From Bacteroidia bacterium (lineage in GTDB: Bacteria > Bacteroidota > Bacteroidia > B-17B0 > Aurantibacillaceae): a DNA stretch of 28,813 bases. The position numbers were made by a program, and so were the translations under genes. Location: contig JANPOX010000602.1 of NCBI GenBank assembly GCA_031428235.1, positions 1-28,813 on the forward strand. Reading direction: 5' to 3'. The notes below the pieces were generated by a model. It did no database searches. It was not told the origin of the DNA and was given only the letters and a program-made list of their open reading frames with translations. Each line of letters opens with the position of its first letter. Positions within the stretch are counted from its first letter, which is position 1. Shown here in pieces: positions 1-28,813 of this stretch.

Positions 1-1
1 A

Positions 2-70
2 CAAAATGGTATGGATAATATGAATGAAATTATAGAACGTGCTAATGGAAATAATGATGAATCAACTTAA
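2..70 (+). CDS. 3' end of an ORF truncated by the window edge (…QNGMDNMNEIIERANGNNDEST*)
   Basis: Open frame from base 2 to TAA at 68-70, 12 nt before the recombinase ATG. Too short to assign a product. Confidence 0.45.
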   Translation, partial: QNGMDNMNEIIERANGNNDEST

Positions 71-82
71 AAGTTAAATGTA

Positions 83-1645
83 ATGAAACAAAGAGCCATT
101 TTATACACTCGTGTATCTACAGATGAACAAAATAATGGTTATAGTCCTGCCGACCAAAAAGAAAGATTATACAAATACGCTGAACAAAATAATATTGAAG
201 TTATTGGATTTTACCACGATGACGAAAGTGGTAAAACATTTAATCGCCCTCAATGGATAAACATAATGAACTACCTTAAAAAAAACAGTAGCTCAGTTGA
301 TTTAATCATATTTATAAAGTGGGATAGATTTTCTCGTAATGTATCGGAGGCATATATCACAATCAATGCACTTCAAAAATACGGAGTAGAACCACAAGCA
401 ATTGAGCAACCGCTCGATTTTGAAATACCTGAACAAAAAATAATGTTGGCAATCTATTTAGCCGCTCCCGAAGTTGATAACGATAGGAGAGCATTAAATG
501 TTTTTCACGGTATGCGTAGAGCAAAAAAAGAAGGGCGGTGGTTAGGACATTCTCCAAAAGGATACATAAATTCAAGAGATGTTGCCAATAAGCCTATTAT
601 AGTTCCTGAAGGTGGTAAAGATGAAGCCATAATTAAAAAAGCATTTGAGGAATTTGCAAAAGGATTGTTCAATATCGAGGAATTAAGAAAATTATTACTA
701 AAAGATGGATTGAAGCTTTCAAAAAATGCGTTTGCATCCATGTTCAGAAATAAAGCATATATAGGGAAAATATTTTTACGTGCTTATAAAGATGAACCTG
801 CTCAATGGGTTGATGGAATTCATGAGGCAATAATTAGTGATGAGTTATTTTATGATGTGCAAGATGTGTTTTTAGGGCGAAAAAAAAATTATCCTAATAA
901 AACTAAAACAGTACATGATGAATTGCCATTAAGAGGTTATTTAGAATGTCCAAGATGTTCAAGACCATTAACGGGTTCGGCATCTACTGGCAGGTCGGGA
1001 GATAAATTTTATTATTACCATTGCAGTAAAGGTTGCAAGGAACGAATCAAAGCAGTTGAAACAAATGACGTTTTTGCAAATAAACTCAAAGCCCTACGAG
1101 TAAATGAACCAAGCATTGAAGTATTAATGAGGGGCTTAAAAGCACGTTTAAAATCTAAAACAGGCTATAATAAAAGTGAATTAGAAAATACGATTAAGGA
1201 TATTGAAAAAAACAAGGCACGTTTAAAAAATGCTCAAGTTTTAATGTTAGATGGTGAACTCAATCCAACGGAATATAAAGAACTTAAAGCTAAATTGGAG
1301 GAGGATATGATGCGTTTAACTATTGAGGAAAACAAATTGCGTTCCAATACCCTTTCTTACGACAAATTAATTGATTCTTGTAAGAATGTGGTTGTAAACC
1401 TTGATATTGCTTATAATAAGGCAGAAGCTTCAGTAAAACAACGCATAATTGGTTCGATATTCCCTGAAAAGTTCCAATTTGTAAATAATGAAGTTCGAAC
1501 CGCTAAAGTAAATGAAATGATTGACCGAGTTTGCACTAAAATCAAGGGATTGGAGGGAAATAAAAAAGGGCAACAATCATTTTATGAGTTGTTGCCCTGT
1601 AGAGTGGGAGATACAGGGTTCGAACCTGTGACCCTCTGCTTGTAA
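83..1645 (+). CDS. Large serine recombinase (resolvase catalytic domain + recombinase domain + zinc ribbon + coiled coil)
   Basis: N-terminal YTRVSTDEQ (catalytic Ser) and DRFSRN; RNKAYIG…GIHEAIIS recombinase domain; CPRC…YYYHCSKGC zinc ribbon; long C-terminal coiled coil. Confidence 0.93.
   Translation: MKQRAILYTRVSTDEQNNGYSPADQKERLYKYAEQNNIEVIGFYHDDESGKTFNRPQWINIMNYLKKNSSSVDLIIFIKWDRFSRNVSEAYITINALQKYGVEPQAIEQPLDFEIPEQKIMLAIYLAAPEVDNDRRALNVFHGMRRAKKEGRWLGHSPKGYINSRDVANKPIIVPEGGKDEAIIKKAFEEFAKGLFNIEELRKLLLKDGLKLSKNAFASMFRNKAYIGKIFLRAYKDEPAQWVDGIHEAIISDELFYDVQDVFLGRKKNYPNKTKTVHDELPLRGYLECPRCSRPLTGSASTGRSGDKFYYYHCSKGCKERIKAVETNDVFANKLKALRVNEPSIEVLMRGLKARLKSKTGYNKSELENTIKDIEKNKARLKNAQVLMLDGELNPTEYKELKAKLEEDMMRLTIEENKLRSNTLSYDKLIDSCKNVVVNLDIAYNKAEASVKQRIIGSIFPEKFQFVNNEVRTAKVNEMIDRVCTKIKGLEGNKKGQQSFYELLPCRVGDTGFEPVTLCL
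1561..1598 (-). terminator. Rho-independent terminator of the tRNA-Val transcript
   Basis: Inverted repeat AGGGCAACAA (1567-1576) / TTGTTGCCCT (1589-1598) with inner TCAT/ATGA pairing. Followed on the minus strand by a T run (plus-strand A run 1562-1567), starting 7 nt after the tRNA 3' end. Confidence 0.8.
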
Positions 1646-1679
1646 GGCAGATGCTCTGAACCAGCTGAGCTAATCTCCC
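1605..1679 (-). tRNA. trnV: tRNA-Val (anticodon TAC), CCA not encoded
   Basis: Minus strand GGGAGATTAGCTCAGCTGGTTCAGAGCATCTGCCTTACAAGCAGAGGGTCACAGGTTCGAACCCTGTATCTCCCA: 7-bp acceptor stem, D arm, TCTGC/GCAGA anticodon stem with CT-TAC-AA loop, GGTTCGAAC T loop. Confidence 0.97.
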
Positions 1680-1690
1680 AAATCGGGGTG

Positions 1691-1721
1691 CAAATATAAC
1701 GGCTTTTTTGAAATCTGCAAA
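1691..1721 (-). promoter_or_regulatory. Bacteroidota sigma70-type promoter of tRNA-Val
   Basis: Minus strand TTTG (1721-1718), 19-bp spacer, TATATTTG (1698-1691), matching the -33/-7 consensus TTTG-N19-21-TAnnTTTG, 11 nt before the tRNA 5' end. Confidence 0.85.
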
Positions 1722-1749
1722 AAAAATCCTATGTTTTTTTGAAAAAAGT

Positions 1750-2397
1750 CTATTTATTGTAATAATAGATCTTAATCTGTGCGGCATCCTTTAAAAAGTC
1801 AATTTTATGAACCGAATAACGGTGCACATTAAATCCTGTTCTGTACTTTAGATCTGCCAGTAATTCAACATCTTTCCCTTCCTTAATCAATTCAATGTTT
1901 TCATACAAAATGGTTTTCACACTTTCTTTCTTCATGAAGATATTACTTTCTAATAAGTAAGTAATGATTAAAACAACGGCGTTAATTCCAATTAGAAAAA
2001 TGTATTCTACATGGTCGGCCGTATCCTTCACTTTAGTAACTGCGGATACCAAACCAATGGCAATAGCTAAAAACAGGTAGGTCATGTCCTTAATGGCAAT
2101 TTCTTCTGTTTTATACCTTAACATACTAAATACTGCAAATAAACCAAAGGCCGCACCCATTGATAGATCAACTTTATTTAATAGGAAAGAAATTAAAAAG
2201 ATAATGATGTTGAATATAAAGTAAGTAAAAAACAGTTCACGGTGCTTATAGATTGGGTAATATATGAACCTAACTAAAATAAAAACAGCGGTTAAATCGA
2301 TCAGTAATCTAAAAAATATTTTCGAACTTAATTTTTGTAATTCTTCATAACCTGAAAAGTTGACTGTTGCATCGGTAGCAATTTGTAGTAGGATCAT
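1750..2397 (-). CDS. DUF4956-like integral membrane protein (MgtC/SapB-like TM region)
   Basis: Several TM segments; MGAAFGLFAVFSMLRYKTEEIAIKDMTYLFLAIAIG motif; sits directly downstream of a VTC-domain gene with an ATGA overlap, the usual pairing. Confidence 0.85.
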   Translation of the reverse strand: MILLQIATDATVNFSGYEELQKLSSKIFFRLLIDLTAVFILVRFIYYPIYKHRELFFTYFIFNIIIFLISFLLNKVDLSMGAAFGLFAVFSMLRYKTEEIAIKDMTYLFLAIAIGLVSAVTKVKDTADHVEYIFLIGINAVVLIITYLLESNIFMKKESVKTILYENIELIKEGKDVELLADLKYRTGFNVHRYSVHKIDFLKDAAQIKIYYYNK

Positions 2398-3146
2398 AAG
2401 TTAATTATTTTGGTGACGTTTAATAGTTTGCGTTTGAAGTTGTTTTTTTTGACATGTGAAAAGGAACTGGCCACGCCAAAACAATATTTACTAATAGACC
2501 CTTCGCGAATATGTTTATGTTTCATAATGGCAACAAAAGGCGAAGATATTTTACTATCTTGTTTTACTTCGGCTATCACGAGCTGGTTTAAATTTTTTGT
2601 TTCACCGTCCTTTTCAAATTCCAGGTTAAGATCCAATGTTAAGCGTTCAGCAGAAGTTTTATTTACCAAAGTAATGCGACTATAGTTGACCCATAACTTC
2701 GGCATTAAAATTATGGGATCAAAAGGCAATGTTTTTTTTAAAAAATCAAAAGCTTTACCTGAATTTAAATCGGGAATACCGATTTCTTTTATGCGGGTTT
2801 TAAAAGTCCTGCCTTTATTGTTTTTGAATTTGATTTCTAAAAACCCTAAATTACTTTCCAGGTAGGTCCGATGTCTGATTTTATATCGGTTTAATTTTCC
2901 GGAATGATGTTCATTATAAAGTTTGAAATTTTCACTATCAAAATAGAGGGTTTTATAACGGCTGATCCTATTTCCTTCAATATTAAGAATTCTGTAATGA
3001 GCCTTGGACTCTTCCAGAACGGCACTAAGTTCGCTTATATTGAACGTAAATTTCGTGTCAGTCCTATCCATGAGTTTCACTCCGTCCATCTCCTGTAAAG
3101 TGATGGGATCGAATATCTCTAGGCTTTGTAAATTTAATGAGGACAT
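2394..3146 (-). CDS. VTC-domain (polyphosphate polymerase-like, CYTH/TTM fold) protein
   Basis: Motifs TLYFD, KIRHRTY, LEIKFK, YSRITL, ERLTLDLNL, AEVKQ, SKYC typical of bacterial VTC-domain proteins. Confidence 0.88.
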   Translation of the reverse strand: MSSLNLQSLEIFDPITLQEMDGVKLMDRTDTKFTFNISELSAVLEESKAHYRILNIEGNRISRYKTLYFDSENFKLYNEHHSGKLNRYKIRHRTYLESNLGFLEIKFKNNKGRTFKTRIKEIGIPDLNSGKAFDFLKKTLPFDPIILMPKLWVNYSRITLVNKTSAERLTLDLNLEFEKDGETKNLNQLVIAEVKQDSKISSPFVAIMKHKHIREGSISKYCFGVASSFSHVKKNNFKRKLLNVTKIINL

Positions 3147-3148
3147 TT

Positions 3149-3625
3149 TTATTTAGTAATATATACAAATTTTTTCACAGATGTTACTTTCCCATCCGGG
3201 TCAATGGTTTTCCGCTCTGTTTTTAAACCTTTTTTGTCATAAACATACACATGCTTTTTAGTAGGTTTTCCCGCAGCATCAAAAAAACTTTCTTCTGTTT
3301 TATCTCCGGAAATGGTATACTTCGTAAATTTTTTCTCTACCAATTTATTATTGGCATCATATTCTTCATCTTCAATTTCATCTCCGTCGCTATTATATTT
3401 TGTTTTATGTATAGCCTTAATAATACCTTCTTTTGAATAATCCGTCCACTCAATTTTATTTCCTTTAGAGTCAAAAACGGTTTTACTTTCATTAATAGTT
3501 TTTCCGTTTTCTATAATAGTTACAGCCGAAGCTTTTATTTTATGCTCCTTAATTTCTTTTTTGCTTTGAGCTATGCAGTTTAGAGAAATTAATGCGAAGA
3601 AAATTATTGAGAAAAACAGTTTCAT
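3149..3625 (-). CDS. Secreted hypothetical protein with ~24-aa YD-like beta-hairpin repeats
   Basis: Signal peptide (MKLFFSIIFFALISLNCIAQ); recurring (Y/F)Dxx-G-x-K/E units (FDSKGNK, YNSDGDE, YTISGDK, YDKKGLK). Confidence 0.6.
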   Translation of the reverse strand: MKLFFSIIFFALISLNCIAQSKKEIKEHKIKASAVTIIENGKTINESKTVFDSKGNKIEWTDYSKEGIIKAIHKTKYNSDGDEIEDEEYDANNKLVEKKFTKYTISGDKTEESFFDAAGKPTKKHVYVYDKKGLKTERKTIDPDGKVTSVKKFVYITK

Positions 3626-3641
3626 TGTAAATTTTTATTTT

Positions 3642-5303
3642 TTAATTAGTTAATATAAAATTTCCTTTGGTATAAGAGTTTTCCCCTGACAAATGGATGA
3701 CATAAAAATAGACTCCGGAACTATATTCTGATGAGATCATTGAAAAACTTTCATCATGTTTAAGGCGTTGTGTTTTTATTAAGTTTCCAAACGTGTCATA
3801 TATTTTTATCTCCCATGGCAGAGATAAAGTATTGTTTTTTAGCTTAATGATGGACTGTGACTCGATTGGATTCGGGAAACAAACGGCTTGTAATGAATTG
3901 TTTTTTGATAATTCTTTAACACCAACAATTGAACTTCCGTTATAAAATAAGTGATTGGCATACAGATCGTAATTTGATCCGTTTCGGCGATCTTCCCAAA
4001 CATAAATAGCTCCGCCATTACCATCTGTCACATGAGATGGGTTAATCTGATCGTCTCCGGCTTTTGTAACGGTAACACCTCCAATCGCCCATTGTACTAC
4101 ACCGGCAGAGTTAATGCTTTGCGATTTAATGTCCCAACCTAAACCTGATGAATCCTGCCAGGCAATAATTGCACCGCCTAAACCATCACTTATTGTATTA
4201 GGATTTATAGACTTTGATCCGTTTGAAATTAATATTCCATTGGCGGTTAATTGAGTGACTCCTGATAGAGATACTAATTGCGCATATATTTCATTTGTTG
4301 CTGATCGATCATCTTTCCATGATAACATCAATCCGCTCAAGCCAATATATTTTATATCCAAAGCGCTTTGATTATTCGAAGCGTTACATACCATTAAACC
4401 ATTCGTAGTCCATTGAACAACTCCTGCAGCATCAATGCGTTGTGCATAAATATTATTATCATTAGCATTTCGTTTATCTGTCCAGCCTATTATCGCACCG
4501 TTTGAACCATCAGGCTCAATACGAGGATTGTTTTGTGTATTGATAGCATTACATATAACTACTCCATTTGCAGCCCACAAGGCGGTTCCTGAACTATTAA
4601 TGCGTTGAGCATAAATGTCATAATCCGTATTATTTCTTTTATCCTGCCAGGTGATAATGGCTCCACCTAAACTATCAGTTTCTATTTTTGGATTATTTTG
4701 GGTATTGGGCGAGGAACAAACACTTATTCCATTAGCTGTCCATAATAAAGTTCCGTTTGAACTGATTCGCTGAGCAGTAATATCCCAAAAATTATTCAGG
4801 GAATCTTCCCATACAATAATAGCTCCACCATTATTATCATTTACTATTTTTGGATTTTTTTGCTTGGTGGTATTTGAACAAACTGCAATTCCGTTTAAGG
4901 CCCATAAAATGTTGCCGGAAGAGTCAATCTTTTGAGCATATATATCATAGTTGCCTGCACGATTATCTTCCCAGGTAATAATAGCACTTCCATCATTGTT
5001 GTTGCAAATGACTGATGACTTTTGTGTTGAATTATCCGTGCAGATAGCCTGGCCATTGCTAGTCCATTTTTCAAAACCGTTTTTCTTTAAACGTTGCGCA
5101 TAAATATCAGATGAATTGGTGAGGGAATTTCTATTATCATCCCAAGAAACTATAATACCCCCCTTGGTATCAGAAACCGCATGCGTATTGCCTTGCGATT
5201 TACTGGCAAGAGCAACAGGTGTGTTAATAATAGGGTTAGTATTCCACTGGGCAAATGATGTATATGATACTATAATGAAAAAGTGAAAAAAAGTTACTCT
5301 CAT
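3642..5303 (-). CDS. T9SS cargo protein: eight ~55-aa repeats (likely beta-propeller) + type A C-terminal sorting domain
   Basis: Signal peptide; eight copies of GGAIIxWxDxR…DIYAQxIxxxG…W…NG; linker VGVKEL; C-terminal FPNP…IYDTFG…SGVYF CTD. Confidence 0.85.
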   Translation of the reverse strand: MRVTFFHFFIIVSYTSFAQWNTNPIINTPVALASKSQGNTHAVSDTKGGIIVSWDDNRNSLTNSSDIYAQRLKKNGFEKWTSNGQAICTDNSTQKSSVICNNNDGSAIITWEDNRAGNYDIYAQKIDSSGNILWALNGIAVCSNTTKQKNPKIVNDNNGGAIIVWEDSLNNFWDITAQRISSNGTLLWTANGISVCSSPNTQNNPKIETDSLGGAIITWQDKRNNTDYDIYAQRINSSGTALWAANGVVICNAINTQNNPRIEPDGSNGAIIGWTDKRNANDNNIYAQRIDAAGVVQWTTNGLMVCNASNNQSALDIKYIGLSGLMLSWKDDRSATNEIYAQLVSLSGVTQLTANGILISNGSKSINPNTISDGLGGAIIAWQDSSGLGWDIKSQSINSAGVVQWAIGGVTVTKAGDDQINPSHVTDGNGGAIYVWEDRRNGSNYDLYANHLFYNGSSIVGVKELSKNNSLQAVCFPNPIESQSIIKLKNNTLSLPWEIKIYDTFGNLIKTQRLKHDESFSMISSEYSSGVYFYVIHLSGENSYTKGNFILTN

Positions 5304-5404
5304 GGAATTCTATAATATAAGGGTAATATAAAGTTAACATTAAATTTATACAAAAAAGACAGAATCCTCAACTTTCATGAAGGAATAGTGCTAAAAAAAT
5401 GAAA

Positions 5405-6097
5405 TTAAATAGTTAAAGAATAGGCGATGCCTAGTATATAGATGCTCTCCGGCGTTGAAATATTAAATTCGGATTGCAAGAGGTAATATACATTTACCGA
5501 ATTTCTTTTGTTTAATTGATATTCAAATCCGGCCACATTCCTGATTCGATGAAATCCGTTATCATAAGTTGGGCCATCGCCTCTGGGAGAACGTACTTGG
5601 TATCTTAATTCGCAGGAAAAGTAAGGCGTTACTCTATCATTGATAGTGTATTTTATGTCTGTTCTAAAGCGTAAAAACTGTTCAGCTAATTTTCCCTTTC
5701 TACTGGTATATAAATCCTGAACTTCAATCTGATATCTGATACGCTCACTTAACGTTACTTTGTTAATTTTTTTCTTAATAGAAATATCAAGCATCAATCG
5801 ATGACGGTGACTAAAGCTTCCATCCAATCGTTTTTTTTGAATGGCCCGATACGTAGGGCTTATTTTAAGGGTTTTATTAAATTTATAATCAATACCCAAA
5901 TTGGTATAAAATAAATTGATGCGCTGGTAATTTTCCTTAAGTCTTAACTCTTGGTCAACCACTAAATTTATTTTTTTAGTTAATTGATGTTGAATACTAA
6001 AGGTGGCCCACAAGCCGGCATCTTTGCTTTGTTGAGCATTGCATGATATAATTAGCAGGAGTAAGCCACTTAAAAAAAGTGTGCGGCGGGTAATCAT
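5405..6097 (-). CDS. DUF2490-like outer-membrane beta-barrel protein
   Basis: Signal peptide; alternating-pattern strands; R-x-R-Y-x-x-E, RFR and PYFSCE motifs; C-terminal ILGIAYSLTI strand. Confidence 0.78.
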   Translation of the reverse strand: MITRRTLFLSGLLLLIISCNAQQSKDAGLWATFSIQHQLTKKINLVVDQELRLKENYQRINLFYTNLGIDYKFNKTLKISPTYRAIQKKRLDGSFSHRHRLMLDISIKKKINKVTLSERIRYQIEVQDLYTSRKGKLAEQFLRFRTDIKYTINDRVTPYFSCELRYQVRSPRGDGPTYDNGFHRIRNVAGFEYQLNKRNSVNVYYLLQSEFNISTPESIYILGIAYSLTI

Positions 6098-6486
6098 TTT
6101 ATTATAACAAGATCATTCAATACTACCTTTTCCTTTTTTTTGGTAATAGTTATTTCCCTTAACTCTTCTTTTGGAATAGATAAATAAGGTTTTGTCGGAT
6201 CTTCCCCGATTACGTATACCTTATATTTACCTTTCCTTAAATAATTAAATTTAAAAGATCCGTCATAAGAAGTTTTTACTGTATTTCCAACTTCCTTGGC
6301 ATCTCCATAAATAATATATACTGTTTCTCCCGGTAAATAATATTCTGAATTTAAAAGGGTATAACTGGCATCATAATCTTTTACATAAACCTTTCCCTCT
6401 ATAGATGCAAATCCACCTTCACCTGGTTCTTTTTTGCAAGAAATAAAAGTGGCGCAAACAACCATAAAAAAAATTAACTTGTTCAT
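6094..6486 (-). CDS. Lipoprotein with a prealbumin/carboxypeptidase-regulatory-like beta-sandwich
   Basis: Lipobox FIS-C followed by KKE; GxVYV…T-S-Y-D-G-S-F-x-F-x-Y-L-R-K-G-K-Y-K-V-Y pattern; ATGA overlap with the DUF2490-like gene. Confidence 0.65.
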   Translation of the reverse strand: MNKLIFFMVVCATFISCKKEPGEGGFASIEGKVYVKDYDASYTLLNSEYYLPGETVYIIYGDAKEVGNTVKTSYDGSFKFNYLRKGKYKVYVIGEDPTKPYLSIPKEELREITITKKKEKVVLNDLVIIK

Positions 6487-6597
6487 GAACGTGTAATTAA
6501 GATAAATACAATGTTAAATAAACCTTAAATTTAATCAATTTTCATTTAAATTAATTATTTTGCAATATTTTATAAGCTGGCAAATCGTTGGTTAATG

Positions 6598-6605
6598 TAT
6601 ATTTG
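6598..6605 (+). promoter_or_regulatory. -7 promoter element (TATATTTG) for the small ORF-sulP-can unit
   Basis: Exact TAnnTTTG 11 nt before the ATG at 6617. No clean -33 TTTG at canonical spacing. Confidence 0.6.
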
Positions 6606-6616
6606 AACACATCGTT

Positions 6617-6931
6617 ATGAGTAACAGAGTAAAATGTATTTTTATTTATATATGTATTTTCAGTGTGTTTTCACTGACCTTGCAAGCTTCTGTTGTGAGT
6701 TTATGCAAAGAAAGCAAAATTTTTAAAGGGCAGAGTTCGGCTAACCCGGTTACTGAAGAAGAAGAGGGAAGCCATGATAGCGATGAGACTGCAGATGAAG
6801 AGGTGTTTTTTATTGGCGACCACTCACCCTCTTATTCATCTGAGAATCTTTTGAAGCTTACCTGGGCAGGTTTAAATATAAATTATCCTTATAATTCAAT
6901 AGCTATTTTAGTGCCCCCACCTAAATCTTAA
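6617..6931 (+). CDS. Small exported-type protein / candidate leader peptide (signal peptide, acidic patch, C-terminal PPP)
   Basis: Hydrophobic N-terminus (aa ~7-24), 10 D/E in aa 47-62, ends ILVPPPKS*, 65 nt upstream of sulP. Confidence 0.65.
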   Translation: MSNRVKCIFIYICIFSVFSLTLQASVVSLCKESKIFKGQSSANPVTEEEEGSHDSDETADEEVFFIGDHSPSYSSENLLKLTWAGLNINYPYNSIAILVPPPKS

Positions 6932-6996
6932 TTTAATATTTTGCCTATGTGATGTAGGAGTTTATAATTTTTATTAAATTAATTCTCAAGTTTTTT

Positions 6997-8517
6997 ATGT
7001 TAAAAAGAAATTTAGCCGACCTTAAGTCGGGAATAGTAGTGTTTTTAGTGGCTTTGCCTTTGTGTTTGGGTATTGCTTTGGCGTGTGGAGTGCCCTTATT
7101 TTCAGGAATTATAGCAGGTGTTATAGGTGGAATAATCGTAACTTCATTAAGCGGCTCAAAATACAGTGTATCTGGTCCGGCAGCGGGCTTAACAGCCATA
7201 GTAATTTCCTCAATTGCACAATTAGGAAGTTTCGATGCGTTTTTGGCAGCTGTAGTTTTTGCAGGTATTTTTCAAATAATATTAGGTATTTTAAAAGCGG
7301 GAAGTATTGGAAATTATATTCCTAATGCCGTTATTAAAGGTATGCTGGCCGGTATAGGAATTATTTTGATTATTAAGCAAATTCCTCATTTGTTTGGATA
7401 TGATAAAGATCCTGAAGGGGATGAACAATTTGTGCAAATCGACGGCGAAAATTCATTTACGGAGTTAGTCAACATGATAAATTTTATAACTCCGGGCGCT
7501 ATTATTGTGGGAGTGGTTTCGTTTATTGTATTAATTATTGCAGAAAAGGATTTTTATAAGAAAAATAAAATCTTGGTAAATATACCAGGGCCTCTGTTAG
7601 TTGTAATTTTCGGCGTTTTATTTACCATCATTTTTAAGGCAGAACCTTTTCTGGCTATAGATTCACAACACCTTGTTAATTTACCTACTATTTCAACTTT
7701 TGCAGATTTAAAAAGCAATCTTTTTTTTCCGGATTTTAGTAAAGCAACTACCACTACATTCTGGATTATTGCTTTAACGTTGGCCATAGTGGCAAGTTTG
7801 GAAACCTTATTGGGTATTGAAGCTATTGATAAATTAGATCCTGACAAAAATGAGTCAAACACTAATAAGGAATTATTTGCACAGGGTATTGGTAATATTG
7901 CCTGTGGTTTAGTTGGTGGTTTACCGGTTACATCCGTTATTGTTCGAAGTTCGGCAAACATCCATGCAGGTGCAAAATCAAAAATATCGGTGATACTGCA
8001 TGCTGTTTTACTTTTAGTGAGTGTGCTTTTGTTGCCTCAGTTATTAGCGCTCATCCCAAACGCATGTTTAGCGGCCATTTTAATTATGACAGGATTTAAA
8101 CTTACCAAAGTGGCAATTTTTAAGGAACAATGGAAATTTGGTTTGGAACAATTTATTCCTTTTGTAATTACTATTACAGTAATGCTTTTGACCGATTTAT
8201 TAAAAGGAGTTTGTGCCGGTGTTTTGGTATCAGTGATTTTTATTATCCGGGATAATATTAAATTTTCATTTGAATCAAGCAACGAGATCATGGATGGCAA
8301 AGAATACTATCTTATAAAATTACCACAACAAGTTACTTTTTTTAACAAAGGATTTCTGATCAAATTTTTTAAATCAGTGAGGGAAGACAGTAAGGTTATC
8401 ATTGATGGAAGCATTAATAAGAGTATTAATAGGGATGCAAGAGATGTTATTTCGGATTTTGTGATCAATAGCAAAAAGAAGAATATTGATGTAGAATTAT
8501 TTAAGTATCATAAGTAA
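6997..8517 (+). CDS. sulP: SulP/SLC26 family anion (probably bicarbonate) transporter with short STAS-like C-terminus
   Basis: DLKSGIVVFLVALPLCLGIALA, VSGPAAGL, ASLETLL, NKELFAQGIGN, VIVRSSAN motifs; adjacent to a carbonic anhydrase. Confidence 0.92.
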   Translation: MLKRNLADLKSGIVVFLVALPLCLGIALACGVPLFSGIIAGVIGGIIVTSLSGSKYSVSGPAAGLTAIVISSIAQLGSFDAFLAAVVFAGIFQIILGILKAGSIGNYIPNAVIKGMLAGIGIILIIKQIPHLFGYDKDPEGDEQFVQIDGENSFTELVNMINFITPGAIIVGVVSFIVLIIAEKDFYKKNKILVNIPGPLLVVIFGVLFTIIFKAEPFLAIDSQHLVNLPTISTFADLKSNLFFPDFSKATTTTFWIIALTLAIVASLETLLGIEAIDKLDPDKNESNTNKELFAQGIGNIACGLVGGLPVTSVIVRSSANIHAGAKSKISVILHAVLLLVSVLLLPQLLALIPNACLAAILIMTGFKLTKVAIFKEQWKFGLEQFIPFVITITVMLLTDLLKGVCAGVLVSVIFIIRDNIKFSFESSNEIMDGKEYYLIKLPQQVTFFNKGFLIKFFKSVREDSKVIIDGSINKSINRDARDVISDFVINSKKKNIDVELFKYHK

Positions 8518-8539
8518 AAATCTAAAGGAATTTATAAAA

Positions 8540-9202
8540 ATGGAATCAATGAACGAATCATATCAGCGGTTATTAGAGGGAAATAAGCGCTTTTCTATGT
8601 CTAAAAAATTTGAAGACCCTTTATATTTTAAAAAACTATCTTTAGGACAGAGGCCTGATTATTTGTGGATAGGCTGTAGCGATAGCCGTGTGCCTGCCAA
8701 TGAAGTAACCAATACAGAAAGTGGTGAAATTTTTGTACACCGGAATATTGCTAATTTAGTGGTACACACCGATATGAATTTGTTGAGCGTGCTTGAGTAT
8801 GCCGTAAAATTTTTGGGAGTGAAGCATGTTATAGTTTGTGGCCATTATGGTTGTGGCGGAATTAAAGCTGCTATTGGCAACGAGCGTCATGGTTTTGTAG
8901 ATAACTGGTTACGAAACATAAAAGATGTTTATAATAAATACTCATCGGAACTGGATGTAATTGCGGATATAGATAAGCGCATGGATCGCCTCACCGAATT
9001 AAATGTAATTGAGCAAGTACGTAATTTAGCAATGACCACTATCGTTCAGGATGCATGGGAAACAAGGGAATTGCATTTACACGGATGGGTATATGGAATC
9101 AATAACGGATTGGTAACCGATTTGAGTATTATACACGATGGAACAGAAGACATTGAACCGATTTACAGATTTAACATCGATAGGGTTAAAAAGAATCACT
9201 AG
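8540..9202 (+). CDS. can: Beta-class carbonic anhydrase
   Basis: WIGCSDSRVP (CxDxR), FVHRNIAN, VCGHYGCGG (HxxC) zinc-ligand motifs; C-terminal LHGWVY. Confidence 0.96.
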   Translation: MESMNESYQRLLEGNKRFSMSKKFEDPLYFKKLSLGQRPDYLWIGCSDSRVPANEVTNTESGEIFVHRNIANLVVHTDMNLLSVLEYAVKFLGVKHVIVCGHYGCGGIKAAIGNERHGFVDNWLRNIKDVYNKYSSELDVIADIDKRMDRLTELNVIEQVRNLAMTTIVQDAWETRELHLHGWVYGINNGLVTDLSIIHDGTEDIEPIYRFNIDRVKKNH

Positions 9203-9223
9203 TTTATTACCAGCCTTGAACAT

Positions 9224-9261
9224 AAAAAAATACCTCGACGGAATGTTGAGGTATTTTTTTT
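9224..9261. terminator. Bidirectional rho-independent terminator between convergent can and rsmA
   Basis: A7-TACCTCGAC-GGAAT-GTTGAGGTA-T8. Confidence 0.88.
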
Positions 9262-9288
9262 GTTATTCATTAAATCTTTTAAAAATAT

Positions 9289-10065
9289 TTATTTTTTAAT
9301 GGCCTGCTCAATCGCATTGGTTAACTCTACAAATTCGTTCACTGATAATTGCTCTGCTCTTTTGTCAAGGTATACAGATTCAACGGTATGGTTTCCGCTT
9401 AATACTTTAACGGAATTACGCACCGTCTTTCTCCGTTGATTAAAAGAAGCCTTGACTACTTTGAAAAACAGTTCCTCATCGCAATTAAGCTTTGTAGTTG
9501 TATTTCGTGTTAAGCGAATAACTGCCGATTTTACTTTGGGAGGCGGATTAAATACATGCTCGCTGACTGTAAATAAATATTCAATCTTATAAAAGGCCTG
9601 TAGCATTACGCTTAAAATGCCATAAGTTTTTGTGCCCGGTTTTTCGGCAATGCGTTGGGCCACTTCCCTCTGAAACATTCCTACCACACAATTGATGTTG
9701 CTTCGGTATTCCAATACCTTAAACATAATTTGCGTGGATATATTATAAGGAAAATTTCCAATCAGGTAAAAATTACCGGCGCTGGCAAAAGGAGAAAGAT
9801 CGGCTTCTAAAAAATCCTGGAACTTAAATTTATGTTCATGCTGTGGATATTTTTCTTTTAAAAATGCTATGGATTCTGCGTCGATATCAAAGGCTGTGAA
9901 ATTATCCTTCTCGATCATGTACTGCGTAATTACACCTGTTCCCGGACCAACCTCCAAAATAGGCGTGTTATCCTTAGGTAAAGAATTGACAATTTTTTGC
10001 GCAATATTTAAATCAATTAAAAAATGCTGGCCTAAATGTTTCTTTGCTTTTACGGGTGATGCCAC
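9289..10065 (-). CDS. rsmA: 16S rRNA m6,2A dimethyltransferase RsmA/KsgA
   Basis: KKHLGQHFL, LEVGPGTG, GNFPYNIS, MFQREVA, FNPPPKVKS, FNQRRK motifs; GTG start. Confidence 0.97.
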   Translation of the reverse strand: MASPVKAKKHLGQHFLIDLNIAQKIVNSLPKDNTPILEVGPGTGVITQYMIEKDNFTAFDIDAESIAFLKEKYPQHEHKFKFQDFLEADLSPFASAGNFYLIGNFPYNISTQIMFKVLEYRSNINCVVGMFQREVAQRIAEKPGTKTYGILSVMLQAFYKIEYLFTVSEHVFNPPPKVKSAVIRLTRNTTTKLNCDEELFFKVVKASFNQRRKTVRNSVKVLSGNHTVESVYLDKRAEQLSVNEFVELTNAIEQAIKK

Positions 10066-10071
10066 AGTATT

Positions 10072-10572
10072 TTATTTGTTTGCGTTTAAATTTTGATAGT
10101 CTGTATCCAGAACTCTGATAGTTACGTGTTTACGAATATACACATGTTTGTCCTGAATTCTTCTAACAATGATCCCGGTTAACAGGAGAGCAGAGCTTAC
10201 TATGATGGTTTGTTCATTCACAATTGTTGTATGCCCATTGGCAATATTGTTCCCGGTATCGATCATGAAAAACAAAAATCCGGCTGTAAACAACCAGGGG
10301 CTAAACATACCACCTCTTATTTTGATTGCTTTTAATTGCTTTAATTTTACGATTGAGTCATTTTCGAAAACCAATAGGCTGTCATTCATGTTCACTAGTT
10401 TATGAGTTCTGTAAAACAAATCACCTTTTAGCTTATAATCTATTTTCGAATTATTAAAAAACTGGTAAGACTTTGATTTTCCAAAAAAAGAATGATAATT
10501 AATGTCTAAAATTTTTTGACCATATGAAGTTTCAATGATTAAAAATAAGAATATAGAAAGAAGGTGTTTCAT
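10072..10572 (-). CDS. Hypothetical exported/membrane protein
   Basis: Signal-like N-terminus and two later hydrophobic segments; in an operon-like run with its neighbours. Confidence 0.65.
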   Translation of the reverse strand: MKHLLSIFLFLIIETSYGQKILDINYHSFFGKSKSYQFFNNSKIDYKLKGDLFYRTHKLVNMNDSLLVFENDSIVKLKQLKAIKIRGGMFSPWLFTAGFLFFMIDTGNNIANGHTTIVNEQTIIVSSALLLTGIIVRRIQDKHVYIRKHVTIRVLDTDYQNLNANK

Positions 10573-10871
10573 TAAACAATTTCAAGTAATGTTCTAAAGG
10601 CCACATATTTTCCTTCATACAAAGCTTTCATATCAGCTTGTAACCGTGGAGCTTCATCAGCCATATAAGATTCTATATCTTTCATGTCATTAAAAGAATA
10701 TTGGGTCGAATAGGTGGCTCCTTCATCATCCACATTTAACACTTTGCACATTTTGTATTCTGTAAAAAGGCCCGTTTCCATCACCATCGGTATATGAACG
10801 GTTTTCATCCACTGATGCCATTCATCGGCAACTGCTTTATCAATGCTTACTGTAACGTTGTATATGTACAT
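10572..10871 (-). CDS. DUF4286 family protein
   Basis: MYIYNVT…W..WMK..HIP…TYSTQY…FRTLLE pattern; usual position next to rsmA in Bacteroidota. Confidence 0.88.
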   Translation of the reverse strand: MYIYNVTVSIDKAVADEWHQWMKTVHIPMVMETGLFTEYKMCKVLNVDDEGATYSTQYSFNDMKDIESYMADEAPRLQADMKALYEGKYVAFRTLLEIV

Positions 10872-10900
10872 AATTTGTTTTTAGTTAGTTTTTTCAAATC

Positions 10901-11016
10901 TGTCACTTCGAGCAAAATTTGCCTGTATTTTGCAAATTTGTATCGAGAAGTTTATGAATTCTGTTCTCGATAATTTTTTTTGTAAAAGTCAGACAAAAAA
11001 ATCACTCGAACTGACA
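10901..11016. repeat. Inverted doublet of REP-like elements
   Basis: Copy 1 (10901-10950, +): TGTCACTTCGAG…TATCGAGAAG. Copy 2 (10963-11016, -): TGTCAGTTCGAG…TATCGAGAAC. Each has a different internal palindrome. Confidence 0.7.
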
Positions 11017-11029
11017 TATTTAATTTTAT

Positions 11030-12850
11030 TTAATTTACAATATCTCCTCTTAAATCCCGGTAACGCTTTCTTGCATCCACTACGTAAATACTTCCGGGAT
11101 ATTTTACCAGCATGTCCTGGTATAATTGTTTTGCTTTTTCTTTATCGTTCAAATAACGTTCATACAATTCCGCTTCTTTAAATAAAGCATCATCTCCATA
11201 CAATTCTGTTGGAAAAAACTCTAAAATATTTTCATACATTTTTGCTGCTTCCGCATAACGGTTTGTTTGCTTGTAGATCTCCGCTTTTTTATAATAAATA
11301 TCATCGCCCAAAGTATGCTCACTGAAAATGGAATTGATACTATCGAGGCGCGCAATCGCCCTGTCATATTGATGTTGTAGTATCAAAAGTTCCGCCGATG
11401 CAAACATACTTAATGGTAATGCATTGGTATCAACACCAATGGCATCTGTAATTACTAAAGATAGATCCAATGCATCATTGGCAATGGTTTTAGTAGTAGC
11501 ACCTTTTAAAACATCACACTGAGCTTTGGCCCATTTAAAATCAGATGCATAATAACTCAATTTGGCATTTCTGAATTTAGCACCTTGGCCAACCGTTTCG
11601 TATTTAAAATCTTTTTCAACCTGTGAGTAAAGTAAAGATGCATCCCAGATATTTCCGATCAGTAAATTCATATCACCAAGATCCAGTTTTATTTCGGCCA
11701 GCATATTTTTATCAAAAGTATATTGTGTGATCACCTCTTCCAATGATAGAATTGCTTCATTTGGTTTATTCAAATAATAAGCTTTTAACAAGGCTGATTT
11801 TTTAATAAGTGGAAAAGTCAAATTACTGATGCCGTATTCTTTAATAGCGGCTTCCATGTTTGTGTGCAGCGCAGTAATGTCTATCGTATTTGGGTTGGCC
11901 TGGCCGGTAAGCTGAAGATAGTTTGCATTTAGTTTTTCTATATGGGCTAGATCATAATAGGGATTGTCTTTTCCTTTACTCATGACATACTGATAGCACT
12001 TGTCGGCTACTTCATAATTTTCGTTGCTGACGCATAGTTTAGCCAGTTCCATAATACGGGTGCCGTCGCCTTTCTGGCGTTTATCCAATGCTTTGGATTG
12101 AACAAATGAACCTTGAAAATCTTTCTGCTGGTTCAATAAAAAAATCAGGAATTCAGATAAAACCGTTTTATCGGATTTTTGCTGAATGCGTTTTTGTAAT
12201 TCTTCTTTTAAGATAGGGTTGTTAAGCCCTCCGTTTTTATCATCGTAGCCCAAAGATTGTTGCAAATTGGTTTGCGCGGTATACAATTCACTTTCACGAA
12301 ACTCTATAGCGTCCAGGTACTCATTCACCATCGCTTTTAAGTCGCCTTTCTTTTTATAGAGGTCAGCTATTTCATAATAATAGGGGTAAGTTTCGGGTGT
12401 TTTTTTTCGACCTTTTTTATACACCTCAATCGCATAATCATATAATTCCACTTCTTCAAAGGCATGAGCTAACGCAAAAATCGTACTCTGTTCAGGGATT
12501 ACTTCTTTAACCGCTTTATCGTATTGGTCTTTTTCCTTATCCGGATTCCCCATCAGTTTATAAACCAATCCAAGTTTTACGTATAAATGAGCATTGGACT
12601 CACTGTGCTTAATATGCCGTTTAGTGATCTTTTCTGCCGTTTTATAATCCTTGGTTTCAATTAAACATCTGAAATAATAAATAAAATAAGCATCTGGTAA
12701 TTTATCATATAGCTTCTCAAAATAAACAACGGCTTTATCAAATTGTTTCTGCTCATAATACTGCATCGCCAACTTATCATCTGTTGTTTTTTGAGCGCTT
12801 ACCGAAATAAACGACATTACAAATAAGATGCATATCAAAAAATGTTTCAA
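11030..12850 (-). CDS. Periplasmic tetratricopeptide-repeat protein
   Basis: Signal peptide; many TPR-like helical repeats; C-terminal YPGSIYVVDARKRYRDLRGD; conserved neighbour of DUF4286/rsmA. Confidence 0.88.
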   Translation of the reverse strand: MKHFLICILFVMSFISVSAQKTTDDKLAMQYYEQKQFDKAVVYFEKLYDKLPDAYFIYYFRCLIETKDYKTAEKITKRHIKHSESNAHLYVKLGLVYKLMGNPDKEKDQYDKAVKEVIPEQSTIFALAHAFEEVELYDYAIEVYKKGRKKTPETYPYYYEIADLYKKKGDLKAMVNEYLDAIEFRESELYTAQTNLQQSLGYDDKNGGLNNPILKEELQKRIQQKSDKTVLSEFLIFLLNQQKDFQGSFVQSKALDKRQKGDGTRIMELAKLCVSNENYEVADKCYQYVMSKGKDNPYYDLAHIEKLNANYLQLTGQANPNTIDITALHTNMEAAIKEYGISNLTFPLIKKSALLKAYYLNKPNEAILSLEEVITQYTFDKNMLAEIKLDLGDMNLLIGNIWDASLLYSQVEKDFKYETVGQGAKFRNAKLSYYASDFKWAKAQCDVLKGATTKTIANDALDLSLVITDAIGVDTNALPLSMFASAELLILQHQYDRAIARLDSINSIFSEHTLGDDIYYKKAEIYKQTNRYAEAAKMYENILEFFPTELYGDDALFKEAELYERYLNDKEKAKQLYQDMLVKYPGSIYVVDARKRYRDLRGDIVN

Positions 12851-12851
12851 A

Positions 12852-13448
12852 TTAATTAGCTGTAGTTGAACGTTTAATTTCAGGTTGAATCAATTCAGGT
12901 AAAACTCCGCTGTTTAGGTTTTTTACTAAATCTTCGCACACGGGCAAGGTCTGATTAAAGATCTCTAAATGTTTCCGAATGGTTTCGGTATTCACATTTA
13001 ATTCTTCAATGATCTTTTCCGATTCTCTTTTTTCTTCATTAATAAACTCAATGGCTTCCTCTTCATCAATACTTCCTGTTTTTAAGTCATGCGACAAAGT
13101 TTGTAATTGTTCAACTGATAATTCTGCTTCAATTAACCAGCTGGAACGTAAGGCCAGGTAATCATTCATTCCTTTGCCAACGGATTGAAATGATTGTAAA
13201 TTTTCAGCGACTGTTTTTGAAACGGTATCTTTTAAATGAGAATTGATAAAAAGAGAATAGGTGTATTGTTTTGAATATGCCTTCACACAAGCAGAACTAT
13301 CCACGGTTTTAAAATGGGTGACTGATTGTTGTAATACTACCTTAAGACTATCGAGCTCTTTGGTGTATTTTTCATAACCGTGCGTATTCTTGCAGGAAGA
13401 TAATCCAACTCCACAAATCACTGATATCAAACAAAGTAAAAGTCTCAC
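12852..13448 (-). CDS. Hypothetical helical lipoprotein
   Basis: Lipobox LSS-C; predicted coiled-coil/helical body; 1-nt gap to the TPR gene. Confidence 0.7.
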   Translation of the reverse strand: MRLLLCLISVICGVGLSSCKNTHGYEKYTKELDSLKVVLQQSVTHFKTVDSSACVKAYSKQYTYSLFINSHLKDTVSKTVAENLQSFQSVGKGMNDYLALRSSWLIEAELSVEQLQTLSHDLKTGSIDEEEAIEFINEEKRESEKIIEELNVNTETIRKHLEIFNQTLPVCEDLVKNLNSGVLPELIQPEIKRSTTAN

Positions 13449-13559
13449 ATTTTTAAAATTAACAACTCAAATTTAAGCTTAAAAGCTCAATTATAATCAT
13501 ACAACTTTATTAATATATACTAAAATTTGGAGTCAGGCATTTGGTAAGATTTGGCTGAA

Positions 13560-14750
13560 TTAATAGGAGCCGCCTGAACCAGCTCCGCCAGATTGGCCGC
13601 CACCAAACTCAAAACCATTCTCTGAAGTTTCTGGAGTTTTTTGAGTCATGCCTTCTAAAATAATTAATGCTTCAGCATTGCTTCTTAAAAAACTATTGGC
13701 ATCTATTTCTTCTTCAAATGTAATGCCGTGTTTAGGAATTTTAAAATAGTTGATAGCGAAATACGCTACCGTAATTAACAGGGTGCCAGCTATAGTAAGA
13801 GATACTTCCGGATGCCCTAAGCTAAAGTAATATTTAAAAGTAATGGCTGATAATGCCAATAAAATAAGCCCTGACCAGAGCAACGTTTTATCTTTTTGTT
13901 TTAATCCAAAATAAATATAGATAATAGGAACTGATGCGGTAAGAATGTAAAATAAAAATGCCAATGGAATATCTTGTCCGGACGCTAATTGAAGATCAAA
14001 AAAAGATACGCTTGATTCCCTGATCACAAAATAATTGCAGGAAGCATAAAAAACAAGTAAGGCAACAAACTCAACCACACTAATGCAGGATTTCCAATAA
14101 GATAATTTCCGGTTGTTTTTAAATCTTTTGGTTTGAAAATATAAGAAGGCCGAAAAAAGCATTAGTACAAATGGCATGATCATTTTTGCAACATCGCCCA
14201 ACTTTAAAATAAATAAAAACAAGATGGTGTAAACACAAAAACATAAGGCTAATGTGGCTATCCTGTCCGCATACCTGATCACTGCAAAAGTGATAAAGGG
14301 AAGTGCCATACAGGCGATTAATAAAGAATTGTCTTCTCCGTTAAAATCGGTTATTGCAAAAAGAAAACCCAATAGGGATAGTAATCCCACATACAATAAA
14401 GCTTCATCACTACCGGCATTATAAACAGGTTTCGACTTTATCAAAAATTCAAGGGCGGTAAAACAAACTGCCGCAAAAAATAAAGAAGTGATAATGAAAA
14501 AGCTATTGCCGCTACTATTAAAACCTGCTGCAAACATCAGGAAATAAATGCCCGACGCTGCCAAAAGAATAAAACACGTAAAAAGGAATAATCCAATCTT
14601 AACAAAAATGTTTGGTGTATAGAAATGATTACTATAACTATTTGAAATGGCGTTAAACTGCTCTTCTGAAATTAATTTCTTAGCAAACCAGTTTTCCGCT
14701 TTTCTTTTAAGCGAAGTATTAAAAATTAGGGTTGAGTTATAGGCCTTCAT
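13560..14750 (-). CDS. Multi-pass membrane protein, DUF2157-like, with Gly-rich tail
   Basis: N-terminal W…LISEEQF..I…Y motif, roughly ten TM segments, C-terminal FEFGGGQSGGAGSGGSY. Confidence 0.75.
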   Translation of the reverse strand: MKAYNSTLIFNTSLKRKAENWFAKKLISEEQFNAISNSYSNHFYTPNIFVKIGLFLFTCFILLAASGIYFLMFAAGFNSSGNSFFIITSLFFAAVCFTALEFLIKSKPVYNAGSDEALLYVGLLSLLGFLFAITDFNGEDNSLLIACMALPFITFAVIRYADRIATLALCFCVYTILFLFILKLGDVAKMIMPFVLMLFSAFLYFQTKRFKNNRKLSYWKSCISVVEFVALLVFYASCNYFVIRESSVSFFDLQLASGQDIPLAFLFYILTASVPIIYIYFGLKQKDKTLLWSGLILLALSAITFKYYFSLGHPEVSLTIAGTLLITVAYFAINYFKIPKHGITFEEEIDANSFLRSNAEALIILEGMTQKTPETSENGFEFGGGQSGGAGSGGSY

Positions 14751-14751
14751 T

Positions 14752-15720
14752 TTATCGTTTGACGATCTTTTTAAGATTTAAAAATAAAAAAATGACTCCT
14801 ACTGCAGATCCCATAACATATAACATTCCTAAAAGAAAAGTGCCTTCACTTATATTATCAATTTCGGATAAAAAATAGAATATAAAGTATGTCAATCCGA
14901 TGTATCCATATAAAACGGAAAGCAACAGGAACAGGTAAGATTTATGTGCAAGTGCATACCTGATAAAATAAACGCAGATGCCGGCTAATATCAATAAAAT
15001 GATTAATTTGAGTTCCTGATCAAATAATGCAGCAAGGGTAGCAATACTTAAAAGATTAAGAGCAAAATTATTATATGTAAAGCCGAAGTGTTTTTTAATT
15101 CCTTTTTTATGGGAATACCAGTCCCACACACATAGTGCTATTCCTAAAGCCAGAGCAGTAAAAATAACGGAGAGATCAGAGAAATCATTATTGTCTATGA
15201 GTTGCCTTGGAGAAACACTTAATCCAAAAGTTCCGGCCAATCCCGTAATACCAAGTGATAAAATTCCTTTATGATCGAAGCGATAAGCAAGGTAAAATGC
15301 CAGTAGGGTGGGAATAAAAACAAGAATGCCGTAGTGCTCGCCAAAAGGATTGTATTGAAATTGAAAATATCCAACAAACAAGGCAAATAGCAGAAAGCCC
15401 AACAAAACAACATAATCAAAGAAAGGCGAAGTGTGTGTGATTTTTCCGTTTTGATAGGGCAATGTATGTTTGGCAGCATAATAAAAACAACCTGCAAAGC
15501 TTGCGGCAATGGCGGCTAATATAACCTGATGACCGATGGTGTCAATATTCTGATAAACTAAAATACCAATACCGGATGATAATAATAAAATCCCCAGGTA
15601 AAGGATGGTTCTCAGTTCCCAGTGAATGGAAAATAATTGAGATGCTTCAGCAGACCTGATTCTTTCGAATTGATCTTTGTCAAGGTGCCCATCTTTAAAT
15701 ATCTGATTTAACTCTGCCAT
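14752..15720 (-). CDS. DUF2157 domain multi-pass membrane protein
   Basis: FSIHWELRTILYLGILLLSSGIGILVYQNID motif, about nine TM segments; 1-nt gap to the downstream gene. Confidence 0.8.
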   Translation of the reverse strand: MAELNQIFKDGHLDKDQFERIRSAEASQLFSIHWELRTILYLGILLLSSGIGILVYQNIDTIGHQVILAAIAASFAGCFYYAAKHTLPYQNGKITHTSPFFDYVVLLGFLLFALFVGYFQFQYNPFGEHYGILVFIPTLLAFYLAYRFDHKGILSLGITGLAGTFGLSVSPRQLIDNNDFSDLSVIFTALALGIALCVWDWYSHKKGIKKHFGFTYNNFALNLLSIATLAALFDQELKLIILLILAGICVYFIRYALAHKSYLFLLLSVLYGYIGLTYFIFYFLSEIDNISEGTFLLGMLYVMGSAVGVIFLFLNLKKIVKR

Positions 15721-15847
15721 TATAATTTATAAATATAATTAAAATCTAAAAGACTTGCTGTTCAAATATCAAATCCCCTTTATCTTATTACAAAACCGTT
15801 GAAACAAAAAAAGATAAGGACATGAGATTATAATTTATATTTACCAT

Positions 15848-17092
15848 ATGGTTTTTACCCTATTAAAAGAAAGTATTGTATTTGCCTGGGGCGCCTTGAT
15901 TGCCAATAAGCTCCGCACCTTCCTTAGTTTATTAGGAATTACCATTGGCATCTTTGCTATCATTACTGTGTTTACCATTGTAGATAGTTTAGAACGCAAC
16001 ATCCGTGGCAGTGTTCAAAGCCTTGGAGATAACGTGGTGTTTGTGATGAAGTGGCCATGGACATTTGGCCCTGATTATCCCTGGTGGAAATACATGAACC
16101 GCCCAGTTCCTGAATACAGCGAACTGGCAGAAGTTGAACGCAAAGCAAAAAGTATTGAAGCCGTAGGGTTCAGAATTGGTGCCCGTAAAATATTGAAACA
16201 TAATAATAATACAATTGAAAACGGTTTGGTTTCGGGGTGGTCATACGGTTATGGAAAAGTAAAAGCGTTTGATATTGTGGAGGGGCGTTACTTTAGGGAA
16301 GATGAAGCAGAAGGCGGATACAATGTGGTTTTGTTAGGATACACCCTGGCCGATGGTTTATTTCCAAACAATGAATTCCCAATTGGAAAAACCATTAAAG
16401 TAGCAGGGAGAAACTGCAAAGTTATTGGCCTCTTTAAAAAAGAAGGAGAAAGTATGCTGGGAAATAGTATGGATAACCAGGCAGTGGTACCCTACAATTT
16501 TGCACGTTTATTTATGGATGTGAAATCTGAAAATAGTGATCCTTTTATTGCTGCCAAAGCAAAACCGGGCGTTACCAATGATCAGTTAAAAGATGAGCTC
16601 ATCGGGATCATGCGATCCATCCGGGGATTAAAACCATTGGCGGATGATGATTTTGCGCTGAATGAAACTAATTTGTTAAGTAAAAACTTCGATGGACTGT
16701 TTGATATTGTGGGCATTGCAGGTGCCATCATCGGGGGCTTTTCTATTTTAGTAGGTGGTTTTGGCATTGCCAACATTATGTTCGTGTCGGCGCGGGAACG
16801 TACTAACCTAATCGGAATTCAAAAATCTCTCGGGGCAAAAAATTATTTTATACTCGCACAGTTCTTATTCGAAGCTGTGTTTTTATCGTTGATCGGAGGC
16901 ATCATAGGACTATTACTCATTTATGCCCTCACCTTTGCTGCCGACGGGGTGATTGATATGGAAATCACTTTAACCCGTTCCAATATTATTTTAGGTCTAA
17001 CCATTTCGGTATTGATTGGCATCATCAGTGGTTTCATCCCCGCTTATGGCGCCTCTCAGTTGGATCCGGTAGAAGCAATAAGAACCAATTAA
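15848..17092 (+). CDS. ABC transporter permease, MacB/FtsX family
   Basis: NKLRTFLSLLGITIG, periplasmic domain, VGGFGIANIMFVSARERTNLIGIQKSLGA, PAYGASQLDPVEAIR. Confidence 0.95.
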   Translation: MVFTLLKESIVFAWGALIANKLRTFLSLLGITIGIFAIITVFTIVDSLERNIRGSVQSLGDNVVFVMKWPWTFGPDYPWWKYMNRPVPEYSELAEVERKAKSIEAVGFRIGARKILKHNNNTIENGLVSGWSYGYGKVKAFDIVEGRYFREDEAEGGYNVVLLGYTLADGLFPNNEFPIGKTIKVAGRNCKVIGLFKKEGESMLGNSMDNQAVVPYNFARLFMDVKSENSDPFIAAKAKPGVTNDQLKDELIGIMRSIRGLKPLADDDFALNETNLLSKNFDGLFDIVGIAGAIIGGFSILVGGFGIANIMFVSARERTNLIGIQKSLGAKNYFILAQFLFEAVFLSLIGGIIGLLLIYALTFAADGVIDMEITLTRSNIILGLTISVLIGIISGFIPAYGASQLDPVEAIRTN

Positions 17093-17110
17093 ACAATAAA
17101 ACAAAAGGTG

Positions 17111-17144
17111 TCTGTCCCGATCGCTATCGGGAGTCGAAGACAGA
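17111..17144. repeat. Short composite palindromic (REP-like) element
   Basis: TCCCGAT-CGCT-ATCGGGA palindrome (17115-17132) within TCTGTC…GACAGA; GC-rich in an AT-rich intergenic gap. Confidence 0.55.
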
Positions 17145-17154
17145 ACTAATTAAT

Positions 17155-17502
17155 ATGGCAGCTATACAACGTCCGAAAACCATCTCTGTGATCACGGTCA
17201 TTGCCATTGTGCTGGTGTTGTTGGCGTTTCCAATGCTGTTTATGCCTTCCATTAAACGCATGGGCGATTTTATTCCCATGATCCTTGGCATCATCATTAC
17301 CCTGCAGTTCGTATCATTAATTGGGATTTGGCACATGAAACAATGGGGTGTTCAATTATTCATTATCATGTTTTGCATTAGGCTCATCACCTTCATGTAC
17401 CTGGATCTCTATGGCTTCCGTTTCTTTTTTAGCATCTTTTATTCGGTGCTGTTTATTATTTTATTTATGATCCATTATAGGAAGATGGATAGGAATTTGT
17501 AG
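17155..17502 (+). CDS. Small hypothetical membrane protein (about four TM segments)
   Basis: Strongly hydrophobic 115-aa ORF with M…RP start and GIWHMKQWG motif. Confidence 0.7.
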   Translation: MAAIQRPKTISVITVIAIVLVLLAFPMLFMPSIKRMGDFIPMILGIIITLQFVSLIGIWHMKQWGVQLFIIMFCIRLITFMYLDLYGFRFFFSIFYSVLFIILFMIHYRKMDRNL

Positions 17503-17538
17503 ATCATTTCCATTCTTTTATTAAATTTATAGGTATGG

Positions 17539-19030
17539 TTAATTCAAAGCAACTTTCTTCACTACTCTTTCTTCTGCTGATATTATTTCTATAAAATATA
17601 TTCCTTTAGCCTGAGTACTTAAATCTATTTCAGAGCTTAACTCAGTGCATTTATATTTGTTTAATATGCAGTTGCCCAACACATCATACACACAAATAGT
17701 GGTTGTAGAAGATTTATTTTTAAAATTGATTATGAAAATTCCTGATGTTGGATTTGGATAAACATCAGGATTAATTTTTTCATTTTTTAATTCATCAATT
17801 GTTGTAGTATTACTCGCATCCAAGATTGCAAGGAAGTAATTAATGCCTGGCATTCCAATAAGTGTGTCATCAAGCACAATTTTATTATCGAACATTCCAG
17901 AAATGAAACAGGTATTATTAGAAAGAGCTGCGATTCCTTGCCCTGCTCTTATGAGAAAAAGATGAATCTTGGACTAACCAAATTAAATTCCCTGAGGTGC
18001 TTATCTTACCGGTTTTAAAAAAATATTCGCGCGGAGGATTACCACTAAAAGTCCATTTAAGATGTGTTCCTGTAAAATAAATATTGTCAGTTGAGTCAAT
18101 GTCCATTCCATTTATATATCCTCTATCTTCGACAAAAAAATTTTGAAGTAAGAGGCCATCGTTTGAAATTTTTTTGATGGCTCCATAATCCAAGTAATGC
18201 GAACTTTGCGTTTCAATTATAAAAATGTCGCCAACAGAGTTAATTCGTAAATTATGGATGGATTCATATATTCCACCTCCTATATATTTTTCCCATAGCA
18301 AATTTAGGGAAGGATCAAATTTAAGTACATAACGGGAATAAGGCCCATTTGTTATTGTTGACGTATCAATTTTAACAGTGCCACTTATTGTTGCTAGTAA
18401 TATTAAATTTCCAAGTTCATCCTGTTTGATCTCTTGTCCTACTGAGATAGAGTACAGGTCTAGTGGCATTCTATCTACGAATTTCATTTGCTGTATATTT
18501 CCATTCATATCAAACTTTGAAATGAACATGTCTAGACCAATGGTTTTCGGAAAAACAGTCTGACCGATGAAAGTGGTATCATGTACAGCGCCTGTTACAT
18601 AAATGTTATTATTATGAACACAAACATCCCCGGCAATATCATTGGAAATGCTTCCGATTTGTTTTAGCCAGATGGCGTTACCTGTTGGGTTTAGTTTAAG
18701 CATGAAAACGTCCAGATCTCCTTTACTGAATAATGAGATGGAATCTACAACCAAAGTGGTGCTGAATGTTCCTACGATATAAATATTGTCGACAGTATCA
18801 AAATTTACATTAATTATAGTGCCACCAAAAGATTTCACCCAAATGAATTTTCCATTTGAATTATATTTCTTTAATTCAGTTTCACCATGGCCGACAGTAA
18901 ACACTTCATCTCCATGATTCTTAACAACTCGTGTATCGTTAGTTGAAGAAACAATGCTGTCCCATACCCATTGTTGCGCAAAGACAGATAGATCCACAAT
19001 ACAAAAAAGAGTCATTATGATTTTTTTCAC
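17539..19030 (-). pseudogene. Frameshifted T9SS cargo gene (SBBP-like beta-propeller repeats + type A CTD); track ORFs 17918..19156 and 17539..17895 are its two halves
   Basis: Probable GTG start at 19030 gives MKKIIMTLFCIVDLSVFAQ (signal peptide). Repeats of type G.I..D..(D/G)NIY.TG. The second frame is open from 17973, supplies the next repeat (AGQGIAALSNNTCFISG) and ends in VYPNP…VYDVLG…KGIYF CTD. Confidence 0.75.
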
Positions 19031-19134
19031 CGCTATAATTTTATCCAAAATTACTTGGCAATTGCGCCTAAACTTTTTCTTTTCGCTAAGACGGCACTTT
19101 TGGTAGTTACTTAATGGTGCTATATTCATTTCAC

Positions 19135-19165
19135 TTTGCAAAATTCCCGTAAACATTTATCTTTG
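19135..19165 (+). promoter_or_regulatory. Bacteroidota sigma70-type promoter of the 19184 gene
   Basis: TTTG (19135-19138), 19-bp spacer, TATCTTTG (19158-19165), ATG at 19184. Confidence 0.8.
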
Positions 19166-19183
19166 AAAAAAGATTAATTCCTC

Positions 19184-19804
19184 ATGGAGCAGAACCTGAA
19201 ACCCGAAGAACGTGAACTGGTAAAACTGGTGCAATATTTTAAAAAACGCGCACAGGTATTGATTAGTGAAGATAAGATGGATGATGCTTATTCTCAGATG
19301 TTGGAAACCTGCGATAAATTAAGTGAGCAACTTTTTATCCACGCCAAAAACAGAGATACAATTTTAGGAGAACGCGAACAGTTGGATGGGATGATCAAGG
19401 ACAATGCCAAATGCCCCAAATGTAATAGTAATGAAATGCTCAAAGTCATTGGTTTTGATACAACTGCCGAAGGCTGGAAAAGCAATAAATATAAATGCCG
19501 ACGTTGCAACATTGCTTTTGTTTGGAATACACCCAATAATCCATGGGATATGATTCCTTACGTTGAAAAATTTATTAAAGACACCGAAGAAAAAATAGCA
19601 GGTCTGGATGCTTCTGATCAAAATCTTCAACAAACCATCCAAGGCCTTGATGCAATGAAGGCAAACCTTGCTAAATTAAAACCCGTTGCAGAGGCTTCAG
19701 ATCTAGATATGCAGGACTTAGCAGAACGCGAAGTACAAATGGCTGATATGGTGCACAAGTTTAAAAAACACCTGATGATCGAAAAGATTAAGATGGAAGA
19801 ATAA
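19184..19804 (+). CDS. Hypothetical protein: zinc ribbon (CPKC…CRRC) flanked by coiled coils
   Basis: Two CxxC pairs; helical heptad-rich flanks; own consensus promoter. Confidence 0.8.
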   Translation: MEQNLKPEERELVKLVQYFKKRAQVLISEDKMDDAYSQMLETCDKLSEQLFIHAKNRDTILGEREQLDGMIKDNAKCPKCNSNEMLKVIGFDTTAEGWKSNKYKCRRCNIAFVWNTPNNPWDMIPYVEKFIKDTEEKIAGLDASDQNLQQTIQGLDAMKANLAKLKPVAEASDLDMQDLAEREVQMADMVHKFKKHLMIEKIKMEE

Positions 19805-20083
19805 TAGCATCTCTGTTCAGATAATTGCCTAACACAGGTTAATACTTTTCATTGTTTTTACGCGCGTTTTACGCGCTTGTAGTCTTAAAATGGATTACAC
19901 TTATATAAACCTTCATTTAAATTTATAGTATTCATCGATTCATCGGTGCAAATTGTTAATTAGTCTGAAAATGCTATTTAACTGTCAAATTGTTTTGTTT
20001 TATTCAAAACTTTAATTATATCTTTATATAGAATTGACCACTACGTTAGCTCAACAAAAACATACATTTTAATCAATAAAAAC

Positions 20084-22294
20084 ATGGTTGCAGAAGAAGT
20101 TGAAACCCATAATTTAATAGATCCGTTAAAAGCTTTTTTTGGCTTTGGAGGATTTAAGGGAACCCAAGAAGCTATTATCAATAATATACTAAACAAACAA
20201 GATACTTTTGTAATCATGCCAACCGGTGGAGGAAAGTCGTTGTGCTACCAACTACCGGCCATTATGAGCGAAGGAACAGCCATTATTGTTTCGCCCCTAA
20301 TTGCTTTAATGAAAAACCAGGTGGATGCCATTCGCGGTTTCAGTAACGAAACAGGCATTGCCCACTTTTTAAATTCCTCTTTAAATAAATCGGAAATTGC
20401 CACTGTTAAGAAAGACGTGCTTTCCGGAAAAACAAAATTATTATACGTTGCCCCTGAAACTTTAAATAAGGAAGATAACATTGAATTTTTCTCTGAATTT
20501 AAAATTTCCTTCTTTGCTATCGACGAAGCGCATTGTATTTCAGAATGGGGACATGATTTCCGTCCTGAATACCGTAGATTACGTCCAATCATCGACAAAT
20601 TAGGATCTGTGCCCGTAATGGCTTTAACAGCAACAGCTACGCCTAAAGTTCAACAGGATATTCAAAAGAATTTAGGCATGCTGGAAGCCAGTTTGTTTAA
20701 ATCGTCTTTTAACCGCGATAATTTATATTATGAAGTTCGCGCCAAGCAAAATGTGATCAAAGAGATCATTAAATATGCAAGGCAAAATGCGGGTAAATCA
20801 GGGATTATCTACTGTCTGAGTCGTAAAAAAGTGGAAGAAGTAGCGCAGGCTCTGATTGTTAACGGCGTAAAAGCTGCCCCATATCATGCAGGTCTTGATG
20901 CTAAGGAACGCGCTAAGACCCAGGATGGGTTCTTAATGGAAGATATTGATGTGATTGTTGCGACCATTGCTTTTGGGATGGGAATTGATAAACCGGATGT
21001 GCGTTTTGTGATCCATCACGATATTCCTAAATCATTAGAAGGCTACTACCAGGAAACAGGACGTGCCGGACGTGACGGAGGAGAAGGGAATTGCCTGACT
21101 TTTTACAGCTATGATGATATCATGAAACTGGAGAAGTTTATGAAGGATAAACCGGTAAATGAGCAGGAAATAGGAAAGCAAATGTTGTCTGAAACGGCTT
21201 CGTTTGCAGAAACTTCTTCGTGCCGTCGTAAATTCATTCTTCATTATTTTGGAGAAGAATTTGATGATGCCAAATGTAATGAGATGTGCGACAACTGCCG
21301 TCATCCAAAACAAAAATTTGAAGCACAGGATGATTTAATACTGGCTATCAAAGCTGTCAAAGAAAGCAAAGAGAAGCACAAAGTGAAGGATATCATTAAT
21401 TTGCTGATTGGAAACTTAACGGCTACCGGAAAATCATACAAACACAACGAATTAAAAACATGGGGCGAAGGAGTAGAATCTGATAAAGACGATAAATTCT
21501 GGAATGCCGTGATGCGCCAGGCTCTTGTAAATGGGTTCTTCTCAAAGGATATTGAAAATTACGGTTTGGTAAAAATCACCGATAAAGGAAAAGAATTTTT
21601 AAAGAGTCCGTTTAGCATCAAGTTCACACGCGATAACGATTTCAGCAATGCAGAAAGTGATAACGATGATGATATAGTTGGAGGAAAAGGTTCGCACAGT
21701 ACTGATGAGGTTTTATATGCAATGCTAAAAGATCTGACTAAAAGGGTAGCCAAACAAAATAATTTACCTCCGTATATTATTTTCCAGGAACCATCTTTAG
21801 AGGAGATGTCCATCAACTATCCGATCACCATGGAAGAAATGGCCAAAATTACGGGTGTAGGTGCCGGTAAAGCGGCTAAATACGGCAAAGCATTTTTAGA
21901 AGTAATTAAAAAACACGTAGAAGAAAATGACATTGAGCGTCCGAGCGACATGGTCATTAAATCGGTGGTAAATAAATCAGGGTTAAAAGTATTTATCATT
22001 CAAAACATTGACCGTAAGGTTAGTCTGGAGGATATGGCTAAAAATAAAAACCTGAAGATGAACGATCTGTTAACAGAAATTGAAACGATCGTAACTTCGG
22101 GAACAAAAGTAAATATCAACTATTACATCGATCAGGTGGTTGATGAAGACAAGAAAGATGATATTTATGAATGCCTCAGAGAAGCTGAAACAGATGACAT
22201 CACAGCTATTTTAAAAGAATTGGGCGAAGATGAATACAGCGAAGAAGAAGTAAGATTGTTGCGAATTAAGTTCATAAGTGAATTTGCAAATTAG
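20084..22294 (+). CDS. recQ: ATP-dependent DNA helicase RecQ (helicase core, Zn/RQC, HRDC, C-terminal extension)
   Basis: MPTGGGKSLCYQ, YVAPE, IDEAHCISEWGHDFRPEY, TATAT, ATIAFGMGIDKPDVR, YYQETGRAGRDG, CRR…CDNC. Confidence 0.98.
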   Translation: MVAEEVETHNLIDPLKAFFGFGGFKGTQEAIINNILNKQDTFVIMPTGGGKSLCYQLPAIMSEGTAIIVSPLIALMKNQVDAIRGFSNETGIAHFLNSSLNKSEIATVKKDVLSGKTKLLYVAPETLNKEDNIEFFSEFKISFFAIDEAHCISEWGHDFRPEYRRLRPIIDKLGSVPVMALTATATPKVQQDIQKNLGMLEASLFKSSFNRDNLYYEVRAKQNVIKEIIKYARQNAGKSGIIYCLSRKKVEEVAQALIVNGVKAAPYHAGLDAKERAKTQDGFLMEDIDVIVATIAFGMGIDKPDVRFVIHHDIPKSLEGYYQETGRAGRDGGEGNCLTFYSYDDIMKLEKFMKDKPVNEQEIGKQMLSETASFAETSSCRRKFILHYFGEEFDDAKCNEMCDNCRHPKQKFEAQDDLILAIKAVKESKEKHKVKDIINLLIGNLTATGKSYKHNELKTWGEGVESDKDDKFWNAVMRQALVNGFFSKDIENYGLVKITDKGKEFLKSPFSIKFTRDNDFSNAESDNDDDIVGGKGSHSTDEVLYAMLKDLTKRVAKQNNLPPYIIFQEPSLEEMSINYPITMEEMAKITGVGAGKAAKYGKAFLEVIKKHVEENDIERPSDMVIKSVVNKSGLKVFIIQNIDRKVSLEDMAKNKNLKMNDLLTEIETIVTSGTKVNINYYIDQVVDEDKKDDIYECLREAETDDITAILKELGEDEYSEEEVRLLRIKFISEFAN

Positions 22295-22311
22295 TTTTTT
22301 TAAGTTTGTTT

Positions 22312-22351
22312 GCAAAGAAGCCATCCGCTAAGTAGCGGATGGCTTCTTTGC
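22312..22351. terminator. Long hairpin terminator after recQ
   Basis: Perfect inverted repeat GCAAAGAAGCCATCCGCT-AAGT-AGCGGATGGCTTCTTTGC; GC core followed by TTCTTT. Confidence 0.8.
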
Positions 22352-22498
22352 TGATAGCTGATTTCAAAAATTTTGTCATGCGTGCGTGCCTAAAACGATG
22401 CAATTAATCATAATGTACTGAACATCAATTAATTAATCTAAGCCCCAAGCATTTTCGTATGTTCAAATAAAGGTTAACTTTATATTCCCGTATTTCAT

Positions 22499-24586
22499 AT
22501 GACTTTTTTCTGTAAAAAATGTAACATTATTGCCTTTTTAGTTGGCTTGTTTATCTGTCATGAGAATATTATGATGGGACAAAACAAGGATGAAATAGTA
22601 TCCTCGTATATTAAAAGTTTAACAGAAACCTGGAATGAGTTTAATACACAAACTTTTTCCTCTTACATCATTGATACAACGGCCACATTAAAATCAGAGC
22701 CATTTAAAATAGATCAAAAGTCTTTGGTTGATAACCGCACTAAAATGCAGCTGAGGTTAAATCAATTGCAGCAAACCATCAATAAAAAAGATGTGGGTTT
22801 GCATGCAACGGTTAATTACCAGGAAAATTTTAATAACCCGATTGTTGACCCCGAAGAATTCGTTGTTTTTAAACGGCGTGCTATCGCCGGATTCGATTGG
22901 GATATTTTAAGCAATGGATTTTATGAAAGCAGGCTGAGAAACAAAATACTGAAACTGAATTACGAAACATTGGAAAAAAAGCAACAGACAGAAAAACTGA
23001 ACGCTTTTCAGAATGCTCAGACAGCGCAGATCATTGCTTACTTTAATATTAAAAAAATTGAAATTTTAAATGTCCGAAAAAATCTGAATAACAAACAAGT
23101 TCCGGTGATCGAAAAATTGTGGGCCATTAAGCACATCACAAAAGATAATTATTTAAAAGCGCTTCAAAACACCACAGATATAAACGCCCAGTATAATATT
23201 TATCAGAATTATAATCAGGCCAGGGCAAATGGAAAGACTTTTGATTTTGAATTACCGATCCTTGATATTAATATTCAACAGCTTTTACAAAAAGCAAACA
23301 TTTCCACGTTTGATTCAACGGCTAATGATGCCACACGTCTTGCTAAATATCAATCCTCTTATTTAAAAGATGTGAGTTTAAAGGCATACACCCGTTATAA
23401 TTATTATGATGTAAGTAATGCGAACCAACCAAATAGATCTTTTGTTTCTATAGGGATGAATTTATCTATGCCGTTGGCGTTTAATCAAAAAGATAAAAAG
23501 GCCTTTTACCTGCTTCAGCAACAACTGACCATTGCAAAAGAAGAAATTGATTCTGTTGATTTCGAAGCATCGATCTTAAATAAATATTATGAGTATCAAT
23601 ATAAATTGAAGCAATTTAAAAACCTATATCATAAGCGATTGGTATTTGAAGAACTACTAAGAACTGAGCGTGCAAAGCAACAATTTGATGACATGGAGTT
23701 TAATCCCAATACGGCTTTGTTTATATTGGATGATTATTGGAGCAACGCGATTGAATTACTGGATTTAAAACAGGATCTTTATAAAATTCTCCTTGACTTG
23801 AAAACAAGAATGCCGGCGGTTCAGATATCTGAGTATACCAGCTCGTTGAATTTATCCAATCTGAATATAGCTTCCAGTAATCCCCCATTTAAAGCTGTTT
23901 ATATTTGGAGCGATGCCTTTAAGAATAACTCCCAAACCGTTATTAATGAGTATTGCAAGGTCAATGAATTTAATCCTTTGCTGATCTCATATAATCCCGG
24001 TAAAGCATATGTGTTGCAAATTTCTGATTTTATTTCGAAGAATCACGGTACACCGGTACACTTAATGATCGGAAGTAACAAGTTGTTGCAAACAGGTATT
24101 AGTGGATTTTTAGATACCTTAAAAATGAACATGAACCTGTCATACATTAAAGGCATTCATTTGGATATTGAGCCGCATACTTTCCCTGACTTTAAAGAAA
24201 ATAAAGAGCAGTATTTCAAAAAATATATTCAGCTGTTAAAACAGGCAAAACAATTTACAGATAAAAACCATCTGGAACTATCTGTTTCCATTCCTTTAAA
24301 TTATCCCGAAGAGGTTTTAACAGAATTAAATACACTCTGCAATTATGTTTATTTAATGGCTTACGAAAATGTTGACCCTGATTTTATTTCCAGGAAAACC
24401 TTAGAGGAAAAAGCAATACTGAAAAGTAAATGCGTTTTAGCATTAAGAACAAAAGATTTTGAGAACAGGAACAGCATGGATGAAGCTTTAAAAAAATCCG
24501 GTTTTGATAAATCCGCATACCATGATCTGGATGACCTAATCAAATTTGACAACCAAAGTATTAACGTGAAGGAAGGCAACAAGTAA
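22499..24586 (+). CDS. TolC/OEP-like outer-membrane channel fused to a C-terminal GH18-like (beta/alpha)8 domain
   Basis: Signal-like N-terminus; two OEP-type repeats (strand pairs VGLHATVNYQENF/RRAIAGFDWDIL and DVSLKAYTRYNYY/FVSIGMNLSMPL, each followed by long amphipathic helices); aa ~462-695 with alternating strands AVYIW, VHLMIG, GIHLDIEP, LSVSIP, VYLMAYE. Confidence 0.65.
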   Translation: MTFFCKKCNIIAFLVGLFICHENIMMGQNKDEIVSSYIKSLTETWNEFNTQTFSSYIIDTTATLKSEPFKIDQKSLVDNRTKMQLRLNQLQQTINKKDVGLHATVNYQENFNNPIVDPEEFVVFKRRAIAGFDWDILSNGFYESRLRNKILKLNYETLEKKQQTEKLNAFQNAQTAQIIAYFNIKKIEILNVRKNLNNKQVPVIEKLWAIKHITKDNYLKALQNTTDINAQYNIYQNYNQARANGKTFDFELPILDINIQQLLQKANISTFDSTANDATRLAKYQSSYLKDVSLKAYTRYNYYDVSNANQPNRSFVSIGMNLSMPLAFNQKDKKAFYLLQQQLTIAKEEIDSVDFEASILNKYYEYQYKLKQFKNLYHKRLVFEELLRTERAKQQFDDMEFNPNTALFILDDYWSNAIELLDLKQDLYKILLDLKTRMPAVQISEYTSSLNLSNLNIASSNPPFKAVYIWSDAFKNNSQTVINEYCKVNEFNPLLISYNPGKAYVLQISDFISKNHGTPVHLMIGSNKLLQTGISGFLDTLKMNMNLSYIKGIHLDIEPHTFPDFKENKEQYFKKYIQLLKQAKQFTDKNHLELSVSIPLNYPEEVLTELNTLCNYVYLMAYENVDPDFISRKTLEEKAILKSKCVLALRTKDFENRNSMDEALKKSGFDKSAYHDLDDLIKFDNQSINVKEGNK

Positions 24587-24587
24587 G

Positions 24588-25703
24588 ATGAAAAGCATAA
24601 ACTTCCAGAGAAACAAATCATTGATCCGCGTTGTTAATGAGCAAAAAGTAAAAAAGAAAAAACAACGTAACTGGGACAGAATTCTTTATATAGGCTTACT
24701 CTTGACTTTCATCCTTTTCATGTTTTACTATTTCTTTTTTAAGTTTGTGTATGTGCACGCCTTTGGCCATGTTATAATCGAAAACACGCACATTCGCTTA
24801 ACGGATGATGCCCGCGTGATAGAATTTTATGTGAATGAAGGCGATAGTATCCAAAAAAATGATACTTTATTTTCATATGCTCTTGATCGGGATGATGACA
24901 TCAACGGACAATCATCTCTGAGTATTGGTTCCATTACTGCTGCTGGAAAAGACGAATGGTGGGTGAAAGAATTATTTGCTCTGAAAAAGAAAATCGTTTT
25001 AAACAACATTGATGTTTCTGAAAACGGTAATCTTATCGCTAATTATAAAACTGAGATCAAGCGATTAAGTAATGAAGTGATTCTTGATGTGATGCCAAAA
25101 AGCAGACTGGAGTTTGTACAAAATGAAATCTTCCGATTAAATACTGAAAATCAAAAACTTCAAAAGGAAAATAGTGAGTTAAATGGATTGATCAAAACAT
25201 TGGGGCCAACCACCAATAAAAATAAGTACAGTGCTTCCAACATTCGGTTAAAAAACGGCTCTAGAGGTTTAACTGAACTGAGTAAGCTGGCATTCAGTGA
25301 GGAGTTATTGTCAGAACCCAAATATTTTAAATCCCCGATCAGTGGCGTTTCTACCCGCATCTTTATTCATAATTACGAAACGGCTCTAAAGAGCGAAGAA
25401 ATTATGTCCATTCACCAGGCCCATCCTGCTTTTATAAAAGCCTATTTTGAACAGGAGGATTTGCGGTATTTTAAGGTAGGCGATGAATTTGAAATAAAAT
25501 TTCCTGATGGAACAACCAGTATCGGGATCCTGAAACGGTTTTATATTGCTACTTATACGTTGCCTGAAGAGTTCCAAAAAAAATACGAGCCAACCACACG
25601 AAGCATTGCCGCGGATATTTACCCGGCAGATTCACTTGAGATAAAGAAATGGCATGCGTTTTACAAAATGAGTGTGGATATATCAAAATTAAAATTTAAC
25701 TAG
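24588..25703 (+). CDS. HlyD-family membrane-fusion (periplasmic adaptor) protein
   Basis: Single N-terminal TM; lipoyl-like half VIEFYVNEGDSIQKNDTLF; coiled coil; second half KSPISGV; beta-barrel IKAYFEQEDLRYFKVGD. Confidence 0.8.
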   Translation: MKSINFQRNKSLIRVVNEQKVKKKKQRNWDRILYIGLLLTFILFMFYYFFFKFVYVHAFGHVIIENTHIRLTDDARVIEFYVNEGDSIQKNDTLFSYALDRDDDINGQSSLSIGSITAAGKDEWWVKELFALKKKIVLNNIDVSENGNLIANYKTEIKRLSNEVILDVMPKSRLEFVQNEIFRLNTENQKLQKENSELNGLIKTLGPTTNKNKYSASNIRLKNGSRGLTELSKLAFSEELLSEPKYFKSPISGVSTRIFIHNYETALKSEEIMSIHQAHPAFIKAYFEQEDLRYFKVGDEFEIKFPDGTTSIGILKRFYIATYTLPEEFQKKYEPTTRSIAADIYPADSLEIKKWHAFYKMSVDISKLKFN

Positions 25704-25706
25704 GCT

Positions 25707-27149
25707 ATGGATAAAACGTTAGCGAATAATAAAGTTGAATTTCATGATAATATTTTAACATGCTTTGGTAAAACATTCTTTTATTTTGAATCCTTTAGTT
25801 CATTAAAGATTGATGATCTTGAAAAATACGACGCGATCATCATCGATGCCAGAGACGTAGAATTCACACGCATCATTATCAAAAAATTCCGCAGTCATTC
25901 AAATATGGAATTTTATCTGAAACCACTTTTTTTAATTAATAATAAAGTCACAGATGATCCATATATAAAAGAATTGGCGGATGGCATCATCATGTCTTTT
26001 GATCAGATACCTGAAACAATCAATGATATAAATCAGATTAACATGAAGATTACGCGACTTGAAAGTTCGCCAACTTCATCTTTTGAGATTCAGGTATTTA
26101 AAAAAGCGCTGAACTTTATGTTTACCCGTGAAATCAATACGTTAAAACCTATTACAGATATTAACTCTACTATAGGCTATTGTTATCCTGTAATTTCCGT
26201 GAATTTTGAAGCCTTTGAAGAAGCAAAAGTTATTGAAATTTTAGAATGGGCCGAAAAAGAACATTTGATATGGCCTGATTTCCAGGACAGGGTTTATTTG
26301 TGCAGTAATTGCAAAGGGGGCCATCTGTCTTTTAGGGAAATATGCCCTAATTGTGATTCGGCAAATATGCGGTCAGAAGATCTTGTTCATCATTTTCCTT
26401 GTGGATACATTGGAGCAATTAGTGATTTTAAAAACAACATTGATACTGTTTTAACTTGCCCTAAATGTTCCAAAAATTTACGACACATTGGTGTGGATTA
26501 TGATAAGCCTTCTATCATTAACCATTGTCATAATTGCAATGATGTTTTTCAGGATTATTTAGTAAAAGCAAAATGCATACAATGTAAAACTGATACCGAT
26601 GTGCAGTTCCTGATTTCGAAGGATATCAATCTGTATAAACTCACCAAAAAAGGAAGGAACTCTGCGGTGGGTGGAATTTACACGTCAGATTATGAATTGG
26701 ATCATGAAATTGCAGGTACATTGGATTTTAAAACGTTCTCAACCATGATGCATTATGAACAGGAAAGGACAAAGGCGAACGTGACACTCAGTTCAAACCT
26801 GGTAGTTTTTTACTTCGAGAATATTTTTGATTTATATAAGATAGTTAGTAAGTCTAAAGAAAAATCGTTGTTGGCAGAATTTGTAACGATCATTCGTGAT
26901 AACATCACCCCGGCCGATTTTATTTGCATCAATAATCCTTCCATCATCAGTATCTGTGTGAATGATGTAGCTTTGGAGGAAGCTAAGATCATGGTATTGA
27001 AAATTACGGATAAGATCGAGGAATTAGTGAGGGATAACTTCGAAAAATTTGAATTATCAGTTGTTTCGCAGGTTGCCTTATTGAGCAAAAGTCAATCTTT
27101 TGATAAGCAAATCCAATCTATTATTAAAGAGTTGGTTGAAAAAACATGA
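25707..27149 (+). CDS. TackOD1-like multi-zinc protein with degenerate receiver-like N-terminus and degenerate GGDEF-like C-terminus
   Basis: aa 199-293 carry CSNC, CPNC, HFPC, CPKC, CHNC, CIQC plus LRHIGVDYDKP; aa ~337-480 follow the GGDEF secondary-structure pattern without the signature. Confidence 0.7.
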   Translation: MDKTLANNKVEFHDNILTCFGKTFFYFESFSSLKIDDLEKYDAIIIDARDVEFTRIIIKKFRSHSNMEFYLKPLFLINNKVTDDPYIKELADGIIMSFDQIPETINDINQINMKITRLESSPTSSFEIQVFKKALNFMFTREINTLKPITDINSTIGYCYPVISVNFEAFEEAKVIEILEWAEKEHLIWPDFQDRVYLCSNCKGGHLSFREICPNCDSANMRSEDLVHHFPCGYIGAISDFKNNIDTVLTCPKCSKNLRHIGVDYDKPSIINHCHNCNDVFQDYLVKAKCIQCKTDTDVQFLISKDINLYKLTKKGRNSAVGGIYTSDYELDHEIAGTLDFKTFSTMMHYEQERTKANVTLSSNLVVFYFENIFDLYKIVSKSKEKSLLAEFVTIIRDNITPADFICINNPSIISICVNDVALEEAKIMVLKITDKIEELVRDNFEKFELSVVSQVALLSKSQSFDKQIQSIIKELVEKT

Positions 27150-28456
27150 TAGAAGCCGTTGACGGATTTTTTAGTTATATCTCAGCTGCCGGTCCCTCCA
27201 AGTTATTAAGAATATTCTGGTTTTTTGTTTTTTTTGAGTTCGCCCGTTTCTTTATTTTTGAATTAGCCGTTCTAATCATCTGGAAATTGCGTGAACCGCA
27301 ACGCAAAGAACGTTATAGTAACGCCAGAAGACGATTGTTTATTGAACGCCCTTTAGTTTCTGTAATTGTTCCAGGAAAAAATGAAGGGTTGCACATTTTT
27401 AAATTGGCCAATTCCTTAAAAGAACAAAGTTATACCAATTTTGAGTTTATAGTAATTGATGATGGTTCTGATGACGATACAGAGCGGATCTGTAAGAGTC
27501 TTCAGAAAAACGGGTTTATTGATTTATTTTTAAGAAATGATGTTAGGGGCGGAAAAGCATCAGCAGCTAATTTAGGTTATCGGTTTTCCAAAGGAAAAAT
27601 TATTGTCCATTTGGATGCAGATTGTAGTTATGATAATGATGCCATTGAAAAAATCATTATTCCTTTTTATCTGGATGATGCCATTGGTGCAGTTGGTGGA
27701 AATATTTTGGTCAGAAATTATAAAGATAGTTTATGTGCCACTTTGCAGGCGATAGAGTATTCTGATACCATTTCAGTTGGACGAATCACTTCCAGTTATT
27801 TGGGTATTTACAGGTTGGTGTCGGGAGCTTTTGGTGCATTTAAACGCGAAGCGCTTGATCGTGTAGGTGGCTGGGATATCGGACCTGGGTTAGATGGTGA
27901 TATAACGGTAAAATTACGAAAGCTAGGATATTTAATTGTATTTGAATCGGAAGCTGTTTGTCAGACAAGTGTGCCGGACACTTTCAGGAAATTAGTTAAG
28001 CAGCGTTTACGATGGGATAAATCCATTATTCGTTTCAGAGTCAGAAAACACCGCGATGTGTTTTATCCAAATGCTACCTTTCGCTTTTCAAATTTTGTAT
28101 CCAGTGCAGAAAATATTACCTATAATTTGTTGTTAAATATAAAATGGTGGATCTACCTGGTAGACATGGTTGTTAATTACACTTCTTTGCTGGCTTTTGT
28201 TTTTCCATTTAATATTTTGCTGTATACCGTTAATAATTTTTTGAAGTTTTTGGTATTTTCTTTATTCAGAAAGAGAAAAAATTCCTCGATTATTTATTTT
28301 ATTCCTTACTTACCACTCATGGTATTGTATTTTGGATTTTATTTAAGGTTAGTGCGTTCTGTAGCTTATGTACAGGAGTTCTTTTTTAAGCGTTCTTATA
28401 AAGATGCATGGAACCCGGCAAAGTCTTCCAATCATGCAAAAAAACTGGGAATTTAA
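27146..28456 (+). CDS. Processive membrane GT2 glycosyltransferase (PgaC/IcaA/NodC/HAS-like)
   Basis: DDG (105-107), GKA, DAD (157-159), SGAFGAF, D250, QRLRW (286-290); N-terminal and C-terminal TM segments. Confidence 0.92.
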   Translation: MIEAVDGFFSYISAAGPSKLLRIFWFFVFFEFARFFIFELAVLIIWKLREPQRKERYSNARRRLFIERPLVSVIVPGKNEGLHIFKLANSLKEQSYTNFEFIVIDDGSDDDTERICKSLQKNGFIDLFLRNDVRGGKASAANLGYRFSKGKIIVHLDADCSYDNDAIEKIIIPFYLDDAIGAVGGNILVRNYKDSLCATLQAIEYSDTISVGRITSSYLGIYRLVSGAFGAFKREALDRVGGWDIGPGLDGDITVKLRKLGYLIVFESEAVCQTSVPDTFRKLVKQRLRWDKSIIRFRVRKHRDVFYPNATFRFSNFVSSAENITYNLLLNIKWWIYLVDMVVNYTSLLAFVFPFNILLYTVNNFLKFLVFSLFRKRKNSSIIYFIPYLPLMVLYFGFYLRLVRSVAYVQEFFFKRSYKDAWNPAKSSNHAKKLGI

Positions 28457-28596
28457 CTTTTTAAAATTGCAAGTAGTTTAAAAACGCTCAAAACGCTTAG
28501 GTGTTCAATTTAATTGATGTTATGAGCAGTTGGCAGTTAAAAACCCTCTTTTATCAAACATTGAAACTTTAGTTATTTTTAGGTAAATTCGCGTAT

Positions 28597-28813
28597 ATGA
28601 CATTTATATCAAAAAAAAATAAAGCTGATAGTAAACATAGTTCAGCAATTATCTGCTCAGTATTTAAAAATAGAACAGAGTATGCTTTAACTAAAGAGCA
28701 GTCAGATTATATCACTCATGATATTAAAATAAACGATAAAAAACTAATTTGCATCAACACTTTTTCACGTTTGGTATGTATTATCTTGATAGATGATAAA
28801 AAGAATCATTATA
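28597..28813 (+). CDS. 5' part of an ORF truncated by the window edge; possibly the N-terminus of an M17 leucyl aminopeptidase (weak)
   Basis: 72 open codons from ATG 28597 to the window end, preceded by a TAAATTCG -7-like element. The product guess is an impression only; no catalytic motif is in view. Confidence 0.5.
   Translation, partial: MTFISKKNKADSKHSSAIICSVFKNRTEYALTKEQSDYITHDIKINDKKLICINTFSRLVCIILIDDKKNHY

Follow-up and report, generated by a model that had tools for sequence, protein, structure and literature searches.

Why does the open reading frame (ORF) of a large serine recombinase end inside a tRNA gene, on its antisense strand, and do the integrated and the excised forms of the element that carries it encode different C-termini? 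This question is raised by the beginning of the window, the whole stretch of 28,813 nt of DNA analysed here, which is the entire contig C602, one of the 753 contigs of a fragmented MAG (4.12 Mb, 34.6% G+C and 7% contamination). In line with the preliminary description, which had derived the recombinase C-terminus from the antisense strand of tRNA-Val, the ARAGORN call and the ORF coordinates (Table 1) place codons 508-520 (VGDTGFEPVTLCL) opposite the tRNA 3' half, of which they are the reverse complement. The 3' end of the tRNA at 1604 coincides exactly with the first base of codon 508, the anticodon TAC matches GTA at 1642-1644, and the TAA stop at 1643-1645 is antisense to U33-U34-A35 and lies in the anticodon loop, every detail given for it being correct.

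Table 1. Positions of the features at the recombinase-tRNA junction in the window.
Feature	Position	Strand	Basis or remark
Element DNA preceding the recombinase, with the end of a small ORF; contig start	1-82	+	
Large serine recombinase ORF, integrated-state reading	83-1645	+	520 aa; intact
ORF portion supplied by the element (codons 1-507)	83-1603	+	Empty-site homology starts only at 1604
Intrinsic terminator for tRNA-Val, inside the recombinase ORF; also P arm of attP	Hairpin 1568-1597, U-run 1558-1567	-	RNA fold
Common core GTGGG, last 5 nt of the tRNA; contains the predicted 2-bp crossover	1604-1608	.	attL/attR of G001 and G020
tRNA-Val(TAC); to the right of the core, its body is host DNA and B' arm of attB	1604-1679	-	ARAGORN; sole tRNA called
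ORF end read from host DNA (remainder of codon 509, codons 510-520, stop), integrated state only	1609-1645	+	
TCGAACC (T-arm), B' half-site motif	1620-1626	.	

The ORF was assigned to the large serine recombinases because it carries Resolvase, Recombinase and Zn_ribbon_recom domains, in this order (Pfam). Specifically, the catalytic domain PF00239 covers residues 5-153 (E 1.5e-24), the Recombinase domain PF07508 scores 34.7 bits (cut-off 21.1), and the zinc ribbon PF13408 scores 23.6 bits, slightly below its cut-off of 25.3. Among 48 homologues, the catalytic motif YTRVSTDEQ, with R10, S12, D14 and Q16, is invariant, and so are cysteines C289, C292, C314 and C318 of the zinc ribbon. In the AlphaFold2 model of P0019, a 72%-identical homologue with an LED-type tail, a coiled-coil insertion composed of helices 324-446 is placed between the zinc-ribbon strands, and the zinc-ribbon domain closes with helix 478-490; beyond it, the model shows a disordered, low-confidence linker (residues 491-515) and a tail helix (residues 516-540, pLDDT ~62-75). 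The protein is predicted to be a serine integrase that catalyses attP x attB recombination, unlike the tyrosine-family integrases of classical Islander-type tRNA islands.

Immediately before the tRNA 3' end, the recombinase ORF crosses a hairpin that the terminator scan missed because of its loop-size limit, and RNA folding was used instead. The minus-strand fold of 1568-1597 reaches -17.4 kcal/mol (z -5.8) and is followed by UUUUUUAUUU. This hairpin is kept in recombinase orthologues, including ones at tRNA-Asn, whose recombinase is 80-83% identical. Distinct from these loci, empty tRNA-Val sites have terminators of their own, which differ from that of the element. Because the empty sites match the window only from 1604 onwards and bear other terminators, the hairpin belongs to the element DNA.

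The empty sites also define the boundary of the element. The comparison with relatives empty at tRNA-Val, proposed in the preliminary description, places it at 1604: in six empty sites of the same genus, homology to the window starts exactly there and extends rightwards only. On the other hand, a second partial copy of 1560-1645, for which the preliminary description had suggested a search, is absent from the own genome (blastn-short with 1500-1760 as the query), as is accounted for by a common core of just 5 nt. The left junctions were instead found with the native downstream flanks and terminators as probes. In the attL/attR pairs recovered for five elements, the last 5-6 nt of the tRNA are the sole shared sequence, and the islands measure 19-40 kb. 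These are the G001 islands at tRNA-Val (22.5 kb, core GTGGG), tRNA-Leu(caa) (30.2 kb, core GTACCC) and tRNA-Leu(tag) (19.2 kb, core GTACAC), the G066 island at tRNA-Ala (33.5 kb, core GTGGA) and the G022 island at tRNA-Leu(caa) (39.8 kb, core GTACCC). Four complete islands of 19-34 kb were searched for a spare inverted attP, and it is absent from all four.

For the element in the window, the closest guide is its orthologue in the relative genome G020. The attL of this orthologue lies on contig G020:C338 (...GTGGG-CACTACTGACG...), where the order across the junction is a distant serine recombinase, a hairpin, GTGGG and then CACTACTGACGAAATATCGAAAC. Contig C374 of the own genome is 93.8% identical to G020:C338 up to its final base (...GTGGGCACT); since the match extends to this last base, the own genome has the same tandem array, with the crossover within 1604-1608. 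In a regex and BLAST search of the own genome, only the first 4 nt of the own P' arm beyond the core were recovered, where C374 ends. The own D flank could not be traced by means of the relatives' flanks, the flanks not being conserved.

A classical tRNA-island geometry would place the crossover elsewhere, in the anticodon loop or the T-loop, with a long repeat of the tRNA 3' half spanning the stop and a single C-terminus in both forms. Partial copies of tRNA-Val, which in the relatives G012, G003, G020 and G004 end at window positions 1646, 1649-1650 and 1662, fit this geometry and were considered as attLs of the recombinase. However, the copies in G020, G004 and G003 directly follow the 3' end of a serine recombinase or its hairpin, and downstream of the G020 copy, the one copy followed in that direction, lies a tyrosine integrase gene (Arm-DNA-bind_5, Phage_int_SAM_5 and Phage_integrase). 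For these reasons the partial copies were rejected as recombinase attLs and read as tandem insertions, that is, as serine-recombinase junctions displaced when other elements later inserted in the anticodon loop. Moreover, a search of the 58 kb upstream of each of five recombinases that lie on large contigs found no tRNA repeat of at least 11 nt, and the true attLs have only 5-6 nt in common. We consider the classical geometry very unlikely.

Could the junction be no mobile-element boundary at all, either because the recombinase is domesticated or decayed, or because the metagenome was mis-assembled onto a tRNA? The fragmentation and contamination of the MAG would allow it, as would the start of the contig 82 nt before the gene and the presence of window 1-285 as a 96% copy at the end of another contig of the own genome, C286. 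Against this stand the same junction in G020, where contig C240 matches window 1-1650 with 93% DNA identity and encodes a 95% identical recombinase, and in dozens of independent assemblies, the intact ORF with all invariant residues, the presence/absence polymorphism of the islands across the genus and the recovery of complete elements with both ends. An artefact or a relic is, in our estimate, extremely improbable.

The surroundings of the recombinase were followed in G020 and in the own genome. Two small ORFs (68 and 72 aa) immediately precede the recombinase on G020:C240, and the upstream ORFs of the G020 orthologue gave no Pfam match except SRAP. The cargo of C286 comprises an S24/HTH repressor, SRAP, Lin1244_N, response regulators and type IX secretion substrates, and that of the G001 tRNA-Val island comprises an RHS toxin and a HEPN/NTase pair; this island cargo is neither of the phage nor of the conjugative-element type. 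The assembled parts showed no second resolvase-domain gene. The same MAG encodes six further recombinase paralogues, four of which continue through an A-run and then a hairpin onto the antisense strand of a tmRNA, tRNA-Ser(tga), tRNA-Met and a tRNA-Val-type core, respectively; the tmRNA paralogue, on contig C171, lies at the tmRNA 3' end (Rfam tmRNA, E 2.7e-14), and the one with the tRNA-Val-type core, on C374, lies at the contig end.

The half-sites to the right of the core show a further regularity. The T-arm motif TCGAACC of the tRNA is the likely recognition motif of the zinc-ribbon domain in B', as judged from its recurrence in the attachment sites. The TCGAAC motif is located 10-12 nt past the core in B' and 15-17 nt past the core in P', and P' otherwise resembles the tRNA arm. 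The shift between P' and B' is exactly +5 bp in six of seven elements. Such a 5-bp displacement of the outer motif away from the core, in attP relative to attB, is established serine-integrase geometry.

The position of the crossover has a direct consequence for the protein. Of the 520 codons, the core takes in codon 508 and the beginning of 509. The preliminary description had stated that the integrated and excised C-termini differ if the crossover lies left of 1643, and this is borne out: with the crossover in 1604-1608, left of the stop, the two forms encode different C-termini, as seen in the reconstructed tails, for which the P' arm was taken from G020. The integrated form ends in ...RVGDTGFEPVTLCL and the free form in ...RVGTTDEISKQLLDDIEILANLEPYLNIEPQ, the latter likewise read from the G020 P' arm. 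Because the own P' is assembled for 4 nt only, the excised tail of the window's element was taken from this 95%-identical orthologue. When attR-left was joined to attL-right, the ORF remained open across the reconstructed attP in six elements. Specifically, the window and G020 share the integrated reading ...LLPCRVG-DTGFEPVT(L/P)CL before the stop, whereas the excised G020 form reads ...LLPCRVG-TTDEISKQLLDDIEILANLEPYLNIEPQ; the other reconstructed tails are STDEKSNQFLEDLSILYGLSNLISI (G001 Val, excised), STDEISKQLLEDIEILANLEPYLDI (the G017 relic L019, attP-like), ...SNRILEDLRKIR (G066 Ala, excised) and ...INDILEDTRAY... (G022 Leu, excised), each likewise running to a stop.

These excised tails differ in character from the integrated ones. 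The integrated-form tails are extremely variable, with 4 to >30 residues, and look unselected. In the predicted excised tails, seven of the eight nucleotide differences between G020 and L019 fall at third codon positions, and six are synonymous and two conservative; the third-position bias gives p ~0.003 in a simple binomial calculation on this one close pair. Such comparisons show the predicted excised-form tail to be conserved, over few sequences and one close pair, and the structural model suggests that it is probably helical. Part of the tail, S-N/K-Q, is dictated by the DNA motif of the attachment site, and the LED-type tail is absent from the two G001 tRNA-Leu elements and from G054, which carry other tails. 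In tandem arrays, the left recombinase gains the P' tail of its neighbour, in frame. Five or six database homologues bear LED-type tails, which probably come from tandem arrays or circles.

The differing tails might be the product of neutral read-through, if the enzyme needs nothing beyond about residue 495 and the subsequent linker and either tail are functionally irrelevant, so that there is no switch. Integrated tails that end at the first stop after 4 to >30 residues agree with such an origin, as do the disordered, low-confidence linker of the P0019 model and the lack of the LED-type tail in some elements, and McMurdie et al. named it the 'trivial explanation' for DsiB (PMC3146451). Yet the frame stays open for at least 35 aa beyond the invariant RT motif, through the AT-rich A-run and the hairpin to the core, in 116 of 118 homologues; clades that are only 27% identical agree in their frame relative to the tRNA end; tail substitution is biased to third positions; and similar tail motifs occur in distant clades. 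Since the tail conservation data weaken it, we regard neutral read-through as plausible but, on balance, improbable.

The overlap itself is not due to chance and is a family trait, as became evident from a genus survey of 53 genomes, including that of the window (homologue threshold E <= 1e-40). Homologues occur in 25 of the 53 genomes, and the presence or absence of the islands is polymorphic across the genus. At least 21 of the ~32 loci face a called tRNA in convergent orientation (Val, Asn, Leu-tag, Leu-caa, Arg-ccg, Arg-tct, Phe, Ala or Ser), and the last bases of at least 11 different tRNA/tmRNA genes serve as targets in the genus. The ORF invariably runs to the first in-frame stop, which is reached after 12, 33, 36, 42, 48, 63, 69, 84 or ~103 nt of the tRNA, and its frame relative to the tRNA end is almost always identical, being common even to clades with only 27% identity. 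Because family members end at such varied depths in the tRNA, the stop in the anticodon loop, being simply the first one in frame, loses the special meaning that it had been given in the preliminary description. Recombinases with 80-83% identity use either tRNA-Val or tRNA-Asn, with nearly alike P' arms.

Beyond the genus, the best 120 of ~4,200 database homologues (E <= 1e-30) were inspected. The signature G-F/I/L-E-P, antisense to the T-arm, is found in the tails of 94 of these 120, and the names of the database homologues point to a family in Bacteroidia. No close relatives were found on viral contigs. Distant homologues on viral contigs (35-46% identity) show the same hairpin and tRNA layout, mostly at provirus ends, and no clean circular attP was found among them.

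Taken together, we propose that an island with its own recombinase is located at the end of tRNA-Val(TAC), with an ORF that spans attP and exchanges its tail, an explanation that we hold as a whole to be probable. Window 1-1608 would be the right terminal segment of an integrative genomic island that its own large serine recombinase had inserted, through a 2-bp crossover inside GTGGG, at the very 3' end of the tRNA gene, and the expected attP junction would read ...TGTAGA-GTGGG-CACTACTGACGAAAT... On insertion, the element would restore the last few nucleotides of the tRNA (at most 5) and supply a replacement terminator (1558-1597) that lies within the recombinase ORF. As attP is inside the ORF, integration would cut off the element-encoded tail, a predicted amphipathic helix of ~25-28 aa with the motif S-K/N-Q-L-L-E/D-D, and put in its place ~12 residues of tRNA antisense up to the first in-frame stop, which for tRNA-Val and this frame is in the anticodon loop.

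This tail exchange may matter functionally, as the built-in switch for stability or directionality put forward in the preliminary description would require, and the support for such a role is indirect and comes only from the conservation of the excised-form tail. By analogy with Mx8 IntP/IntX, the full-length form derived from the circle may be the integration-proficient enzyme and the integrated copy may encode an altered one, a serious possibility that we rate at somewhat less than even. A more specific regulatory role is tentative and rather unlikely: the P'-encoded helix, on its flexible linker of ~25 residues, could act in cis as a regulator, for instance by engaging the coiled-coil/zinc-ribbon hinge as directionality factors do, in which case the circle enzyme would be integration-proficient and the integrated form biased against re-integration or towards excision, and this would be common to >4,000 tRNA-targeting serine integrases of Bacteroidota.

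How directionality is controlled in serine integrases is under active study, in structural work as well as in engineering, and an integration event that exchanges a conserved C-terminal helix would provide a simple, testable pair of enzyme forms. If the doubtful regulatory role did apply, a switch for directionality or commitment would be written into the position of attP throughout a family more than 4,000 strong. The family is large and little described: it has ~4,200 database matches at E <= 1e-30, and a literature search found no description of this Bacteroidota serine-recombinase family. Its Val- and Asn-targeting recombinases with similar P' arms make it well suited to work on target specificity in Bacteroidota and to the re-use of that specificity. 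Additionally, the C-terminus of nearly all deposited family proteins is host tRNA antisense, a matter of concern for annotation, and the islands escape tools that rely on displaced tRNA fragments.

How does this arrangement compare with known systems? The preliminary description had cited SSV1 and mycobacteriophage BPs as precedents, and the principle that attP lies inside a gene stands, with integration altering the encoded protein in SSV1-type elements and in BPs as well; as the closest match, however, they give way to Mx8 IntP/IntX and Dehalococcoides DsiB, which are nearer. An integrase gene that spans its own attachment site is already known from a few other integrases. SSV integration splits a tyrosine integrase into two halves, and in BPs the affected gene is the repressor rather than the recombinase; unlike the element described here, neither system has a serine recombinase or exchanges a tail for tRNA antisense. 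The serine integrases of A118/LI, Bxb1, phiC31 and SPbeta (SprA) resemble the window's recombinase in domain order, the coiled-coil insertion, the small core of their short att sites and the +5 bp offset, whereas their known targets are protein-coding or intergenic, with attP outside the int ORF.

Islander (2014) stated that no serine-family integrase with a tRNA-gene target was known, and the present tRNA-targeting serine family contradicts this older claim. Classical Islander-type islands leave a displaced tRNA fragment of tens of nucleotides, whereas none was found in the own genome or in the 58 kb upstream of five Bacteroidota recombinases, and the solved junctions have only 5-6 nt in common.

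The closest architectural match is offered by the DsiB islands of Dehalococcoides, in which a large serine recombinase adjoins the 3' end of the tmRNA gene ssrA (McMurdie 2011, PMC3146451), and the MAG paralogue on C171 is likewise at a tmRNA gene. The DsiB stop codon occurs only within ssrA or the next island, the islands forming tandem arrays, and the gene was speculated to be fully functional only on the circle (McMurdie 2011, PMC3146451). Their integration module also includes a RecF/ParB/Mom-like module beside the integrase. The DsiB islands differ in belonging to another phylum, in their 20-bp direct repeat as opposed to 5-6 nt in the Bacteroidota family, and in the companion small serine recombinase DsiA, of which no counterpart was seen in the assembled parts of the Bacteroidota islands. 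Furthermore, they target ssrA only, in contrast to the many tRNA/tmRNA targets of this genus, and no conserved excised-form tail has been reported for DsiB, unlike for the Bacteroidota family.

In Mx8 IntP/IntX, attP lies inside the integrase gene and integration creates a new 3' end (Tojo 1996; Magrini 1999; PMC6070905); the prophage-form enzyme is still active with a modified specificity (reviewed in PMC6070905), and Islander names Mx8 among the integrases that extend across attP. The element in the window shares with Mx8 an attP within the integrase coding sequence and a new 3' end on integration, whereas Mx8 Int belongs to the tyrosine recombinases and the enzyme studied here, which has a 5-nt core, to the large serine recombinases. 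Finally, in Mx8, which targets a tRNA-Asp gene, a much larger C-terminal segment is exchanged, whereas the element in the window swaps only the tail beyond the catalytic and DNA-binding domains.

tRNA-Val(TAC), at window positions 1604–1679 on the minus strand and with counterparts in four homologous loci (L013, L014, L015 and L016), is a multi-element hot spot. The tandem arrays found at this tRNA gene combine elements of the window type with a distant serine-recombinase element (27–30% identity) and with tyrosine-integrase elements. The crossover of the latter lies close to the anticodon loop, and the tRNA 3′ copies that they leave end at window positions 1646–1662. A second variable spot was observed on the opposite side of tRNA-Val, at window positions ~1745–1760. 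Specifically, synteny between the upstream flank of tRNA-Val and the next gene (window 1750–2397) is broken by ~6 kb insertions or by rearrangement in several same-genus genomes (G006, G007, G012, G016 and G001).

In the orthologous element of genome G020, two small ORFs of 68 and 72 aa (L015:2379–2800), for which no Pfam match was found, lie immediately upstream of the recombinase, and the window start falls inside the second of them (window 1–82). Either ORF is a candidate directionality factor or regulator. On own-genome contig C286 (L023), the cargo adjoining the recombinase variant includes two type IX secretion substrates and two proteins with receiver domains, along with a Lin1244_N protein, a YedK-like SRAP protein and a repressor that combines a CI/LexA-like HTH with an S24 peptidase; this cargo hints that the island is under SOS-response control.

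Two further serine-recombinase paralogues in the same genome both end in ...CTGA followed by GCGGAGTCGAAGT, and no tRNA was called beside either of them (see table). Additionally, two islands of G001, at tRNA-Leu(caa) and at tRNA-Leu(tag), share a ~60-nt module (…CCAAAAACCCCTGATAAATAAGGCTTTATCAGGGGTTTTTCGGTTAA) that lies before the left junction, attL, of each; upstream of the Leu(caa) attL, a truncated copy occurs ~22 kb farther out. The module directly adjoins tRNA-Leu(caa) in four other genomes (L078, L080, L086 and L090), and may mark the terminus of a further family of elements.

Coordinates of recombinase paralogues, module copies and the attP-like relic
Feature	Location	Remark
Serine-recombinase paralogue	own-genome C592:5145-6700	~25% identity
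Serine-recombinase paralogue	own-genome C383:1023-2600	~25% identity
~60-nt module copies	G001:C24, near 1076141, 1053879, 597637	
attP-like relic	L019:5187-5410 (G017:C137)	between ABC-transporter/HlyD pair and MFS gene

In the G017 relic, the final 150 nt of a recombinase gene are followed by a hairpin, the core and a P′ arm, the element arm beyond the core. An intact 56-aa ORF in this arm ends in the conserved tail, the helical C-terminus predicted for the recombinase of the excised island. A decayed tandem array and a secondary site are both candidate origins of the relic.

Recombinases 80–83% identical to that of the window reside at tRNA-Asn(GTT) instead of tRNA-Val in L017 (G017:C81) and L018 (G020:C440), and the element hairpin is nearly unchanged between these loci and the window. 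The Asn-type P′ arm, represented by the G017 relic, shares 89% identity with the Val-type arm on G020:C338; the core alone differs, being AGCTC in the Asn type and GTGGG in the Val type. L017 and L018 versus the window represent a natural example of target switching.

What the first reader, a model, noticed from the sequence alone, without database searches (positions are those of the whole stretch)
22499..28456. Candidate undescribed synthase-dependent polysaccharide system: TolC-hydrolase fusion + HlyD adaptor + TackOD1/GGDEF-like regulator + GT2
Seen: four co-directional genes with gaps of 1 nt, 3 nt and an ATGA overlap, bounded upstream by a terminator and promoter-like motif. No Wzx/Wzy/Wzz/Wza, ABC transporter or sugar-nucleotide genes in the unit. 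Known: cellulose, PNAG, alginate and Pel use a processive synthase plus a TPR/beta-barrel porin; the Sinorhizobium BgsA/BgsB mixed-linkage glucan system instead pairs a GT2 with a HlyD-like protein. Inference: the GT2 polymerises and extrudes a glycan into an MFP-TolC conduit like a type I secretion channel, with a built-in hydrolase-like domain and a dedicated cytoplasmic regulator. I know of no characterised Bacteroidota system with this architecture.
Basis: partly seen in the sequence, partly recalled or inferred. Interest (0 to 1): 0.85.

Follow-up and report, generated by a model that had tools for sequence, protein, structure and literature searches.

The report
Four-gene sugar-polymer synthesis and export operon
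A tightly packed, widely conserved but unstudied four-gene operon pairs a membrane sugar-polymer synthase with its own periplasmic adaptor, a TolC-like exit channel fused to a chitinase-like domain, and a zinc-ribbon switch protein. It is a distant, c-di-GMP-free relative of the Shewanella Mxd biofilm system.

Summary
Four co-directional genes (22499-28456) are separated by 1 nt, 3 nt and an ATGA overlap, and a strong hairpin lies after recQ.

- **Gene 1:** a TolC-family channel fused to a C-terminal TIM barrel. The barrel is closest in fold to GH18 chitinases and the PgaB GH153 domain, and keeps an invariant H-x-D-x-E motif.
- **Gene 2:** an EmrA/HlyD-type adaptor.
- **Gene 3:** receiver-like domain, TackOD1 and a dead GGDEF domain.
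- **Gene 4:** a PgaC-like GT2 with QRLRW.

The gene order held in all 80 Bacteroidia species loci inspected. It recurs in Balneolaceae, Portibacter and the gammaproteobacterium Ca. Thiodiazotropha.

It is not without precedent, though. The BgsAB-TolC and cyanobacterial Xcs models exist, and the Shewanella mxdABCD operon is a distant homologue (about 30% identity) with a regulator of the same domain type, a synthase and an adaptor.

New points here are the in-operon channel-hydrolase fusion and the absence of any c-di-GMP machinery in the host genomes. Accessory genes in relatives point to a GlcNAc-based polymer.

This scan has already met the same module on other DNA several times. Verdict: new variant of a known kind.

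The parts
22312..22351 (+). 18-bp perfect hairpin between recQ and the operon; probable recQ terminator and upstream boundary
   Evidence: strand folding gave -37.6 kcal/mol and z -8.2, with 0 of 200 shuffles folding as well. There is no T tail, so the consensus scan did not call it.
22499..24586 (+). Gene 1: outer-membrane factor (TolC family) fused to a C-terminal glycoside-hydrolase-like TIM barrel, 695 aa, with a hydrophobic N-terminal signal-like segment
   Evidence: Pfam OEP 26.9 bits against a cut-off of 22. AF2 model pLDDT 81. More than 229 full-length homologues, mostly unnamed or 'hypothetical protein', a few 'TolC family protein'. Hydrophobic segment at aa 1-26.
22580..23818 (+). 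TolC-like channel part of gene 1 (about aa 28-440): two beta-hairpins (aa 101-134 and 293-325) and long paired helices
   Evidence: Foldseek against the PDB: CmeC 4mt4 at E 2e-6, and TolC, OprM and CusC at probability 1.00.
23882..24568 (+). GH18/GH153-like (beta/alpha) barrel of gene 1 (aa 462-690); predicted periplasmic, because the TolC C-terminus ends at the equatorial belt
   Evidence: VIA-align: GH18 chitinases and chitinase-like proteins Z 17-18.4 (rmsd 3.0 A, about 220 aligned residues); PgaB C-terminal GH153 domain Z 17.5-17.6. AFDB clusters: GHL10, DUF4015, DUF4434 and DUF3142 barrels. No sequence-level hit to GH18 or PgaB. The periplasmic placement is inferred from known TolC topology.
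24158..24172 (+). H554-L-D556-I-E558, the invariant H-x-D-x-E motif on the barrel (equivalent to the D-x-E end of the GH18 DxxDxDxE motif). A second GH18-like motif, M620-A-Y622-E623, lies at 24356-24367.
   Evidence: H554, D556 and E558 are invariant in 46 family members and in the 51-sequence domain alignment that includes Balneolaceae. They are also kept in Ca. Thiodiazotropha.
24588..25703 (+). Gene 2: membrane fusion protein (HlyD/EmrA type), 371 aa, with one N-terminal TM helix (aa 31-59)
   Evidence: A family profile hits EmrA (E 3e-7 and 2e-5), MacA and HlyD in the PDB. NCBIfam EmrA and HlyD hits are weak. The Thiodiazotropha orthologue hits Pfam HlyD_3 at 3e-9.
25707..27149 (+). Gene 3: soluble three-domain protein, 480 aa. 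Receiver-like domain (aa 1-115, nt 25707-26051), TackOD1 zinc-ribbon module (aa 131-312, nt 26097-26642), degenerate GGDEF domain (aa 340-480, nt 26724-27146).
   Evidence: Pfam TackOD1 at E 2e-51. AF2 model pLDDT 86.9. The C-terminal domain matches GGDEF structures at TM 0.66-0.80 and rmsd 2.5-3 A. NNPS stands in place of GG[DE]EF, and T-P-A-D in place of the RxxD I-site. No TM segment.
27146..28456 (+). Gene 4: membrane-embedded processive-type GT2 synthase, 436 aa. Motifs DDGSDD, DAD, G-L-D250 and Q286-RLRW (nt 28001-28015); TM segments at aa 20-46 and 341-400.
   Evidence: Pfam Glycos_transf_2 at 2e-24 and Chitin_synth_2 at 1e-7. NCBIfam PgaC_IcaA at E 7e-49, 167 bits, below the cut-off of 422. 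32% identity to E. coli PgaC over 271 aa, with the TED Asp aligned to D250.

Best explanation
The four genes encode a self-contained, synthase-dependent exopolysaccharide machine of the tripartite type. The inner-membrane GT2 (gene 4) polymerises a nucleotide sugar and threads the chain through its own membrane pore. The sugar is most likely UDP-GlcNAc, giving a HexNAc-based polymer. The single-pass adaptor (gene 2) bridges the periplasm to a trimeric TolC-like channel (gene 1), through which the chain leaves the cell. No ABC, RND or MFS pump is encoded, so the synthase takes the pump's place. The GH18/GH153-like barrel fused to the channel's C-terminus sits in the periplasm on the outside of the tunnel. 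There it binds, trims or clears the polymer, as PgaB, BcsZ, XcsC or PelA do in other systems. The soluble receiver-like/TackOD1/dead-GGDEF protein (gene 3) is translationally coupled to the synthase and acts as its dedicated cytoplasmic switch. In Shewanella the homologous MxdA binds c-di-GMP and phospho-CheY3. Here the I-site arginine is lost and the genome has no c-di-GMP enzymes, so the switch is probably driven by a receiver-type or protein-protein input instead.

Shown: gene structure, domain identities, folds, conserved motifs, conservation of the gene set, and homology to Mxd-type operons.

Inferred: polymer export through the channel, polymer chemistry, periplasmic placement and activity of the barrel, and the regulator's mode of action.
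For: (1) Domain identities are given.
(2) The unit encodes no pump.
(3) The order is strictly conserved. In the 80 Bacteroidia species loci returned, the genes present always run OMF-GH/MFP/TackOD1/GT2. The set is also found in Balneolaceae and Portibacter and in Ca. Thiodiazotropha, with the fusion and its motifs kept at 22% identity.
(4) In three of four regulator homologues checked at 25-31% identity, a GT2 gene follows directly. In the fourth contig the GT2 is in two pieces.
(5) Accessory genes in relatives all concern HexNAc chemistry or surface display. They are a TviB-like UDP-GlcNAc 6-dehydrogenase (468 bits), a CE4-like T9SS protein, an NAD-epimerase and a CotH/T9SS protein.
(6) Some Balneolaceae relatives carry a true receiver on the regulator (Pfam Response_reg E 4e-25). 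Others in that family have a histidine kinase, REC, Hpt and LytTR set directly upstream.
(7) There is homology to operons with the mxdABCD layout. The regulator scores E 5e-32 and 6e-29, the GT2 E 3e-47 and 9e-45 including the C-terminal TM region, and the MFP hhalign 97%. Mxd is needed for three-dimensional biofilm, and MxdA binds c-di-GMP and CheY3-P (PMC3691769, PMC7666153).
(8) Precedent for GT2-MFP-TolC: tolC is essential for the BgsAB glucan (PMC13438883), and the Xcs model exists (PMC12430437).
(9) No GGDEF, EAL or PilZ gene was found in the window's genome. No GGDEF cyclase was found in five 99-100% complete carrier genomes.
Against: No experiment exists for this subfamily, and the polymer is unknown even for Mxd. 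The GT2 scores below the PgaC equivalog cut-off and is only about 30% identical to MxdB-type synthases. Its bit scores are 149-157 to Mxd-type GT2s against 117 to PgaC, so chemistry cannot be transferred from either. The barrel has no sequence-level match to GH18 or GH153, and the first two Asp of the GH18 motif are absent. A periplasmic domain outside a sealed tunnel has no obvious access to a chain travelling inside it. The trimeric state and the contacts among the channel, adaptor and synthase were not modelled. The window's genome is an 89% complete MAG, so the absence of c-di-GMP genes there is not proof, although the complete relatives agree. No RNA data were found.
Confidence: 0.7

Rival explanations
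1. The regulator works as in Shewanella. Gene 3 is a c-di-GMP receptor that uses its dead GGDEF domain, and the system is switched on by c-di-GMP.
For: MxdA is reported as a c-di-GMP-binding effector (PMC7666153). The GGDEF fold is intact. Asp404 of the RxxD-equivalent site is kept in 46 of 47 family members, and 10 of 47 also keep the Arg. The Plesiomonas homologue has R-D-T-D at that site.
Against: The window's protein has T-P-A-D, with no Arg. No GGDEF, EAL or PilZ gene was found in the window's genome. No GGDEF cyclase was found in five 99-100% complete genomes that carry the operon; the only hit was the operon's own protein at 20.5 bits.
Confidence: 0.1
2. The product is a short chito-oligosaccharide or another small glycoconjugate (NodC-like chemistry), not a long polymer. 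It is pumped out as a signal or surface modifier through the adaptor-channel pair.
For: The GT2 also hits NodC (E 3e-18) and chitin synthase models. Its size and TM layout resemble NodC. A GH18-like domain would fit chitin-type linkages.
Against: PgaC/IcaA is by far the best curated match (E 7e-49 against 3e-18). There are no Nod-type modification or NodIJ genes. In Mxd-type relatives the phenotype is matrix and aggregation (PMC3691769). Accessory genes in relatives (uronic-acid dehydrogenase, deacetylase-like protein) are typical of polymers.
Confidence: 0.1
3. The C-terminal barrel of gene 1 is a non-catalytic carbohydrate-binding module, like chitinase-like lectins or the binding role of the PgaB C-terminal domain. 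It guides the chain into the channel and does not cut it.
For: The top structural match is BRP39, a non-enzymatic chitinase-like protein (Z 18.4), and the PgaB C-terminal domain scores Z 17.6. The first two Asp of DxxDxDxE are missing. There is no sequence match to active GH families.
Against: The acid/base Glu and the adjacent Asp are invariant across phyla, together with a His and an M-x-Y-E motif. That pattern is expected for a preserved active site. Inactive chitinase-like lectins typically lose the Glu (established GH18 knowledge).
Confidence: 0.3
4. Genes 1 and 2 are parts of an ordinary efflux or type I secretion system whose pump lies elsewhere. They are only co-located with an unrelated GT2 and its regulator.
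For: Channel and adaptor proteins normally serve ABC, RND or MFS pumps. A MacB/FtsX permease gene lies 5 kb upstream.
Against: The linkage to the GT2 is maintained across about 70 species loci, two phyla and down to 22% identity, with 1-4 nt junctions. The MacB-like gene is not linked in the Balneolaceae, Portibacter or Thiodiazotropha loci. The channel carries a carbohydrate-type barrel.
Confidence: 0.05

Closest known systems
Shewanella oneidensis MxdABCD biofilm operon (PMC3691769, PMC7666153)
   Same: It has the same three core parts in one operon: a TackOD1 plus degenerate-GGDEF cytoplasmic protein, a membrane GT2 and a HlyD-type adaptor. I tested homology on operons with the same layout in Shewanella khirikhana, Plesiomonas and Vibrio. 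The regulator is linked to a receiver protein in both: MxdA binds phospho-CheY3, and here a receiver-like domain is fused.
   Different: The gene order differs (A-B-C-D there; channel-adaptor-regulator-synthase here). Mxd has no channel gene and no hydrolase domain in the operon. No MxdD homologue is present here. The GT2s form two separate subfamilies: 130-175 bits between them, against 350-720 bits within each. MxdA binds c-di-GMP, whereas this host has no c-di-GMP genes and the I-site Arg is lost. I did not compare with the MR-1 sequences themselves.
BgsA/BgsB/TolC mixed-linkage glucan system of Sinorhizobium (PMC13438883) and the XcsA/XcsB/TolC (+XcsC endoglucanase) cellulose model of cyanobacteria (PMC12430437)
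   Same: A GT2 synthase acts as the inner-membrane component, with a HlyD-like adaptor and a TolC-family channel. Xcs also has a dedicated glycoside hydrolase.
   Different: Those synthases are BcsA-like glucan synthases activated by c-di-GMP (PilZ or C-terminal site). Their TolC is a shared housekeeping channel encoded elsewhere, and the hydrolase is a separate protein. Here the channel is dedicated, encoded in the operon and fused to the hydrolase-like domain. The synthase is PgaC-like, and the regulator is a separate TackOD1 protein.
PgaABCD / IcaADBC PNAG systems
   Same: The GT2 is closest to PgaC/IcaA among curated families and is 32% identical to E. coli PgaC. The barrel on the channel resembles the PgaB GH153 domain in fold (Z 17.6). 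An outer-membrane exit protein paired with a periplasmic carbohydrate-active domain parallels PgaA plus PgaB.
   Different: There is no PgaD, no PgaA-type TPR plus 16-strand porin, no CE4 deacetylase in the operon, and no c-di-GMP. The GT2 score is far below the equivalog cut-off (167 against 422 bits).
PelD and BcsE: degenerate-GGDEF regulators of polysaccharide synthases
   Same: Both are cytoplasmic proteins with a catalytically dead GGDEF domain, dedicated to one polysaccharide machine. BcsE also has a degenerate receiver.
   Different: Those proteins sense c-di-GMP through the I-site. Neither contains a TackOD1 zinc module. PelD is membrane-anchored.
TackOD1 (PF18551) output domain of TACK-archaeal response regulators (Galperin et al. 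2018, PMC5847659)
   Same: Same domain (E 2e-51), with all CxxC and HxxC ligands invariant. The REC-TackOD1 architecture recurs in Balneolaceae relatives.
   Different: The function was described there as obscure and linked to archaeal type IV pilus loci. Here the domain is joined to a dead GGDEF and always sits next to a GT2 synthase.

Membership tests
Tripartite GT2-MFP-TolC synthase-dependent secretion (Bgs/Xcs type) | Membrane-embedded processive GT2 with D, DxD, catalytic D and QxxRW motifs plus TM helices | tested here: met
   DDGSDD, DAD, D250 and QRLRW are present, with TM segments at aa 20-46 and 341-400.
Tripartite GT2-MFP-TolC synthase-dependent secretion (Bgs/Xcs type) | HlyD-family adaptor encoded with the synthase | tested here: met
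   The family profile hits EmrA, MacA and HlyD. The gene lies in the same operon.
Tripartite GT2-MFP-TolC synthase-dependent secretion (Bgs/Xcs type) | TolC-family channel required for polymer production | not testable with these tools
   A TolC-like fold and the in-operon location are shown. Genetic requirement needs a mutant.
Tripartite GT2-MFP-TolC synthase-dependent secretion (Bgs/Xcs type) | c-di-GMP activation through a site on the synthase (PilZ or C-terminal) | tested here: not met
   The GT2 has no PilZ domain. No PilZ, GGDEF or EAL gene was found in the genome.
Mxd (Shewanella mxdABCD) | MxdA-type protein: TackOD1 plus degenerate GGDEF, encoded next to the synthase | tested here: met
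   Gene 3 scores E 5e-32 against the Plesiomonas homologue and 6e-29 against the S. khirikhana homologue. The domain pair is confirmed by Pfam and by fold.
Mxd (Shewanella mxdABCD) | MxdB-type GT2 and MxdC-type adaptor | tested here: met
   The GT2 scores E 3e-47 and 9e-45 over about 380 aa. The adaptor gives hhalign 97.4%. The GT2 nevertheless falls in a separate subfamily.
Mxd (Shewanella mxdABCD) | MxdD small protein and the A-B-C-D gene order | tested here: not met
   No tblastn match of the 137-aa MxdD-like protein in the window. The order here is channel-adaptor-regulator-synthase.
Mxd (Shewanella mxdABCD) | c-di-GMP binding by the regulator | tested here: inconclusive
   The I-site Arg is replaced (T-P-A-D), and only 10 of 47 relatives keep it. 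The genome has no cyclases. Binding itself was not assayed.
Pga/Ica PNAG synthase system | PgaC/IcaA equivalog score | tested here: not met
   TIGR03937 gives 167 bits against a cut-off of 422.
Pga/Ica PNAG synthase system | PgaD or IcaD partner, PgaA porin, PgaB or IcaB CE4 deacetylase | tested here: not met
   None is present in the operon. Only a GH153-like fold is present.
Glycoside hydrolase family 18 | (beta/alpha)8 barrel fold | tested here: met
   Z 17-18.4, rmsd about 3 A, about 220 aligned residues to many GH18 structures.
Glycoside hydrolase family 18 | DxxDxDxE catalytic motif and sequence-profile match | tested here: not met
   The motif reads K-G-I-H-L-D-I-E, so only D-x-E is kept. 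No Pfam GH18 hit in 46 family members. One Balneolaceae homologue reaches E 2e-5, below the cut-off.
TolC / outer membrane factor family | OEP repeats; two beta-hairpins plus long helical hairpins per protomer | tested here: met
   Pfam OEP is above its cut-off, and 32 of 46 relatives hit it. Strand and helix layout is, and Foldseek matches CmeC, TolC and OprM.
TolC / outer membrane factor family | Homotrimer forming a 12-strand barrel | not tested
GGDEF diguanylate cyclase | GG[DE]EF active-site loop and metal-binding Asp | tested here: not met
   The fold is present, but the loop reads N-N-P-S and the Pfam GGDEF model does not hit this protein.
Response-regulator receiver (REC) | Phospho-acceptor Asp, N-terminal acidic pair, conserved Lys | tested here: inconclusive
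   D47 (D in 31 and E in 11 of 47 members) and K72-P73 are present, but the acidic pair is not, and there is no Pfam hit for this protein. Four distant relatives have a true REC.

The most novel reading that the evidence does not exclude
This is a distinct, phylum-spanning class of synthase-dependent secretion with three features. The synthase docks directly into a dedicated adaptor-TolC tunnel. The channel's fused GH18/GH153-like domain is a catalytically active periplasmic trimmer of a HexNAc polymer. The TackOD1/dead-GGDEF protein is a c-di-GMP-independent allosteric activator of the synthase that responds to a receiver-type, zinc or redox input. That would give the orphan TackOD1 domain its first function and show how a c-di-GMP receptor was re-wired in lineages that lack the messenger.
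Probability: 0.3. Interest if true: 0.8.

Novelty: new variant of a known kind. Interest (0 to 1): 0.6.

Why it matters
Whether a polysaccharide synthase can use a TolC tunnel in place of a pump is still an open question. The cyanobacterial review notes that the Xcs model lacks validation because its parts are not encoded together (PMC12430437). The rhizobial study could not exclude an indirect role for TolC (PMC13438883).

Here the channel, adaptor and synthase sit in one translationally coupled operon with no pump, and the channel carries a carbohydrate-type domain. That is about as strong as genomic evidence for direct coupling can be. Culturable carriers such as Portibacter, Gracilimonas and Fodinibius make it testable.

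The operon also places the orphan TackOD1 domain next to a synthase in two phyla. It links the long-studied but biochemically undefined Mxd biofilm system to a much larger family. It shows a version that must work without c-di-GMP.

The polymer, probably GlcNAc-based, may be a common matrix component of freshwater, sludge and sediment Bacteroidota.

Tried and rejected
- **Sequence-level assignment of the barrel.** Pfam on 46 members, a profile search against PDB sequences, and hhalign against E. coli PgaB gave nothing useful. The only hit was a marginal match to a putative GH97 with a similar LDVEP motif. Only fold comparison placed the domain.
- **Sigma-70 promoter scan.** It found fewer sites than shuffled sequence and is unsuited to Bacteroidota.
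- **Expression evidence.** No RNA run holds the locus.
- **A fifth gene.** The open frame at 28597 is the start of a peptidase M17 gene, not the CotH gene that follows the GT2 in close relatives.
- **A pump for the channel and adaptor.** The MacB/FtsX gene at 15848-17092 is a separate unit and is not linked in other lineages.
- **Papers not held.** Thormann 2006 and Rakshe 2011 could not be read, so statements about Mxd rest on PMC3691769 and PMC7666153.
- **No direct comparison with S. oneidensis MR-1 proteins.** No tool held that genome. I used S. khirikhana, Plesiomonas and Vibrio operons with the same layout instead.
- **Cross-phylum census.** 559 species genomes matched, but only the best 80, all Bacteroidia, were listed.

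Full report
**1. The observation**

The ORF list gives four + strand genes: 22499-24586 (695 aa), 24588-25703 (371 aa), 25707-27149 (480 aa) and 27146-28456 (436 aa). Upstream lies recQ (20084-22294; TIGR01389 at 642 bits). A perfect 18-bp hairpin follows at 22312-22351 (-37.6 kcal/mol, z -8.2).

Downstream, the last 237 bases of the window match the peptidase M17 gene of a close relative, so the unit ends with the GT2. The window is a whole 28.8-kb contig of a MAG that is 89% complete, in 753 contigs. Sequencing-run look-ups place the organism in freshwater sediment and soil metagenomes, and no RNA data exist for it.

**2. Gene 1: channel fused to a hydrolase-like barrel**

- Pfam sees only a weak OEP match, 26.9 bits against a cut-off of 22.
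- An AlphaFold2 model built on 46 homologues (pLDDT 81) shows the TolC protomer layout. It has two beta-hairpins (aa 101-134 and 293-325), each followed by long helices.
- Foldseek matches CmeC, TolC, OprM and CusC (E from 2e-6).
- Residues 462-690 form a separate alpha/beta barrel with pLDDT around 90.
- VIA-align ranks GH18 chitinases and chitinase-like proteins first (Z 17-18.4, rmsd 3.0 A, about 220 aligned residues). The PgaB C-terminal GH153 domain is effectively tied at Z 17.5-17.6.
- AlphaFold DB clusters add GHL10, DUF4015, DUF4434 and DUF3142 barrels, and several other TolC-plus-barrel fusions.
- Sequence methods do not see GH18 or PgaB.

Conservation in the barrel is telling. H554-x-D556-x-E558 is invariant in the 46-member family alignment and in the 51-sequence barrel alignment that includes Balneolaceae. 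In that family alignment M620 and E623 are also invariant and Y622 nearly so, forming M620-x-Y622-E623. These sit where GH18 enzymes have the D-x-E end of DxxDxDxE and the MxYD motif. The H-x-D-x-E and Y-L-M-A-Y-E motifs survive in a gammaproteobacterial orthologue at 22% identity.

In TolC proteins the C-terminus ends at the equatorial belt. The barrel is therefore predicted to hang in the periplasm on the outside of the tunnel. This placement is an inference from known TolC topology.

**3. Gene 2: adaptor**

The protein has one N-terminal TM helix at aa 31-59. A profile of 11 orthologues hits EmrA (E 3e-7 and 2e-5), MacA, HlyD and LipC in the PDB. The Thiodiazotropha orthologue hits Pfam HlyD_3. 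It is a membrane fusion protein of the EmrA/HlyD kind.

**4. Gene 3: cytoplasmic switch protein**

- Pfam finds TackOD1 at E 2e-51, covering aa 131-312.
- The AF2 model (pLDDT 86.9) has three domains: an alpha/beta receiver-like domain (aa 1-115), the cysteine-rich TackOD1 module, and a C-terminal domain.
- The C-terminal domain superposes on GGDEF domains at TM 0.66-0.80 and rmsd 2.5-3 A.
- The catalytic loop reads N-N-P-S where GG[DE]EF should be.
- The RxxD I-site equivalent reads T-P-A-D. Across 47 relatives the Asp is kept in 46, but the Arg in only 10.
- The receiver-like domain keeps the phospho-acceptor position (D in 31 and E in 11 of 47) and a K-P pair. It lacks the acidic pair and has no Pfam match.
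- Four distant relatives in Balneolaceae carry a true receiver instead (Response_reg E 4e-25). They also encode a separate small homologue of the window's N-terminal domain.
- The protein has no TM segment.

**5. Gene 4: synthase**

This is a GT2 with DDGSDD, DAD, a catalytic Asp (D250) and QRLRW. TM segments lie at both ends. The best curated match is PgaC/IcaA at E 7e-49, but at 167 bits it falls far below the equivalog cut-off of 422. It is 32% identical to E. coli PgaC over the catalytic domain, and the TED Asp aligns to G-L-D250.

**6. Conservation of the gene set**

- Gene 1 has more than 229 full-length homologues and gene 3 more than 354, mostly unnamed or 'hypothetical protein' and largely from Bacteroidia MAGs.
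- A scan of one genome per species found 559 genomes with a gene-3 relative.
- In the 80 loci returned, the genes present were always in the order channel-barrel, adaptor, regulator, synthase. All four were present in about 70 loci, and the rest were cut by contig ends.
- The GT2 is the best-conserved gene (62-98% identity) and the channel the least (28-93%).
- In a sample of 401 Bacteroidota genomes, 15 carry the regulator. They include Portibacter marinus (Saprospiraceae) and many Balneolaceae: Rhodohalobacter, Fodinibius, Gracilimonas and Balneola.
- A search of 1.8 billion representative proteins found 278 clusters at E no higher than 1e-30.
- Four members at 25-31% identity were checked. 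In three a GT2 gene follows directly, and in the fourth contig the GT2 is in two pieces.
- One of these is Ca. Thiodiazotropha, a gammaproteobacterial clam symbiont. It has the full set of a 689-aa channel-barrel fusion, adaptor, regulator and GT2 with overlapping junctions.

**7. Accessory genes in relatives**

| Lineage or locus | Accessory genes |
|---|---|
| About a quarter of the Bacteroidia loci, including a relative whose regulator is 93% identical | A CotH/LTD/T9SS-tail protein directly after the GT2. The window lacks it at this site but has three CotH genes elsewhere. |
| One Balneolaceae form | A TviB-like UDP-GlcNAc 6-dehydrogenase (468 bits) and a DUF4114 protein inserted in the operon, with a histidine kinase, REC, Hpt and LytTR regulator upstream |
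| A Flavobacteriaceae-like MAG | A T9SS protein with a weak CE4 deacetylase match |
| A high-GC contig | An NAD-epimerase |

All of these fit a HexNAc-based surface polymer under two-component control.

**8. No c-di-GMP**

The window's genome has no GGDEF, EAL or PilZ gene, though it is only 89% complete. Five carrier genomes that are 99-100% complete have no GGDEF cyclase. The only hit there was the operon's own protein, at 20.5 bits. The dead GGDEF domain therefore cannot act as a classical c-di-GMP sensor in these hosts.

**9. Comparison with known systems**

- Plesiomonas, Vibrio parahaemolyticus and Shewanella khirikhana carry a TackOD1/GGDEF protein, a GT2 and a HlyD adaptor. In S. khirikhana a 137-aa protein follows. 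That is the published mxdABCD layout (PMC3691769).
- The window's regulator, GT2 and adaptor are homologous to them. Scores are E 5e-32 and 6e-29 for the regulator, 3e-47 and 9e-45 for the GT2, and hhalign 97% for the adaptor.
- A bit-score matrix shows two GT2 subfamilies. One holds the window, Thiodiazotropha, Balneolaceae, Portibacter and the high-GC contig, at 350-630 bits among themselves. The other holds the Shewanella, Plesiomonas and Vibrio Mxd-type synthases, at 480-720 bits. Scores between the two are only 130-175 bits, and scores to PgaC are 95-136 bits.
- Mxd is needed for three-dimensional biofilm and aggregation. MxdA binds c-di-GMP and phospho-CheY3 (PMC3691769, PMC7666153). Its polymer and outer-membrane exit are unknown.

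Separately, a GT2-HlyD-TolC route has been proposed for cyanobacterial cellulose (Xcs) and supported genetically for the rhizobial mixed-linkage glucan (PMC12430437, PMC13438883). No paper in the library mentions TackOD1 beyond the 2018 census, which called its function obscure.

**10. Interpretation**

The best reading is a self-contained tripartite exopolysaccharide synthase-exporter.

- The GT2 acts as the energising inner-membrane component.
- The adaptor and a dedicated TolC-like channel form the conduit.
- A periplasmic GH18/GH153-like domain trims, clears or guides the chain.
- A translationally coupled cytoplasmic switch protein has lost c-di-GMP sensing in these lineages and probably responds to a receiver-type input.

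I put 0.7 on the overall mechanism, about 0.5-0.6 on a GlcNAc-based polymer, and about 0.5 on the barrel being catalytic.

The main tension is that a domain outside a sealed tunnel cannot easily reach the chain inside it. It may act at the adaptor-channel junction, on mis-released chains, or before the tunnel closes.

**11. Novelty**

The system is a new variant of a known kind. Its core is homologous to Mxd, and its logic matches Bgs and Xcs. Three things are unreported: the in-operon channel-barrel fusion, the c-di-GMP-free setting, and the Bacteroidota distribution.

This scan has already described the same module on other DNA: e1-4781238, e1-2053456, e1-878974, e1-4098887, e1-4196210, e1-4011630 and e1-5190927. 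This window is therefore a further, well-documented instance and not a first sighting.

Noticed in passing
window 28457-28813; L032:12769-15417: A relative whose regulator is 93% identical, and about a quarter of the 80 Bacteroidia loci, carry an 880-aa CotH/LTD/CHB_HEX_C/T9SS-tail gene directly after the GT2. The window lacks it and runs straight into a peptidase M17 gene. Three CotH genes lie elsewhere in the genome (C135, C484, C35).
   Followed up: partly
window 1750-6486: Another first-reader note describes a VTC + DUF4956 module here with 'no CotH kinase'. CotH sits beside the GT2 operon in relatives, so a functional link between CotH, this operon and the VTC module may be worth testing.
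   Followed up: no
L025:61-3163 (Balneolaceae, G168): A GAF-PAS histidine kinase, a single REC, an Hpt protein and a REC-LytTR regulator lie directly upstream of the channel gene in one Balneolaceae form of the operon. That form also carries a TviB-like UDP-GlcNAc 6-dehydrogenase and a DUF4114/LVIVD protein between the adaptor and the regulator, and its channel lacks the barrel.
   Followed up: partly
L121 + L122 (Aeromonas caviae plasmid pKAM345_3, NZ_AP024951.1): A 29-kb mobilizable plasmid carries a TackOD1/GGDEF 'diguanylate cyclase', a GT2 that runs across the record origin (unannotated in PLSDB), a 694-aa 'TolC family protein' with a G-L-H-L-D-L-E motif, and a HlyD adaptor. The module can therefore travel on plasmids.
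   Followed up: partly
L116 (JGI metagenome contig, 61.6% GC): A TackOD1 protein called as one 1147-aa product with a transposase (PF00872) N-terminus is followed by a subfamily-I GT2 and an NAD-epimerase. The lineage is unknown. The neighbouring fused E2-E1 2-oxoglutarate dehydrogenase hints at Actinomycetota, which would put the regulator-synthase pair in a monoderm without channel or adaptor.
   Followed up: no
L024:9947-10276, L028:10617-10946 (Balneolaceae): A free-standing 109-119-aa protein homologous to the window's receiver-like N-terminal domain sits between the adaptor and a true-REC/TackOD1 protein. The degenerate receiver-like module is thus a conserved part of the system, whether fused or free.
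   Followed up: partly
L024:5787-7019, L028:6553-7824 (Balneolaceae): A conserved 410-423-aa protein with no Pfam or NCBIfam match follows the GT2 in one Balneolaceae form of the operon.
   Followed up: no
window 20084-22294: The RecQ here carries a C-terminal RecQ-1-like HTH domain (PF21220, E 3e-25) after HRDC, making it 736 aa.
   Followed up: no
window 13560-15720: Two adjacent DUF2157 membrane-protein genes (396 and 322 aa) sit beside a 606-aa TPR protein and several genes with no family match (12852-13448, 17918-19156, 19184-19804).
   Followed up: no

Follow-up and report, generated by a model that had tools for sequence, protein, structure and literature searches.

Exopolysaccharides such as cellulose, alginate, Pel and PNAG are produced by synthase-dependent systems, which play a central part in the biology of biofilms. 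The well-characterised systems have a porin or a TPR protein as the exit for the polymer and, as a separate protein, a periplasmic hydrolase or lyase. Only two polymers have so far been proposed to leave through an adaptor and TolC, namely cyanobacterial cellulose and, in 2026, a rhizobial glucan; both rely on a housekeeping TolC that is unlinked to the synthase genes. For cyanobacterial cellulose, the proposed route consists of a synthase, a HlyD-like adaptor and TolC, with a separate endoglucanase, XcsC (PMC12430437), and the production of the rhizobial mixed-linkage glucan genetically requires tolC (PMC13438883). Furthermore, the MxdABCD system of Shewanella oneidensis comprises a c-di-GMP effector (MxdA), a GT2 (MxdB), a homologue of efflux-pump adaptors (MxdC) and a protein of unknown type (MxdD), all four of which are needed for a three-dimensional biofilm (PMC3691769, PMC7666153).

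A four-gene cassette with its own TolC-type channel

The window considered in the present work is the whole stretch of DNA that was analysed, a contig of 28,813 nucleotides from a member of the Bacteroidia. On its forward strand, an open reading frame at positions 22499-24586, open throughout, codes for a product of 695 residues made up of three parts: a signal peptide, an outer-membrane factor of the TolC fold, and a compact (beta/alpha)8 barrel. It is followed, on the same strand, by the genes for a HlyD/EmrA-like periplasmic adaptor, i.e., a membrane fusion protein (24588-25703), for a cytoplasmic TackOD1 protein with a multi-CxxC zinc ribbon (25707-27149), and for a membrane GT2 synthase of the processive type (27146-28456). 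The junctions are tight: 1 nt separates the fusion gene from the adaptor gene and 3 nt separate the latter from the TackOD1 gene, which overlaps the GT2 gene by 4 nt. Upstream, a perfect inverted repeat with arms of 18 bp and a loop of 4 nt (22312-22351, forward strand), read directly from the sequence, begins 18 nt past the stop codon of a RecQ-like gene and is likely a terminator marking the start of the operon; a simple terminator scan did not call it, because no T-tract follows the repeat.

The adaptor carries an N-terminal membrane anchor and gave weak matches to EmrA/EmrK (E = 2.5e-4) and to HlyD_D23, and a language-model look-up placed it with HlyD-family clusters at 0.97-0.99. The TackOD1 protein (Pfam TackOD1, E = 2e-51) is presumed to be a regulator or a receptor. 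As for the GT2, it matches Pfam Glycos_transf_2 and Chitin_synth_2, harbors the QxxRW-type motif QRLRW, and matches the NodC model as well as NCBIfam PgaC_IcaA, the latter with E = 7e-49 and 167 bits, under the cut-off of 422. Judging from its sequence, it most resembles the synthases of GlcNAc polymers (the PgaC/IcaA, NodC and chitin synthase models), which agrees with an N-acetylhexosamine polymer and with the GlcNAc-containing polymer hinted at in the initial annotation of this DNA. A QxxRW-bearing GT2 and an adaptor are, in other words, encoded together with a TolC-type channel, as in a tripartite synthase-adaptor-TolC arrangement.

The order fusion, HlyD-like adaptor, TackOD1 protein and PgaC-like GT2 was found in all the loci with enough sequence among the 80 examined; the adaptor is always the second gene and the TackOD1 protein always the third, and the GT2 gene is the best conserved of the cassette, with 51-98% identity. 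A conserved fifth gene (deacetylase, second hydrolase or porin) was sought in the flanking regions of the 80 loci, and none occurred in more than 16 of them. These four genes probably represent an operon of the Bacteroidota for the synthesis and export of a sugar polymer of the biofilm type. The system was detected in 14 of the 401 Bacteroidota species genomes sampled (about 3%) and in 14 of the 53 sampled genomes of the source genus (about a quarter), and is therefore an accessory trait.

The cassette shares with XcsA-XcsB-TolC and XcsC a GT2 synthase, a membrane fusion protein adaptor, a TolC-type channel and a dedicated, here putative, glycoside hydrolase. In the Xcs system, however, TolC is unlinked and the hydrolase is separate and belongs to another family, whereas here the channel is encoded in the operon and fused to a GH18-like barrel; moreover, the Xcs synthase has a PilZ domain and its polymer is cellulose, whereas here the presumed regulator is the TackOD1 protein. 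Rhizobial BgsA-BgsB-TolC is similar in its GT2 synthase, its HlyD-family adaptor and the need of TolC for the polymer, but it relies on a housekeeping TolC, has no known hydrolase and produces a glucan, and c-di-GMP binds to the synthase itself. The likeness to Mxd (SO4180-SO4177 in S. oneidensis) rests on published descriptions, and no TolC-barrel fusion is described for that system. In the PNAG system, PgaA is a 16-strand porin with TPRs, in contrast to the TolC-type channel found here, and a CE4 deacetylase domain is part of PgaB, a lipoprotein in its own right, whereas the cassette encodes no deacetylase.

The channel and its fusion to the barrel

The first 27 residues (22499-22579, forward strand), basic and then hydrophobic, represent a predicted signal peptide, with cleavage before Q28, a residue kept in at least 90% of the 80 full-length homologues. 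A glutamine at the cleavage site corresponds to the Bacteroidetes "Q-rule" for signal peptidase I substrates (PMC5837995). The channel follows (residues 28-455; 22580-23863, forward strand) and matches Pfam OEP (PF02321) in two stretches, with 26.9 bits against a cut-off of 22. In the model of the full-length protein (pLDDT 90.8), a TolC-type repeat occurs twice, with two barrel strands in each copy (residues 101-109 and 124-135 in the first, 293-305 and 313-323 in the second) and long tunnel helices (141-209 and 330-395); as in the TolC family, this order of elements would leave both termini in the periplasm. When this model was compared with the PDB by Foldseek, the top 38 matches were all TolC-family channels (TolC, CusC, SilC, OprM, CmeC and others), with E-values down to 9e-13 and a TM-score by target of 0.55-0.66. 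The family model and the predicted fold agree in assigning this region to the TolC-type outer-membrane factors, and the two OEP-like repeats previously noticed in the sequence are borne out by both.

A short linker (residues 456-464; 23864-23890, forward strand) leads from the last equatorial element of the channel to the barrel; there the confidence of the model dips, the pLDDT falling to about 71 at residues 451-460. Some relatives have long insertions at this point, including a SPOR domain in one of them (P0180). SPOR binds the glycan strands of peptidoglycan, and its presence next to the barrel in some relatives could point to a peptidoglycan substrate.

A barrel acting on peptidoglycan, or binding to its GlcNAc-MurNAc backbone, might open the sacculus locally for the assembly of the machine or might anchor the channel. 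This we regard as unlikely: the SPOR variants that speak for it are a small minority, in which SPOR could be a mere anchor, and TolC systems of the ordinary kind work without a wall hydrolase of their own. Moreover, the domain is strictly linked to the GT2 synthase operon, and a hydrolase or lyase dedicated to the polymer being made is found in almost all synthase-dependent systems.

An uninterrupted fusion ORF of about 695 residues was retrieved in more than 190 protein clusters, and the fusion is present in the 80 genome loci wherever upstream sequence exists, as well as in two cultured isolates, Crocinitomix catalasitica ATCC 23190 (locus L069, ORF 7663-9693) and C. algicola 0182; a literature search for a published TolC-hydrolase fusion found nothing relevant. 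A Pseudomonadota cluster labelled "TolC family" has the same barrel. The source of the window is a contig of 28.8 kb from a fragmented MAG (753 contigs, 89% complete, 7% contamination), and in one assembly (L112) the two parts are overlapping ORFs, so one might suspect that an error of assembly or gene calling joined two genes. This can be dismissed almost with certainty, since the same ORF recurs in clusters from many sources, in the 80 loci and in the two isolates; the overlap in L112 is likely due to a frameshift error, because its TackOD1 gene is also split.

The initial annotation had raised the question of whether homologous operons encode the barrel as a separate gene, and no convincing case was found among the candidates examined. 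Two short forms lying beside operons (P0163 and P0170) begin at contig ends, and a third (P0147) comes from the assembly with the split TackOD1 gene, in which frameshift errors are likely. Only P0146 and P0218 are true stand-alone copies, and they lie outside any such operon. Such orphan barrels count against reading the domain as a polymer-export hydrolase.

The barrel and its likeness to GH18

The C-terminal barrel extends from residue 465 to residue 695 (23891-24583, forward strand); the pattern had previously been traced from about residue 462, which falls, as then placed, at nucleotide 23882. Its AlphaFold model (pLDDT 95, pTM 0.91) has eight strand-helix units and thus agrees with the (beta/alpha)8-type pattern noted earlier. 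Residues 455-695 did not match any family of Pfam and NCBIfam, and a phmmer search of the PDB retrieved a chance-level match only. Among solved folds, GH18 structures were the best VIA-align matches to the model; Foldseek put generic small TIM barrels ahead of GH18 (tryptophan synthase alpha, TM-score about 0.55). The PDB copies used for these fold searches do not include the 10yv entry discussed below. A metabolic function of the TrpA type was rejected, since the barrel, preceded by a signal peptide and a TolC fold, is an exported domain and its conserved residues do not fit such a function.

The segment GIHLDIEP occupies residues 552-559, with H554, D556 and E558 exactly where the initial annotation had them. 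The motif H554-L-D556-I-E558-P-H560 (24158-24178, forward strand), which contains the candidate catalytic D-x-E, lies at the C-terminal end of strand 4, and M620-A-Y622-E623 (24356-24367, forward strand), the counterpart of the GH18 MxYD motif, lies at the end of strand 6. Two independent profile alignments (the family profile versus the PDB, and hhalign versus GH18 proteins from related genomes) place H554, D556 and E558 on the last D-x-D-x-E of the GH18 signature DxxDxDxE, and MAYE on MxYD (MAYD/MSYD). The complete signature is absent: the sequence reads K-G-I-H-L-D-I-E, with the first two Asp missing and H554 at the place of the middle one; the motif retains just its last Asp and its Glu, both invariant, and the position of the first Asp is not conserved. 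In MxYD, E623 replaces the Asp. According to these alignments, both residues of the GH18 chemistry are kept and only a supporting Asp is replaced by His. The description of GIHLDIEP as a "half catalytic motif" is thus right in that D-x-E is present, but it undersells the site, which retains the chemistry residues and has an MxYD counterpart as well.

To check the conservation of these positions, 51 diverse homologues sharing 28-64% identity with the query were aligned, and W470, H554, D556, E558, P599 and Y622 are invariant among them; a lack of conservation of D556 and E558, which would have spoken against the annotation, was not observed. HxDxEP is present in 246 of the 264 relatives retrieved, a frequency that, on sequence grounds, is far above chance. 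M620 and Y622 are invariant in the 80 full-length homologues, and the strand 6 motif occurs as MAYE in 183 sequences, MCYE in 20 and MAYG in 14. All the invariant or near-invariant residues (W470, S471, N527, H554, D556, E558, H560, P599, M620, Y622, D653, F654, H675 and D676) are situated at or just past the C-terminal ends of the eight strands.

Chitinase-like lectins typically lack the catalytic Glu or Asp. A barrel of this type would be a non-catalytic glycan-binding or chaperone domain, holding or guiding the nascent polymer, or docking the adaptor, without cutting. The invariance of D556 and E558, the retention of HxDxEP in most relatives and that of Y622 and E623 argue against it, such strict conservation of acidic residues at strand ends being more typical of catalysis; we therefore give it a low probability.

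A different chemistry is conceivable, namely a metal-dependent de-N-acetylation, or a transglycosylation attaching the polymer to the cell surface. H554, D556, E558, H560, H675 and D676 could form a metal site, and many GH18 enzymes transglycosylate; moreover, export in the PNAG, Pel and galactosaminogalactan systems depends in each case on a deacetylase, and the operon encodes no CE4 deacetylase. We nevertheless consider either reaction quite improbable, given that no amidohydrolase or carbohydrate-esterase fold appeared among the top 50 structural matches, that GH18 is the only recurrent Pfam signal and that the motif register matches the GH18 catalytic residues.

Concerning the relation to GH18 itself, the query did not match PF00704 at E <= 1, and 11 of the 51 relatives scanned did (best E = 4.3e-6), PF00704 being the only Pfam family matched by many of them. 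Three relatives scanned singly scored 14-23 bits, against a cut-off of 29.6, over profile positions of about 87-185, i.e., the region of strands 4-6. When the family alignment was compared by hhalign with a narrow profile built on five GH18 proteins of related genomes, the register was as expected, with a probability of 2% and a pairwise E-value of 0.024, which is not significant, and the top named clusters of the language-model look-up were GH18 at 0.86-0.87, a lead only. By sequence, then, the barrel is not a member of GH18; the model suggests a (beta/alpha)8 domain that would be a remote relative of this family. Compared with GH18 enzymes (chitinases, endo-beta-N-acetylglucosaminidases, SleL/YaaH; PF00704), it is much smaller, with about 230 residues and no insertion domain, and, unlike them, it is fused to an outer-membrane channel.

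Among solved structures, significant sequence similarity to the family profile was limited to PDB 10yv (E = 8e-6, profile positions 25-148, matching motif QLDVEPWT), a stand-alone actinobacterial protein of 275 residues deposited as "Putative GH97 from Cellulomonas fimi", a label that fits its size poorly; a literature search for a publication on this entry or its label found nothing relevant. The C-terminal domain of PgaB (GH153) lacks the GH18 catalytic motif (PMC5933820), whereas the barrel described here keeps D-x-E, and its sequence did not match the GH153 family (Pfam GHL13).

Proposed role of the barrel and significance

We infer, with a probability of roughly 0.55, that a self-contained module for polysaccharide synthesis and export has this protein as its outer-membrane component and the barrel as its built-in periplasmic hydrolase, acting on an N-acetylhexosamine polymer. 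The GT2 of the inner membrane would polymerise and translocate a beta-linked, N-acetylhexosamine-containing polymer under the control of the TackOD1 protein on the cytoplasmic side; the membrane-anchored HlyD-like adaptor would span the periplasm, and a trimeric TolC-like channel would carry the chain across the outer membrane. The barrel would cut polymer escaping into the periplasm or stalled there, or would trim or release chains, that is, it may have the role held by BcsZ, AlgL, PelA, PslG, PgaB-C and XcsC in other synthase-dependent systems; unlike those hydrolases, it would be tethered one-to-one to the exit channel. Chain-length control or clearing, as suggested in the initial annotation, is likewise a putative function. 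GH18 enzymes hydrolyse beta-GlcNAc linkages by a retaining, substrate-assisted reaction beside an N-acetyl group, for which they use the residues of D-x-E and of M-x-Y with the acid that follows; the Tyr and this acid position the N-acetyl group.

The initial annotation had placed the barrels at the channel entrance, and this placement has to be revised. In the model, the barrel begins about 10 residues past the last equatorial strand (E447-449), a point that TolC-family proteins have on the outer face of the tunnel, roughly midway along its periplasmic part. The TolC topology and the order of the elements in the model thus suggest that the barrel is attached at the equatorial belt and lies outside the tunnel; since TolC-family chains have their C-terminal end in the equatorial domain, three periplasmic barrels would be expected in that position in a trimer. 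This speaks against the proposed role, because a barrel outside a sealed adaptor-channel conduit could not reach the chain inside.

More tentatively, and at somewhat under even odds, the barrel may represent a new GH family, a minimal offshoot of the GH18 lineage (H-x-D-x-E / M-x-Y-E) placed in the TolC-type exit of a widespread Bacteroidota pathway that would export an N-acetylhexosamine exopolysaccharide through a conduit resembling an efflux pump, with look-alikes in Pseudomonadota.

The cassette, which encodes its own TolC-type channel beside the synthase, with a hydrolase-type domain fused to it, provides strong genomic support for an adaptor-TolC route of polysaccharide export. It also represents a compact four-gene system for testing this route, which is experimentally accessible because it is present in cultured, non-pathogenic Crocinitomix strains. 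The barrel is a candidate for a new GH family, possibly a small biofilm-dispersing enzyme; if this were true, the protein would be the first outer-membrane factor bearing its own enzyme.

Gene organization and distribution of the cassette

The gene coding for the fusion protein (22499-24586, forward strand, 695 aa) is the first of four. Upstream of it lies a RecQ-like gene and, 18 nt past the stop codon of the latter, a perfect 18-bp inverted repeat with a 4-nt loop (22312-22351, forward strand), which is likely a terminator without a T-tract, setting recQ apart from the operon. The fusion gene is followed on the same strand by those coding for an HlyD/EmrA-like adaptor (24588-25703, after a 1-nt gap), a TackOD1 zinc-ribbon protein (25707-27149, after a 3-nt gap; Pfam E 2e-51), and a membrane GT2 with a QRLRW motif (27146-28456, overlapping the TackOD1 gene by 4 nt). 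The top models retrieved by the GT2 were PgaC/IcaA (167 bits, under the cut-off of 422), NodC, and chitin synthase. TackOD1 is a family of unknown function known from archaeal response regulators (PMC5847659); the third gene of the window codes for a bacterial TackOD1, strictly tied to the GT2 operon in all of the 80 loci described below with enough sequence.

The source MAG (Bacteroidota, 4.12 Mb, 89% complete) is fragmented into 753 contigs, the window being one whole 28.8-kb contig, and the initial annotation had named an assembly artefact as a possible origin of the fusion. The data obtained render this explanation extremely improbable: a word-indexed search retrieved 193 clusters, nearly all of 670-720 aa, and a scan of species-representative genomes yielded 253 confirmed loci, the best 80 of which (mostly labelled Bacteroidota) were fetched. 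Probing these loci by tblastn with five parts revealed that the barrel starts where the channel part stops, and the order fusion, adaptor, TackOD1, GT2 was intact in every one of the best 80 loci with enough sequence. Moreover, the cultured strains Crocinitomix catalasitica ATCC 23190 and C. algicola 0182 harbor uninterrupted fusion ORFs (676 and 693 aa, respectively), followed by the same three genes. Among the best 80 of the 253 loci, the GT2 is the best-conserved part (51-98% identity), and in the most distant ones conservation is lowest in the channel part; no additional conserved neighbour beyond the four genes was found in their flanks. Directly 3' of the GT2, 14 of about 65 loci (e.g., L004:13612-16257) encode a protein that combines a CotH kinase domain with a C-terminal T9SS sorting domain; the window contig stops short of the position where this gene would lie.

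The cassette is accessory, being present in 14 of the 53 genomes of the window's genus and in 14 of the 401 sampled Bacteroidota genomes, although six of the latter 14 gave weak partial matches only. The six genomes (G053, G063, G203, G283, G351, and G403), five of which belong to one family, gave partial barrel-profile matches only, within positions ~6-172 (E 1e-10 to 1e-13), in ORFs of 486-776 aa, and may harbor a more distant architecture.

Predicted structure of the channel and of the C-terminal barrel

The N-terminal part of the fusion matched Pfam OEP in two stretches (26.9 bits vs. a cut-off of 22). In the full-length AlphaFold model (80 homologues as input, pLDDT 90.8), the TolC order of elements, i.e., two barrel strands, a helix of ~67 residues, and a shorter helix, is present twice, and the top 38 Foldseek matches in the PDB are all TolC-family outer-membrane channels (TolC, CusC, SilC, OprM, CmeC, OprN, MtrE, and VceC among them). 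The protein begins with a signal peptide; Q28 is kept in at least 90% of the homologues, in agreement with the Bacteroidetes Q-rule, which applies to signal peptidase I substrates (PMC5837995).

Residues 455-695 matched nothing in Pfam or NCBIfam. When 1.84 billion representative proteins were searched exhaustively with HMMER, 394 relatives were retrieved (280 at E<1e-10), the majority being C-termini of ~690-aa proteins. The AlphaFold model built on an alignment of 51 diverse members (pLDDT 95, pTM 0.91) shows eight strand-helix units arranged as a compact barrel, supporting the TIM barrel proposed initially. Strand 4 ends in H554, D556, and E558, and strand 6 in M620-A-Y622-E623. The homologue alignment revealed that W470, H554, D556, E558, P599, and Y622 are invariant, and that Y468, S471, N527, P559, M620, D653, F654, H675, and D676 are nearly so; thus, the conservation expected for D556 and E558 holds, with HxDxEP in 246 of 264 retrieved relatives. 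Each of these residues sits at the C-terminal ends of the strands, where the active sites of TIM barrels are located.

The TolC-family chain terminates in the equatorial domain, outside the tunnel and about halfway down the periplasm, and in the full-length model the barrel begins ~10 residues past the last equatorial strand (E447-449). For this reason, a trimer would bear three barrels round the waist of the tunnel, and not at the periplasmic entrance of the channel, where they had previously been placed. A chain inside the sealed adaptor-channel conduit would be beyond their reach.

Relationship with GH18 and architectural variants

The family profile, searched against PDB sequences, matched 10yv, a 275-aa Cellulomonas fimi protein with the motif QLDVEPWT (E 8e-6), besides one chitinase and YaaH at chance level (E ~1); in the chitinase alignment, at this chance-level E, H-L-D-v-E stands opposite D-V-D-W-E, and MAYE opposite MAYD. 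The comparison by hhalign with five GH18 proteins from related genomes gave the identical register, but with a probability of 2%. PF00704, the sole Pfam family matched by many members, was retrieved by 11 of 51 (best E 4e-6), at profile positions ~87-185 (the strand 4-6 region) in three individually checked members; its scan of the window's fusion protein gave no match. Against GH18 count the absence of the first two Asp of DxxDxDxE and the Foldseek preference for tryptophan synthase alpha (TM ~0.55). The barrel is a remote, minimal GH18-like family and not a GH18 member; so qualified, the channel with a GH18-like barrel noticed initially is upheld by the OEP and TolC-family matches, the barrel model, and the conserved motifs. 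The Asp-x-Glu and Tyr-acid pairs, which serve substrate-assisted catalysis in GH18 enzymes, are retained; a non-catalytic binding domain is an unlikely alternative reading of the barrel, and other chemistry, e.g., deacetylation, a very unlikely one.

Some homologous proteins differ in architecture. P0139 (L111:318-3314) carries two tandem barrels behind the TolC part; the first (HLNVE/TCYE) has Asn at the catalytic-position Asp and, judging from its sequence, may be inactive, and the second retains the family motif. P0148, P0157, and P0193 have an N-terminal BNR/Ycf48-like beta-propeller ahead of the fusion. P0180 (L108:8001-11837), still gene 1 of the same four-gene operon, and P0201 (L110:17-3466) reach 1149-1278 aa through an insert of ~600 aa between TolC part and barrel, including a SPOR domain, which binds peptidoglycan. 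These variants, together with the equatorial position, suggest a peptidoglycan-directed enzyme or anchor, a role that we nevertheless consider improbable.

The barrel was not found as a genuinely separate gene in homologous operons, a possibility raised initially: stand-alone copies adjoining them are contig-edge truncations or probable frameshifts, and genuine orphan copies occur outside such operons. At L112:5424-11680 (GCA_965661625), both the fusion (534 + 286 aa, overlapping) and TackOD1 (310 + 101 aa) are split, probably by indel errors. Two barrel matches with a lone in-frame stop (G143:C1:270038-270757, TGA; G314:C40:56556-57263, TAG) could be pseudogenes or sequencing errors. In the ESM Atlas, shape searches found the barrel at the end of a 722-aa "putative TolC family protein" cluster, mostly from Pseudomonadota (TM 0.77), and behind Cu_amine_oxidN1 or dockerin domains in Bacillota (TM 0.82-0.84); one Pseudomonadota cluster joins a CE4 deacetylase and GH18, a PgaB-like layout.

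Possible role of the barrel in polysaccharide export

For cyanobacterial cellulose, XcsA-XcsB-TolC export has been proposed, with a separate endoglucanase, XcsC (PMC12430437), and genetic evidence indicates that in Sinorhizobium meliloti BgsA and BgsB need tolC to produce a mixed-linkage glucan (PMC13438883); in both systems, the synthase product would leave via an adaptor and TolC. By published description, Shewanella mxdABCD codes for a similar set of components, comprising a GT2 and a c-di-GMP effector in addition to an adaptor homologue and a protein of unknown type (PMC3691769, PMC7666153). In the literature searched, no report was found of a TolC-family protein that carries a glycoside-hydrolase-like domain, and the cassette seems to be uncharacterised there.

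We predict, with a probability of roughly 0.55, that the barrel is the periplasmic hydrolase of the system, acting on a beta-linked N-acetylhexosamine polymer; the role is suggested by analogy with BcsZ, AlgL, PelA, PslG, PgaB-C, and XcsC, and the polymer by the GH18-type residues together with the PgaC/NodC/chitin-synthase-like GT2. Such a hydrolase, tethered stoichiometrically to the exit channel, would either clear polymer that stalls in the periplasm or leaks into it, or else trim the chains and release them.
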